A stretch of 64,000 nucleotides of DNA from Diplonema japonicum (Eukaryota > Protista > Euglenozoa: Diplonemea). The DNA is taken from contig OZ025725.1 of NCBI GenBank assembly GCA_964019335.1, positions 372,001 through 436,000 on the forward strand, read 5' to 3'. The translations under genes were made by a program, and so were the position numbers. Shown in pieces: positions 1 to 64,000 of the stretch. Positions within the stretch are counted from its first letter, which is position 1. The number at the start of each line of letters is the position of its first letter. The notes beneath the pieces were generated by a model. The model worked only from the letters and a program-made list of their open reading frames with translations. It ran no database searches and was not told the origin of the DNA.

Positions 1-3000
1 AAGGGGACGAATCACCGGACACTGACGGTTGCGCTTGAGCTCGACAGATTCAGGATGACGGTACAACGATACATGCTGCCGAGGGGTCTGGAGACGGCAG
101 ATGAGCCAACGGAAGAACAAGGAGCCGAAGCAGTGGAAGCAGCCGGATTCCGACAGTACCTGCACGAAGGAAATATAACAAAAGCCTTCGAGACCCTCTC
201 CCGGTGCACCGAAGACCTCCTCATAGACCAACCAGTGGGGACGCCGGGGAGGGCAGCGTACGTCGGAAGAGGCAAACACACCAGCACAAAGGAGAAGGAA
301 GTGTGTGCACCAACGACGACGGGAACGGTGGGTGCAGCTACAACGTGGCAAGCGCGACTGGAAAAGCTGAAGCTCAAGACGCGGACACTGCAACAACAGC
401 TCGAGCAAGCAGTTGAGGACAAGGGGCTAAGCAAGCCGACCCTGAACACGATAAGAAACGTGAACAGGGAAGCAATGGCTCTGGCAGTTCCATCTGAACC
501 GGTGCCGCACGACGCTGTTCTCATAGAGGACATGCTGGCAGCAGCGCTGAACATGGAAGACGCAATTGCAGCTGAGGAACGGAAGAAAAGGACCGAGGCG
601 AACACGTCACGGAGACGAGAATACCTGGCCGAGGTTGCAGCAGGACGCGAGACAACAAGACTGGTAAAAGTCGCGAGAGGCAAACGTCAAAGCGACGGAA
701 CCAGGGCGGTCAAGGAAGGGATGGTGCTCTTTGCGTCCCCCGGACTGATCGACAGCGTCATGCGCAAGGCGTGGAAGACCGTCTTTGCGAAATACGAGTC
801 CCGACCGGAGCCCCTCTATGCCCCCTTCAAGGCAAAGTACAGCAAGTTCGTGCAACGGCATGAGATGGAGAGGACACAACTGACGGGAGCAAGGCTGAGG
901 GAAGTGCTCAGAAAGAAAAGCAAGAAAAGCGCGGCAGGCATCGACGGGTGGAGGATGCTAGAGCTACGGAAACTACCAGAGTCAGTACTAGACGCCTGGG
1001 CGATGCTCTTCCATGCGATCGAAGCAACGGGGAGGTGGCCGGAAGCCATGAAAACGGCACTGGTTACCCTCGTACCGAAGTGCGACGATGCGGGACCACT
1101 GGAGCACAGGCCTATCACAGTCACATCTGCGGTGTACAGACTCTGGGCATGCGCGCGACTGTCTGATATCCTCATCTGGCAGGAGAAATGGATACACGAC
1201 AAGCAATACGGATTCCGCACTGGTTTCGGGACAGAGGACGCACTTTTGGACCTCGCCCTTGACATCGAAGAATCCATTCTGGAGGGGAAACCGCTAGTCG
1301 GGGTGGCACTCGACTTTGCGAAATGCTTTGACAGTGTACCGCAACAGCTGGTTCTGGAGCTGGTGGAGGACATGGGCATGGACACAGGCATCCTCAGGGC
1401 ACTGAAAGGAATGTACGCAGGCATGCGGTTCAGGTACGCAGCAGGCGTGGGGGAGGAGTTCCACACAACCAATGGAATCCTTCAGGGATGCCCGATTTCA
1501 GTGGTACTCATCAACGCGCTGTTGGCGGTACTAATGAAGCAGGTGGAGAACGACACAGGGGTCCGCTCGCTGTCTTACGCGGACGATGCATACCTCTTGG
1601 CACGGCTCGGTGCGGCGTTGCAGGAAGGCGTAGACGCAGTGGAAGCCTTCTGCAAACAGGTGGGGATGAAGCTCAACACCAGGAAGACGAAGACCTTTGC
1701 AGTGAACAGGAAGACACCGGAGGTGAAGGTGAAAGGCGAGGAACTGCAGCCGACACGGACTGTAGGAGTACTGGGAGCCAAGCTGCGGACAGACGGCAGG
1801 CCGCAAACCAACGGCGACAGGACGGCGGAGGCACTCGGGACGCTGAGCAGGCTGGGAGCAACGCCGTTGTCCTTTCAGCAGAAGGCGAAGATCATCAGCA
1901 GCACGATCCTACCGAGCTGCCTCTACGACTGCCCATTCTCACCGCCGAAAACGGGACAAATGGCCACGCTGGTGAAGGAGACCACGTACGCGCTCTGGGG
2001 GCAGAAGTACTGCACCAGGAACCCAGGCACAGTACTATCCGTGACACTGCCGGGACACACGAGCCACCCACAGATGACAGCCGCATACAGAGCACTTATG
2101 CTCCTATACAGAGCCTGCAAGAAGGACGACAAGCTGTGGACACGCTGCGACGCCATTGCCAAACGGTACAGCGGGAAGAAGATACCGCTGGGACCGGTGG
2201 GCATCATGATGGAAAGGTGGCTGCCTCAGATCAAGTTAAGCTGGGCACAGCTGAAGGACACCCACGCACTGGAAAAGGAGCCCTACAAGCACTACATCAG
2301 GGATCGACTCAGGCGGGCGGAAGCACAGGAAATCATGAGCAAACGGAGCACCATGGGGGGCATGGAAGCTGCGGCAGCAGCGGAGACCAACGCGCTGTGG
2401 AGGAAGCTGGTGGTGACGGACCCGATTGCAGCAAGGGACGTGCGAAGGATCATCTCGGGGGCAGTGTTCTACATCAACCCACGGGGATGGCGCACGGACA
2501 CGGTGGAGCACATCCCGATGGCGGAAGGAGAAGAAAAGGCCAAGGAAGTGCAACAGCGGGAAGAACACGAAGGCATGACGCGCAGGGGGCTGGAACCGTG
2601 TACGAAGCTGCATGGCATCCTGCCAAGGGGAGCAGGGAAGGATGTCAGGGAAAGGCTCGAAGGAACGCAGAGGTACCTGCTGGCGGTGGTGGGGGAGCGG
2701 GACGCAGCCCTACAAGCGAAGAGGCAGGAGGTGTACCACACACACCAGTGGCTGGAGATCACACAAGGACAAGAACACCCAGTACCGTCGGACAAGGACT
2801 TCGGCAAGCTACCGGCAGGGGATGTCCTACGGGAGTACACGAAGGAGGTGCTGAGGTGGATGCGGCAACTGCGCTGGTATGCAGGCAGCAGGAACACGTC
2901 AGTGTCGACGGTGGAGCTGGCACTGGATTTCGAGAACGTGACCGGGAAGACCCTTGGAGGGAAGCTGGGGGATCTCGCAGAAGTACAGCAGAAAGCGAGG

Positions 3001-3318
3001 AGATTGCATGGACTGATGAAGAAGATCTGGCACACATGGGAGCTAGGGAGGGTACTGAAGAAGGTGAAAGGAAGGAGGGCCTTCCCAGCTGAGCCGAGCA
3101 CAAGGGTGCACACACTACGATCCATCGGGAGGACAAAGGCGGTGATCGGATGGAACAGGAGGGCGATATTTGCATCACCGAAGACCAAGCATGACCTAGA
3201 GGCGTTGAAAGGACAATGGGCGAGAGAACGAAGAGAAAGAGCGGCCAGGCTGGGGAGAAGGCCGGCAAGACCACCAAAGGAGGAGAAACCGCTGCTGAAA
3301 GGGGATAGGTGCAGGTAG
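1..3318 (+). CDS. Non-LTR retrotransposon pol ORF (end of APE endonuclease, reverse transcriptase, C-terminal domain), 5' part outside window
   Basis: Frame is open from base 1 (KGTNHRTL, matching the NEHRCL end of the APE domain in the element at 11790). RT motifs AAGIDGW, LVPK, HRPITV, QYGFR, LDFAKCFDSV, GILQGCPIS, YADD, GMKLN. Confidence 0.93.
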   Translation, partial: KGTNHRTLTVALELDRFRMTVQRYMLPRGLETADEPTEEQGAEAVEAAGFRQYLHEGNITKAFETLSRCTEDLLIDQPVGTPGRAAYVGRGKHTSTKEKEVCAPTTTGTVGAATTWQARLEKLKLKTRTLQQQLEQAVEDKGLSKPTLNTIRNVNREAMALAVPSEPVPHDAVLIEDMLAAALNMEDAIAAEERKKRTEANTSRRREYLAEVAAGRETTRLVKVARGKRQSDGTRAVKEGMVLFASPGLIDSVMRKAWKTVFAKYESRPEPLYAPFKAKYSKFVQRHEMERTQLTGARLREVLRKKSKKSAAGIDGWRMLELRKLPESVLDAWAMLFHAIEATGRWPEAMKTALVTLVPKCDDAGPLEHRPITVTSAVYRLWACARLSDILIWQEKWIHDKQYGFRTGFGTEDALLDLALDIEESILEGKPLVGVALDFAKCFDSVPQQLVLELVEDMGMDTGILRALKGMYAGMRFRYAAGVGEEFHTTNGILQGCPISVVLINALLAVLMKQVENDTGVRSLSYADDAYLLARLGAALQEGVDAVEAFCKQVGMKLNTRKTKTFAVNRKTPEVKVKGEELQPTRTVGVLGAKLRTDGRPQTNGDRTAEALGTLSRLGATPLSFQQKAKIISSTILPSCLYDCPFSPPKTGQMATLVKETTYALWGQKYCTRNPGTVLSVTLPGHTSHPQMTAAYRALMLLYRACKKDDKLWTRCDAIAKRYSGKKIPLGPVGIMMERWLPQIKLSWAQLKDTHALEKEPYKHYIRDRLRRAEAQEIMSKRSTMGGMEAAAAAETNALWRKLVVTDPIAARDVRRIISGAVFYINPRGWRTDTVEHIPMAEGEEKAKEVQQREEHEGMTRRGLEPCTKLHGILPRGAGKDVRERLEGTQRYLLAVVGERDAALQAKRQEVYHTHQWLEITQGQEHPVPSDKDFGKLPAGDVLREYTKEVLRWMRQLRWYAGSRNTSVSTVELALDFENVTGKTLGGKLGDLAEVQQKARRLHGLMKKIWHTWELGRVLKKVKGRRAFPAEPSTRVHTLRSIGRTKAVIGWNRRAIFASPKTKHDLEALKGQWARERRERAARLGRRPARPPKEEKPLLKGDRCR

Positions 3319-3365
3319 AAGATGAGAACAAGGGGGCGTCTCACAAAGACTTCCTTTAACTCATA
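1..3365 (+). mobile_element. LINE-like element, copy A, truncated by the window edge; divergent relative of the element at 9307-15940
   Basis: Co-linear protein similarity to ORF 11790-15878 through RT and C-terminal blocks. Purine-rich composition ends about 40 nt after the stop. The 3' boundary is approximate and there is no poly(A). Confidence 0.85.
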
Positions 3366-3659
3366 TATTTTTTTTCTTTTCAATATTAAGTCCAAATACG
3401 GTATTACGTTTGGGGGTGGGGGGGATTTATCTCTATTTATATTATATATGTTTTGCTTTTTTTTTTTTTTTTTTTTTTTTTTTTCTTCCCTCCTCACCAC
3501 TTGCTTCCCCTCCCCCCTGCCCCGTACTTATCCTTTGTGTGTGCTGATTACGCGCACCGGTTTCCCCCCCCCCTTTTTTTTCTCCCTCCCCCATTTTTAT
3601 TTTTTATTTTTTTTTCCGATTCAAAAAAAAAAAAATTAAACATAAAAAAAGGGAAATAA

Positions 3660-4322
3660 ATGAACGTAAAGCTGGTAGCGATCGCAGTGACGAGCGTGGT
3701 GGTGTGGACCTTTCAGGTTGCAGCATTGGCTGACGAGAAGGGGTTCGTGGTGAACAAGATAGGGGGAGGGGGCGATGGGGTATTTGAATCCACAGGGTGG
3801 AAAGGGTACAGGTACGACTCCTGCAAGGAGAGGAAAGACCACATGAGGGCCGCGGCGGCATTCGGCACCCTGGCTGTTCTTGTCCTCTCGGTCACGATGG
3901 TGGTGCATATAATGCTGGCAATACCACAAACAGGTCAGAAAGTTCTTGGGTTCGGTCTGATGGGGAAGGTGATTACAGACTACCTTTGGGTGTTTTATGC
4001 CGTGGCAGGGATCTTTCTTCTGCTCACGTGGGGCATCCTCTGTGGACTTTATGACAGACAGCTCTGCGGGTCCCGTGTCAAGTGGGCAAAAGAGCTCAAT
4101 TTCGGCTTCACTTTCTTCGTCATCAACTCTGTCGTGTGTGTCTTTATGGCCTTTGCTGCGTACAACCGTGTGCACGTCCAAGGTGTCGCACAGCGTGATG
4201 AGCAACCTACTCAGCAGCAACAGGAAATCAAGTACACTAGTACTACTGCCGGGGGGAACCATCCCCCACCTCCGAACCCGATCGATGCTGAGTGCTTTGA
4301 ACATGCACCGACTCGAAAATAG
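3660..4322 (+). CDS. Amastin-like tetraspan membrane protein
   Basis: Four hydrophobic segments. C..R.....AAAAF, Y....C and FGFTFFV patterns typical of amastins. Confidence 0.65.
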   Translation: MNVKLVAIAVTSVVVWTFQVAALADEKGFVVNKIGGGGDGVFESTGWKGYRYDSCKERKDHMRAAAAFGTLAVLVLSVTMVVHIMLAIPQTGQKVLGFGLMGKVITDYLWVFYAVAGIFLLLTWGILCGLYDRQLCGSRVKWAKELNFGFTFFVINSVVCVFMAFAAYNRVHVQGVAQRDEQPTQQQQEIKYTSTTAGGNHPPPPNPIDAECFEHAPTRK

Positions 4323-4794
4323 AATTTCTTTTTTTTTTTTTTTTTTGTTAGTTCTTACGTATGCTGTATGCCTTTCCCCCCTCCCTTTTTTTTCCCCTCT
4401 CTTTTTCTAAAAAAAAAAAAAGGAAAAAAAAAGAAGAATGGTTAGAGGGGGATTTGGAGAGAAGGATTTTTATTTTTATTTTTTTTTTTGTGTGTGTCCT
4501 CCTTTACCTTTTCCCCTTCTGATTAGACTTTTTTTTTTTTAAAAAAAAAGAAAATAGAACAAGGATGGAAGGAGAGGGGAAAAAAAAAAAAGGAGGGGGT
4601 AAAAAAAAACTTTTTTAATGAAAAAGAAAAAAAAAAAGAAACCTCCTCAAAAGGGCCTCTCACCTGTGCTCTATCCTTACTAAGGATTCTAAATTCTCAT
4701 GGCCGTAGGAGGGAAGGCCGCGATAGGCTTTGCAAGGAGACCCGATTTTCGCCTTGAACATCGCTTTTATATCTATCCCCCCTCCTTCCCCTTA

Positions 4795-5167
4795 GGGGTA
4801 TCAAAAGCCCCATGCAAAGGTGGTTTTTTCAGTTTTGCCAAAAAAAAAAAAAAAAAAAAAAAAAAAAACGCTTTTCTAAAGCCATTTGGCCATATACCTT
4901 GACTCAAACCCGCCACAAAAACGGTTTCGACTCCTCCCGACCCCTTTTTCGCCCAAGAATGGGTAAATTAAAAGAATCAGAAAAAAAAAAAAAAAAAAAA
5001 AAAAGTGCCAGGACTTGGTACCTGGGAGCGGCCGATTTTTATGTTTTCAAAACAGCTTGGCGTCGCTTTACCCTGAGAGGACATATCAGAAAGAAAGGTA
5101 AATGGTCAAATGGTCTTAGAGCCTTAGGCTTTAAAGCGTTTTTTTCTTCAAAAAACTTTGATACCCC
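4795..5167. repeat. Fold-back / MITE-like element
   Basis: Terminal GGGGTATCAAA (4795-4805) / TTTGATACCCC (5157-5167). Nested imperfect inverted repeat about 4863-4900 versus about 5095-5144. Confidence 0.5.
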
Positions 5168-5265
5168 CCCCCCCCTTCCTCTATCTCATCGAATCGTTCT
5201 ATGATTTTACTTCTCTTCCCCTCCCTTGCCCTATTTATACCAATAGGCTGTCATCAGGCTGAGCG

Positions 5266-6249
5266 ATGAATCGATACGACTACGACGATGACAGCAGCGA
5301 TGAAGGGTGGGTACCTGACGCGGTGAGGAGGGTATGGTGGAGCAGTAAAATGCACTATTTGAGCTTAGCGTGCGTGGTGGTGTTTGCAGTTCAAGGAAAG
5401 GGGTACCAGGAAGCAGAGGCGGCAGCGAGAATACTGTCTGGTGTCGGGTTCGCATCCCTGGTGGCGAGCTGCGGGAAAGAAATAGAGATCGGAATGGCAC
5501 TAATCCTGGCTAACGTGGTACAAGGGATATCGTTCACAGCACCTCAAATGGTGATAGGTTACTCTTCCGCTGCTGCTGCACCACACATTATATACGGTAG
5601 TGTGCTGGTTCAGTCGCTGGCGGTGTTTGGCGCTGTGATGTACAATTCTTACGGGAAACAAGCAGTGAGATGCGATGCAGCTGGTGTGTATCCCTCGTCA
5701 ACACTTCTGTACGCCTCGGCTGTCATTGCTACCGTGCCTCTCATTTTCCCGCACTCCACAAGCTTGTGTTCTGTGCTGCTTCTTCTGTGTTTTGTCGCGC
5801 TTCTATTCGCTCCTCAAGCGCTGCATTACGAGTATGATTTTATCAATGACGATGCCGACACTGGTAAGCACATTCCCTCGCTCGTTACGGCGTGGCTGGC
5901 CTGTCTTGGGCTTATGGGGTACATGCTGTATCCCCTCCCAGGCCTTGTTTCGTTTACGCCTGCCCTCACTACCCTCGTTATTCCTGTGTTGTTCACGATT
6001 CCATCTGCCATGCTGTCCTCCGCCTTTCCTGAAGCCCTGTCTACTTCTATTAAAACTTCAGTCACGCTGCTCACACTTGTGCTGCCGCTGACCTCTGCGC
6101 TGCCTCTTTCCGTCCCCCACGCCGCCGTGCTCTGCCTCAACGCCATCACTCTTAAATTCGTCATCTCATCCAATATCATCACCTTCACAGAAGGTGTTGC
6201 CGCTGCCTTCGTTTACATCGCGTTCATCGGGGGCTCGCTCACTAACTAG
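5266..6249 (+). CDS. Multi-pass membrane protein, possibly a divergent CaCA (Ca2+/cation exchanger) family member
   Basis: About 10 hydrophobic segments. IIYGSVLVQSLAVFG and C-terminal FTEGVAAAFVY weakly recall CAX proteins. Family call is tentative. Confidence 0.6.
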   Translation: MNRYDYDDDSSDEGWVPDAVRRVWWSSKMHYLSLACVVVFAVQGKGYQEAEAAARILSGVGFASLVASCGKEIEIGMALILANVVQGISFTAPQMVIGYSSAAAAPHIIYGSVLVQSLAVFGAVMYNSYGKQAVRCDAAGVYPSSTLLYASAVIATVPLIFPHSTSLCSVLLLLCFVALLFAPQALHYEYDFINDDADTGKHIPSLVTAWLACLGLMGYMLYPLPGLVSFTPALTTLVIPVLFTIPSAMLSSAFPEALSTSIKTSVTLLTLVLPLTSALPLSVPHAAVLCLNAITLKFVISSNIITFTEGVAAAFVYIAFIGGSLTN

Positions 6250-6421
6250 CTGAACAGAACGCATATTATCCGAAATCGTGGGAGAGGAGGGGAGAAAGAA
6301 GAAGAAAAAAAAAAGTGTATTATCAAAAGAAAATGGGAATTTGCCGAACGTTTTCAAAAGGCTTTTTTTTTTTCTTCTTTTTTTTCTTCCTTCTCTTTTT
6401 TAACCAGCATTCCCAGGGATC

Positions 6422-7424
6422 ATGGCGGGTCAGAAGCGCAGCCTGACGCTGATCGTGGTGGTGCTGGCATTGCTGACTGCATGTGGCATGATCGTGATGC
6501 ACGTGATGGTAACGCAGCAGGCGTCGGAGAGACGGGATAAGAGGGTCAAGGAGAAAACCCTGAAGGCAAAGGAAGAGATCGTGGAGGTTAAGAAGAAGGT
6601 GAACAAAGACGACGCTGTGGAGGAAAGGCTGACGAGACCTGATCTGCCGCAGTACCCACCATACCTGAGCCTCGCTGAGCGAGAGGGTGGGAGCGAAGGC
6701 GTGCTGTTCAGAGATACATCGGATGGCAGCTACGACACAATGCGGTGGCGGTCCATTAGCCACGAGAAGCCGCGGGCAATGTACATTGAGAACTTCTGGA
6801 CAGATGAAGAGTCCGACCTTGTCGTGCAGTTCGCGCAAACAAAGATACAGCGTTCTACAGTCGTGTCAGGAAAGAGCGGTGCAGGAGCACAAAACCAGGT
6901 TCGTACCAGTAAAGGCATGTTCATCACAGACCCTACACAAGCCCATCACCCTGCCATCATGGCTGCACGGCGTAGGGTGTCCCTCATCGTCGGTCTTCCT
7001 GAGGAAAACATCGAAGCAACGCAGGTCCTGCGTTACGAAAAGGGGGAACGTTACCTTGCGCACCCCGACTACTTCCAAAAGATCTACAAGGACCACCTTG
7101 CGAGGGGCGGGCAGCGGGTCGCGACCATGCTCTCTTGGGTTGCCGACACCGCTTCAGGCGGGAACACTTCCTTCCCGAACTCGAAAGGTCCGAATGACAT
7201 GCCGTACACTGTGAAGCCTAGGAAAGGTGATGCCATTGTATTTTGGGACTGTTATAAGGTATGCAACACACCACACCACACGGCTGTTGACCCCACTGCA
7301 GGAACAAACGGCAGACGGCTTTTGCGATGGCGATCCTTACTCTCAGCACTACGCCCACCCCCCCGATGAGGGGTCCTCAAAGTGGGTTGCCGTCTTTTGG
7401 GTTAGACAAAGAAAATTCGTTTGA
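6422..7424 (+). CDS. Prolyl 4-hydroxylase alpha-like 2OG-Fe(II) dioxygenase; join(6422..7258,7302..7424)
   Basis: N-terminal signal anchor, VRTSKGMF, QVLRYE..Y.AHPDYF, QRVATML, GGNTSFP, VKPRKGDAIVFW. Removing a 43-nt GTATGC..CAG intron (7259-7301) restores D..SQH....KWVA..WVR. Confidence 0.9.
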
Positions 7425-7728
7425 AGAGTCAGCAGGCGGTTTCCATGACCCTTTCTGATGACGCATCTCTGCCCCCGCTAGAGGGGCTCCCAAGAGTCCC
7501 TTCCACCCAGAGAGAGAGAGAGAGTTTTTCTTTTGTTCTTTTTGTTGAATTCTTCACTCACCCCTCTCTTCCCCTCCCGCCTCTTGATTTATTTCGTAGG
7601 AACGACTGCAGTGTTTGTTTTTTTTTAACCCCCCCCCAATCCCCTCCTACTTTTTTTTCTTCTTCTTGTTTTCCGGATTTCTTTGTGTTTTCCCATTTCG
7701 TCAGCAACTGTGAACTGTTACAGGCAGC

Positions 7729-8109
7729 ATGGGGGGCGATCTTGATGCGCTGTGCACCGCGGAGTGCCTGTCTGTGACTGAAAGCGACTGTCACAGCGAG
7801 TTGGATGGAAACCTGAGTGATGGGGATATATGGGAGGATGTAAGTAGCTGCGACCCGACTACGAGGCTGTCCTTCGGCAGCAGCTGCTACGAGGAGGACG
7901 GGTTCCAGGGCCGCTGCAGCATGTCGCCAGTGAAACCCCAACCCCATAGGCTGCCCTCCCCGTGTGTCATCGACCAGATCATAGCCACGTACCACGCCAC
8001 CAACACGCTGCCCTCCGTCACGCCCACTTACCTCCTGGACTATGCTAAACGGCACCCCAGGTCATGCATCACACGTGACATACGCCTTTTGTCCGTAGAT
8101 TGTACTTAA
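7729..8109 (+). CDS. Hypothetical small protein (126 aa)
   Basis: ATG shortly after pyrimidine tract + AG; coding-like GC; no recognisable domain. Confidence 0.55.
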   Translation: MGGDLDALCTAECLSVTESDCHSELDGNLSDGDIWEDVSSCDPTTRLSFGSSCYEEDGFQGRCSMSPVKPQPHRLPSPCVIDQIIATYHATNTLPSVTPTYLLDYAKRHPRSCITRDIRLLSVDCT

Positions 8110-8189
8110 CCAGTAATTGTAAGTTTTCCTTTTTTGTTTTTTGTTTTGTCAAACAATGCCATCGCTTTCCCTACCGCACACCAGGTCAC

Positions 8190-9194
8190 ATGGAAACTCG
8201 CAAGACTAGGAACCTCGACTCGAGCGAGGCAGCGCTCGAAAAGTGGACAGCAGCGGTGCACAGCAAGCACCACATGTCAAAGCGCAGCGAGGAGATGGGC
8301 CTCAGGAACATCGCAAGCCCGGAAGATGCAAAGCGGGCGGCAGAGAAAATAATGGCCGCCAAGCGGAATGAGGGCGACCTGAAGAAAACCGCGGAGCAGA
8401 TCTTTGCTGAGCTGCAGGCTCAAGAAGAAGAGGAGGCAAGGATGGACAAGGCTTCTTCCGACTCGGGCTACATTCACCAGGTTCACAGCATACCCGTTCG
8501 AGCTGACCCCCCTCCTGGGGAAAGGCAGAGGCCCCTGCCACCGCCTGAATACGAGTACTTACCTTACGGGCAACATGTGCCTGCCTTAACAAAGGTAACA
8601 GAACAGAACAAGCCGCACGCATCCCGCGGGCGGGACCCTGGGTTGGTGTGGAATAATGCTATGTATGGACAGGCTGTGGGGATAGGGGAGGCTGTTGCTG
8701 ATGAGGACTTCAATGAAGGTGTGGCCAAGAACAGGGCCCTACACCTACTCTCGGAGTACAAAGAATTCAGACGGTGCACCGAGCAGCGTGAGGTGAAGTA
8801 CGAGGCAGAGCTTGTGGACGCCAAGATGGCCATTGCAGAGCTAGAGGGGCGTGTGGGTGAGCTCACGAAGCAGTTGCGTGCAGAGCGCATGCGAAGCGAC
8901 GCCATCCTAAAAGAAGACGAGACGGCAGTGAAGCACAGGGACAAGAACTACGCACGATCAAAGCTGAGGGAGGTCCTTGCCGTGCACGAGGTGCTCCAGT
9001 GGCAGATGCACGAAAAGGACAAGGAGCTGCGCACCCTAGAAGACATCATCAAAGCCCACCTCCTTATCCACTCAGGTCCAGCAAAGCCTTTGCGGCTCCT
9101 CCTCGCACGACGACTGCCACAGTTCCTCCAAAGGTGCGAACAAGGCATCCCTATCATACACGATGCCAAGATGGACATGCACAAAGCGGCTTAG
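8190..9194 (+). CDS. Hypothetical coiled-coil protein
   Basis: ATG at 8190 follows a pyrimidine tract and AG at 8183-8184. Heptad-rich C-terminal half. Confidence 0.75.
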   Translation: METRKTRNLDSSEAALEKWTAAVHSKHHMSKRSEEMGLRNIASPEDAKRAAEKIMAAKRNEGDLKKTAEQIFAELQAQEEEEARMDKASSDSGYIHQVHSIPVRADPPPGERQRPLPPPEYEYLPYGQHVPALTKVTEQNKPHASRGRDPGLVWNNAMYGQAVGIGEAVADEDFNEGVAKNRALHLLSEYKEFRRCTEQREVKYEAELVDAKMAIAELEGRVGELTKQLRAERMRSDAILKEDETAVKHRDKNYARSKLREVLAVHEVLQWQMHEKDKELRTLEDIIKAHLLIHSGPAKPLRLLLARRLPQFLQRCEQGIPIIHDAKMDMHKAA

Positions 9195-9347
9195 TAGACT
9201 TTTTAGAATTTCTCTTTTTTTTTTTCCCTTGTTGTTTTATTGTACCTTTTGTACTGCCCTGTAAGTATTGTGCTTTTTTTTTTCTTTTATTTTTATTTAT
9301 TTTTAGGGAACACTGGGTTCGGATAATCAAAAGTCACGACGACAAAA

Positions 9348-11750
9348 ATGCCACCGCAAGGCCGAGGTGGAGCCTCCACGACGGCGGTTCCTGGGCGGGC
9401 TTCCTCTCATAAGGGGAAGTCCGGCGAATCCACCAGGCCGAAGACGAGGGAAGCGGTGCAGGATCTGGCCAATAGGCTGGAGGGTTGGAAGGTGATAGAC
9501 ACCGGAAGAAGGCAGGGAGAGTGCTTCTTCGAAGCGGTGTCGTACGCGGTGCACGGCGCGAGGGACGAGGCGGGGGCGCTGCGGGAGGTGGTGGCCTCTC
9601 ATCTGGCGGGGAAGGACTACTCCTCCTTCATGATGGTGGAGGAAGGGGAGAAGGCTGCGGCGTGGAAGGAGTACCAGAGGCTGGTAACTCTTTCGGGAAC
9701 GTGGGCGGACAGGCTGACGGTCAGCACGATGTCCGTGGTGATGGGACGCAGGATCTGTGTCTTTGCTGTAAGGGATGACATCCTCACCCTGAGCTGCTTC
9801 GAGCCGGGGAGTAGGAATGAGGTACCAGACACGGCCACGCTATGGCTGGGCTATGTGGAGGGCCACTACGTCTGCGCGGTGAAAGGGGAGGACTCGAAGA
9901 TGCCTACCACTACAGCGTATGTGCCGCCGGTGAGGATCCCACTCCCCATCCGCAGCGAGGGCGCGAAGGACGGGAAGAAGAAGGAGCAGGGCAAGCCGGC
10001 ACGCAAGGCCATCATCGCATGCCTTGCCGAGGACGAGTGGCCCGTGCACGTGCGGGAGTGGGAAGGGGCGGAGACACAGCCGGAGCGGGCGGTGTACCTT
10101 GTCCCGCAAGGCTCTGAACGGTTGGCAGCGGAGTGGCTAAGGGGCGCGCCGGCTGCAACGGTCGTTTCATGGGGACGTCTCCCCTACTTCTGCGGCGAGG
10201 AGGCTGAGGTCCTTCTGAGCACGAACGAAGGGCGCGGGAAGACGTGCAGACGCCTGCAGGTGACATCCCGCAATGGTCACCCTGCGATGCCGGACGCAAA
10301 CAAGGAGGAGATGGAGGAAGAGGAGGAGCTGGAGGAGCCGGAGACCTGCACCTCGGAACTCTATCTGGTTACTCAAACATCGCTGGACGCCGAGAAGGCC
10401 AGGTCGAGAGTATTGACATGGCTGAGGGAGAGAGCAGGGCGGTACCTCACCAAGAGAGGCAGGAAGCGGGACGGCGTTTTCGAGGTCCCAATCACGGTGA
10501 TGAAGACCGATGTCCAGTCGATCCTCATGCGCAGTGGCGAGGACGGCGTGTTTGTGCGCCAACCGTGGGAAGCACGCGATCTCCTGCCGGTTTTGTGGCT
10601 GGAGGGCACGGCACTGAAAGCGGCACTGCTGTTCAGGCGTGAAGTGTGCGGATGGGGACTGACCTTCAAGAAGTCGGGCAAGTCCGTCGTCTACGGGGTA
10701 AGGGTACCGAAAGCCGAGCTTGACACAGCAAGGCGGGTGCTCAAAGACCGACATGCCGATCTGAAGGTGACAGCGACAGCAGCGACACTGCTCGACGGCG
10801 AGCACTATGAGGTACAAGGGGTGCCCTCTTCGATGAACGGCCTCGAGCTGGAAGACCGCTTGAAACGGTCGGGATGGCCGGTCACGGTGAGGAAGAGGCT
10901 GCATAGGTTTGGCGAAAAACAGTCCTGGGCCGTGACTTCGTGCTCGAAACCGAGAGGTCTGGTTCTGAATGTCCAGGGCACGCGTTGGACCATCCAGCCG
11001 CTGGAGGGTGACCTGCAGAAGAAGAAGAAGAACAAGAAGGGCGCGAGTGACAGTAATAAGGCCGTATTCACATTGCCGCCGAACGCCATATGGGGCAGAC
11101 AAGCCGGGCAGGCGAACCCATCATCCGCGCCTACACCTGCGCCAGTGTCGGACACGCAGGCGTCAACACACCACGCTGCGTCAACACCTGCGACGCACTC
11201 AACGCCGGTAGCCGAGGCTCTACCCCCACCGAACGCGCCAGCACCTGCTACGAAAACGATGGCGTCTGTCGACGCTTTCGAGGAGTGGGCGCGGAAGAAA
11301 GAGCTGGAGCACGAGCAGGAGAGGAAAGCGATGGAAGCGAGAGTGGTGGACATGGAGAGGAAGGCTGCCGCGACCATCTCGCTAGTGAAGTCGATGGAGC
11401 AGAACATGCAAGCTCTCGGCAGGCAGATGGAGATGGTAACAACACGTCTCGAGAGGTTGGATGCGGTGGCTGTGGCGGTGTCCGAGCTGGTTAAGACTGT
11501 CCAGTCTATCCAGCAGGACATCCAGACTGCGAAGCGCACGGACAAGAAGAGGAAATGCGACGACACGACGACCAGCAAGAAGGCACATTCGGGTGCCCTT
11601 GTCCCCACGAGTGCAACGGGTTCGATGACACCGATATACCTGCCCGGCGGCACACCGACATGTGCGGCCACACCTGACGTGCACATGGCCATAGCTAACA
11701 CTATGACCCCCATCCTACCAATCGAACATGACCCTGACGAGTTCAACTGA
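9348..11750 (+). CDS. Retrotransposon ORF1 with N-terminal OTU-like cysteine protease domain, central alpha/beta region and C-terminal coiled coil
   Basis: QGECFFEAVS (Cys codon 9522-9524), LREVVA, GTWAD, RRICVF, WLGYVEGHY (His codon 9864-9866). Pro/Ala linker, then heptad repeats. Confidence 0.85.
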   Translation: MPPQGRGGASTTAVPGRASSHKGKSGESTRPKTREAVQDLANRLEGWKVIDTGRRQGECFFEAVSYAVHGARDEAGALREVVASHLAGKDYSSFMMVEEGEKAAAWKEYQRLVTLSGTWADRLTVSTMSVVMGRRICVFAVRDDILTLSCFEPGSRNEVPDTATLWLGYVEGHYVCAVKGEDSKMPTTTAYVPPVRIPLPIRSEGAKDGKKKEQGKPARKAIIACLAEDEWPVHVREWEGAETQPERAVYLVPQGSERLAAEWLRGAPAATVVSWGRLPYFCGEEAEVLLSTNEGRGKTCRRLQVTSRNGHPAMPDANKEEMEEEEELEEPETCTSELYLVTQTSLDAEKARSRVLTWLRERAGRYLTKRGRKRDGVFEVPITVMKTDVQSILMRSGEDGVFVRQPWEARDLLPVLWLEGTALKAALLFRREVCGWGLTFKKSGKSVVYGVRVPKAELDTARRVLKDRHADLKVTATAATLLDGEHYEVQGVPSSMNGLELEDRLKRSGWPVTVRKRLHRFGEKQSWAVTSCSKPRGLVLNVQGTRWTIQPLEGDLQKKKKNKKGASDSNKAVFTLPPNAIWGRQAGQANPSSAPTPAPVSDTQASTHHAASTPATHSTPVAEALPPPNAPAPATKTMASVDAFEEWARKKELEHEQERKAMEARVVDMERKAAATISLVKSMEQNMQALGRQMEMVTTRLERLDAVAVAVSELVKTVQSIQQDIQTAKRTDKKRKCDDTTTSKKAHSGALVPTSATGSMTPIYLPGGTPTCAATPDVHMAIANTMTPILPIEHDPDEFN

Positions 11751-11757
11751 AGGGACG

Positions 11758-11797
11758 CCAGCCATGAAGACATCCGGAGGGACATCTTCATGGGTGG
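11758..11797 (+). promoter_or_regulatory. Stem-loop 3' of the ORF1 TGA; candidate readthrough/recoding element
   Basis: CCA-g-CCATGAAGA-ca-TCC-[GGAG]-GGA-ca-TCTTCATGG-g-TGG: 15 Watson-Crick pairs, starting after a 7-nt spacer from TGA 11748-11750. Function is inferred. Confidence 0.55.
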
Positions 11798-14700
11798 AGC
11801 TAGGGACCCCAATTCGCTCACAATCACAACTCTCAATGTGGGGTCCCTGAGCAATAAGGTGGACGAGGTGTTGGCCATGGAGAGCGACATCTCGTGCTTG
11901 CAGGAAGTGAAGCTGACCGCACACGGACAACACATGATTGGGAGGCATGTTGAGGACAACGGCAGGTATCGTGCGCTGTGGGGAAACCCACAGCCCGGTA
12001 TCGTGGTCGATGGACTTGCTGCTCCCGACAAAGCACAAAGAGGTGGAGTCGGCATACTAGTACAGCGGTGCAGGCCGGCGATAGTCAAAGCAGTCGCTTC
12101 GATGGACGACGGCAACAGGTGGGTCCATGCTATGATCAACTTGGACGGACGAGACATGTGGCTCCACCTCATTGTGGTATATTGCCACTCGGGAAGTTAC
12201 GGCAAACACCAGCGTGAGACACTTTTGAACAAGGTGCTGAACGAGATGAGATGTGCCCTGGGAGATGTTCCTATCATCGTCGCGGGGGACCTAAACACCG
12301 AGGTGTCGCAATCAGGTGTACTACAGCAGGCGGTTGGGTGTGACTGGGTGGATGCAGCAGCAATGCAGGCCGAGAAAGACGGGGTAAGGCCGAGCCACAC
12401 CTTTGTGAGGAGAGCCACTGACACAAAGACACGCATCGACTACGTCTTGATGAACCCGATCGCTGCGGCGGGACTACAGAAGGCGTGGGTCCACGACACG
12501 GTGTATACCAACGAACACAGATGCCTCTCCATCAAACTGTGTATCCCTACTCTCAAGAGCAAGACACGCAAGTACTTCATCCCGAAGGAACTGCCGGTGT
12601 CGACTGCTAGTGATGACCACGTGATTGAGCTGCTACAGGCGGAGAGATTCATCCAAAAACTTGAGGACATCGACGGCGCATACCGTGTGCTGGCTGACGT
12701 CTCGGAAAGACACTGCATCACAGGCGTGCCGATGGAGCAACAGAAGACTTTCCGAGGGAGGGGCGAGGAGCGCAAACCCAAGGAGAAATGCCTGTCGGCC
12801 AAGTCTGTAAAGGAAGCCACGGGCGCAGCGGTGGGTAGACAGAAGTCGATTGCCTGTTTGCAGAGGAAGCTTGCACACATCAGCGCGGAAATCCAGGTGA
12901 TGATTGACAAGGGACAAGTGTGCAACATGCCAGTAGTTCTGTTGAAGACTTGGGCGAATGCTCTGAGTTTGCTGGAGAAACTGCCGAACCCTCCAGTGTT
13001 TGATAGGAACTTGCTGAAGGATGACCTGGAGTCGATTGTCACCAGACTTCAACTGCTAGACGACAACCTCTCCTCGCTACTACGCGAGATCGCAAAGGAC
13101 ACGAGAGTGGAGCGGGAGAAGAAGTACGAGGCGAGGATCAACACCCAGTTCCAGGAGGAGCGGAGGGGGATGACCGCCTTTGTGAAAAACACTTCTACGT
13201 CAGCGGCGCAGGCAGTGGAGAGCGGCGGAGTGCTGACCGCAGACCTCGACGAGATGGACAGGATGATGCACGCGGAATGGGACGGCGTGCTCCAGATGTA
13301 CGGTGAAGGGCATGAAGAACCATCGTACGAGGCCTTCAAGGCTAGATACGGGCCATACATCTCGACGCATGACATGGTGCTCCAGCCACTGACAGGGGCT
13401 GATCTGAGAGCAGTTCTGGCCAAGAAATCGACGAGGACAGCACCGGGAGTTGATGGGTGGAGGATGGCAGAACTTCGCGCTATGCCAAATGTATTGTTGG
13501 ATGCGTGGGCGATGCTCTTCAACGCCATCGAGGTGACAGGGAAGTGGCCGAAGGCACTCCTGACGGCGTTGGTTACGCTGATCCCGAAGGGAGGCGAGAG
13601 GACTCCGCTCAACCACCGCCCCATCACAGTCACGAGTGCGGTCTACAGACTGTGGGCCTGTGCCAGGTTGCGTGATATATCGCCATGGCAAGAGAAATGG
13701 GCGGACGACTCGCAGCATGGTTTTCGACCACGTCACGGGACGGACAGCATCCTGATGGAGCTCAGCACGCAGCTGGAGACGGCGATGCTGACCAACACCC
13801 CTCTTAACGGCATAGCACTGGACTTCGTCAAGTGCTTCGACAGGGTGCCACAGAAAGTAGCGTTCGGGCTTATGCAAGACCTGGGTTTGCACCAGAGGAT
13901 ACTGACCCCGCTCAAAGCGATGTACGCAGGCCTCAAAAGACGTTTCCGCTTCCCTACTGGCGTGGGTTCCGAGTTCCACGTGACAAATGGAATTCTCCAA
14001 GGGTGTCCAATCTCCGTCATCCTGGTGAACGCTCTGGTGTCAGTGATGGTGAAGTGCGTGATTGCTGAGGTACCTGGCTCGCGATCGCTGTCGTACGCGG
14101 ACGACGCGTACCTACTTGCGCGTTTGGTCGAGGTACTCAAGAGAGCGACCAACAAAACAATCGAGTTTTGCGAGCGGACAGGCATGCGCCTTAACGAAAA
14201 CAAGTCACAAGCATTCTCGACGAAGGATGAGATCGGCCCTTGGTTGAAGTGCACAGGCTCATCGTTCAGAGTGACGAAGGGGATCAAGGCGCTTGGCGTG
14301 ATCCTGAACATGAACGGGAAACATAGTTTGGACAAGCTACATTCCGCCGAAGGCCGTTTGTCCCGGCTTGGTGCATTGCCATTAAGCTTCGGGAACAAGG
14401 CGTCAATGCTGACGGGCACTGTGCTACCATCCTGTCTATACGGTACGACCTACGCTGCGCCGTCTGACAACCAGCTGAAGAAGCTCTGTACAGCGACGGT
14501 GACTTCCCTGTGGGGACCGCGCTTCAGGATGAGATCCCCGATGGCTGTGCTCAATGTGCTGTTACCTGGACACACAGCATATCCACAAGCGAAGATTGTT
14601 TACAACACGGTGAACTGCCTGATGCGAGAAAGCCTCACCTCCCCACAACTGTGGCAGCGAGTCAATGAGATTGTTACACTGTACCGGGAGCGAGAGGACG

Positions 14701-15878
14701 ACGAGGAGAGGGGGCCGCTAGGGGTCTTGCTGAAGAGGTGGCTACCCTTCCTGAACAAGGGGTGGTCCTTCATTGAAGGTTTGCGCGCTCTGGTGCCCAG
14801 TGCGAGACGCCATGAAGTAAGACAGGCGATCAGACCGGCTGTTGCAAAGGAATTGATCCACGGCAGGTCGTCTTTTGCTGGAATGGAAGCGGGTGCATGT
14901 CCGTCCACGAACGCCTGGTGGAGGAAGCTCCAGTCACGGAGACCGCTGATATCGTACAGACTGCGGCGGATCATCAGCGGTGCAGTGTTCACGGTACACC
15001 CTCGAGTGTGGGGGAAGCAATTGGATGAACGTGAGGGTGTGGAAAGCTCGTCTCTTGCGTGCGACGTCTGCGACCATCGATGCCAGACGACGACAGAAGT
15101 CACGGAGCACGCCCTATGGGAATGTGCACCAGCGAGAGCTGCCCTGACAAACGAAAGATATGGCGGGATGACGCGAAGTGACCTACCTGCAGTGACCGCC
15201 CTCCACGGGATCATTCCAAGGGGCGCAACGGGGGCTGCGAAGCAACAGGCGGCAGTCGTGCAACGATACCTGTTGGATGTCGTGTCAAGACGAGACGCCA
15301 GAGCGGCTGAACGGAGCACCAGAATCCTCACCACCAACCCGTGGGATGAGATCACAACGGGGAAGCAGCACACTGTGCCCACAGTGGAGCTGTTGAAATC
15401 GAACGGAGCGTCGGGAAAGGTCCTAATGTTCTACATGAAGAGCGTCCTCAGGTGGCTGAAAAGCCTAAGATGGTACGCAGGTAGGAAGTTGACGTCCGTC
15501 ACGACGATGGAGCTCGCAGTAGACTATGAGCAGGCCACCCGGCAGTCCTTGGCTGGACCCCTCGACGACCAGGACTGGCTCACAGAGAAGGCTGGAAGGA
15601 TGCGATACATCTTAGGACGTATTCAGAAATGCACAGCAAAGAGTGGGAAGAATGCTTTCCCCGCCAACGCAAAGACAAGGGTACACACCCTTCGACATCT
15701 TGGGGGCCCGACGACACACGGCTACGACAGGAGACCACTCTTCTCCTCGAGCCAAACCGCCCCCTACCTAGCACGACTCCAAGCAATGTTTCTCGCCCAG
15801 ATGCCGTCCATCTCATCGCGACAAACAGCCACCGCAGGCACCAGACAGCAACCGCAGAACGGTGACCGATTAGTGTGA
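11790..15878 (+). CDS. Retrotransposon ORF2: APE endonuclease + reverse transcriptase + CCHC knuckle + C-terminal domain
   Basis: APE: TLNVGSL, CLQEVK, GGVGIL, VVYCH, AGDLNT, TRIDYVL, NEH. RT: APGVDGW, HRPITV, QHGFRP, LDFVKCFDRV, GILQGCPIS, YADD. Knuckle: CDVC...EHALWEC. Confidence 0.95.
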   Translation: MGGARDPNSLTITTLNVGSLSNKVDEVLAMESDISCLQEVKLTAHGQHMIGRHVEDNGRYRALWGNPQPGIVVDGLAAPDKAQRGGVGILVQRCRPAIVKAVASMDDGNRWVHAMINLDGRDMWLHLIVVYCHSGSYGKHQRETLLNKVLNEMRCALGDVPIIVAGDLNTEVSQSGVLQQAVGCDWVDAAAMQAEKDGVRPSHTFVRRATDTKTRIDYVLMNPIAAAGLQKAWVHDTVYTNEHRCLSIKLCIPTLKSKTRKYFIPKELPVSTASDDHVIELLQAERFIQKLEDIDGAYRVLADVSERHCITGVPMEQQKTFRGRGEERKPKEKCLSAKSVKEATGAAVGRQKSIACLQRKLAHISAEIQVMIDKGQVCNMPVVLLKTWANALSLLEKLPNPPVFDRNLLKDDLESIVTRLQLLDDNLSSLLREIAKDTRVEREKKYEARINTQFQEERRGMTAFVKNTSTSAAQAVESGGVLTADLDEMDRMMHAEWDGVLQMYGEGHEEPSYEAFKARYGPYISTHDMVLQPLTGADLRAVLAKKSTRTAPGVDGWRMAELRAMPNVLLDAWAMLFNAIEVTGKWPKALLTALVTLIPKGGERTPLNHRPITVTSAVYRLWACARLRDISPWQEKWADDSQHGFRPRHGTDSILMELSTQLETAMLTNTPLNGIALDFVKCFDRVPQKVAFGLMQDLGLHQRILTPLKAMYAGLKRRFRFPTGVGSEFHVTNGILQGCPISVILVNALVSVMVKCVIAEVPGSRSLSYADDAYLLARLVEVLKRATNKTIEFCERTGMRLNENKSQAFSTKDEIGPWLKCTGSSFRVTKGIKALGVILNMNGKHSLDKLHSAEGRLSRLGALPLSFGNKASMLTGTVLPSCLYGTTYAAPSDNQLKKLCTATVTSLWGPRFRMRSPMAVLNVLLPGHTAYPQAKIVYNTVNCLMRESLTSPQLWQRVNEIVTLYREREDDEERGPLGVLLKRWLPFLNKGWSFIEGLRALVPSARRHEVRQAIRPAVAKELIHGRSSFAGMEAGACPSTNAWWRKLQSRRPLISYRLRRIISGAVFTVHPRVWGKQLDEREGVESSSLACDVCDHRCQTTTEVTEHALWECAPARAALTNERYGGMTRSDLPAVTALHGIIPRGATGAAKQQAAVVQRYLLDVVSRRDARAAERSTRILTTNPWDEITTGKQHTVPTVELLKSNGASGKVLMFYMKSVLRWLKSLRWYAGRKLTSVTTMELAVDYEQATRQSLAGPLDDQDWLTEKAGRMRYILGRIQKCTAKSGKNAFPANAKTRVHTLRHLGGPTTHGYDRRPLFSSSQTAPYLARLQAMFLAQMPSISSRQTATAGTRQQPQNGDRLV

Positions 15879-15891
15879 ATTTCTCCCTGAA

Positions 15892-15915
15892 CGGTGAGCA
15901 CCCACCCGCACACCG
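15892..15915 (+). other. 3' UTR stem-loop of the retrotransposon
   Basis: CGGTGaGC-[ACCCACCC]-GCaCACCG, 13 nt after the ORF2 stop. Confidence 0.4.
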
Positions 15916-15999
15916 AAATTTATCAAATTTTATTGCCGAATTGTTTTATTGTTTGTGTGTGTTTTTCTCTTTTGCATCCCACCAGTAACTTGACAGGAA

Positions 16000-18900
16000 A
16001 TGCCGCCCAAGTTGCGCAACATCGGCCCGTCCCCGGGCATGCAGGGGAGGATCAGCAGGAGCGGTTGGAACCCTGCTCTGAAACGGAGGAAGAAGGTGCT
16101 CGCACGAAAAGTGAAAAAAACTGCAAAACCAGCGGAGGAGAAAGAAACATGGACGGTGGTGCGGTTCAGGTCCGACAGGGACAAGGTTGCGACCAAGCAC
16201 GATGAAGCCCTAGGATACCTGGTGCAGGGAAAGGAAAGACTGCGGTTAGAGGCGAAAAAAGGCCAAGCACACACTTTAATCGCCGTGGCAGGGAAGCTTG
16301 AAAACGAAGGACTCGTCCAATATAAAAAAATCGAAAACCAGGTTCAGTACGCAAACAAAGTACAAGGCTCGCATAGCTTCTGCACTGTGGTTGTCCTCCT
16401 TGAGCGGAATGAGGATTTCTTTGCAAACCTAGAAAAGCTTGACAAACGTGTGTCTGCATCAGAAGCCGCCCTCACAGCGCTGCCCAGCGAGCTGCCGTAC
16501 AACGGGGCCGACATAAAGAAGAGCTACAAGGTAACAGGCCCGGCAGTGCAAAGCGTGTTTGATCAATGGGACAAAGCGCAAGAGGACTCACCCGACAAAC
16601 CAAAAAACACTTTGAACTGGATAGACAAGAGGCGTAGCCCTGTGTGGTGCAACAACATCTTCAACGCGGAGTTCGGCAGCCACCACTTCGACGACAACCA
16701 GGTAGAGACGTGCTCGGCAATGCAGATTTTCTCCAAGCTCTTTCGCGACACGATGTTGGAGCAGCAGCAGTGGCTTGGCCTCACGCCGAAGCAGTTCGCG
16801 GTGATGCGCTGCATTCACACAGCCATGATCGCCTCGATGCCCATGTTCAACAAGCGAAAAGCCTATGACCGTGACGCAAGCCCGCACTCCCTCGCAGCCT
16901 TGATCCATGAGGTAAGCAAGCTGCTCAGCAAGCTAGAGCCCGGTGGTGTATGTATTGTACCCATTTGCATCGACCTCGCCAAGCTGCCCATGATCATCGA
17001 GATGGATCTCAACAACAAGGCCAGGGTCACTATTGTGAACAGCGGCTGCAGTGCATACCACCCTAAAGTCGCCACAGCGCCCAACAAGATCCAGCAGTAC
17101 ACCACAGTGAGCATCAGCGATGTTTCCATGGATGCCTTGGAGGACGAGGCTTTCTGGATCTTCGTCCTTGACAACTCTGTGTACCCGGAACAGGTTTTCT
17201 ATACACACTTCCTTGGCTGGCTCCATCAAGGCATCCCTTACTACAGTGCCATTAGCTCCACTCCTGACGAGCAGACACTGAGGACACCGACAAGCAAGAC
17301 TGCTCCATGCATTTGGAAAGCGCTGCACCACACTGTGGACTACCTCGCACAGAGGAACGGGATTGAGAAGGAACGCAGAAAGTTGTTTAAGTTCAACATG
17401 CGGCATCAGCTGCTGAAGTGGGTTGTGAACGATCTGCACGTGACAAAGATGATTTCAATGAGCGGCAGGATGCTTGTACGCATTGCGGGTGAATGTGTTG
17501 CCAAGTCTGCGGTGTCGATGCCGTACCTGAAGACGTCAAGCAGACACCTGTCGGCGGTGAAAGACACTCTGGAAAAGATCGACAACAGGATTGCGATCAT
17601 GCAGACAGAGACGAACGTAACCGACCCACCAGCACAGCTAGACCTTAATAAGGGGCATAACCTCCTCGCGCAGGTAGCTGTTCTGCCGTGCTTCGAAAGA
17701 CTCCGCAGGTTGGAGGATGTGGACGGGCTTGCTGGTGCTCTCATCCCGCAGCCAAAGTTCGTCCCTGCGAACTTCTTGCTCGTCCCAGACCGTGTTGTCA
17801 ACAGGCCGCGTGCGGTAGACGCCCTGCGTGACGCCGACATGCTCTGCACAAGAGTCATGGTGCAGAACAAGGTCATCAAAAACGCACACTTCCTCATCAT
17901 TTCACTCATTGAAAACCTCTTCATCCATGTCCTTCCAGTGCCAAAGTACGGCGACCCGGAATGCATATGGCAGCAGCCCTTGATGTACGCACAGCAGTTG
18001 GACATTCTTACCCTCCTCCAACGTCTCATGGAGCATTGGGCTGCCGCATGCTTCAGCACGCTTGCCAGTCGGGAATTTGACATTATCAGGATAACAGTTG
18101 CTGGTGCAATGTCAACCATCGCTGATGCGGTTTTAAGGAAGCAAGCAACTGATAGGCCATCGCAGATGTCGGCGCATCTTGCGGGTTACAAAGGCAGGCT
18201 GCCGCCTTTTGCGCCAACAGCAGGCAAGTACGCAGAACAGTCCGAAACAGTGGAAGTGATCGCTCCGGAGGTCAACATCGTCAGAACACAGGTGCTTGAC
18301 TACTTTGAGGCACTCTTGTCCATCGCCCCGCCTGACAGGCATATCTTCAAATGGGAGGTGACGTGTAAGTCCGACTTGGGGTCCGCACGGCTCTGCTTCC
18401 AGATGGCTGATTACCAAGCCTTCCCGCTCGAGGCGCCCATGAACTACCTGTCGCAAGACACAGACCCGCACTACCTCATCACGAAAAACTGTCCGGAGTT
18501 CAAGGCGTACCGCGATGTCTTCTTCTACTTCAAGTATTTCATGAACACGGAGGCCGGTGGGTTCCCACACCTGTCGTCATACAACCAGCATGCTGCGCAG
18601 CTCAGCTGGCAGTACCTGTGCGCCGTAGGGTACCAAGTCGAGGCCTTCGACAGAATGCTGTCGTGCAGGGCGCGCACTCACAGGTGGCCTTCGTACGCAG
18701 TGGCTTCAAGGTTCACTCTACCCAACGAGGCGACCAACGAGGAGGACGTGCTGCACATCAAGACGCTGCCGACGTTTTCCGACACCATAGGTCAGAAGGA
18801 CAGCGAGCTACTGCTGTCGTACCTCACTGCGCCGTACATCAGAATACCGCTGGTGGCAAACTTTTTTGCAACAGAGGACAGAGTGTCCCTGCTGCGGAAG

Positions 18901-21900
18901 GAAGTTATGCAGAACATCTTCGACTCTGTCCTGTTCGAACCTGGCAGGTACCAGTCGGTGGAGCACACCAACGTTTCCCCCACATGTGTGCCTTCCGAGA
19001 AGGACGAGCTCCTCAGCACCCCTTATGGCTTGCTCATCAATGAGCTTCAACACAGTCCACACGCCATTATCGACCCCTTGCTGGCACTCCTTGACCTTGC
19101 GGTGGAGCTTGACTCGGGCACTGTGTTCAACGACACGGCTGTGGAGATCATGTGCTACTTGGTGAGGATGCTGTCACGCGTCTATAACTACCTGTCGTTC
19201 CTCCTGCAGCACGCTACCCGGAGACACAAGTCTTTCGATAAGCCTCTCCGCGGTTTGAACATACAGCCCACTTCGTTGCGCGCCATCGCAACCTTCCACC
19301 GTGTGTTCCAAGAGAGGCTCCACAACGAGCTGCAGCCTATGCTTGAAAAATGGATGGAAGAAGCACGCAACTCTGTTATGAAGCACGAAGGGGAGACCAA
19401 GTCCGTTGAGACCACCGAGCTCGACCGTGTCACACAACTGATTTGCAAGCTCCAGGCACATGTACTGCTGCTGCATAGAAACACAGAAACGCTCGATGCC
19501 ACGTCAACAGGCACGTTGTTGGGGAGCTTTGTGTACATGTCAGCGCGTCACACGTGGAACCAGAAGCTGATCCCTGTCCCCGAGACGGAGCTCTATGAGA
19601 TCATTCACCTGCAGCGAAGGTCTTTGGTGGAGTATCTCTGCACGTCGGGGTCCAGCGCCATGTCATTTGTGCTTGACGGTGTCGTGCGTACAACTACGGA
19701 CCATGGCGGCAGAGAGCCCACAGCAGGAAGCAGGGTTCGGAACTGGTCGTACGTCGATGGCTCTAGCAACATCGGGAGGTTCACGATCCACTCCACGCGC
19801 GCCATGCCGATGATGGCGCAAGAGCTTCGCGACGACTTGAAACGGAGCTTCATCTCAAAAAGCCTAAACGAAGAGGTGCCGTTCACTGCGGACGGGTTTC
19901 AAACAGACGAGATCAACTTGCAGACGTTTCAACTCACCTTCAGGACGTGCCACCTCAAGGCACTCCCCGAACAAATATGCTGCAACGAGGACGTGGAAAC
20001 TGTGTTTTACGAGCAGCAGGACAGGCTGAGCGTCTTCCAGTGTGCGTCTGTCGAAAATGCACAGCACCGTGAGTGGGTGAGACTTGTCGGGCAGGAACAC
20101 GACATTCAACACTGGAACACATCAGACCCGCGAATGTTCCTCGCTGAGAATGACAGGATGTACCCTGAGTTCCTTAAAGACAGCGAGAAGTGGATAGAGG
20201 ACATCTTCGAACCTGTGAGGAGGAACAACTTAGAGCGCCCTCCATGGCGGCCACCTATTCTCATATATCTTCCCGAGAAAACCATCACTGAGTCAGAGAC
20301 AACAGTGTACCTGGAGGCCATCGACTCTGAAACAGGCGGGGTTATTGCGGAAGTATATGTGTTCCGGGCGCACAAAGCGGTGCACATCTACGAGCCTTTG
20401 TGGTTCGGCAGACGGAGATACAGGTCACTTGGGTACACTTCTGATGCGCGGTCTTCACTGCTGGCACTTCAGCCAAGCACGAAGGACAGGGACACCAAAT
20501 GGGCACCGTGGGCACGGTACGAGGCAGGTCACATTAACACGAAGAGCCAAGGCAGCGATTGCATCATCCTCCGCCACGCCACAGCGATCTCAAGCACATC
20601 AGGGCAGAAGTATTATGGCATAGAGGGCAACCTCAGCGGTGGCATCGAGCAGTTCATTCCTCAGCGTCTCCTGCACGGCCTTATTCCAAGCTGCCTGCTG
20701 GATTCGTACCTGTTCTGGCAGGACACTCAAGACAATCTAAGGGGCTACCCCATCAAGAACGAAGACCCAGAGGTTCAGCAGCCGCAGGATATTATTTTTG
20801 TCCAGCTACGCGATGTGAGCTACAAGCCCATGAAGGCGTCCTTCCCGCATACTGTGGCAAGGATAACAAAATACAGCCACTGGAGCCACTGCCCTAGAAC
20901 GCAGGATCCCAAGAACACCCCCGTGGAGCACTCTGAAGGTGCTGTGACGGAACTCCCTGACCTGGACCTTGAGCTGGCCCTGACACGCACTTCGACAACT
21001 GACGATGTGGATGAGATGCTCCCCAGGCAGAGCAGTTCTCAGCAATGTCATGATGAAAATATGTTGCTGCTTGACCTGCTGCACGCCGCAGAAGGTACCC
21101 CTCTCTTTAGCTTGGCACGACTGCTGATGCACATTGAAGACTTGTCACACATCCTAGCATGGACAAGGGCAGACTACAAAGACGGCGACCCATTTGAGAT
21201 CAGCAGGATACAGCTACCAAGGTTGAAACTCAACTTTACTGCGAAAGCCGACATATCCGGGGAGGTGAGGCTGTACTCCTTAGATCATGCTCACTTGTTC
21301 GTGTCGAATGACAGAAACCCTCTAACACTGAAGCTGCTGCAGGGCATGCCGCACGCACTGTTGATGCAAGACATCCATGGGCAGGTGTCGGTGTTGTTTC
21401 CCTCCTTCAATGTGAAGAGGCCTGACATCGACGACAACCCGTTCTCAACAGACATCGTCATCATACGCAACGACATGGAGTGGCTCATGAACTGTGACAC
21501 GAGGTACTACCTGTACCCTATACATGTCTCGTTGTCATTCTTGTTCACGCCGACCTTGGCCGCTGCATTGTACTTGTTGCTACACAAATTTAACTATCGT
21601 GACTACGAAGAGTCCTTCAGACTGTCTGGTGCCATCGGGACAGACAGGGAGCTCACAGCGGAGGAAAACCAGATTTTTGACAAGCTTGGGAACATTGTTG
21701 ACACGCACCCTGACGCACATGCGTGCAGGTGCAAGATTAGTCTACTGACTGCAGACTCACCATTGGAATTCCAATGGTACGTGCCAAGGGAGTCGACTAA
21801 ATACCTTCTGAAGAAGTCGAAAGTATCCGCAGCGTGTAAGCTCAACGACATGGAAGAGAAGCTGCTGATGTGGATCTCGTACTCTACAGAGGAGAAGATG

Positions 21901-24900
21901 AAGATCATCGAAGCGCAGAAGGCAAAAGATAAGTACGCCTTCGACCTGGTGTCAGACGCTGTTTACGAGAGTTTCGACAGTGTGCTAGAGGGGACAACAA
22001 ACAAGGTGAGACGCATCAAGACTTTCATCAAAGAGGTCAAGGAGAAGATCAACACGACACTGGACCTGAAGTGCGGCCGTGATGAGATCTTCCGTCTCGT
22101 GAGCATGTTCCTCAACGTATACCCGCCGTGCCTGGAGCCGTACTACCAGTGCTTGCTGTTCAACTACAGACAGTACCTCTCTGCTGTCGTTTGTGAAGAA
22201 GATGAGTGTGAGGTGCAGCTTCCTCCCATGGGCAAAGACGAACACTGGAACTTCAAAAGCGACTTGACCGGGTTAAAGGCATTCCCCGCAGCAAGGTTCC
22301 TCAATGTGAATCACTGCCACGAGAACCTCGTGTCTTTGAATGGCATCCTCAGCAAGATGAGCACCCTCACTGAGTGCTGGAAACGCAGGAATGAGAACCC
22401 GAACTCGAAGGATGAGTACGATGACCGGGTCATGCTGACGGGGACTGACGGGAACAACCATTCCATCCTGTGGTACTACAGCCTGCTGAGGGGGAAGACA
22501 AGATTCAAGGTAGGAAAGTTCAGGAGCACCCCGTGGTGCGTGTTTTGGATGATGCTCCCCTTCCACAGGCTTGCTAAGGATGCCAAGAAGTCCTTAGACT
22601 CTAGCGACACTATCATGAACAACTTCCTTGTGGCGTGTGCTTATGCGATCAAGAACAACCCATCTGTGCTCCCAAAGCTTCCTGTGTGGGAACCCGATAG
22701 GAAGAAGCACAAGTACACTGCTGACTGGGACACAAGTGTCCCATACTGGGAGAACTTCATAAGGCAGTTCTCGAAGGTGCTCAATGAGAGTGACCTGAGC
22801 GAGCTTCCTAACCCGAAGATCTTTGCAACCTTGAAGCCTGCCCCCAGGTACATGAAGGTGGTACCGCCCCTGTTGGAGAGGGCGTCTGTCGAGACACCTC
22901 TGACGTCGACGATGATCCTGCCGATGCTGACGAACTCGAGGTGCTCGTCAAGACTCCTGAAGCCGTCACTGGTCAATGGTCTCACGAGCAGGCAGCAGGA
23001 ATTGCTAGTCATAAAAGAGAATGACCTGCAAGCCTTTGTTTCCTGTCCACTGCAAGTGGTAGGACTCGACAAATACCTAGGGTACGTTACTCGGGACGAG
23101 CTCGGGTTGGACAGGGTGCCCTCAGAGCTACCATTCGATCTGTCAAAGCACCCCACATCCCACACGGTGGTGTCTGTGTCCATGGTGAACCGGCTCACCG
23201 CAGACATGGAGGAATTCGCGAAGGGGACCAATGAATCCACCATCCCCGCCTTGAAGGACTTGCACCCCAGCGAGCTGCGCAACATGCTGAACGGTGAAAA
23301 CGGTAAAGTACAGGAAGTGATCACCTCTCTGGAGATTCTGCTGGCGGACCTCACGAAGCTCCGCAACGAGGGTGTCACTTACATGGACACCATCCTTCCG
23401 CTCATTGTTAAGCTCGGCAATCATGTCCCGAAGAGCGACGCTTCGTGCGCCGGGATTTCCTTCATGTTGCGCAGGTACTGCAATCAAGAAGTTAACATAT
23501 GGCTGGAGTACATGTTCGGTGGGATGGTCAGCAGCAACATGAAAGAGGACATGCAGAAGCTGAACCCGTTCCTCTCTGACGAGGCAGTAGCGACGATTGA
23601 GCAGCTTGTAATCTCATCTGTTCTGATGGCGTGCCGTGTAGGCCATGCGAACAAGGCACGCGATGAGATCCAAGGGCTCATCGATGTCCTCAAGAGTGTG
23701 CAAAGATCTCGCGCGCTCAAGCAAGATGCCTTCGTGGCACACCTGCAGCAGAAGACCGACGCGGTTGCCAACTGCCTTGCCATGAGGCGGATGTTCTTCG
23801 AAACCACCGACAAGGGGCACACCTTCGACCCCCGCTTCATGATGTTCGAGTTCATCCTGAACATCGTACTGCGCGAGGAGCAGATTATAATGGTAAAAGA
23901 CTTCATGCATAGCCTGCAGAAGCCAGGGGGCTCTCTTGTGAAGCAGATGATCATGGGCGCTGGGAAGACAACTGTGGTAGGACCGCTAGTAGCGTTGATG
24001 GCCGCAGATGGCGACACGCTGATCATGCAAGTGGTGCCCGCTGCGCTGCTGGACTTCTCAAGAGGCGTGTTGAGGAAGACCTTTTCGTGCATCATGCGAA
24101 AGCAAATATTCAGTTTTGAGTGCGACAGGACCGGCGAGGTGGACACAGAGGTGTACGACAAGTTCAACAGAGCTCAGCGAACCTGCGGGATTGTTGTCAC
24201 GACGCCTTCTTCGGTGAAATCCATTTACCTTAAGTTCATCGAAGGGCTGCATAGGATGGAGGACACCAGCCTCAAGCCGCCGCTGCCTGAGGAAGAGAAG
24301 GAAGTGCGAATCCTAGCAAAGCTGCTCAATCAGTGGCAAAGCGCCGTTCTTGTCATGGACGAGGTGGACTTGCTGCTGCATCCCCTGAAGTCCGAGCTGA
24401 ACTTCCCTATCGGCGTGAAGCATGACCTCGACTTGGTGCCAGCACGATGGAGGTTGTGCATTCATCTTCTAGACGCAGTGTATTACAACAAACTGAGCAG
24501 GATGACCGTGCCCTTCAAGGACTCGTCGAAGGCAAGGGAGATCCTTTCTTTGCTGTGCGACGTCCTTGACGAGGGCTACAAGAGCAAGGCACTCCAACCC
24601 CTGCCGCACGTTATCTTACTAAACCTGAATTTTTACGAAACCAAGATGAAGCCTTTGATGGCCAGGTGGCTGCAGCTTTGGCTGCACTCGCAGCACCTCA
24701 CCGCCCTGAACGAGGACGAGGCCGTCAACTTCCTGATGCACCGCGACGACAGCCTCGTTGGGTTGATACGAGAAAGGCAGGTCCTACCGTACCATGTCAA
24801 GATGCTGAACTTGGGATATGATTGGCTTAACTCGTATCTTCCCCATGTGCTGCAGAAGATCAACAGAGTGTCCTTCGGTATCCTTGAGGAGAGGGAGATC

Positions 24901-27900
24901 AAGAAATTCCTGCAAAACCAACCCCTGACGCCGCAGACAAGGATCAAGCTCGCGATACCTTTCATCGGGAAGGATCAGCCGTCGCACAGCAGTGAGTTCG
25001 CCCACCCCGACATCGTCATCGGGTTGTCGGTGCTTGCCTACAGATACACAGGGCTGCGTGAGCAGGACTTCAATGCTGTGCTCAAGGAGATCCAAAGCAC
25101 TGTGGAGAAGGAGCCTGGGAAGTATTCTCAACGCAAGACGAATGTCATGTACGAGAAATGGGTGGAAGCTGCTGGTGGGAAGATCCTTGAGCATTTCAAC
25201 TACATCAAGAAGGTCGCAAAGGAGTCCGAAGAAGACATCACGTTGCAACCTTCAGAGTCTTACGCGACGGTGGAGGGAGCGGACAAACCCGAAGTGGTTC
25301 CTTTGCGACTGCTCAAACAGAGCAACAGAGAGGAGGTCACGAAGCTGTACCACCTCCTCAAGAGAACACCCGAGGTTATACACTGGTTCTTGGAAAACAT
25401 AATTTTCCCGGAGTGCATGCGACACCAAGTAGTCAAAATGAGCGCCTCGGGTCAGGAACTTGGTGGGACAATGGTGTTCGGACGCAGAATTGGGTTCTCT
25501 GGAACACCATCCGACCTGCTGCCTGAAGAACTCGGGAAGTGCGACTATGAAAGATGCACCGACGGAAGGCTCATACACACTTTAACAAGCACCGACACTG
25601 TAAGCTATAGGATTCTCGATGCTGGCTGGACAGTGCGTAGCGTGCTGAACCTTATCTGCACAACCAGTCCACCCTTCCACGCGCTCATCGACACCGGGGC
25701 CCTCATCACTGGGATGAGCAACTTTGAAGTTGCAAAGTACCTCCTGAAACACGGGCTCCCTACTATGGAGGGATGCGTGTTCGTAGACGAGCACAACAGA
25801 CAGATGATCCTAGTCCGTGCCACAGGGAGGGTCCTGAAGCTCGAGGAGTGCGGCATCCCACCTCTGAAGAGGTTTATGTTCTACGATCAGGTGCACACCA
25901 CTGGGATGGACGTGGCACATACTCCAAATGCGCAGGCTGCACTCACAATGGGCAAAGACATGACCTTCAGGGACTTCAGTCAGGGGGCTTACAGGATGCG
26001 TGGTATCGCAAAGGGGCAAACAGTGCATCTGCTTATCATCCCTGAGGTGTACGACCTCATCAGCAGGGAGGTGAGGGCATGCGGTGGGAGGCCGCTCGAT
26101 ACGCCGGTGCCCCACAATGCAGAGAACAACCATCGGGTTCTGGTCGACTGTGTCACGTGGCTCATGGTGAACTCGATGAAGATGGAGCGCATGCAGTTCA
26201 ACCAGCTCTGCGTCCAAACCACTGCCAACGTCTACCGCAAGGCAGCCTTCCGCCATCTCCACCAAACTCATCGGGTGTTCACCCTAAGAGGAGGTGTCCG
26301 CCCCACTACGCAAGCCCGCAACGCTCTGAACGTGTTCCGTGAGCCTGTGTCTTTCCATGTGCCCGAGGTCGTACCACAGAGTAAGATGTTTTCCGCTGCG
26401 CTAGAGGACCTCACGACTGCTCACAAAGAGTTCATCAAGGGGAAGGAAGCAATAGAAGTTACCAAACGTGTGCAGGAGAAAGTCCGCCAGGAGGACGAAG
26501 TGAACAGACCGAACCACGATGTTCAGATGGTACAGGAACAGGAAGACGAGAAGGAACAAGAAGAAGAGAAAGAAGTAGAACGAGAGATTGAGATAGAACG
26601 GTTCATCGACTTGGCATACTCCAGGGACGACGAAGCGCCACAGCCGTGGCCTGTGGAGAGCCTGGGGAACCTGAAATGTATCTACTACCCTTCTGTCGGG
26701 ACAGTGCAATGTGAGACACAGTTGTTCTACAACTTGCAGAAGTTCAAGCTGTATAAAAGGCGCCCGCTTGACTTCCCCGATTCGCTTCTCCTCTCGAATA
26801 ACTTCTTCAACCCCTCATGGGGTGGGCACAGAAGGATCAAGAACGTCATCGTCATCCTGGAATGGGTTCACAACGCCGGCATGATCAAGGTCAAGCCCAC
26901 ACCGTCACGCGACTACGGAGAGTACCTCGCGGCAAACAGCGACGCCAACGACCAGGTGCAGCGGACGCTAAAGCTCTTGGTTAAGGACGGCAAGATGGAG
27001 ACCACTGGCATGACCGACCTGATGAAGATAGCCCTTGGGCACAGCGTGTCGAGCGCGGATATGTCAGCAGAAGTCATGGCATCCCCTTCGCTTGATGTAA
27101 GTGAGGCCACTGAGATCCTGAAGGGCAACGCCCTGCGAGGCGAGGAAGACGGGCGCCACTTCATGGCAGTTTCGCTTGCTGAAGCAGAGACGCTTCGGAG
27201 AATCATCCACATCAAAGGTAGTGCCGGGTTGCCGTTTTTGGACGGAAACCCCTCAACGCACGTGGCTTTGAGACACGTTCCCTCCGGCAACAAGGTGATC
27301 GACGCCAGCACTGAGTTCCCCTTTGCGAAGCACAACTACCAGCACTACAAAGCTCATGCCTGCTTCAAATTTTTTGATTGCGAAATGCAGTATTCTGGTA
27401 GCGCGCAGAACTTACTCCTACGTTCGATGCACTGCTCGCCTCCCAAGCAGCGCATGGTGTTCTTCACACAAGTCATGGGGTGCAGAAGGAGAGGAGGGCA
27501 GAAATGGGAAACAACGCCGTTGTCACAGGTGTTCCGGTTGTCCAGCGCGTTCACGCTGCTGCAGCAGAAGGCCATTGGTGCTGTGATGCGCAGGAGGATC
27601 AAAGAGAACAACCTCCTCCTTGGCGATGCTTTCAAGGCGTTCAACCCTTCGGGTTCTGGTGTCCTGTCACCTTCGGAGGTGTGGGGTGCTCTTACATGGT
27701 TGGGCTTTGAGACCTCTGCAGAAGAGATCCTGCAATTCGTGCAGACAGCCGACACCATTGGGGACGGCAATGTGAACTACCCTGACTTCCTGCAGATCTT
27801 AACTGGCGAGCGGGAGACGGAAGAGGACCTGAACGCTGCGGAGGATGCAGGGAAGACCCTCCCAAGCGTCCCATCCAGAGGGGAAGAGGTACTGAGAGTG

Positions 27901-30900
27901 CTTCGCGCAGAGATCTCCGCGATAGCACAGAACGAGGAGGCCATCGCACTAAAGGAGCAGGAGGAAGAGGACAGGGAAGCCGCGAAACTAATCGAAGAGC
28001 AAGAGGACACCATGTTTGCCCTGTCAGGAAGGGTACCCAACCCGCACATCGAGGCGAAGACTGTGAAATTCGACTTTGCTCAGAACGCGCTGCCGAGACA
28101 CGTGGTTGCTTACGGGAAGGCAAGGACACACCGCGAGAAGCCTGTCGTCTACTTGCAGTCGATGAACGTGTCGGGCTTGAATAGCCCCACGCCACTTCGT
28201 GACAGAGAGGAGCTGAGAGAGAGGGTGAAGGAAAAAGAACCCACACACATAACAGGGTGGGACATCGGTGAGGAATCGTACCTGAAGCTCCCCTTGAGGC
28301 TCATTGACAAGGAAGCACTAGGGATGGAAGTAATCGATGATGGACTGGACTCCGAAGCAGAGAGCTGGGCCCACACGTACACCGAAGATGAGACCTGCAC
28401 AGACACCGACTACGACGAAAGCGGTGATGGCGACGAGTTCATGGAAGCAGAACTCCTCTCCAACAGCGAGCTCTCTGTCAGGTCACACGGAGACAGGGTC
28501 GTGATGTGGCACATGGGCGACGTAGTCGTCAGGATGTTCACAGTGCACTACGAAGGAAACCACTTCCTTGGATACACCGTGAACGGTGCCTCACGCCCTG
28601 CACTTACAAAGGTCACGATTCGCAGGGACCCTTATGAGCTATACTTCCCTGAACACGGAAGGGGCCTGCAGCTTCCATCAGACCCTCATGCTGCTGTACG
28701 CGTGTTGCACAACGTGAGGAATCTCTGCGTGGATGCCTCAGTCACACACGACATCACACCCGACATCAATGTATGCAAAGACGTAACAACCTCACAACAC
28801 ATTTCTTTTTTTTCAGATACACCCCCCTGAGCGAGGGTACCGTGAGTGGTGCATTACGCTGGACATGAAATTCCCCACCAAGCGGACTTTCAGCGAGGTG
28901 TGCTTGGCCAGGGTGAGCACGAAGTGTGTCTTCGTTGTGTCAAGCGATGGTGTTGTGAAGTGCGATGAAGAGATCAGCGACGACGAGGTATGCATAGCAC
29001 CACGTCACATGTTGTTCAGGAGTCCGACGTCTCGGTGATGGATGACATTGATGACTTTGGGACAGACCCCTTTGGTGGGCTGGGTGGGTTCATAGGCTTC
29101 AACGGCTTTAAGAAGTACTACATGTCGTCTGACACTGAGCTCAGCGACGACGAGTTCTTTGGTTTTGGCAACAATGTTAAAAAAGAGGAGGACAGCGAAG
29201 AGGTGAAAGAGATCCTCGCAGAATTGTCGAAGATGGACGCTGACAAAATGCTGGCGGAAATGCTCGCCGACCAGAAAAAGAAGAAAGGCGAGAAGAAAGA
29301 CGAGGACAGCTCCGATGAAGAGGAGGACCACGTGTCCGACAGGTCAAGCACCTCTGCGGAGAGCAACCTTGCCAAGCCGAGCACGAACAGGGTCCCTATC
29401 GACGACGGGGAGGTATGCTATGCTGCAATGCGCCTTATCAAACACATCACATCAGTGGCACATCGTAACGCTGAAAGTTTTCGAGCCCATCAAAGATGAC
29501 GCTGAAGACGTCTCTCCGGAAAAGCCTGATCTCTCTGACAAGGGACAGAAGGTATTAAAGCAACAACTCAAGTTACTTTGACATTTCTCACAGCTTGAAG
29601 ACGGATGGCTTGTACACCACAAGACACATGGGTACTGCATAGCGCACCCCGTCGGGGAGGCCTACACTATAGAAGTCCTCGATTCACATGAAAAGGTAGA
29701 TGGTGTTCCACGAGAGGACCTGTACTACGCCAAGCGCCCGCTGCGGAAGGAAGAAATCGTCTTCACGAAAAAGAAAAGCGGCTACACACAGGTACGTGTC
29801 ACTTAAACCAACAGCCACCGGACGCATCACACAGGGCTTTGTGGAAGTGGTTCACAAGGATGGGGCGTACAGCATTGCCTGCGATGATGGGTCGTTCCAC
29901 CACAATGTGAAGGCAGATCACGTAGACTCGGCTGATGAGGTATGTACACTGTACACCTGTTGAATCACATAAATTCAGTACTCGCGCAAGACAGGCAGCA
30001 TCGAGGAAGGCGCAAGGGTGTGGGTCCGCCCTGAGGTGCGCAAGCCTGTATATGGGTGGAACGGCGTAAAGCACGGCGACATAGGTGAGGTTGAGTGCGT
30101 GTGTGACACGACTGTGACCGTGCACTTCAGCAACAACGACTGCTGGGAAGGCGAGATGGACGAACTGGCCATTCCACCGGAGGATGTCCTGCGCAAGCAC
30201 GACAAAAACCCCGAGGAAAAACACCGCCCTGTCTGCCTGCAAGCCTTCATCGACGGCAAGCAAGTTGAAGTCGACGGGCAGCCCAGGGCAAGGTACACAA
30301 GGCTCAGAATGGAGAAAGGCCTACAACTCTTCGGCGGCGACAAGATAGGCGCATTGAAGATGCTTGGCGGGATCGTGAAGTGGGCGGACCTGTCAGTGCA
30401 GCACCAGGAGGAGCGCGATATCCTAGACAGCCACAAGACGTACCTTGAGGGGTGCCAATGGGCATGCAACCATTGCAACAAGGACAACCAGCGTACCATC
30501 AACACGTGCGAGTCGTGTGCCCACGCAAGGTACACAGTCCCCAAGGAGTCAGGCACTCGAGGGGTAGTCGACACCGATGCTGAGGACGACGCGGAAGCCA
30601 TCGCCGAGCGCAGGAAGGTTGTCGGTGCTATGCCACGCTCTCAGCTTGCAACGGAAGCCAGAGCAAAAGCCAAGCGACGAGGAAGGAAGTTTGTGAAGTG
30701 GGTACTACAAAGGGACGATCCTCGTTACAAACGGAAATCGGAGCAAAAGAGCAAACAAGATGTTAAAGACAAGCAAAAGGCAAAACGTGTTATCACAAAA
30801 AAGCTTCAAGAGCTCTGCGAACAGTACGACAGCCAGATCCAACCCCTCTCGCACCAGATCGAGAGGCTCGAGCTGCAAGCTCATCAGCAGAAAACCCATG

Positions 30901-32318
30901 ATATTCTGAATCAACAGGTTGAAGACCTTAGGCACAGAATACAAATGCTGGAGTACGAGAAGGACATGCACGAGATACCTTGGAAGGAGAAGGAAGTGTT
31001 CCTCAACATGAAGTACCTTCCTTTGAAGTACCCCGACGAACTGGAGCTGAAGGAAGAGCACACGGAACTGAAGACCTCACTGGTCAAGCTGAAGCAGGCG
31101 AAGATGAAATGCGAGCGTGACATCAAGGTGGCACCGCTGGAGCTGCAAATCAAGAAGCTAAGCGACAAGCTGAACGACAAACGAAGCAAGAGGCAAGGCG
31201 GGAACCACGGGAGACTGGAGCAGCAGATCAACCAAACACAGGCAAAGATCAACCGCATGAACGTGCAGCACGAACGTGACATGGAGAAGTTCGAGAAGCT
31301 AGAATCGAAGCTGTACAAAGACGTCGATCAGATGCGAGTGGCGAGCAGGCTGGCAAGGATCGAAAAGAAGAAAAGAGAACGCGAGGACTTCTCCAACGAC
31401 ACCGACTCCGAGACATCTGCCACCGACGTTGACGAAGAAGAAGAGGACGAGGAGGAGGACGAGGACTACGACGACGACACATCATACTCCTCCTCCTCGC
31501 TGAGCTCCCTCATCATGACTTCAATCGACAGCAGCGACATGTGGAACAAGAGAAGGAGAAAGGCGACCGGAGGGAGGAAGAAGGTGTACCGAGAGGAGTC
31601 GGAAGACACGTACACAAGTGAAGAAAATGAAGAAGAAGAAGAGGAGGAGGAGGAGGAGGAGGAAGAGGAGGAGACAATGACCGAAGATGAATGCGAACAG
31701 CAGTGCAGCGATGCTGAGACAGAAAGGTCCGGCTGCACTAGCAACGACTCGCAACATGCAGAGATGTCTGACACCATGAGCAAGAGCAGGAGCAGTACCA
31801 GAAGTACGAGCTCCTTGCCAAGTGGAGGGAGAGGACGGCACACCACAAAGCCTGCAAGATCTGTGAGCAGTGAAGCCAGCAATTCAACAGGCTCTGCAGA
31901 CAGCGACTGTGCCACTGGCACAAGCCGCACCACAGGAAGCGAGCACTCTCGTCAGGCAGCTGGACGGGGGAGGGGTGGTTACAAAGGCAAGCCTTCGACA
32001 ACGGAGTCCGCAGGGAGTGACAGTGGCAGCACAGGTAGCGGTAGCACTTCTTCTTCAAGCGTCAGCTTAACTGGACTCCCAGGAAGGGGCCGAGGGAGGG
32101 GGTCCAAAGGCACACCTTGTCCTACTGTCAGCAGCGGCCGTGGCAGCAGCCATCGCAGCAGCAGTGCTAATGAAGAAAGCGATGATGACGAGAACAAGCC
32201 CCTCTTACCAGAGGTCTCGCAGCCTTCACGTCCGGTTCCCGCACCCAGCAAAGGAAAAGGCGGCAAAGGAAAACAAGGCAAAAATTCGAAAGGTAAGAAG
32301 GGAAAGAAGAAGTTTTAA
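16000..32318 (+). CDS. Giant (~5,357 aa) DUF3638/DUF3645 SF2-helicase-like protein with EF-hands, LamG-like, HERC2-like SH3 and RanBP2 zinc-finger modules; join(16000..28770,28817..28987,29020..29412,29456..29551,29594..29791,29835..29939,29979..32318)
   Basis: QMIMGAGKTT, VMDEVD, SSEFAHPD, GFSGT, LIDTGALI, FYDQVHTTGMD. EF-hand-like FNPSGSGVLSPSE and DTIGDGNVNYPDF. Six 32-46 nt GTA..CAG introns join the ORF-track pieces into one stop-free frame. VRKPVYGWNGVKHGDIGEV and WACNHCNKDNQRTINTCESC lie in the last exon. Confidence 0.85.
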
Positions 32319-32687
32319 TATTTCTTTGTTGTTGTTTTTTTTATTTTTTTTTTTTTAAAGACTGAGCATGTTTTTGGGTTGTTTTTTTTTTTGTTTTTGT
32401 ATTCTCCATTTTCTTTTTAAACACAACTTTTCTTTTTTTTCTTCTTTTTTTTAACTTTATGTTTGCTGCACCGGTATTTTTTTTAACTCTCTAGCTTACA
32501 GCCCCATTACTAGTGCGGGCTCCTTTTTTTTTTTTTTTTTTAATACTCACAGTGTTTTAGACAAACATTAAAAAAAAAAAAATCGACACCCACTTATATT
32601 CCCCCCCCCCCCCCCACCAATAATTCACTTTCTTTTCCAAAAAAAAAACCAAAGGAGGGACCCACAAAAGAGGGGGGCTGGGAGGTC

Positions 32688-32719
<32 letters not shown>

Positions 32720-32726
32720 GGACCAA

Positions 32727-33575
32727 ATGGTGAGCGTGGTGTGGACACCAGACGAGGCGGTGACGGGGTGCCAGCAATGCGGGGTGGGTTTCAGCTTCTT
32801 GCTGAGGAGGCACCACTGCAGAGTGTGCGGAGAGGTGGTCTGCGGGAGTTGTATACGAAACAGCCGGGTGACAATGGAATGGCAACAAGGGTCGAAACAG
32901 CTCAAGGTGTGCAAGGGCTGCCGCGGCGCGGCCTGGATGCCCGACGGCGACGCCAGCACCTGCCGACAATGCGAAAGCCCATTCACAATGACCACAAGAC
33001 GACATCACTGCCGAAAATGCGGCAGAATATTCTGCTCCTCATGCTGCGCCTTCAAGAAGGACCTACCAACCTCCCCAGGCAAGGTACAGTCGTGCCGGGT
33101 ATGCTGGGGCTGCTCCGACTCCTCAGAAGCTGTATCATACTCGCATCCACCACGACAATCGTTTTTTCGAAGGGTGTTAGGAATTCCGGTCAAACCTGAA
33201 GACCAGGACGACGATCTTTCGCTAGGGTCACAAGACACCCCTAGTGTCGTGGAGCTGGATAATATAATGGATCATGATGAAGAGGAGGATGAGCAGGTGC
33301 AGAATCGTAGTGACAGTGCCGAGCGTCCCTTCCAAGCTCCATCATCACCTGCGTCAAGCAAAAGATCGGGTGATGAGGATGATGATTGTGCGGTCGTTCT
33401 CGGCACACCGCCGGCTTTCAAGTGTAATGGGAAGAAGAGTTCCACTAACACGCTTGCTGTGCCCGCCGTCCCTCATAACCCCTCTTTCGTCGGGCTGGAC
33501 GATTTGGACGACTTACAAGTCGGTCCAGAATCTCTCTTCGAAAAACTGTCTTATCTTAGCACCGAACCTGCGTAA
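32727..33575 (+). CDS. Tandem double-FYVE zinc-finger protein
   Basis: Two WxPD..CxxC...RRHHCRxCG..CxxC motifs. Confidence 0.93.
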   Translation: MVSVVWTPDEAVTGCQQCGVGFSFLLRRHHCRVCGEVVCGSCIRNSRVTMEWQQGSKQLKVCKGCRGAAWMPDGDASTCRQCESPFTMTTRRHHCRKCGRIFCSSCCAFKKDLPTSPGKVQSCRVCWGCSDSSEAVSYSHPPRQSFFRRVLGIPVKPEDQDDDLSLGSQDTPSVVELDNIMDHDEEEDEQVQNRSDSAERPFQAPSSPASSKRSGDEDDDCAVVLGTPPAFKCNGKKSSTNTLAVPAVPHNPSFVGLDDLDDLQVGPESLFEKLSYLSTEPA

Positions 33576-34576
33576 GATTGGAGGAAGGGAACGGGAAAAA
33601 AAAAAAAAAAATGTATTTTTTTGTGTCAGTTTTGTTTTTTTTTTTTCGTGTGGGGGGGAGGGGTGGGTGGAATCAAAAAAAAAAAAAGAATTGGGGTTGA
33701 GGGGGGAAAAAAAAAAATGTTGATAATAAGGTTTTTTTTTTTTAAAAAAAAAAGGGGGGAGAGGGCTTGCTGTCGCTGTTTCCTTCCCCACCCCCCTCTT
33801 TTTTCTTCCCCTATTTGTGCGACGGTTCCGTTCTTGTGTTTTATACATCATCCGCTCCATCCATCCCCCCCCCCCCCCCCCGTCCCTCCCTAGCTACCGA
33901 GCTTTTACCTTTCCCCCCCTTTTTTTTTCCTTCTTACGCTATGTCGCCGCTCCTTTCTCCCCTCCCCCCCCCCTCCCTGATGGTATGGAACAATGACCAT
34001 GTCTAGCATCCAGAGCTGAAGGCTTACCTTGCTGGATAGAGGCTGAAAGCCCAATTAAACACCCCTTTCCCCCAAAAACTAAAAATCGCTCCAAGAGACG
34101 AAGAAAAAGAAAAATACGCTTTCTCCAGCACCCACCTTTTTTTTTTTTTTTTTTTAAAAACTGGTCTTGGACTGGTCTCAAAAAAAAAAAAAAAAAAAAA
34201 AAAGAGAGAGAGAGGGAGGGAGGGAGGGAGGGACGGGGAAGCGATTGGTCAGACGTGAAATTTTCTTTTTTTTTTTCCACAACAGGAGGAAAAAAAAAAG
34301 AGAGAAAAAAAAAGAAAACTGCCCAGATAAATGATAAAGAAAAGAGAAAAAGAAAAAGAAATGGTGTGTACAAGAATTGTAAAAGAACCCAAATTGGCAC
34401 TGAAGGGAATCAAAAAAGAAAAAAAAGAAAAGGAAAAAAAAAAAAGAGAGGAAAAAAAAAAAGATTAATGAACCTTGTATCCGCCTACCTGGTCGCAAAT
34501 GTTGATTAGGCAAAATGGCAAGCCGAAATGGGACTAGAACCCAAGAAAAAAGAAAATGGCAATAGAGGCAAAAGGG

Positions 34577-34608
<32 letters not shown>

Positions 34609-34856
34609 TTTTTTCTCCAAAAAAAATACGCTTTCACATTTTCTACCATTAACTTCTGCCCCCCCCCCCCCCCCCCGAGACATGGAGAGCGGAATCATCT
34701 TTTTTTTCTTCTTCTTTTTTTATTCGGTGCCCTGTTTATCTCATCTGTCCCTGTTTCTTCTTTGTCTCCCCCCCTCCCCGAGTCTTGTTATCTGTCTTCG
34801 GTTTTATATTTCTCTTTTTAATAAAAAAAAACAAATTGTCGAACCCACCAACAGCG

Positions 34857-36500
34857 ATGCCTTCTACCGACTGCGTTCTAGTAGGTGGAAAAGACCTTTT
34901 GCGGCCCTCTCGCAACAGAATGCTAGCGACGAGGGAACTACGCCGGCGCATGGTGACAGCACTGGAGAAGCTTGTGGAGTACATGGAAACAAAGCAACCC
35001 GAGATGGAAGCCGTGCTCCTCGAAAAACTAAAGAGCGTGGGGAAAGGGAAAGGAAGCGGGTGCATCAGAGCCGAACGTGGAGAGTGCCTCCGTGTTGAGG
35101 AAAGCATCATCACACTTCAAGACAAAACAGCCCTAGCTAAGCGGTTCCTTGAGAATCTTCACGCTAAAATTGAAGATGAAACTCTAAAAACCTGCGGCTA
35201 CACCCAGGACGACCTCACGGCCCTCACAACTGTCGTAGAGCACACAGAGGCTGTCAGCACTGATTACATCACCGAGGAAACCCTTACCCAGTTCATCAGT
35301 ACACAGGAACCTCCTGCGCTGTCCGTGGAGCTGGACCTTTTGGGCACATGCCACCTTTCTTCCGGTATCAATGTTGTTTGTACGGATCCCGTCCACCCCA
35401 GCCACCTGTACCTAGGCCTTGATGACGGGAAGATCCTCCGTTTTCTTATATCGCCTGCGAAGGTCGACAAGGCGTTGCGCTGCCATCAGTACCCCATCCT
35501 CCTCATCAAGTTGGCCGATATTAAGTCCTCTCGGTGCCTTATATCTTCCAGCAGGGACAAGACAGTGCGTGTGCTGAACCTCAAGACGGAAGAGCTGCTC
35601 TTCTGCTTCAACGAGAACGCAGGCTGTGCCATCAATGTCGTCGTCGTGCGCGACACTTTATACACATCGTCCTTCGACGGCAACGTGAGCTTCTGGAACC
35701 TCAAGCGGGGCACCCTTGACGGGCGGTTGATGCAAGTCAAGGGCCTCACAAACACGAAGTTTCTGGATAAAGAAATATTTGCAAGCACGAAGCTCGGGAA
35801 CTGCATACGATACTCCTTTGACTCTGAAAAAAGAAAAGCTGTGGGTTTGCACAGCTGGGCAGCACATACCAGCGCTGTGTCGTGCGTGCTGTACCACGAT
35901 GAGGAGTTCTTCATCACAGGGGGCGTGGACTGCAAGATCCACGTGTGGGACGTGAAGGGGGACCCGACGAATGTGAACCACGTGTGCACTCTCTCACGGC
36001 ATGTGGACACTGTCAACGACTTGGTGTGTTTCAACACGACCCTGTTCAGCGCAGGGGATGACGCGCTGATCGTTGTGTGGGACCTGATGACAGGGAACGC
36101 CTTCCGTGAGCTGCGGGACCACTACCACAACGTGACGTCTCTAAGCCTCGTGCAGTGCGTAGCATCGGTACACGACGTTCCCTTCACGAGGCTCAGCAAA
36201 TTGCTGGCGATGGATGAGGACGACACGTCCGACGGTGTTGCAAGTGCCGAAGCGCCTCGCTCCATTAGGAGGTTCACCCCCCGCATGTCGACCCCCGACG
36301 CCCTATGCAGCAGGGGCACGCTCTACGACGATGTCTCACAGTGGGACGTCCCCGCTACTGCAGACACCCCTTGCATCCCCCATGACCGAAAAGAGCCTGC
36401 CGAGGTCCCCATCACCATCGTCGATTCCGAACAGCAGTACAACATCATCTCCACCTCGCGGGACAAGAACGTCATGGTCTGGTCCTTGTACTGCTCGTAA
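34857..36500 (+). CDS. WD40-repeat protein
   Basis: SSSRDKTVRV, TSSFDGNVSFWN, TGGVDCKIHVWD, SAGDDALIVVWD. Start placed at the ATG after AG 34853-34854. Confidence 0.88.
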   Translation: MPSTDCVLVGGKDLLRPSRNRMLATRELRRRMVTALEKLVEYMETKQPEMEAVLLEKLKSVGKGKGSGCIRAERGECLRVEESIITLQDKTALAKRFLENLHAKIEDETLKTCGYTQDDLTALTTVVEHTEAVSTDYITEETLTQFISTQEPPALSVELDLLGTCHLSSGINVVCTDPVHPSHLYLGLDDGKILRFLISPAKVDKALRCHQYPILLIKLADIKSSRCLISSSRDKTVRVLNLKTEELLFCFNENAGCAINVVVVRDTLYTSSFDGNVSFWNLKRGTLDGRLMQVKGLTNTKFLDKEIFASTKLGNCIRYSFDSEKRKAVGLHSWAAHTSAVSCVLYHDEEFFITGGVDCKIHVWDVKGDPTNVNHVCTLSRHVDTVNDLVCFNTTLFSAGDDALIVVWDLMTGNAFRELRDHYHNVTSLSLVQCVASVHDVPFTRLSKLLAMDEDDTSDGVASAEAPRSIRRFTPRMSTPDALCSRGTLYDDVSQWDVPATADTPCIPHDRKEPAEVPITIVDSEQQYNIISTSRDKNVMVWSLYCS

Positions 36501-36616
36501 AGATTTGCTTTGTTGATATATTCTTTTTTTCTCTTCATTTACACCGTCTTTTTTTAAAAAGAAGTAATTGTTATTTCCATTTGCACGCACCCTGCTCTGA
36601 TGCACCATAAAGCTGT

Positions 36617-37882
36617 ATGGCCGCGGTCCAGCTGCCTGAGGCGAGACATGAGTTCGATGCCCTGCTAGAGAACGTGGCACTGACTGTACTTGAGAAGAGG
36701 TGGTGTAAAGGGAAATGCGTGAACGGAAGCATGCCCGTGAAAGGCGTAGAAGATGTAGTTTCGAGACTGGGGTGCTCTGTGACGCAGGGAGAGCTAGATT
36801 CGATCGTGAAGGCAGCAGGGTGCGGGGCAGTGGTGTCTGAGGACCAGCTGCTCTTTGTGGTGCGATGCCTGAAATGGCTCCACAGGGCTAACACTGCACA
36901 CCCGGATGTGGAAACGAAGCAGGCATTCAGAACTGTGGAAGACAACGAAGGCCGCGTCGATGTGAGCAAAATGCGGGAGATATGCAGCGAGTTCTGCCTC
37001 ACGTTCGACTGCGGTAACTTCCTTGAAGAGGTCTTTGAGAACCAAGGGGTTACTTACGAAGCGTTCAGGGACATCCTGCAGAAGGAAGAGCAGCGCTGCA
37101 TTGTTGAGGCTCAGACACCCAAGACCGAGTGCTCCTCACAGACTTCATGCATGCCCTCTCCGAAAAACGTAAAACCTAGTCATTCCCCCAGACCAGCGAC
37201 AGACCCCACAACAGTGAGGATCCGCCACCTACTCAAGTTAAAAAAAAACATGGACCCTAATTTTTCCAGTCGTTCTTCCTTGGTCATTTCGCCCGGCAAG
37301 GCGTCCTCGTCCAACGCAGAAGAAGAACCCCCGGGCAGTCCGTTTTATCGCGCCATCAGGTCGACACAGGAAGATTGGCTGCTCCTAAATAAGAAGCAGG
37401 TATTGCAGGAAATGCAGCACCTGATGGCCACCACAACGTGCGACGACATCGTGAAGGCAAGGTGCGGTTTGAACAAAGCAGTGCGGTGCAGGAAGTTCGG
37501 CACCTCGCCTTTAGTAGAATACACAATGCAGCAGAACGTGCCGTTAGTCAAGATTCACCCCAGCTTGCCGGTTATCGATATCGATTCCCCTCAACCCGTC
37601 GGTTTCGAGGACGTGGCAAAACTCAACAACAAGAGATGGAACGCGACTTCTGAGTCCTTCAGGCCGTTTAGCGCACACAGAAAGAACTTCCCTTCCGCCC
37701 CTTTCGCCCCCGTACTGACTCTGAACGAATGCGGGCTTGAGTCTCTTTACTTGTCTCCATCAACACCTGAGGAGATTCCAATCAGCACTCCCCCAAAATG
37801 GACACGGGACGACCTCCACAAAAGCCTTCGAGTTGTTGAAGCTGTCCGCTCCGTCCGTAGGAGGATACAGAGACCCCTTTGA
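36617..37882 (+). CDS. Hypothetical protein with degenerate calmodulin-like EF-hand N-terminus
   Basis: ETKQAFRTVEDNEGRVDVSKMREIC..F.LTFD and VTYEAFRDIL. Confidence 0.7.
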   Translation: MAAVQLPEARHEFDALLENVALTVLEKRWCKGKCVNGSMPVKGVEDVVSRLGCSVTQGELDSIVKAAGCGAVVSEDQLLFVVRCLKWLHRANTAHPDVETKQAFRTVEDNEGRVDVSKMREICSEFCLTFDCGNFLEEVFENQGVTYEAFRDILQKEEQRCIVEAQTPKTECSSQTSCMPSPKNVKPSHSPRPATDPTTVRIRHLLKLKKNMDPNFSSRSSLVISPGKASSSNAEEEPPGSPFYRAIRSTQEDWLLLNKKQVLQEMQHLMATTTCDDIVKARCGLNKAVRCRKFGTSPLVEYTMQQNVPLVKIHPSLPVIDIDSPQPVGFEDVAKLNNKRWNATSESFRPFSAHRKNFPSAPFAPVLTLNECGLESLYLSPSTPEEIPISTPPKWTRDDLHKSLRVVEAVRSVRRRIQRPL

Positions 37883-37938
37883 CTACCGTCATACGTCCTT
37901 TTAACCTGGCTATGACTATAACAATCACACAGGAATGC

Positions 37939-39072
37939 ATGATTTCTCTAAAGGACCCCACGTACAATGGCGTGCTGCCCAGCACTGTGTGGGTGGTGGA
38001 CAGCCCGCGATCTCTCGATGCCTGTGGGCTCTGCGGGGTGTACCCCGCTGAGCTTGTCGACGATGGGCTTGACGAGGCGCATAGGGCGCAGCTTCTCGCT
38101 CAAGTAAAGAGGAAATTCAAAGAGGTATGTAGCAACGGTGCACGGAGGGCGAAGCCACGGTCTTTGGAGCAGTGCGAGGAAGTTAGACCGCCACCCAAGG
38201 CCTTTGGCAATCACCGCATAGCTCACACCCTAGAGATGGAGCTGAAAACAGCATTGCTGGCGAAGAAGATTGAAAACAGGCTGAACACCAGCGCGGAGTA
38301 CCGCAAGAATTTGCAACTCGAACGACAGAAAAGGTTTCAAGAAGCGCATGAGTGGCACCAGCAGGTTTTGCAGAAACGGTGTCCCCCCTCACACGAGAGG
38401 AAACCTGGCGGCAGCTTACAAGCAACATTCACAGAACCAGCAGTGCCTCCGAAAACCATACAAAAAAAACAGCTAGCGATAGCAAAGCGACAGGCGCTCC
38501 AAAAGGCCAAACAGCTCAAGCTAGAGCGCAAACAGAAAGAGAGAGACATGAGAGCCTTGAATAACCTAACAGCTACAATTATGCGGCGGCAGGACACCAG
38601 GCAGGTGAACAAGGAAAAGCTTAACATGACCAGAGAGAAGGTTAATGAAGCGCAGCGACGCATTGCGATGGCGCAGGAGTACAAAGAGAGGTTGACAACA
38701 AGCAAGATTGTTGAGAGTGAAATGCACGCGCGACAAATGAACAAAGAGAAGAAAAGGCTCGAGCACCTCGCGCAGAAGTACAGAAAAGACAACCTAAACA
38801 AGTTGCACAGCGAAAGGGAACAGCTGGAGCAGATCGCGAAGCTTTTACATGACGGGAGGGACCCTGTAAAGATAGCTAAACAAGAAGGCATCGAGCTCCC
38901 CTCACCCCCTCCTCGCAGGCCTAGCACTGCACGCGTGTACAGGCGCCGCATGTCTCCCGAGGAACCTCTTGAATCTGAGACGGATGAACTTCTCCGGCGC
39001 TTACGCTCTGGAGAGATGATCGGTCCCCCTCTGAAGAATGAGCGTTACTACGCTAAATGGGTTTATGATTGA
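37939..39072 (+). CDS. Coiled-coil protein, CCDC177/DUF4659-like N-terminal motif
   Basis: DSPRSLDACGLCGVYPAEL followed by a charged coiled coil. ATG after AG 37931-37932. Confidence 0.7.
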   Translation: MISLKDPTYNGVLPSTVWVVDSPRSLDACGLCGVYPAELVDDGLDEAHRAQLLAQVKRKFKEVCSNGARRAKPRSLEQCEEVRPPPKAFGNHRIAHTLEMELKTALLAKKIENRLNTSAEYRKNLQLERQKRFQEAHEWHQQVLQKRCPPSHERKPGGSLQATFTEPAVPPKTIQKKQLAIAKRQALQKAKQLKLERKQKERDMRALNNLTATIMRRQDTRQVNKEKLNMTREKVNEAQRRIAMAQEYKERLTTSKIVESEMHARQMNKEKKRLEHLAQKYRKDNLNKLHSEREQLEQIAKLLHDGRDPVKIAKQEGIELPSPPPRRPSTARVYRRRMSPEEPLESETDELLRRLRSGEMIGPPLKNERYYAKWVYD

Positions 39073-39117
39073 AAGGATTATAAATGATTTACATTCCCGC
39101 TTTAACAGCATACAGGC

Positions 39118-39951
39118 ATGGATGGGCAACTGTTTGTATATGGGCCAGTGAAGGAGGGCGGCTGCAATGGATTGGTAGCAATGCGAAGCGGGAACGAGTG
39201 GCGGGAGAACGCCGTCGTGCATGTTGCAGGGCTAACCGACGGGCTGCTGTCGTGCCCGTGGGCAGTGAAGGTTAGCGATGCCCTTGCGAACGAGGGATGG
39301 TGCTTTGTGCAACCGATACTCAACAGCAGCTACTTAGGGTACGGGCTGAAGTGTCTTGAAGACGACGTCAACGACCTGGATCTTCTGTTCGCAACACTGG
39401 TAGTCCATGGTGTGCGAAAGGTGCTTTTAGTGGGACACTCTACAGGGTGCCAGGACATCGTGAAACTGCTGGCAAAGGGGGTCCATCACGAGTTAATCAA
39501 GGGAGCTGTGTACATCGGCCCTGTAAGCGACAGAGAGTACTACCAGTCGTTGCCAAATTATACCGAGCTCTTAAGCACTGCGAAGGAGAGGCAAGGCACT
39601 GACGAACTGATGCCTAGATCAACAGATGAAGCAGCAATATGTCCGGAAAGGCTGCTTTCCCTTGCTGAGAAGGGAGGGGATGATGATCTCTTCAGCTCCG
39701 ATTACACAAACGATGAGCTGCAAACACTGCTCTTTCCATGCACGAAGGTCCCCTCCCTCATCGTCATGTCCCTGAAGGACGAGTACGTTCCGTCACATGT
39801 TGACATCTCGGCTCAAGCTTCAAGACTCAGCACTGCCATGCTGTCTACACCGCCTCTGCTTCTCGACGACAACCACACCATCGTGTCGGACGCTAGCCAC
39901 GCGAAGCTGTGTGCTGCTGTGCGTAGCTTCGCTGAGTCTTGTAAAGGATAG
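39118..39951 (+). CDS. DUF1749 (UPF0613/SidJ-like) alpha/beta hydrolase
   Basis: GLTDGL, SSYLGYG, GHSTGCQD nucleophile elbow, PVSDRE, GDDDLFSSD. Confidence 0.9.
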   Translation: MDGQLFVYGPVKEGGCNGLVAMRSGNEWRENAVVHVAGLTDGLLSCPWAVKVSDALANEGWCFVQPILNSSYLGYGLKCLEDDVNDLDLLFATLVVHGVRKVLLVGHSTGCQDIVKLLAKGVHHELIKGAVYIGPVSDREYYQSLPNYTELLSTAKERQGTDELMPRSTDEAAICPERLLSLAEKGGDDDLFSSDYTNDELQTLLFPCTKVPSLIVMSLKDEYVPSHVDISAQASRLSTAMLSTPPLLLDDNHTIVSDASHAKLCAAVRSFAESCKG

Positions 39952-40010
39952 TTTCATTTTTTTTTTAAAAAAAGTACAATTTTTTTTTCATAATAAAATA
40001 CTACAGTACT

Positions 40011-43000
40011 ATGGCCTTGATACCAAAATGGTATTCAAGAAGCTTCGCTGGTTTGAAAGACTGCACTTTAGATTACTTTGGCGAAGTGCTGCTGAAAAAA
40101 GGGTCTGACCAGTTCCTGATCTGTGTTGTTACGGAGGGAGTGCTGTTCCTTGCGTACCCTAACGGGGAGGTGAAGGCAAACTACGAGGTTGAAGACATCA
40201 CGGGACATGTGAGGGAGGGCGGCATTGACCTCCTGACGATGCGGCTGGGGAAAGTTCTGCGGATAGAAAGCAGCAACAACGAACTGCAGACGGTGCTAGA
40301 GCGGCTGCGGTACCAACTGTCAGAATCAAGGAGCGAAAAAGAAAGAAAAGCAATGAGCTATATTCCTACTGACTTGATCTGCACCGAATGTGACACAGGG
40401 GCGCACTTTGAGCAGGCTCGGTACATCTGCGTAGATTGTGATGCCAAGCTGTGCCTGCGGTGCTGGGACACTGTGCACAGCCGCCATTCATCTTCATCAA
40501 CTTCGCATATCCAGTATCCCATCACCATGCCTTCGCCAGCACGACAGCTGGCACCCGCGCCCCAAACCCCGCTAACGCGCTCTCCCTTTCTCCATGATTC
40601 TCTCCCCCCGCCTGTTGAACCCGTCTTGAGCCCGCCACAGCCCACCCCCCAGCGAAGAAGGAAGGGAATTGAAGTGCCACCCAGACCCCGTACACCTTCC
40701 AGCAGTGAGGACAGCGACGACGAGGAGCCAAAGGCACATGAATTCCAAGAGCACCCTCACCACTACATGCCACGCGGGAACGATGCCATCCCGCCAAGGT
40801 ACATGACCGTGACAGCAGCTCTGAACCTCGCAATGAAGCACAAGAACTGCAAAGGCATCACTTACAAAGGGCACCCTGAGAAGAATTGCAAGGTACACGT
40901 CTTCTTCAAGACAAAAGTGATCATGCGCAGGGGTGGCTGGACAACGTGGACAAGAGGCGACAACGAAACTGCCACCCTCAAGCAAGACACCGCAGTACCC
41001 CTCCCTTTACCTGTTGCAGTAGCCGAGCCACCGCAAGCAAGTTCAACTGAAGTTGTGAAGCCAACTACGCAGACCAAAGAACCCCATTACCTACCCATTG
41101 AGTCTGGAAGGGAAACGTGGCTACCAGAAAGCATGAGCCAGCCGAAAGGGAACTATGCAGGGGGGATCACAAGGGCGCTCCTTGTGGGCTGCGACTACCA
41201 TGGGACGACAGGCAAGCTGCCAGACACCATGAAAGCGCTGTCCTGTCTCAGACAGCTCCTGAGCAGCACGGGAATGCAGTGTGAAGTGCGGGCCCTGACA
41301 GAGAGCAATCCATCAGCTCCCCCAACAAGGAGCAACGTGATGTCTGCTCTGCGGTGGCTCATCGAAGGGGTAATGCCCGGCAGCATCTTGTTCCTGTCGT
41401 TCATTGGACACGGTGGGCACCTGTCCTTTGCCCCCGTTGACCACGACACAGCGGGACTCATCACGAACAAGGAGATTGACGACATCCTGAAGGAGATGCC
41501 CCGTGGGAGCAAGCTTGTGATGCTGAACGACTTCTGCATGGGCGGCTCCCTCATCGACCTCCCGTACAGGCTCACGATGCAGGACCGCACTTTGAGTACT
41601 ATTCACACACCGCAGAAACCGTGCGACCCGGTAGTGGTGATGCTCTCGGGAAACAGGGCCATGCAGCAGGACTGCGTGGTGTCAGGGCTAACCATGACTG
41701 GCTTCGTGGGTGCCTTACATCAACTGAAGCGGCCCACCTATCAAGAGATACTGCAGACCGCCGTGAGCATCATGAGGCAGACGGGTGAGCGCATGCCCGT
41801 GTTGGAGGTGTCGAGCAGCCACTCCATCACCCCCACCAGCGAGTTCTTCCTCAGCATCGTGCCTGCGGCGAAGGACAGAGAGGACGAGCTTATCAACGAG
41901 ATCTTCGCTTTGACCGACTTGGACAAAGACGGTCTTCTTGGCTACACGGATATGGTGTACTTGTGCAGCAACTTGGGGAAGAAGCTCACCCCTGTCGCTT
42001 ACGAGAACATGTGCGAATGGTGCAGCACAAACAGCACAGGCCTCACACAGCAGCATCTCAAGAAGGTGTACAAGGAACTTGGTGCCGGAAGAGGCATCCA
42101 ACACGATTTAGAGATGCTCAAGTCCATGCGTGTGGAGCAGGCAGCCGAGCGGTCACGTGCAACATTCTACCCTGCTGCTGCCTCCAGCAGCCGACACTCC
42201 AGCTACAGCCCTAGCTCCAGCTCCAGTTCCGGTTCAAGTGCTGCCCGCCAAGCGAGAGAAGAGAAGAAGAAGAAGAAGAAGAAGAAAAAGATGCAGGACA
42301 AAAAAGAAAAGAAAGATAAAAAGGAGCGCAAAAAAAAGAAGGATGTGACTGAAACGGAGTACAGTACAGAGGGAGAAAGTGAACGACGGGGGGATGAAAA
42401 AAAGCAAAAGGAAGCGGAAGAACCGCGCGCCGAGAAACAGAAAAAAGAAGAAGAAAAGGAAAGCAAGGAAAAGCAAGAGAAGCCGGAACCAAAGCAAATC
42501 GAATCAAAGAAGGAGGACGAGCGGCCCAAAGTGGGTGAGGAAACAAAAAACGAGAGCGAAGCGCCGGGAAAGAAAAATGTAGAAAGCAAGAAGGACCCGG
42601 AAGTAAAAGACAAGAATGAAAAAAGCGGGGGGTCTAAAAGCGAGGATGAAGCGGTGGAAAACGAGAAAGCACAGAAAGAGAAAGGCGAAAAGAAGGACGG
42701 GAAAGAATCTAAAAACGAGAAGGAAGCGGTGGAAAACGAGACAAAGAACGAGAACGAGAAAAAAGACGAGAAAGAATCTAAAAGCGAGAAGGTACCTGAA
42801 CCGGAAGAGGTAACAGATGACAACGAAACGCTGAGAAAAAAAGGGGTAGAAACCAGGAACGACCTGAAAGCAAAAGACGAAGCTCCGGAAGAAGAAAAAG
42901 TCCCTGAATCTAAAACCGAAAAGGCAGCGAAGAAAAAGAAAGGAGAGAACAACGCGAAAGAACCTGAATCACAAGAGGTAAATAACGAGAACGAAGCACC

Positions 43001-43199
43001 CGAAAAGAAGAAAAAGGCAAAAGACGAAGATGCGCCCCCAACAGAGAAGAAAAAGAATAAAAACAAGCCCCCACCCCCACCTCTTTACCCTGAAGCACAC
43101 GACCCTTATAACGAAGTAGCAGGAGCCGGCTCACCAGCCTCAAAGAAAAACACAGCAGTTGCCCTGGACAACGAGGAAATCGACTTAGACAAATTTTAG
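40011..43199 (+). CDS. Multidomain metacaspase-like protein (B-box, peptidase C14, EF-hand, K/E-rich tail)
   Basis: CTEC..CVDC..LCLRCWDTVH..H; RALLVGCDY, PTRSNVMSALRWL, FLSFIGHGG, NDFCMGGSLIDLPY; DLDKDGLLGYTD. Confidence 0.85.
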   Translation: MALIPKWYSRSFAGLKDCTLDYFGEVLLKKGSDQFLICVVTEGVLFLAYPNGEVKANYEVEDITGHVREGGIDLLTMRLGKVLRIESSNNELQTVLERLRYQLSESRSEKERKAMSYIPTDLICTECDTGAHFEQARYICVDCDAKLCLRCWDTVHSRHSSSSTSHIQYPITMPSPARQLAPAPQTPLTRSPFLHDSLPPPVEPVLSPPQPTPQRRRKGIEVPPRPRTPSSSEDSDDEEPKAHEFQEHPHHYMPRGNDAIPPRYMTVTAALNLAMKHKNCKGITYKGHPEKNCKVHVFFKTKVIMRRGGWTTWTRGDNETATLKQDTAVPLPLPVAVAEPPQASSTEVVKPTTQTKEPHYLPIESGRETWLPESMSQPKGNYAGGITRALLVGCDYHGTTGKLPDTMKALSCLRQLLSSTGMQCEVRALTESNPSAPPTRSNVMSALRWLIEGVMPGSILFLSFIGHGGHLSFAPVDHDTAGLITNKEIDDILKEMPRGSKLVMLNDFCMGGSLIDLPYRLTMQDRTLSTIHTPQKPCDPVVVMLSGNRAMQQDCVVSGLTMTGFVGALHQLKRPTYQEILQTAVSIMRQTGERMPVLEVSSSHSITPTSEFFLSIVPAAKDREDELINEIFALTDLDKDGLLGYTDMVYLCSNLGKKLTPVAYENMCEWCSTNSTGLTQQHLKKVYKELGAGRGIQHDLEMLKSMRVEQAAERSRATFYPAAASSSRHSSYSPSSSSSSGSSAARQAREEKKKKKKKKKMQDKKEKKDKKERKKKKDVTETEYSTEGESERRGDEKKQKEAEEPRAEKQKKEEEKESKEKQEKPEPKQIESKKEDERPKVGEETKNESEAPGKKNVESKKDPEVKDKNEKSGGSKSEDEAVENEKAQKEKGEKKDGKESKNEKEAVENETKNENEKKDEKESKSEKVPEPEEVTDDNETLRKKGVETRNDLKAKDEAPEEEKVPESKTEKAAKKKKGENNAKEPESQEVNNENEAPEKKKKAKDEDAPPTEKKKNKNKPPPPPLYPEAHDPYNEVAGAGSPASKKNTAVALDNEEIDLDKF

Positions 43200-43279
43200 A
43201 CAGTAGTACATTGTATCCATGCTTTATGACAGTTACCTGATATAAGTACACCACTCGCCTCCACACCACACAGGGACCT

Positions 43280-44689
43280 ATGAATGAAGCAGCTCCTCTT
43301 ATTTCGAGAGTGCAAGAGGTAGAAGTCCTCAAGATCATCGCAAGATACTTAGATGTCCTTGACAAATGGCGGCTAGGCCTTGTATGCCGGGCATTCAGAG
43401 AGGTAAGCAGGCAGGACCCTTATGAGCGCGTCGTGTTGAAAGAAGAACGGGAATGTGCAGAACGAAGATCAACAGCACAGATGATTCAGGTTCTACTAAG
43501 CGTGCTTCGCGTAGGCGGCTGCAGGGTCCTCAATGTGGACGGGTTGAAAAGCAAGACAATGCCCCACCACGCGATGAGCAAGCATCTCTTGGACACCGTG
43601 TGGCACCACTCATCCGAAACTCTTGAATCCTTGTCCTTGCGGTTCTTCCCCACTCTTCTGCAACCGTCGGAACCCTTGAAACTCATAAACCTTAAAACCC
43701 TGAACCTCCGAGGGTGTAAGGATGCCCCTGTCTCCTTTATCCTGCAGCATTGCACGGCACTGACCGAGCTTGACCTCAGGGGGTGCCCTGAGATGGGGAC
43801 CATTGACGGCCTGATGGCCTACGTGCCTAGTGGTCTGCGGCGGCTCTCCATCGGATGGGACAGCGAGTTCCAAGAGTCGCCTGATGCCATCAACGACTTC
43901 TACAACTCGCCGAAAGTGGTTGAGATGCTGAAGAAGCTAGCTGTGGAATGCAGTTCGTTAAGCAGCTTAGAAGTGCCGGGCTTCGCGTGCGTACAAGGCG
44001 ACACAATGCAAGACATGAGGTCCTTGACGTCTCTGGACGTGTGCAACTGCAGCCTGGTAAGCGACTCCTTAGCCACGGTGCTGAGGGACAACTCGTTCCA
44101 GCATCTGAACCTCCGTGTGACGGGTATTACTGACAGCATTATGCAATCCATCGCATTGCACTGCAAGGGGCTCAAATCGCTGAACGTGTCGTGCACAATG
44201 ATCTCCGACGTGGGGTTGGCTGCTGTCGCTGAAGGGTGTCCTGTGCTGCAGTCCATCGACCTGTGCTACCCAGAGGGACACGTTACAGAAAAGGGGATAC
44301 TGACTGTGTGTAGGACATATGGTAAGGACTTGCGGATGTTGGGGATAGCAGGGTTGCAGGGTGTCGTGACTGACGAGTTGCTCGCAGAAGCAGTCGCCCT
44401 GTGCCCAAGCATGCGCTGCCTAGCTATCGGGGGGAACCACATGCTAACGGCGGAGATCTGGGGGATGCTTAGGCAGCTTAAGTGCCTTAAGCGTGTTGTT
44501 GCCCATGGGCTGGAGTTCATTAACTACGAGGAGGTGCTGCGACTTGCCGAGTGCACGAACCTCCAGCAGTTGGATTTGTACAATGTACTGCCCAACCCCA
44601 CGCTCACATTGAGCCAGCTGAACATCCTCCGGCAGCGGTTTCCTTTTGACTGGCGGAATGTGGAAGCTGTTCATAATTGTTTCTGTTAG
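43280..44689 (+). CDS. F-box/LRR (FBXL-like) protein
   Basis: EVLKIIARYLD..LGLVCRAFR F-box. Cys-containing LRRs such as LKSLNVSCTMISDVGL. Confidence 0.9.
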   Translation: MNEAAPLISRVQEVEVLKIIARYLDVLDKWRLGLVCRAFREVSRQDPYERVVLKEERECAERRSTAQMIQVLLSVLRVGGCRVLNVDGLKSKTMPHHAMSKHLLDTVWHHSSETLESLSLRFFPTLLQPSEPLKLINLKTLNLRGCKDAPVSFILQHCTALTELDLRGCPEMGTIDGLMAYVPSGLRRLSIGWDSEFQESPDAINDFYNSPKVVEMLKKLAVECSSLSSLEVPGFACVQGDTMQDMRSLTSLDVCNCSLVSDSLATVLRDNSFQHLNLRVTGITDSIMQSIALHCKGLKSLNVSCTMISDVGLAAVAEGCPVLQSIDLCYPEGHVTEKGILTVCRTYGKDLRMLGIAGLQGVVTDELLAEAVALCPSMRCLAIGGNHMLTAEIWGMLRQLKCLKRVVAHGLEFINYEEVLRLAECTNLQQLDLYNVLPNPTLTLSQLNILRQRFPFDWRNVEAVHNCFC

Positions 44690-44822
44690 AGACACAAGCA
44701 CGACGGTGCTGCTAAAACGCAAATTTCCCTTTTTTTTTTTTTTGAAGGGGTAGGGGAGGAAAAAAAAAAAAGAGGGTGGGAAAAAAGAAAGAACGGGAAA
44801 GAAGAAAAAAAAAGCAACCTGG

Positions 44823-44875
<53 letters not shown>

Positions 44876-45270
44876 CTTGCTGGAACAAGTATACAAAACT
44901 TTGAAGAATTGTTTTATTGCAAAGAAAAAAAAGAGAGGAGGCAGCTTTTGTCGGTTCGCCTCTCCCCCCCCCCCCCCCCCCCCCTTCCTTTTTTATTTCT
45001 TTTGTGGCTGGCGGAACCATAAAGGATCCTTGTTCGCGATAAGAAATAAGAAAATGGAGGGGGAATTGTTTATATAAAAGCCCCCTTTGCCCCCCTCCCA
45101 CCTGCTATACACATTTCTTTCCCTTTTTTTTTTTTTCTCTTTTTTTTTTTTTCCGCTTATTCCCGCATTCAACCCTCTCGCAAACAACGGGGAAAGAAAA
45201 AAAGGAAGAAAAAAAAAAGAGAAAAAAAAAAAAAAAAAGAAGAGAAAAACACCGTTCACGGTAAGCAAAT

Positions 45271-45530
45271 AACTTTTTTTCCACCAAGTACGGTAATCAT
45301 AACTTTTTTTTCCACCAAAACGGTTTTTTTTAATAAAGTTTCCACTGTCCACGGTAACCTAATCTTATTTCCACTAAACCATGTATGTTGGATGTTTTCC
45401 CACCATCCACGGTAACCCACAACTTTTTTTCCACCAAGTACGGTAACCTAGAACTTTTTTTCCCACCAAGTATGGAAACCCAAAACTTTTTTCCCACCAT
45501 CCACGGTAACCCAGAACTTTTTTTTCCACT
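45271..45530. repeat. Subterminal tandem repeats of the MULE, ~30-bp unit AACTTTTTTTCCACCAAGTACGGTAAC; inverted copies at ~46795-46935
   Basis: About eight degenerate copies visible directly. Confidence 0.85.
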
Positions 45531-45637
45531 CTCCCATGAAACCTTTCTATTGTTCCCATTTTTAGTTTTTCGAAAAATTTTGGATCTTTTTTTTTGTATT
45601 TTCGAGTATTTGCAACCTTTTTTTTTCTCGTTTCAAG

Positions 45638-46669
45638 ATGGGCAAAGTAAGAAAACCTGCAGAAACGAAAAAGTCCTCAAGAAGGAGCCCGTGTGCACCT
45701 TGGGAGAAACGTGCAGGCCCAACCGGGATTCAGAACCAATGGGAAGAACCTTTTCTGGAAAGCTATTTCGCAAGATAACTTCAAGAAAGCCAGAGACGAG
45801 GTATTTTAACTTTTGCCCATTTGAAACAAAAGAAAGGTTGAGACTCACTCAAATGGGCAAAGCCGTGCTCAAGCACTTATCGGCTGAGCCCTTAGCACTG
45901 GGTGTTATCACATGTTCCAGTCTGCACCTTCGGGGACTGTTCGACGAATTTTGTCGAGAGCCACAACAAGATATCAAATTTCGTACCTTACTTTCCCAGG
46001 TTCTGCGTGAGGCACGTGGCCTAAACATCCTTTCTTGTAGAGTGGACCCGCCTCAGGGATGCTAAAATGATCACCTCCACGCGAGATCGAATACCCGACT
46101 CTGCCACTGGGCTTTGCCCCCAAATTGCCAAGAAGGTAGGGAAGGCGTACGACCGCTCCAAGTTGTGGTGCGCCCACGACGTCAGCGACCTGGAAGAGGC
46201 TGTTTTTGACGTAAGGGAAATTAATTCCACCGGGCGGGCCACAGTTAAGTACACAGAATGGGCACATGGGAGAATTGGGTGCACTTGCTGTGAGCTGCAG
46301 GTGTTGGGTATACCTTGTGTCCACATCTGCGCTGTGGCCCGAAAGGTTTCAAAAGACACGTCAGGCTTAGTCGCAGAGTACCTCAAGGTCTCTGCATGGC
46401 GTCTGATGTACTTCTCCACCTCTCGCCCCCCTTCTGCCTGTGAAATCGTGAAGGATGGCCTCAGGCCACCAATCGTGACAAAGTCACAAATAGGCAGGCC
46501 GGCGAAGAGGAAGCGGAGTGAGGGGGAGGAGAAGAATATGTGCAGCAACTGCAGAAAGATTGGGCACAATGCTGCAACCTGCAGGAACCCCCATTTCTCA
46601 ACTGGTGGGGTTCAGTCCCAGTCACTCTTCGAAGTTCTTTCCCAGTTGAAGATCCGGCCTTCAGGGTAG
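45638..46669 (+). pseudogene. MULE transposase relic (last catalytic-Glu block, SWIM finger, zinc knuckle)
   Basis: HW..FGDCSTNFVESHNK / VLREARGLNI, CTCCELQVLGIPCVH, GRPAKRKR, CSNCRKIGHNAATC. Frameshifted, and most of the DDE core is deleted. Confidence 0.85.
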
Positions 46670-47560
46670 TCCCCCCCCTTCCCCTCCCCTCCCGCCTGGG
46701 GTCTTTTTCCTTTAATTTTGCCATGCCATCATTATTTTTGCACCTCATACTACATTTTATGATAAACCCTAATCAGGCATAAAAATGATACAGGTTACCG
46801 TGTTTGGTGGAAAAAAAGTTTGTAGTTGCATAAGGGAAAAACTTGATGATTACAGTAACGGTGGAAAAAAAGTTGTGGTTACCGTACTTGGTGGAAAAAA
46901 ATTTTTAGGTTTAAGGAAACGGTGGAAAAAAGTTATTTGCTTACCGTGAACGGTGTTTTTCCCAAAAAAGAAAGACAAAAATGACAAAACAAAGAATGGC
47001 TTTGAAAAACCGAAAAGGAAGAGGGGGAAAAAAAAAAGGAGGGGAAATAATAGCATCTGTCCCTCCGAGGTGATCCTGTCACATACTGCGGGTTCGCTTC
47101 AAAGAAGTCATTTTTTTTTTCTCTCCCCTTTTTTTTGGGTGGATTGCTGTGAACACTTCAAACAATATATAGGCACGAGCTGAAAGGTTTTTACACAAAT
47201 AGCGCCTGTCAGAATGGGTCACGATGGCCAAAGAATTGAATTTTTGATTTTCCCTTCGTGTTGTTCTTCTTTTTAAAAAAAAAAAAAAAAAAGAAATTAA
47301 AGAATTCTTCAAAAAGAAAATACAGCATCCAATGGTTAGAAATGATTGTACATTTCGTGCCCATAGGCTTTTTTTTTTCTCTTTTTTTCTTAATACTTGC
47401 TCAGTTGAGGCAAACTCCCCCTCTATGTGAAAATATAAACCCAAGGAATTACTTGGTACCTTTTCTTTTTTTTCTTTTCTTCAGTGAGCACCCCCCCTGC
47501 ACGCTGAAACTTTATCGGGAAAAAAAGATTTTTTTTTGTCTTTATTTGTTAAAAGGAGAA

Positions 47561-47655
47561 TGAACAATCCAGCCCTTAGGCAATTCTGCTTGTCTAGGTC
47601 AGGAAGAGCCGACATCGGGGGGGGAGCCAGTTAATACCTGTGACAATCTTTTCCA
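47561..47655 (-). pseudogene. Short LSU (28S) rRNA-derived fragment, domain V
   Basis: Minus strand of 47561-47617 reads CGATGTCGGCTCTTCCTGACCTAGACAAGCAGAATTGCCTAAGGGCTGGATTGTTCA, with both conserved eukaryotic LSU anchors. 47625-47655 is a degenerate match to the upstream ..CACAGGGATAACTGGCT block. Confidence 0.75.
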
Positions 47656-47996
47656 CGTACCCGTCATTCTACTTAAGAGTTTTTTGTCCTCTTATAAAAA
47701 CCTTTTCCCCCTCCCCCCATTCTTTTTGGAAACCGTTTTGGTTTCTTTACAGGGGGGGGGGGGGGGGGGGGGGTGTCATATATATTGTTCCTTGGTATAA
47801 AAAAAAAAGAAACAGAAAATAAACACGAACAGAAAAGAAATTATTTCACAACGCTATTGGGGGGGCTTTTTTTCAAAGTAGTTTCCCCCACCCCCCTTTT
47901 TTTTCAAAAAGACTATTATTTTTTTTTTGAAGCCGTCCCTTCTTTGTTTCACTTCAAGGCCTTATGTGTCCAGTTTCCTGTAAAAACAAAAGAGAA

Positions 47997-48032
<36 letters not shown>

Positions 48033-48120
48033 TAGTGGTATGTAGCACTTAACCCAAGATACGTCCTGTGCGCAAAACTAAGCACCGATTTTTTTTTTCC
48101 CCTTCTTTTCCTGTTGCATG

Positions 48121-48164
<44 letters not shown>

Positions 48165-48299
48165 TAAAATTTATTGTTTCGACTTTCTTTCACTGCCCGT
48201 GACCTATATGCGCCTATTACTGGCAGGCATTTGCCCAACTGCTGCTAACATTTTATATCCCTTTTCAAAATATTTTTTTTTTTCGTTCCATTTAAAGGT

Positions 48300-49291
48300 C
48301 TAATTATCTGGTATTGCAATTTGAAAATAGCTATTTATTTGCAACAAATTATGGCCATAATTTACTCGAGAATCGTGGGTTTTTTTGGCCGAGGGCCCAC
48401 AGGGTTCGAGAGTAAATGGGATGGCCATATTTTGGCGCAAAGTAAGTAATTTTATCTGATAGTTCAGAAATTGAGTCACTCCGAGTGACCGAGAAAGTGG
48501 CCAAAAACCCAAAACCAAATTATGGGCTATCAACTGTCAATAATAGCTATCAAATTATGAAAAAACGGCCTATTTTTAGCTGATTCAGGCGGAAGTACGG
48601 TGGCCCTACACATTTTTAGTCCCCAGGCAACCCTGTTGACCTGCGATATTGCACCTTTCCAGGTTATAGTTCTCCGTACAAACAAAGCACGGTACAGTAA
48701 GAAGCGGTTCAGCGGCTCAGACCCAGGGCACTCCATAGACATGAGCTCCTCGAGATCCCCGTTCGAAAGTAGATGACCCTTGTTCTTCAGCACGCTTGCA
48801 AAAAAGTTTGACACGGTCCCATTCCCCAACCTTCTGGTTGCACTTTTCCTTAAAAACTGCCCTTATCTGGGAGTACTTGGTTCAAAGAGAAGTAGGGGGC
48901 AGCGCCGTTTTTCTTCAGCTTCCTAAGATGAGCGACTTCAGTCGGTTCTTCGTCTTTCCCCACTAAAGGTCAGCCCATGTTTTCAGGTACTGTGCTTTGC
49001 TTATTTCGGGTAGAAGACTCTCTTCCTTCTTCGTTTTCGGCATTTGATGTTTTTTTTTTTTTTTTTTTTTTTTTGATGATCTTGAGCCCAAATGTGTTAA
49101 AAAGAGTTTCACTCTGCCCCCAATAATGTCACTTTCCCCCCTATAATTTGGCAGCCACGGGCCATAAACACCTAAGTCCTGCCCATAATTGAGCTATCAA
49201 ATTATAGCCCGGATTATCAAATTATGAGAGGGGGGTAATCAGATTATAGGGGGGGTTAGGAGTGAAGAAATTTCTGAACTATCAGATAAAA
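48300..49291 (-). mobile_element. Crypton-like (tyrosine-recombinase transposon) degenerate element
   Basis: Imperfect hairpin 48338-48441; perfect 23-bp inverted repeat 48450-48472 / 49269-49291. Broken minus-strand reading from ATG 49043: SLLPEISKAQYLKTWAD..PTE..APTSL*TKYSQIRAVF, recalling the N-terminal domain of Crypton recombinases. Confidence 0.55.
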
Positions 49292-49379
49292 AAAAAAAAA
49301 AAGAAGAAGGAAAAAAAAAAGAAGCTATTCAAAAGGTTTAACCATAACAAACCACATTACCCGTCTCACGCGGTAGAAG

Positions 49380-49416
<37 letters not shown>

Positions 49417-49684
49417 AAGAAAACAAGAAGTAAAAAAAAAAAAAAAGAAGAAGAAAAAAAAAAAAGATTCTGATGAAAAGGTGGTCCTCGCACCACCCCT
49501 ACTATTTCTTTTTCCTTTTTTTTTTGTTACGTTATTTTCGATAAAAGACACCCACCAAAAAAGAAAACATTCCCCCCCCCCCCCCCTACCCCAACCCCAT
49601 CCCCCCAAGTAACAGTAATCGCATAAAAAATACCTTTTTTTTCGCAAAGAAGGGAGCGGGGGGGGGGGGGGGGGGGAGGGGGGG

Positions 49685-50389
49685 ATGAAAACCAAAATCG
49701 AAGAAGCAGAAGGGGACATAGTACAATGGTGCACCGAAGGGGACGAACCGTCAAGCCCGATACCTTTTTCCAAAGGAGGGTCGTGGCTCCAAATACCAAT
49801 GCCACAGAAACACGTTGAGGCGATGGCTCTAGAGGCATACACGAAGAAACTAGCAATGCGCGAGGCGTGCGAGAGGGCCTACCTGACCTGCAAAGCCGCC
49901 TTTGAAATTGGAAAAAACATGGTACTGTGGAGGGACGCTGGAAAGCTTCTACGCAAAAAACTACCGCAACCTGCCTTCGACATGGCTTCTACAGGGCCTT
50001 CATGGTGGGCCGTGAAGAGGGAGGCGAGAGTGAAGCCAACCACGATAACTAGCGTCATCAAGCGACTTCGTCGGGAACGGATCAACACTTGCTGTGCACG
50101 GCCTGTTCAGAAGCAGCAGCAGCCACCGCGAGCATCTGTTTTTTGTAGTATTAAGCGGCTCACCTTTCCACACGAAACTGTCTCGAGGGAAGTGAGGCCG
50201 TGCCTGAAGGCTACGTCACGTCCTTCGTCTGCACCGGCGTGCCGTGCTGACAGGCATGGCCACTCTAAGTGGAATGCAAAGCGTAAGCGGTTGCACCTTA
50301 AGCTTCTCGATTACCCGCATCTTTCCCTTTCTTCGGTCCCTGGCTTGGCTTCTTGCGAGCTTACTTGCACGCCATGGGTTTATTCTTAA
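49685..50389 (+). CDS. Hypothetical protein (234 aa)
   Basis: Coding-like island between homopolymer tracts; no domain recognised. Confidence 0.55.
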   Translation: MKTKIEEAEGDIVQWCTEGDEPSSPIPFSKGGSWLQIPMPQKHVEAMALEAYTKKLAMREACERAYLTCKAAFEIGKNMVLWRDAGKLLRKKLPQPAFDMASTGPSWWAVKREARVKPTTITSVIKRLRRERINTCCARPVQKQQQPPRASVFCSIKRLTFPHETVSREVRPCLKATSRPSSAPACRADRHGHSKWNAKRKRLHLKLLDYPHLSLSSVPGLASCELTCTPWVYS

Positions 50390-50474
50390 GCCCCACTTTT
50401 TTCTTTTTTTTTTTTTCTTCTTTTTGCTAGCAAAAAAAAAAAAAAAAAAGAAGAAGAGGAAGAAGAAGAAGAAA

Positions 50475-51081
50475 ATATTTTGGTGGGCCCTAGAAGAGAC
50501 AATAGTTAACTGCCATGCACTTCAAATAAAATATGGTTCAGGAATGCCAAAGAGATACACCACCCTGGGTGCTTTTAAAGAGCGCTTTCGAGAGAGCCTA
50601 ATTGATGGGTCCAGTGTTGCAAAAACACCACTCCCGGCACCCAACTAGTGGTGCACACACCCCCGATACCCCAGATTACACCAAACGTGACCACCAGCCA
50701 CTCAAAGGGGGCACCTCCAGGGTCTGCAGGTTGAAAGGATGTACAAAACGCACAATCTACAAATGCTACACCTGTAACCACCACCTCTGTCCAAATAAGT
50801 GCTTTTTTTGGACCACTCTTCCATCACCCCAAAAGGCCTCTTGACGATTTCGAGGCCGATATTCCACCCGCAAATAGGCACTTCTCTCGGTCTGAGACAT
50901 CTGAGGGGTCCTGATGCTGCCTTTTTTGTCCCAGGATGCTCAATTTACACCCCCCCGTGCACAACCCATTTTGACATAGTCGTTTTTGAGCACCCTACGG
51001 CCATTCAACTCTTCATCTCCTTTGTATTTTTATTAATTTTTGAACTTTTTTTTTAATTTTCCTGCTGCAAACGGGGGTTAA
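50475..51081 (+). mobile_element. piggyBac 3' remnant (transposase C-terminus, Cys-rich domain, right end)
   Basis: IFWWALEETIVNCH..FKERFRESLI, then (frameshifted) DHQP..RVCRLKGCTKRTIYKCYTCNHHLCPNKCF. Ends GGGGG-TTAA at 51073-51081. No left end found. Confidence 0.75.
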
Positions 51082-51216
51082 ATGCTGCCATTTTCCCCCT
51101 CAAATTATGAAAAGGAGCAAAAAAGGGACCCCTATGTAGATAGGCCCCGGAGTGTTATGGGTTTAAAAAAAAAAAAAGAGGCGAGGGGTGCTGAGGAATT
51201 TTTTAAAATAATAAAA

Positions 51217-52808
51217 ATGAAGTCCGTTGCGAGGGGGCTCTTGAGAGCGGCGCCGAAGTACAGCAGGTCGTATTCAGTGCCATGGCCTAATGTATGCATT
51301 TTTTTTTTTTAAAACAGAATTTAAAGAGAGAAAAAAAAAAAAAAGAAACACAGCATGTGAACACCCCGCAAGACAACGAGAGAGTGCCGTGGGACTTCAC
51401 GGAGGACAGCTACGTGAAGGTGAAAAAGATATTAGGTAAGTTCCCGCCGCTAAACACGCAAAGCGGGATCATGCCGCTGCTGCACTTGGCACAATGGCAG
51501 AACGGTGGCTGGATCCCAGTATCTGCAATGAACAAGATCGCCCAAATCTGCGAAGTGCCGCCTGTGAGGGTGTACGAAACAGTGACCTTCTACGCCATGT
51601 TCAACAGGAGGCCTGTAGGGGACTACCACGTGCAGTTCTGCGTGACGACGCCCTGCATGATTGTGGGCTCTGATGAATTAATACAAGCAGGTCTGAAGCA
51701 CCTGGGGCTGGAGAGGTTCAACCAAACAACCCCTGATGGCAAGATCACCCTCGGGGAGATGGAGTGCATGGGCTGCTGTGTGAACGCGCCCATGATCGTC
51801 GTAAGCGATTACAGGTATTTTTTTAAAAAATAACTATTTATTAAATGAAAATAAGATTGCATTATTTCACGCGTGGTGGCAGGGGGTTTAACGAGAGAGG
51901 ATCTTACTTCACGAGCGTAGCGAGTGTAGTAATAATTTTGAGTTAAACCCGCCACCACAAGTGAAGTAATGCATTTATTTTAATTTAATATGTTGTTTTA
52001 TTTAATAAGAGCCGGGTAAAGGATGGGAGGTTACAAGAAGAAATCAAAACTGAGAGGCAGCAAAAAAGGTTGGGGGGTATTACAAGCTACAAGGGGATTT
52101 CAAGTTACCAGTTCTCGTTAGTTCTAACATTAATGTTGATGTCGAGGCTTATCCTGTGCATCGCTACCGCTGGAACCATCTGAGGTTGCATGTATGGTGG
52201 ATGCGGGGGCCCACTGCAGAATCTTGATTCTGGGATGGGTTGAGCAGACTGACTAGCACCCCCGAGACGTGTAATCCTCCCCATCGCTTTAGGCTTTCTT
52301 CCCATAGTTTTCTGTGTTTCTAGGGAGTTTGGCTTAAAATAGGTGCAGGAGTGACATAATGTAACATTATATCACTCCTGTACATTATGTCACTCCTGGG
52401 CCTTATTTCTCTATAAGCTGGGAGTGAGTATATTGTTGAGCGTGATATAAAGTGAAATATTATTTTCACTCCCACCCTTGAAAACCCGGCTCGAATTAAA
52501 TAAAAGAAGAAAAAAAAAAAATTTTTTTTTTGTAGCAACCCGCCCGAATTCTACTACGACTACTATGAGGATCTCACCCCCGAGACCCTCTGCAATGTTC
52601 TCGATCACCTCCGTTCTGGAGAGCGTAGCAAGCTCCCCATCGGTTCGCAATGCGGCCGTCAGTTCTCCGCACCACTCGGCGGCAAGACTTCTCTGATCGA
52701 AACGCCTCCTGGTCCTTTCTGCAGGTGTGGTAAAAAAAAAAAAATGAAAATTTTCAAAAAAAAAAAAATTAAAGGGACCTTGATGCGCCGAAGGAAGAGG
52801 CTAAATGA
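51217..52808 (+). CDS. NDUFV2: NADH dehydrogenase (complex I) 24-kDa subunit; join(51217..51291,51354..51814,52536..52724,52775..52808)
   Basis: Transit-peptide-like exon 1; MPLLHLAQWQNGGWIP, VYETVTFYAMFNR, CVTTPC, MECMGCCVNAPM, YYEDLTPE, GKTSL..PPGPFCRDL. Confidence 0.95.
51835..52505 (-). mobile_element. Non-autonomous Crypton-like element inside NDUFV2 intron 2
   Basis: Long hairpin 51839-51990 with central CACGAGCGTAGCGAGTG; inverted repeat 51996-52029 / 52469-52505; CAGGAGTGACATAATGTA repeats at 52347-52398. Removing it leaves a normal ~50-nt intron. Confidence 0.7.
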
Positions 52809-53112
52809 ATAGGGACAGTGGGATAAACGAAAAAAAATAGGTAGGTGTGTGAGTGTGCTTATTTTTTTTTTTTTTTTTTTTACTACCACGATTTTTTTCT
52901 CTTTTTTAGTGTTTTTTTATATTCATTCCCCAGCCCCCCCCATTTCATTTTCTTTGTACGATTAGGTTTATTTTTTCTTGATTCTTCATGATGTTCCCTT
53001 TTTTCTTTCTTTTAACCTCTACCCCCCCATCCTTTACAAGTGTTTGCAGTGAACAACAAACCAAATAATGTGCCCCTCCGAACGCTGACAGCAGGGTCAA
53101 GACTAATGCAAG

Positions 53113-54330
53113 ATGCCGAGAAAGCTAGGTAACCGGGCACATGTTAAAGTGATAGGTTGGAAGGGGAAGGTCAAGGTCGTGCACCCTGTGGCGACACTGG
53201 CACTGATAGGGGGTGAGGAGCACCCGGCAGCTGGTGTGTACGAGGTGACCGAGGACGGTGAAGTGTTTGAAAGGAGTGATCCACAATATGTACTGAGGTG
53301 GGAGGGGTGCAAGTGGGTGGCGTACCCCGCAGGTGGCTATGACAAAGTGCTGACAATTGCCGATGCGTCTGATGACGACAAGTTCCGCATTGCCGCACGC
53401 ACCCCGTGGTGCTTAAGCTTCGGAACCCGTGACCAGGACAAGAACACTTCCATATCCCGGCTCCTCGAGAAGTGGGTAGAGGCTGTAGGCGGTGCCTCCG
53501 CGATCACCGATGACACGAAGCCCCCTTTTTTCCAAATCCCCAAGCACCCTCTCACCCCTGCGATCACTCCTTTGCACCACGCCCTCCAGCCAAACATCCC
53601 CGCACCCACCATCTCCATCACATCGTCTTGCAAGAAGTCCACCCGCACATGTGTGCAAGCCCCTTGCATCAGCCCCCCCGCCCTTGACGCCCACGCAATC
53701 GAACACATCGAATCTTTCCGCCAGCACTGCGAGGACTACTACAGCACCGTCTTCGACGCGAAGCGCCCCGACGCCCCTCGCACGCTTAAGAAGAAGGTCA
53801 TCAAAAAGTTCCAAATGTACAAGAATGAGCAAGAGTGCAGGGTGAGCCACCACCTGCGAACCGTCAACGGGTGCGACCTGTCCTTCATGGACTACACGAA
53901 CGTGGGCAAGATCAAAATGGCGCGCAGGGATGTGCAGGTCATCTCCCTGAAGGGCAACCTTCTGTCAGACCTGAGTGGCTTGTGCTCGTTCGTAGGTGGC
54001 GTCACAGATTTCAAGTCTTTAAGGTTGCTTGACCTGAGTGGGAACCTGCTAACTTCTTTGGATGCCAGTCTGGGCGTCCTTGTGTCGCTGTGCACACTGC
54101 TGTGCCACAAGAACGCCTTCGTCTGTGAGGACAGTGTGTCTGCCCTCAAGGGATGCCCCTCACTCACTGCGCTCACGCTGTACGGCTGCCCTTTCGAAGA
54201 GAGGCATTCATGTTACAAGCGGACCATCGTGAGCCTGCTTCCGCAGCTCAGAAAGCTCGACTACTGTTGCTTAACAGCAGCAGACTTCCACCTGCAGCGG
54301 TGGGCCTTACCAAAAGCAATGCAGCGCTGA
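53113..54330 (+). CDS. Leucine-rich repeat protein (LRRC51/SDS22-like C-terminus)
   Basis: ISLKGNLLSDL, LRLLDLSGNLLTSL, LTALTLYGCPF, YKRTIVSLLPQLRKLD LRR cap. Confidence 0.82.
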   Translation: MPRKLGNRAHVKVIGWKGKVKVVHPVATLALIGGEEHPAAGVYEVTEDGEVFERSDPQYVLRWEGCKWVAYPAGGYDKVLTIADASDDDKFRIAARTPWCLSFGTRDQDKNTSISRLLEKWVEAVGGASAITDDTKPPFFQIPKHPLTPAITPLHHALQPNIPAPTISITSSCKKSTRTCVQAPCISPPALDAHAIEHIESFRQHCEDYYSTVFDAKRPDAPRTLKKKVIKKFQMYKNEQECRVSHHLRTVNGCDLSFMDYTNVGKIKMARRDVQVISLKGNLLSDLSGLCSFVGGVTDFKSLRLLDLSGNLLTSLDASLGVLVSLCTLLCHKNAFVCEDSVSALKGCPSLTALTLYGCPFEERHSCYKRTIVSLLPQLRKLDYCCLTAADFHLQRWALPKAMQR

Positions 54331-54395
54331 CCTTTGTTTTGCTAAAGGTTCTATTCTTTTCCAACGCACCCTTCCTTAAAATTGAATAAGGATAT

Positions 54396-54986
54396 ATGGC
54401 GGAGCCCAACGAGACTGTGCTGAATAGCGTGAAGAGCTGCATAACAAAGATAACGGAATGGAACCAGCAGGCCTGCAGCAGCGAGCTGGGGTTCAATATA
54501 GCCGAGCTCCCTGACACTGTGTTCGATGAGATGCTGCAGGCAGTTAGCGAAGTGCTTGCTTGTGGCAGCCACGAGGAAGTCGTCAGTGTGTGGGCGAAGG
54601 AAGGCGGTGTGAGCTGCGCTGCGATCCTGCTGAATTTCGTTGCCACAAAGCACAAGGATGCCGACGCCCTTCTTTTGCCGACTCTGCAGCTTCTAGCCCT
54701 TTCCCCCAATGCGTATGCGCTCAACAAGTCCCACGCAGCCGATCTCCTCTTCGGAAGCCCAGAGGGAAGCTGCAAACCTGTTGAGCAAGTTGTCCAGCAT
54801 CTCGAATGTGCTCTTGATACTTCCCGGTCCGATGTTAATAAAGAGATCATTGCCATGTGCTGCAAAGCACTGACAGCAATCACCACCAGAGGGGTGCCAG
54901 CAGCTACCTTTAACAAGATGGCGGGCCCTTTGATATACCTAGATGCAGTGCAAACCTGCTCCCTGAGTACCGCTTTGCCCTTTTAG
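54396..54986 (+). CDS. Hypothetical alpha-helical protein
   Basis: Intact ORF in tandem array with coding-like composition. Confidence 0.6.
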   Translation: MAEPNETVLNSVKSCITKITEWNQQACSSELGFNIAELPDTVFDEMLQAVSEVLACGSHEEVVSVWAKEGGVSCAAILLNFVATKHKDADALLLPTLQLLALSPNAYALNKSHAADLLFGSPEGSCKPVEQVVQHLECALDTSRSDVNKEIIAMCCKALTAITTRGVPAATFNKMAGPLIYLDAVQTCSLSTALPF

Positions 54987-55331
54987 TTTCTTTTGTCGCT
55001 TTTGCAAAAAAAAAAAAAGAAAAAAAAAAAGAAAAAGGAAAAAAGGTGAATATTTATCCATTTCAAGCATTCCCTGTTCCATATAAAGTCGAAATCCGTA
55101 CACAGTACAATTGGCCACTGCCCCGTTGTTCGCTGTTTTCGTCCGGTGCGGGTGAGGCAGAAATTCTTGCCGACAATCGCAATGGGGACCACCGACACCG
55201 ATCTGTTCGTCCATCTTGGGCTTGTCGCCGTCACTGTCACTGGTGTTCAGGAATCTGCTTCGTCGCGTTCTCTGCGCCTTGCCCACCCTGCAATGACATT
55301 CACTTTACAGTAAAAAAAAAAAAAAAAAGAA

Positions 55332-57726
55332 ATGCCACCCAAGTCACGCTGCGGCAGCCGCCCTGGCAGCTCCTTGATCCAGGCACCAAGAAGAAAAAGC
55401 AAGGCAAGAAAGCGGGGTTCGAACCAGTCGGGCTTGCATAGATTGTCAGATGCGCAGTCAGTGGGGAGCCAACCTGATAAGATAAGCGAGTCTGAAGTGG
55501 TGGAGGATATTACAGAGGAAGAAATGAACAAGAGACAGGGCCAAGAGGAGCAAGTGGCCGACCAGAAACAAGAACAAGAACAACAACAAGAAGACGAAAA
55601 ACCGCAAGATGAACAACCCAGCGCACCACGGCATCCCACCTTGACCCCTGAGCAGGCAGCCGCAGCACGAATGAGGACACAACAAGACGCCTTCGATGAG
55701 ATGGACGTCAACGGCGACGGAGCCATCGACAAGGATGAGATGCGCGACGGCCTCGTGGAACTGGGCGTGGTGGGTGCTGAGGTTGACGACGTGAACCGGT
55801 TCTTCCTCACAGGCAGGTCCAGCCTCTCTTTCGACGATTTCGTAGGTGGCGACATCTTCACAGAACTAAAGAAGCTCCGGAAAGAGAAGGCCGCTGAAGA
55901 CATCGCCAGCTACGAAGAACTGAAAGCCATGTCGCACCGAGGCACCTTCGTCCCTGACAGAGTCCTAAGGATCATCATCGAGTACTGCCCCATCGACTCT
56001 TTGCGTATGGTGGGCTGCACATCTGTGACCCTGCGCAAATGGGGATGTCATAATGAATACTGGAAAGCAGCCCTCTTAAAGAGAAGGAGGCTGGAGCAAG
56101 CCATGAAAATCACGCTGTTCTCACTACCTGAGGTCAAAGTCACAGGCAGCTACTACGAGTGGTACGTCGAGTGGGTGCGGGAGGTGTCGTCGGAAAATGG
56201 CGCAAAGCTATGGGTGAGAAGGATCAAAAGCGAGCTTATGAACGATGGGGAGGTTCATGAGATAGCGGTGGCGAAGCCGTGCACTGTGGTGTGCGTTTTG
56301 AACTCTGTGGTAGTACCTCTGCCAGCTGCCCCAACAACACCACTTGGAGCGGACAAGGTCGAGGAGACTGCACAAGATGTGAAAAAAGATACCCCAAAAG
56401 AGGGAATAGAAGACAACGACGTGCCACCGCCACCACCCCCCGAGCTGCCCACAGTGTTGGTGGGGGATGAGATAGGTACTGTGAACGTGCATACCATCAC
56501 AGCCCCCGACACACCGACGGTGCAGCTGCAAGAAAACGACGGTGTCATCACCGCCATCACCTACAACAACAACTTCATCTACGTCGGCAGTGCCGACTGC
56601 ACCGTCACCGTCTGGGATAGGGCGGATTTAGTGAGGCCTGTCTTCAACCTGATCGGGCACAAGGAAGCCATCTCCACTTTGGTATGCATGCCGTCATAAC
56701 ATTACACTATAGGTTGTTGCGGAATGGGACCCAAAGATTGTCGTATCAGGGTCCATGGACCGAACAGTGGTGATGTGGAACAAGCTTGAAAAAGCAAAGG
56801 CGAAGAAGAAGTCCGACGCAGGCTTCGCTCAGCAGGTATGTCGGCCCCTCTTCTTCTTTTTTTGCCATCGTTGCTACAGGTGCATGCAAAGCACGTTTTG
56901 GAAGGCCACACAATGAAGGTGACGGAAGTACTTGTCCTAAAGCAGTGCGTCCTGTCAGCATCACGCGACTGTCTGATTATAGGGTGGAGCTGGACTGGCG
57001 AGCAGGTGATAAAAATGGAAGGGCACATGGGGCCTGTCAACGCCCTCAAGCTGTTGGTATCACCGCACCCGAAAACAGAAATAGAGGGACCAATAGATAC
57101 AAGGAAACAGAGCAGCCCCCCTGCAGAGGCGGGACGAGACAGGAAAACCAGCACCGTAGGACAAGATGACATGCTGGTGTCTGCGTGCGGGGGTGGACTG
57201 GTGAAAGGATGGAACCTCAAAGGAAAGCAGGTGCTTACAAAGAAGTTGCACGAGTCTCCGATCGAGACGATAGAAGTATGCGCAGTACTGCGAGTGGTGG
57301 TGACGGGGTCATGGGACAACACCCTGTGCATCATGAACCTGGTATGCTGACTATTTGTTATCTTTATAAATAAATACACAGGACACAGAAATAGTCCTGG
57401 CACAGCTGAAAGGACACAACGGCATGGTGCGAAGCATCATTCTCGATCCGCACAGAAGGCGAGTCATCACAGGCAGCGATGACAAGTCCGTTGGCATTTG
57501 GAGCTTCAGCTCAGTGTCCCTGGAATCTAAAAGCAAGGTTATCCTCTCACCGCACTATTTGCTGACAGGTGCTAAAGCACCCATCACAGATATGACGCTG
57601 GTCAAGGATCACAAGGAACACTGGTATTCCCTGTTCGTCGGTGTTAAGGACAAAGTGTTGTACCACTGGTGCTTCCTGCCTGATTCACATCTGCAGAATA
57701 CAATAATACCTGTAAAAAGATCGTAG
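55332..57726 (+). CDS. EF-hand/F-box-like/WD40 protein; join(55332..56681,56713..56835,56880..57341,57382..57726)
   Basis: DVNGDGAIDKDE; VPDRVLRIIIEYC F-box-like; GH..WD repeats restored by three GTATGY..AG introns of 31, 44 and 40 nt. Confidence 0.87.
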
Positions 57727-57813
57727 CGATGCGCTCTTTTTTCCAAGAGACGCGCATGGTGATTATTCGATGCCTCTCACCCTTCGGGGTCAGCAAGAAA
57801 TTAGAGCAGGGAC

Positions 57814-59646
57814 ATGGAGGACAGCCAGCTCAGCAACATGGATGGAAGGTGGGCAACTATGGTTGATGAGCTCCTTGAAAATAAGGAAAGCAGCGATGGC
57901 GAGCTCCCGCCGCCACTGCTGACAAAACGCCCTAGAGGAGGGAGAAGGGCGCGGAATAGGAATAAATGGGACAGCGCTAGCAGCACGCCCTGCAGTGCAC
58001 CGCCATCGACAACCTCAGCTAGTGTGCATTCGCTGCACCTGTCTAAAGTGCCATTCATGCTGACAGGAGGTGACATAGCATCCACACTTGCACCCTTCCT
58101 CAGCACGCTGTTCAAGGGTGCTGTTCACGTGACGGAGATGATCCCGTACCGATCAAAGCGTTCCGACAAGGGATGCGAAAAAGGGGCCACACCCACATCC
58201 GTGACCCCCGTCACCTCTGAACAGCCCTCGTGCAACGCGTCGCTTGTGTATAACGGACCACCTCCTATGGGCCTCCCTGTCACAGTGCATATGAGCAAGG
58301 AGGGGCACCTCACAGACACCTCGGCACCTGGCGGGTACTCCGTCGTTATCGAGTCGTCTCAAGCATCTCTGCAGATCCTGCGCGACCCCGTGATCACTCT
58401 CTATGGCAAGGTGTACACACTTGACGCAGAGCCTCCTGCAGGGAAGGCCCTCTCGGTGGTCATCGCAGGCATCACAGAGATCTCCCTCAAAGCGGCGCAG
58501 TGCATCAAGTGCACGTCGCACATGTCAACATCAAAACACACAAAAGTGCAGAAAGTGCACTTAACACAGGTACTCATAGAGTGCGCAAACATACAGGACG
58601 CAGAGCTCCTGAGAGAAACCATAAATGAAAAGAAGGTGACAGTAAACAAACAGGTGTATCTGTACTCGGTAGAGTACACGTCGGAGAAGCAAGGCGACAC
58701 GAAGGTCAACATGGCAAGGCCTCTTTTCGTGTCTAAAGAGCATCGGCTGAAACCACCGTCGGAGTGGCCTGCTGAAGCCCTTGCGGCACGAGAAGAAAGT
58801 GCTCACCAGGTTGCTGAAATACGGGATGCGTGGATCAACGGCCGTGAGCTCCTGCTAGGGAAGCCGTCGTCGCCGTGCAGCACGACTACTGCATTCACGA
58901 CACCCACGCACCGTGCAAGCGAGCATGTGCCGGTGCTGGACTTCCCAAGTGACCCGTCTGACGGCCAGAGCATCCTCAGCAGCCAACACAGCACCACTTC
59001 GACACATCCCTCTCAATTAGGTACCCAAGACGTCGCGCCCTTAGTAAAAGCTGCCCTTGCAGCAGTCACAAACAGCGTGGACTTGCCTTGGAACCAAAAG
59101 GCGGCCGTTATGATGGGCGCAGCTGCCTATGCGGTCGTGAGCGGGCACTACCAGCCCGCTACAACTACTGCGACACGTGACGAGTCGTGGCTCAACCTCG
59201 TGAACCAGTTGAACATATCCCTGCCTGCGAGCACGAGTACCAGCACACCACCGGGGCAGGGTCCGGGGTTGGATTCGACAAATCCAAAAATAAGGTGCGT
59301 GAAGTTGTTGAACGTACAATTCACAGACAGCATCCACACAGCGGCACACCCCCTCTGCGACTGCCCAAGTACCAGGTACGGACACGCACTGTATCCACGC
59401 AACATCCACAGCGACGGGAGTACTACAGCCAGCACCACCAGCAGCACCACCAGCTCCTGCACCAGCAGCATTAAAAGCTTGTTTTATATTCCACACAAAC
59501 ACTTGAGAAACAGAATAAAAGCCGACAGCGTCTCTTTCCCATGTCTGCCGCACACATGTGCCGTGCTGCGGGGCCAGCAGCTGGTAGATCTGGAGGTATC
59601 ACCTCCGTTGATAGTGGTAGTTTTGGTTTGGACAAAAAATGCTTAA
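57814..59646 (+). CDS. Hypothetical protein (610 aa), Ser/Thr-rich, possibly degenerate RRM-like segments
   Basis: Long intact ORF; no confident domain. Confidence 0.7.
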   Translation: MEDSQLSNMDGRWATMVDELLENKESSDGELPPPLLTKRPRGGRRARNRNKWDSASSTPCSAPPSTTSASVHSLHLSKVPFMLTGGDIASTLAPFLSTLFKGAVHVTEMIPYRSKRSDKGCEKGATPTSVTPVTSEQPSCNASLVYNGPPPMGLPVTVHMSKEGHLTDTSAPGGYSVVIESSQASLQILRDPVITLYGKVYTLDAEPPAGKALSVVIAGITEISLKAAQCIKCTSHMSTSKHTKVQKVHLTQVLIECANIQDAELLRETINEKKVTVNKQVYLYSVEYTSEKQGDTKVNMARPLFVSKEHRLKPPSEWPAEALAAREESAHQVAEIRDAWINGRELLLGKPSSPCSTTTAFTTPTHRASEHVPVLDFPSDPSDGQSILSSQHSTTSTHPSQLGTQDVAPLVKAALAAVTNSVDLPWNQKAAVMMGAAAYAVVSGHYQPATTTATRDESWLNLVNQLNISLPASTSTSTPPGQGPGLDSTNPKIRCVKLLNVQFTDSIHTAAHPLCDCPSTRYGHALYPRNIHSDGSTTASTTSSTTSSCTSSIKSLFYIPHKHLRNRIKADSVSFPCLPHTCAVLRGQQLVDLEVSPPLIVVVLVWTKNA

Positions 59647-59686
59647 TCTTTTTTGAATAAAAAAAAAAAAAAAAAAAGAAAGGCAG

Positions 59687-60335
59687 ATGGGGGCAAACAT
59701 GGAGGATAAGCTGGAAAGCATGTGGACGCTGTGGTACGAGAAGAGAGAGCAAACGAAGCAGCACCAGCTGACGGAGAAGGAGTGGGACAGCAGTATTAGG
59801 AAAATAGGCGGGTTCGAGACTTTAGAGGGGTTTTTTCTGTACTACTCAAACCTGCAACGGCCGTCGGCGCTGGCGAAGCAGACGAGCTACTACCTGTTCA
59901 GAGGAGAACTGAAGCCCACGTGGGAAAACTACCCCGATGGGGGGCACTGGACTGTGTCACTCTCAAAAAGCTTTGAGCCAACACAGCTAGACAGGTTGTG
60001 GGAACAGCTGGCCTTCGCGCTCATTGGTGAAGAGTTCAATTCACCGCACCTTGTCGGCGCAGTGCTCTCTGTTAAGAAGGACTGCACCACCGTTTCCCTG
60101 TGGAGTGACAAGGACAAGACAAAGTATGTGTAACTAGGTATATTTAGTACCTTTAACGACACCTCACAGGTTCTCCATAGGCGATAACCTCCGTTCTGTG
60201 CTCAACCTTGGGCTTAACGTACTTGTTGAATACAAAACACAGGCAGAATCTATCAAGGATGCAACAGGCAGAGGCGGTGAGGCGTACGTAATCAAGACTC
60301 CGAATATTAGAGCTGGTGACGGTGTGTCGGTATGA
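59687..60335 (+). CDS. eIF4E: Cap-binding translation initiation factor 4E family protein; join(59687..60123,60170..60335)
   Basis: LESMWTLWY, FETLEGFF, YYLFRGELKPTWE...GGHW, LWEQLAFALIGEEF, VSLW. A 46-nt intron restores IGDNLRSVLNL..EYK. Confidence 0.92.
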
Positions 60336-60339
60336 GGGG

Positions 60340-60370
<31 letters not shown>

Positions 60371-60750
60371 CCCCCTGCGATGGACCTTGCTGTTGACACG
60401 GACGTCCCTGAAGAAGATAGATGAAAAAAAAAATAATGAGAAAATAAAAAAAAAAAGAAAAAAAGGAACAAAGTGTGTATTTTTTTTTGATTTTGATTTT
60501 TTTTTTCTTCGTGGTGAAAAAGCAACATATATTCGGTTTCTTCTTCACCCCCCCCCCCTTTTTTATTTCTCTGACTGTTTTTTTTTATTTTTTTTTTATT
60601 TTACCCAATTGTTACATAACAAACCCCTTTTTTATTATTATTTATTTTCTACCCTTTTTTTTATTGTCTTTTAAAAAAAAAAAACAAAAAGCAAAATGAA
60701 AGTACAAAAAAATGAAATTTTTTATGTCCCCCCCGTTGCAGTATATTTGG

Positions 60751-60923
60751 AAAAAGTAATTTAGAGACCAGATGTGTTCGTTCATTTTTTTTGAACTTTT
60801 TGTTGGTTCATAAAGATCACAGAACGTTCCGTGGTTTAAAATACAACAAAAATACTTCTCGACAGGTTTTCGTGGTATTTTAAAGACGGAAAAAGATTTT
60901 TTTGGTCTCTAAAATTACTTTTT
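60751..60923. repeat. Nested inverted repeats (fold-back/MITE-like)
   Basis: AAAAAGTAATTTAGAGACCA (60751-60770) versus TGGTCTCTAAAATTACTTTTT (60903-60923). Inner hairpin 60827-60891. Confidence 0.5.
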
Positions 60924-60996
60924 TCTCCCTTTTTATTTTTTATTTTTTGATCTCCGTAAGAGGGGATTTCCTGAAGGTTTGCGCAAGTACGATGAG

Positions 60997-61037
<41 letters not shown>

Positions 61038-61182
61038 ATTTGAGAGAAACAAAAAAAAAAAAAAGGAAAAGAGGGTGGGCCGCTTACTTAAAGATTTTTT
61101 CCCCTCGTTTTTTTTTTTTTTTTTTTCTTCTTCTTGGTCTTCCCCTCTTCCCCGCCATTCCATTTACAGGTGGGAGCGACAG

Positions 61183-62940
61183 ATGGGAGGCGGGAGCACC
61201 AAAGAAGCGAAAAAACAGCAGGATGAGATAGAAACGAAGCTTCACTCAGAGTTGGTGAGAATCGTGTCGGTATTACAAAAAAAAAAACAAAAAAAAAAAA
61301 AACAAAAAAAAGGAAACACACTTCGAACTCCTGACCCCGCAGTATGTTGGTAAGAAGGTGGAAGACGTCATGCAGCTACGGCTGACGAAAGAACAGCAAA
61401 CACAAGTAAGAGAACACATCGAAAAGGTCCTGCAAGGGCACTTCAGAAACCAATACAAAATATACGAGATACTCGGAAAAGGTGGCTACAGCGTAGTCCA
61501 TTCCTGTGTGAGGAACAAGGATCAGTCCAACCAGGCAGTGAAAATCATCGACAAGCAAAAACTGTCCAAAAACGCATTGAAATCACTTAAAGAAGAAATC
61601 GCCACTATGCGTGCCTTAGCACACCCACGGCTAATCGCCCTACGGGACGTCTTCGACCACGGCAGCACCATGTACCTAGTGATAGAGAAAGTAGAAGGCG
61701 GTGAACTATTCGATGAAATCGTAAGGCTTCAAAAGTACAGCGAACGCCTCGCTGCTGAGATTCTTTACAACTTCCTGGACGGCCTGCAATACATGCACCA
61801 TCAAGGATACGTTCATAGAGATATAAAACCGGAAAACATCCTCCTGCTCCACAAACCCAAGCACCCCAACGACATATGCAGCGAGCTTAAAATCGCCGAC
61901 TTCGGTTTCGCCGCCAAAATTAACGAGGAAGAAACGCTTAAAACATGTTGCGGTACACCACGGTACATCTCACCAGAGGTGCTTAATGCGGGGCTCTTCC
62001 AAAAAATAAAGGGTTACGGAAAGACATGTGACATATGGGCGGCGGGGGTTATCGCGTACATTTTGCTTTTCGGAAAAGCGCCGTTTTACCATAGGGACAG
62101 AAACCAACTGTGGCATCACATAACCAACGGGCTGTGGTCGATGCCGCCCGACGCTGACAAGCTGTCAGCAGAAGCAATTGATTTCATCAATAATCTAATA
62201 GTTGTTGATAGGAGGAAACGGTTCACTGTCGATCAAGCGATCAACCACCCGTTCATTGCAGACAGGAACAAGGTGAAAGAGGACAATCATCTTGGAGCAG
62301 CTCTTGAAAACCTTGTAGAGTTCAACGCGAAGGAGAAATTCAAGGCAGCGGTCTTCGGCATACAGTCGCTTTCAAGAGTTGCTTACATTAAAAAATGTTT
62401 GGACCTGGGAGTGAAGGCCAACACGGGTCTTATAAAAAGCATGGACAATGGCGATTTGGGCGACGATACTAGGGATCTTGACTTAACCCGAAACTATGTT
62501 GGTACCAAGGGCCTCTGCGCGGTCTTAGAGATGATCAACGAAGGCTGCCCCAACCTCCAAAGTGTAAACTTAAACGGATGCAATGTCAATAATTCTGTCA
62601 TCACCCTGCTTGTTGATGTTGCCGCCAAGCACCCTACGCTGTCGTCGATAGACTTGTGTAACAATCCGTTGTATGTAAAAGAAAAAGAAAAAAAAATGTG
62701 AATAATTTTTCTTGCAGGTCATACAAAGCTGGAATGATGCTTCTCGGTCTTAGCAAAGCCAACACTCGCATCAAAGAAATCAAGCTTGAAAATACAAAAG
62801 TCCAGGAGGGTATTTTGAGACAAATTGAAACACAAGTTGAATTGAACAAGTATGAACATGGGGGTAGAAAAAAAAGAAAAAAAATAATAATTGACAGAAG
62901 CGGTAAATTGAAGGATTATTTTGCGCAGCGTCCGCCATAG
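61183..62940 (+). CDS. CAMK-group Ser/Thr kinase with C-terminal LRRs and N-myristoylation-type start; join(61183..61269,61343..62670,62718..62849,62898..62940)
   Basis: MGGGST; LGKGGYSVV, AVKII, GGELFD, HRDIKPEN, DFG, CGTPRYISPE; LDLTRNYVG, VNLNGCNV, IDLCNNPL. The last intron (48 nt) is in frame, so its removal is inferred. Confidence 0.92.
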
Positions 62941-62960
62941 AGGAGGGCGCAGAGGGGTTG

Positions 62961-62999
<39 letters not shown>

Positions 63000-63370
63000 C
63001 AAAGCCGTTGGAGTTTAATGTTATTTTTTTTTTATTTATTGTTCATATCTCTCCATTATATTTTTTTTATTTTTTAAAAGCTTTTTCCCACACCCCCCTT
63101 TTTTTTTTAGTTGCTAGTTTTTTTTTTTATTCACCCCGCATACCCAAGGCCCTTTATGGACCTCCCTCCTTCGTTTTATTTGCTCACCTGCCTCCTTGAG
63201 AAGAGTGAGAGGAGCACCCCCTTTCGTTCTGCAAAAAGAAAAGAGAAAAAAAAAAAAAAAAAAGAAAGAAATAGTTTCAAGAAAGAAGCAATTTCAAAAA
63301 AGAAAAAAAGAAAAAAAAGTTGGGGAAGAACCAATTGTTTTACGATTGCATTTTTTTTGTGTTGTTTATA

Positions 63371-63566
63371 TTTTACGCTCCATATCTCTAAAACCCGTTA
63401 AGCAAAGTCCAAAGAGGGGTATTCTGCAGGGAAAAACGCGGTTTTGATTCGCAAAATCGGGTTTTTTTTTTCCCAGTGTAAATGGAAACGTTGCATGGTG
63501 ACCAGCACCCTCTTTTTTTTTTTCCCCCGTCGTCCTAACGGGTTTTAGAGAGATGAAGCGGGAAAA
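63371..63566. repeat. Imperfect ~32-bp inverted repeat (MITE-like)
   Basis: TTTTACGCTCCATATCTCTAAAACCCGTTAAG versus CCTAACGGGTTTTAGAGAGATGAAGCGGGAAAA. Confidence 0.55.
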
Positions 63567-64000
63567 AAAAAAAAAAAAATGACAAACCGTTAAACATGTC
63601 TTCACCCTCGGCCGTAACCAATCGGTCGTCGCGATGCGATACCTTTTCTTAGTTGTCTCTTTGCCCCCCCCCCCCCCCCCCACAGGTTTGGCTTACCGTC
63701 ACCCCAGTTACTTCCCCACATTGTCGGTTGTCAAGGGGGAGAAGAAAAAAAAAAGAAAGACTTGTGAGGGTCCTGCAAAAGGGCCAGATGGTATAGAACT
63801 CTCTTGGGTTAGATCAGTGTAGCAAAAAGAAGTGGGAAAAGAGGGGAGATGATCTTTCAAAAAAAAAAAGTTTTTTTTTTTGTGCCAGTCTCTTATTTTG
63901 TATTTTTTTTTGTAAGATAGGGAGGAAAAAAAAAAAAAAAAAAAAAAAAGCACAACAACCAGAGACAATTATGAAAATCAAGCAAACAAAAAAAAAAAGA

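Follow-up and report, generated by a model that had tools for sequence, protein, structure and literature searches.

How the second open reading frame of a LINE is translated is an open question, and the literature consulted describes reinitiation, IRES-like entry and 2A skipping as routes. Human L1 ORF2 is described in the available portions of two reports as translated independently of an AUG (PMC11485995; PMC1965478), and most published 2A elements are devoid of ORF1 (PMC3894237). Outside LINEs, the readthrough signals listed in the part of the literature available to us place spacers of 6-12 nt before stems of 10-16 bp, with UGA-A as the context in kelch (PMC3159437). In the Tca2 element, according to the available text of PMC2194720, a UGA with a predicted pseudoknot failed to direct readthrough in yeast. 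No report of readthrough in a LINE was found in the literature searched, and seven of the eight supplementary files of PMC10161547 hold no mention of non-LTR elements, readthrough or selenocysteine. In this study, we analyzed a window of 64,000 nucleotides from Diplonema japonicum, the species that EukProt gives for a near-identical protein, in which a sequence-only reading had proposed programmed readthrough of a UGA between the two ORFs of a LINE.

The window contains an APE-type non-LTR retrotransposon of full length (Table 1), with APE followed by RT in ORF2 according to Pfam. It represents a young LINE family of about 10-15 full-length copies. Sequencing depth is 18-26 in the flanks versus 169-264 in ORF1 and the junction, about 10-15 copies fall into one contig without differences, and the contig spanning 11386-12084 has a depth of 264 and no differences against a single-copy depth of 18-26; the copies were compared via contigs of public runs, which lose rare variants and mask differences in the outermost 30 or so letters of an alignment. 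The copies are dispersed and the 3' end is commoner, as depth along the element climbs from about 170 to 1,500, and the abundant short repeat with the same 3' end is likely a non-autonomous partner. The element ends show only 7-nt T-rich repeats, with T-rich sequence and no poly(A) at the 3' end. In an RT tree, built without reference clades, the element stands on a long branch beside diplonemid and metagenomic relatives. Elements of the Ingi/L1Tc type differ from it, since it has two ORFs, no 2A motif and no RNase H match in ORF2 at E up to 0.01. Among viral contigs, none of 202 candidate stretches was related to the element.

Table 1. Positions of the retrotransposon, its reading frames, domains and RNA features within the window
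Feature	Positions	Strand	Evidence or remark
APE-RT non-LTR retrotransposon, full length	9305..15931	+	Ends approximate; depth steps and contig branch points (runs X1, X9)
ORF1, 800 aa, TGA-terminated	9348..11750	+	Translation; homologs P0038-P0042
OTU-like cysteine protease domain of ORF1	9513..9863	+	Pfam OTU E 1e-4, just short of curated cut-off; Foldseek OTU matches
Two predicted RRM-like domains of ORF1	10350..10940	+	Structure model and Foldseek
Predicted long helix (coiled coil) of ORF1	11262..11564	+	Structure model
Single in-frame TGA; ORF1 ends DEFN	11748..11750	+	Family-wide
Purine-rich spacer AGGGACG, 7 nt	11751..11757	+	First six bases equal 11802-11807
ORF2 frame, 1,375 codons, 13-codon linker first	11751..15878	+	Open to 15878
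Hairpin 1, 15 bp, GGAG loop; core stem from 11 nt past stop	11758..11797	+	Kept with paired changes in sister family
Out-of-frame AUG in 5' arm of hairpin 1; 28-codon frame spanning ORF2 AUG	11764..11850	+	AUG missing in sister family
First in-frame ORF2 AUG, paired within hairpin 1	11790..11792	+	Ser codon in sister family
Hairpin 2, 13 bp, 27-nt loop	11799..11852	+	Folding
APE endonuclease of ORF2	11829-12458	+	Pfam Exo_endo_phos E 2e-9
RT of ORF2	13581-14303	+	Pfam RVT_1 E 5e-21
3' end common to far more abundant short repeat	15588..15931	+	Depth 7,000-10,600 versus about 200-500 in body (run X1)
Copy A: ORF2 3' portion from a different family (39% identity)	1..3318	+	Junction beyond window

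The Cys and His motifs of the OTU-like domain are conserved among the ORF1 homologs in the alignment. The structure model of ORF1 has a mean pLDDT of 54.6 (moderate confidence), with the RRM-like blocks mostly at 60-85, and Foldseek matched this region to the RRMs of Prp24 and SHARP (E 1.5e-4 to 4e-4); the predicted combination of RNA-binding RRM-like domains and a coiled coil agrees with ORF1 proteins of non-LTR elements. A word search with ORF1 gave no matches, and a HMMER search of representative proteins gave 13, none with the length and content of an ORF1-RT fusion. Three homologs (P0038, P0041 and P0042) are stand-alone proteins, and P0039 has the same DEFN C-terminus as ORF1 in a tail with only 18 of 56 residues identical. 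In one D. papillatum gene model (P0031), an ORF1 homolog, a 2A-like motif and APE-RT follow one another with no intervening stop; the model was significant with the ORF1 profile (E 1.4e-10) and not by direct BLASTP. ORF2 further carries a CCHC-type motif, and its nearest solved relative is L1 ORF2p (E 1e-14). The next in-frame Met after that at 11790 lies at 11877, beyond the Asn motif conserved in APE. In other families the first Met varies in position, lying 16, 20 and 45 residues upstream of this Asn, and a Met before APE is kept in three other D. japonicum families.

ORF1 and ORF2 lie in one frame: the TGA is followed by RDASHEDIRRDIF and then by the Met, with 39 nt between stop and AUG, and a conceptual fusion of the two would have 2,176 aa. 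Translation thereby reproduced the shared frame, the TGA, the 13 sense codons, the Met and the fusion length of the sequence-only reading. No alternative letter is listed at 11748-11750 in any of four further runs and, although a sense codon had been considered for other copies, TGA was kept in all copies seen in the run contigs. The stop context is UGA-AGG, with A at +4, where type II signals have C. TGA also terminates host ORFs in the window (a 2OG-Fe oxygenase at 7369, a DUF3638 gene at 28830 and a kinase at 62701), which agrees with its earlier description as a normal host stop, and an ORF of 4,278 codons has 58 TGG and no TGA; UGA as a general sense codon was therefore rejected. All six AG sites in 11640-11790 lack a pyrimidine tract, with 37-57% pyrimidines upstream compared with 90% at the 5' end of ORF1 and 70-77% at the next host gene. 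A spliced-leader-like loose end was likewise not found in 11640-11790 in the public runs, a result obtained without a positive control and not counted.

Folding reproduced the purine-rich spacer and the 15-bp hairpin burying the ORF2 AUG that had been described earlier, with pairs at 11758-60/11795-97, 11762-70/11785-93 and 11773-75/11780-82, each with a pair probability of at least 0.99. The first 60 nt past the stop fold at -26.1 kcal/mol, which none of 200 shuffles equalled; for 20 further long ORFs in the window, the 60 nt following the stop give values between 0 and -13.5 kcal/mol. Among 187 windows of 105 nt over the element, 11751-11855 is the most structured (z -4.86, runner-up -3.89), in a register deliberately aligned to a window start at 11751, a choice that favours this window; the 86-nt region of the sequence-only reading gives z -2.15 by itself. 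Hairpin 2 and the out-of-frame AUG were absent from that reading. This AUG precedes that of ORF2, and both are paired. The spacer can pair with 11843-11848, in a fold 7 kcal/mol worse. The loop of hairpin 1 has a single 4-nt partner within 120 nt (at 11830), sought without a pseudoknot-folding program, and this partner is altered in the sister family.

The sister family was found in four of four runs, with 126 nt aligned and 19 differences. Its 30 letters replacing 11762-11791 differ at 13 positions, and the resulting hairpin has the same place and the same loop and folds at -20 kcal/mol (z -4.2), versus -11 kcal/mol here. Simulated sets of 13 random changes reached -20 kcal/mol in none of 20,000 trials, and in 7 of 20,000 with the hairpin top held. 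Because 13 of the 30 hairpin bases are changed in the sister, which yet folds a stronger stem in the same place, sequence comparison indicates that hairpin 1 is under selection. The sister has lost the ORF2 AUG at 11790 and also lacks one at 11764, and it keeps the hairpin, a feature whose conservation had been called for, through paired changes. No in-frame stop occurs in its nine whole codons visible, in an assumed reading frame and in letters that begin past the stop and spacer. P0039 may belong to this family. The sister ORF2 was sought among the proteins and not found, and the sister may therefore be non-autonomous.

Hairpin-stimulated readthrough of the family-wide UGA is the best reading of how ORF2 is made, and we consider it probable. 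Most ribosomes would stop at the UGA and release the 800-aa RNA-binding ORF1 protein, whereas for a few the stem, with its core starting 11 nt downstream, would cause a pause at the stop until a near-cognate tRNA inserts an amino acid and translation continues into the ORF1-ORF2 fusion. A minor fusion would give a high ratio of ORF1 protein to RT, as in gag-pol. The stem would act on termination, and the fusion would be produced. This reading is favoured since the stop is not private, since the sister keeps the stem with the AUG lost and since P0039 also ends in DEFN; the out-of-frame AUG preceding the ORF2 AUG, the pairing of both, the AG sites without pyrimidine tract and the fit of spacer and stem geometry to known signals point the same way. 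Against it count the UGA-A context, the Met before APE in other families and the distant relatives without a stem. The earlier proposal withstood the checks on the stop in other copies and on conservation of the hairpin; the readthrough step would follow from them and has to be set against the L1 and SART1 precedents for reinitiation.

Structure-assisted termination and reinitiation, in which ribosomes that have terminated at the UGA are retained by the hairpins and resume at the ORF2 AUG or, where there is none, without it, as in SART1 and L1, would make ORF2 a separate protein and is unlikely, if well short of negligible. Hairpin 2 begins 9-12 nt past the A of the ORF2 AUG, at about the spacing of hairpins that aid initiation. 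In transcript models, four D. japonicum ORF2 types start with a Met a short way upstream of APE, and one distant locus (L008) has an out-of-frame ORF2 that carries an AUG of its own. SART1 requires structure downstream of its stop-restart site (available parts of PMC5972666 and PMC3708506), and any sense codon is tolerated at the L1 ORF2 AUG (PMC1965478, in part); since L1 ORF2 is translated independently of AUG, its loss in the sister does not single out readthrough. However, the conserved stem buries the ORF2 AUG instead of lying 3' of it, the out-of-frame AUG comes first, and the sister lost the AUG while strengthening the stem. Moreover, reinitiation does not require a shared frame, and the SART1 stop and start overlap, with efficiency falling with distance as far as the available text describes it, compared with the 39 nt found here.

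It is improbable that the hairpin is kept for another job, such as RNA packaging by the ORF1 protein, stability or protection from decay, with ORF2 arising by basal leakage or from an RNA of its own, trans-spliced or internally started. Other strong hairpins do occur in the element (9336-9440, 9616-9755 and 11926-12030), trans-splicing releases diplonemid mRNAs from long transcripts (available text of PMC10161547), and a minor promoter lies in the Tca2 junction (PMC2194720, in part); but the strongest structure begins directly after the stop, the pyrimidine content upstream of the junction AG sites is low, and a separate RNA would require an AUG, which the sister lacks. Decoding of the UGA as selenocysteine, with the hairpin in the role of the SEPN1 redefinition element, is very improbable: the 15-bp stem after 7 nt resembles the 16-bp stem after 6 nt in SEPN1 (PMC3159437, in part), but no Rfam family, SECIS included, matched 9200-16100 at E up to 1 (a divergent euglenozoan SECIS could escape), the 3' UTR of about 55 nt folds weakly, and the model places the UGA in a disordered tail and not at a catalytic position. 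The idea that a formerly unbroken ORF acquired the TGA by nonsense mutation, with the family spread in trans, or that the TGA is a sequencing error, finds an argument in the uninterrupted P0031 but is largely refuted and hardly credible, as the TGA is in all copies seen, neither frame is otherwise disrupted, P0039 has the same terminal residues, stand-alone homologs exist, and P0031 may depend on an intron call, other members of its cluster starting inside APE.

The junctions of distant relatives are more varied. Of six distant loci in which a candidate ORF1 end can be seen, three show one in-frame UGA and a stop-free linker leading to a 2A-like motif and APE, a count compatible with chance (probability about 0.3, by hand); the frames upstream in these three have no match to the ORF1 profile, and each locus has a frameshift elsewhere. 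One locus (L001) has no Met ahead of APE, L011 stops short of ORF1, and L012 has a duplicated 2A-APE start. No significant stem was found past the stops of L001, L003, L005, L007 and L008 (best z -1.69). A 2A-like motif stands just before APE in P0003, P0005, P0031, L001, L008 and L012 and is absent from the present family. Readthrough, 2A and out-of-frame junctions appear to occur side by side in one lineage. More weakly, the OTU domain of ORF1 might cut the fusion near Gly-Gly, where the relatives carry the 2A-like motif. A full retroviral plan in a non-LTR lineage, in which a polyprotein made by hairpin-programmed UGA readthrough is cut by its own OTU protease at Gly-Gly just before the endonuclease, replacing the 2A skipping of relatives, is a speculative and rather unlikely extension.

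If true, readthrough would join the routes to LINE ORF2, the gag-pol strategy would have arisen again outside LTR elements, and diplonemids would have a first readthrough signal to test, for which the 100-nt cassette and the natural sister variant suit a reporter assay. Tca2 of Candida albicans likewise has gag and pol in one frame, separated by a UGA that a predicted 3' structure follows, but it is an LTR element, and the failure of its junction alone in yeast is a warning here. The 2A-bearing APE elements (Ingi, L1Tc and some CR1/L2) resemble the relatives of this element, which itself has a full ORF1. SART1 and L1 share the bicistronic LINE RNA, with structure 3' of the ORF1 stop important in SART1 and the AUG dispensable in L1, whereas a 13-codon stop-free in-frame linker with an AUG buried in a stem replaces the overlapping UAAUG of SART1. 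As in the alphavirus, furovirus, kelch and SEPN1 signals, partly described in the sources available, a UGA is followed after a short spacer by a stem with compensatory changes (here between two sequences), and kelch shares UGA-A; unlike in these, UGA-CUA or UGA-CGG is replaced by UGA-AGG, a compact local hairpin stands in place of a long-loop stem, and there is no SECIS match. Compared with MuLV, where type III signals have UAG, an 8-nt purine-rich spacer and an H-type pseudoknot, the non-LTR element described here, known from sequence, has UGA, 7 nt and two hairpins; as in MuLV gag-pol (available portions of PMC3159437 and PMC13517186), a structural and an RT gene lie in one frame, separated by one stop with a purine-rich spacer and 3' structure, with a high predicted gag-to-pol ratio.

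The junction between ORF1 and ORF2 of the retrotransposon, formed by a stop codon and a hairpin, is real, family-wide and selectively kept. The coordinates, the shared frame and the fusion length put forward in the sequence-only reading were all reproduced: ORF1 encodes 800 aa and is terminated by TGA, a further 1,375 codons follow in frame before the next stop with the first Met 13 codons past the TGA, and readthrough would give a fusion of 2,176 aa. The proposed hairpin (hairpin 1) was recovered with 15 pairs, each with a predicted probability of at least 0.99. When folded against shuffled sequence, the 60 nt 3' of the TGA reached -26.1 kcal/mol (equalled by 0/200 shuffles), and the 60 nt 3' of 20 other long ORFs in the window, used as the comparison set, gave 0 to -13.5 kcal/mol. 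A second hairpin follows immediately, and both hairpins jointly gave the top score (z -4.86) when the element was scanned in 187 windows of 105 nt, with the register chosen so that one window begins at 11751. In the predicted fold an out-of-frame AUG pairs with the ORF2 AUG, because both sit in CAUG arms of the stem.

Coordinates of the element, its junction and neighbouring features in the window
Feature	Position	Remark
Copy A	1-3318	ORF2 of another family, 39% identical, without the CCHC-type motif its relatives have
Amastin-like gene	3660-4322	After copy A
Element ends	near 9305 and 15931	Starts at AG directly after a 90% pyrimidine tract; 3' end of other copies continues into T-rich sequence
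5' leader	9305-9347	About 40 nt
Further strong hairpins	9336-9440, 9616-9755, 11926-12030	z -2.9 to -3.9; the first spans the ORF1 start
ORF1	9348-11750	TGA at 11748-11750
OTU deubiquitinase-like domain	9513-9863	Carried with intact Cys/His motifs by diplonemid LINE ORF1 proteins
Join in an X2 contig (depth 58)	9599 to 11783	Across a 5-nt direct repeat; 2,183 nt lost, out of frame; deleted copy or template switch
Hairpin 1	11758-11797	
Out-of-frame AUG	11764	
ORF2 AUG	11790	Frame open to 15878
Hairpin 2	11799-11852	
3' end region	15588-15931	Run X1 covers the last 300 nt at tens of times the depth of the body, which points to a short, non-autonomous partner present in many variants
DUF3638/DUF3645/EF-hand ORF	15994-28830	4,278 codons, intron-free, directly 3' of the element

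ORF2 contains APE and RT domains, without an RNase H match in the domain search, and L1 ORF2p was its nearest relative of solved structure. A EukProt protein of Diplonema japonicum, called complete and with the same start Met, differs from it at 3/1,362 residues. The OTU-like domain of ORF1 (Pfam E 1e-4) has Cys and His motifs conserved in homologs, and the predicted ORF1 structure, of moderate confidence, comprises two RRM-like folds plus a 100-residue helix; no paper on an OTU domain in a LINE ORF1 was among the best 15 literature matches listed. The window has its genes on one strand and has T-rich spacers, as expected of a diplonemid. Sequencing run X1, identified as a DNA run by its 101-kb contigs, has a depth of 18-26 in the flanks and 169-264 over ORF1 and the junction; from there depth increases towards the 3' end, reaching 1,500 and then, in the final 300 nt, about 10,000. 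This profile gives some 10-15 full-length copies, together with additional truncated copies and an abundant short partner. A clear target duplication was not found at the element ends. Pyrimidine tracts may serve the element as insertion sites, with its own first bases as the possible site of trans-splicing. This diplonemid LINE is apparently active.

The TGA is not private to the window copy. A contig of run X1 covering 11386-12084 at depth 264 was identical to the window, junction-spanning contigs of X3 and X12 had 0 and 1 differences, respectively (the one at 10922), and four further runs listed no alternative letter at the stop; since contigs lose rare variants, this evidence describes the majority state. 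A single X7 contig covers 11640-11930 with one synonymous change. The D. japonicum homolog P0039 is 53% like the ORF1 tail and has the same four terminal residues, DEFN, the two agreeing at only 18/56 columns before them. No RT is present in the longer homologs of ORF1 (P0038, the P0041 cluster and P0042), the sole exception being the D. papillatum gene model P0031, in which an ORF1 homolog (profile E 1.4e-10) is joined to 2A-APE-RT. Other members of the P0031 cluster start at a Met within APE, a pattern pointing to the lack of a usable ORF2 AUG.

When four runs were aligned to 11640-11930 at 80% likeness, a sister family was found in 4/4 (depths 349, 42, 923 and 4,240; single-copy flanks in X9, 148-246). 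Its alignment starts at 11792, extends over 126 nt and contains 19 differences in X2 and X7. Upstream of this alignment 30 sister letters are shown, replacing 11762-11791, with the stop and spacer lying outside them; read without gaps, 13/30 differ, exceeding the adjacent coding part. The loop and closing pairs are unchanged, two A-to-G changes close a 2x2 internal loop, G-C replaces one A-U pair, and other letters, with one bulge, make up the lower stem. The sister hairpin is kept at -20 kcal/mol (z -4.2, 0/200 shuffles) versus -11 for the 30 nt of the window, in a comparison of two sequences only, the window family and its sister. With 13 random changes avoiding in-frame stops, -11 was kept in 331/20,000 trials and -20 reached in 0; with the ten top bases fixed, the numbers were 1,776/20,000 and 7/20,000. 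Most sister codon changes in the hairpin are nonsynonymous, so the constraint acts on RNA. A Ser codon stands where the window has the ORF2 AUG, and the out-of-frame AUG has been lost; by count, 4 unlisted differences fall within 11792-11821, and none is listed in the 3' arm of hairpin 2. We infer that the sister family is linked to P0039; its ORF2 protein was not found in protein searches.

A total of 15 loci of distant LINE relatives were fetched (10 + 5; viral contigs yielded none), among which 7 extend upstream of APE and 6 display a candidate ORF1 end. Three (L001, L003 and L005) have a single in-frame UGA, a stop-free linker and a 2A-like motif; the base after the stop is C in L003 and L005, L001 has no Met ahead of APE, and each has a frameshift elsewhere. 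Their upstream frames fail to match the ORF1 profile and were assigned by position and look, and the three loci occupy separate sub-branches of the RT tree (22 rows; 6 short rows left out). L007 has UAG and a long gap, L012 a duplicated start, and L008 UAG with ORF2 in another frame with its own AUG; at L008 2413-2603, ORF1 ends in TAG and ORF2 has a hydrophobic leader and a 2A-like motif, resembling P0003 of D. ambulator. The in-frame proportion (3/6) is within chance. None of L001, L003 and L005 has a significant stem, and these in-frame UGA loci count as weak support for readthrough. P0003, P0005 and P0031 carry a 2A-like motif roughly where the family of the window has Met-Gly-Gly. L002 has an in-frame TGA at an RT-domain Trp position (1556-1558) in an otherwise open ORF2, reflecting decay or a variant code, and L011-L015, LINE-like RT contigs located within prokaryotic MAGs, are probably mis-binned eukaryotic contigs.

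Judged from sequence, ORF2 is probably made by readthrough of the UGA. Readthrough would account for the shared frame and stop-free linker, for the placement of the core stem 11 nt past the stop (the mRNA entry channel takes up 11-12 nt, PMC13517186), and for a sister family that strengthens the stem while the AUG is lost. Reinitiation on ORF2 after the ORF1 stop is the serious rival, if a less likely one: SART1 employs downstream structure (PMC5972666, PMC3708506), L1 ORF2 is translated without need of an AUG (PMC1965478, PMC11485995), hairpin 2 is located shortly past the ORF2 AUG, and the Met before APE is retained in other D. japonicum families. Translation of ORF2 from a separate trans-spliced RNA finds no usable pyrimidine tract near the junction, and decoding of the UGA as selenocysteine finds no SECIS match in Rfam. 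Should readthrough yield the fusion, our guess is that the OTU domain cleaves it; polyproteins are cut by some viral OTU proteases and not by others (PMC3968130), and Gly-Gly-Ala is present in two families here.

Reviewed translation routes of non-LTR elements are reinitiation, IRES entry and 2A (PMC3708506, PMC3894237), and the word 'readthrough' is absent from the available text of PMC3708506. Readthrough cases among the literature matches listed, with subscription journals and Repbase reports outside their scope, were retroviruses, RNA viruses and the LTR element Tca2 (PMC2194720), with none in a non-LTR element. Known readthrough signals have spacers of 6-12 nt and stems of 10-16 bp, and kelch readthrough uses a UGA-A context, as here (PMC3159437).
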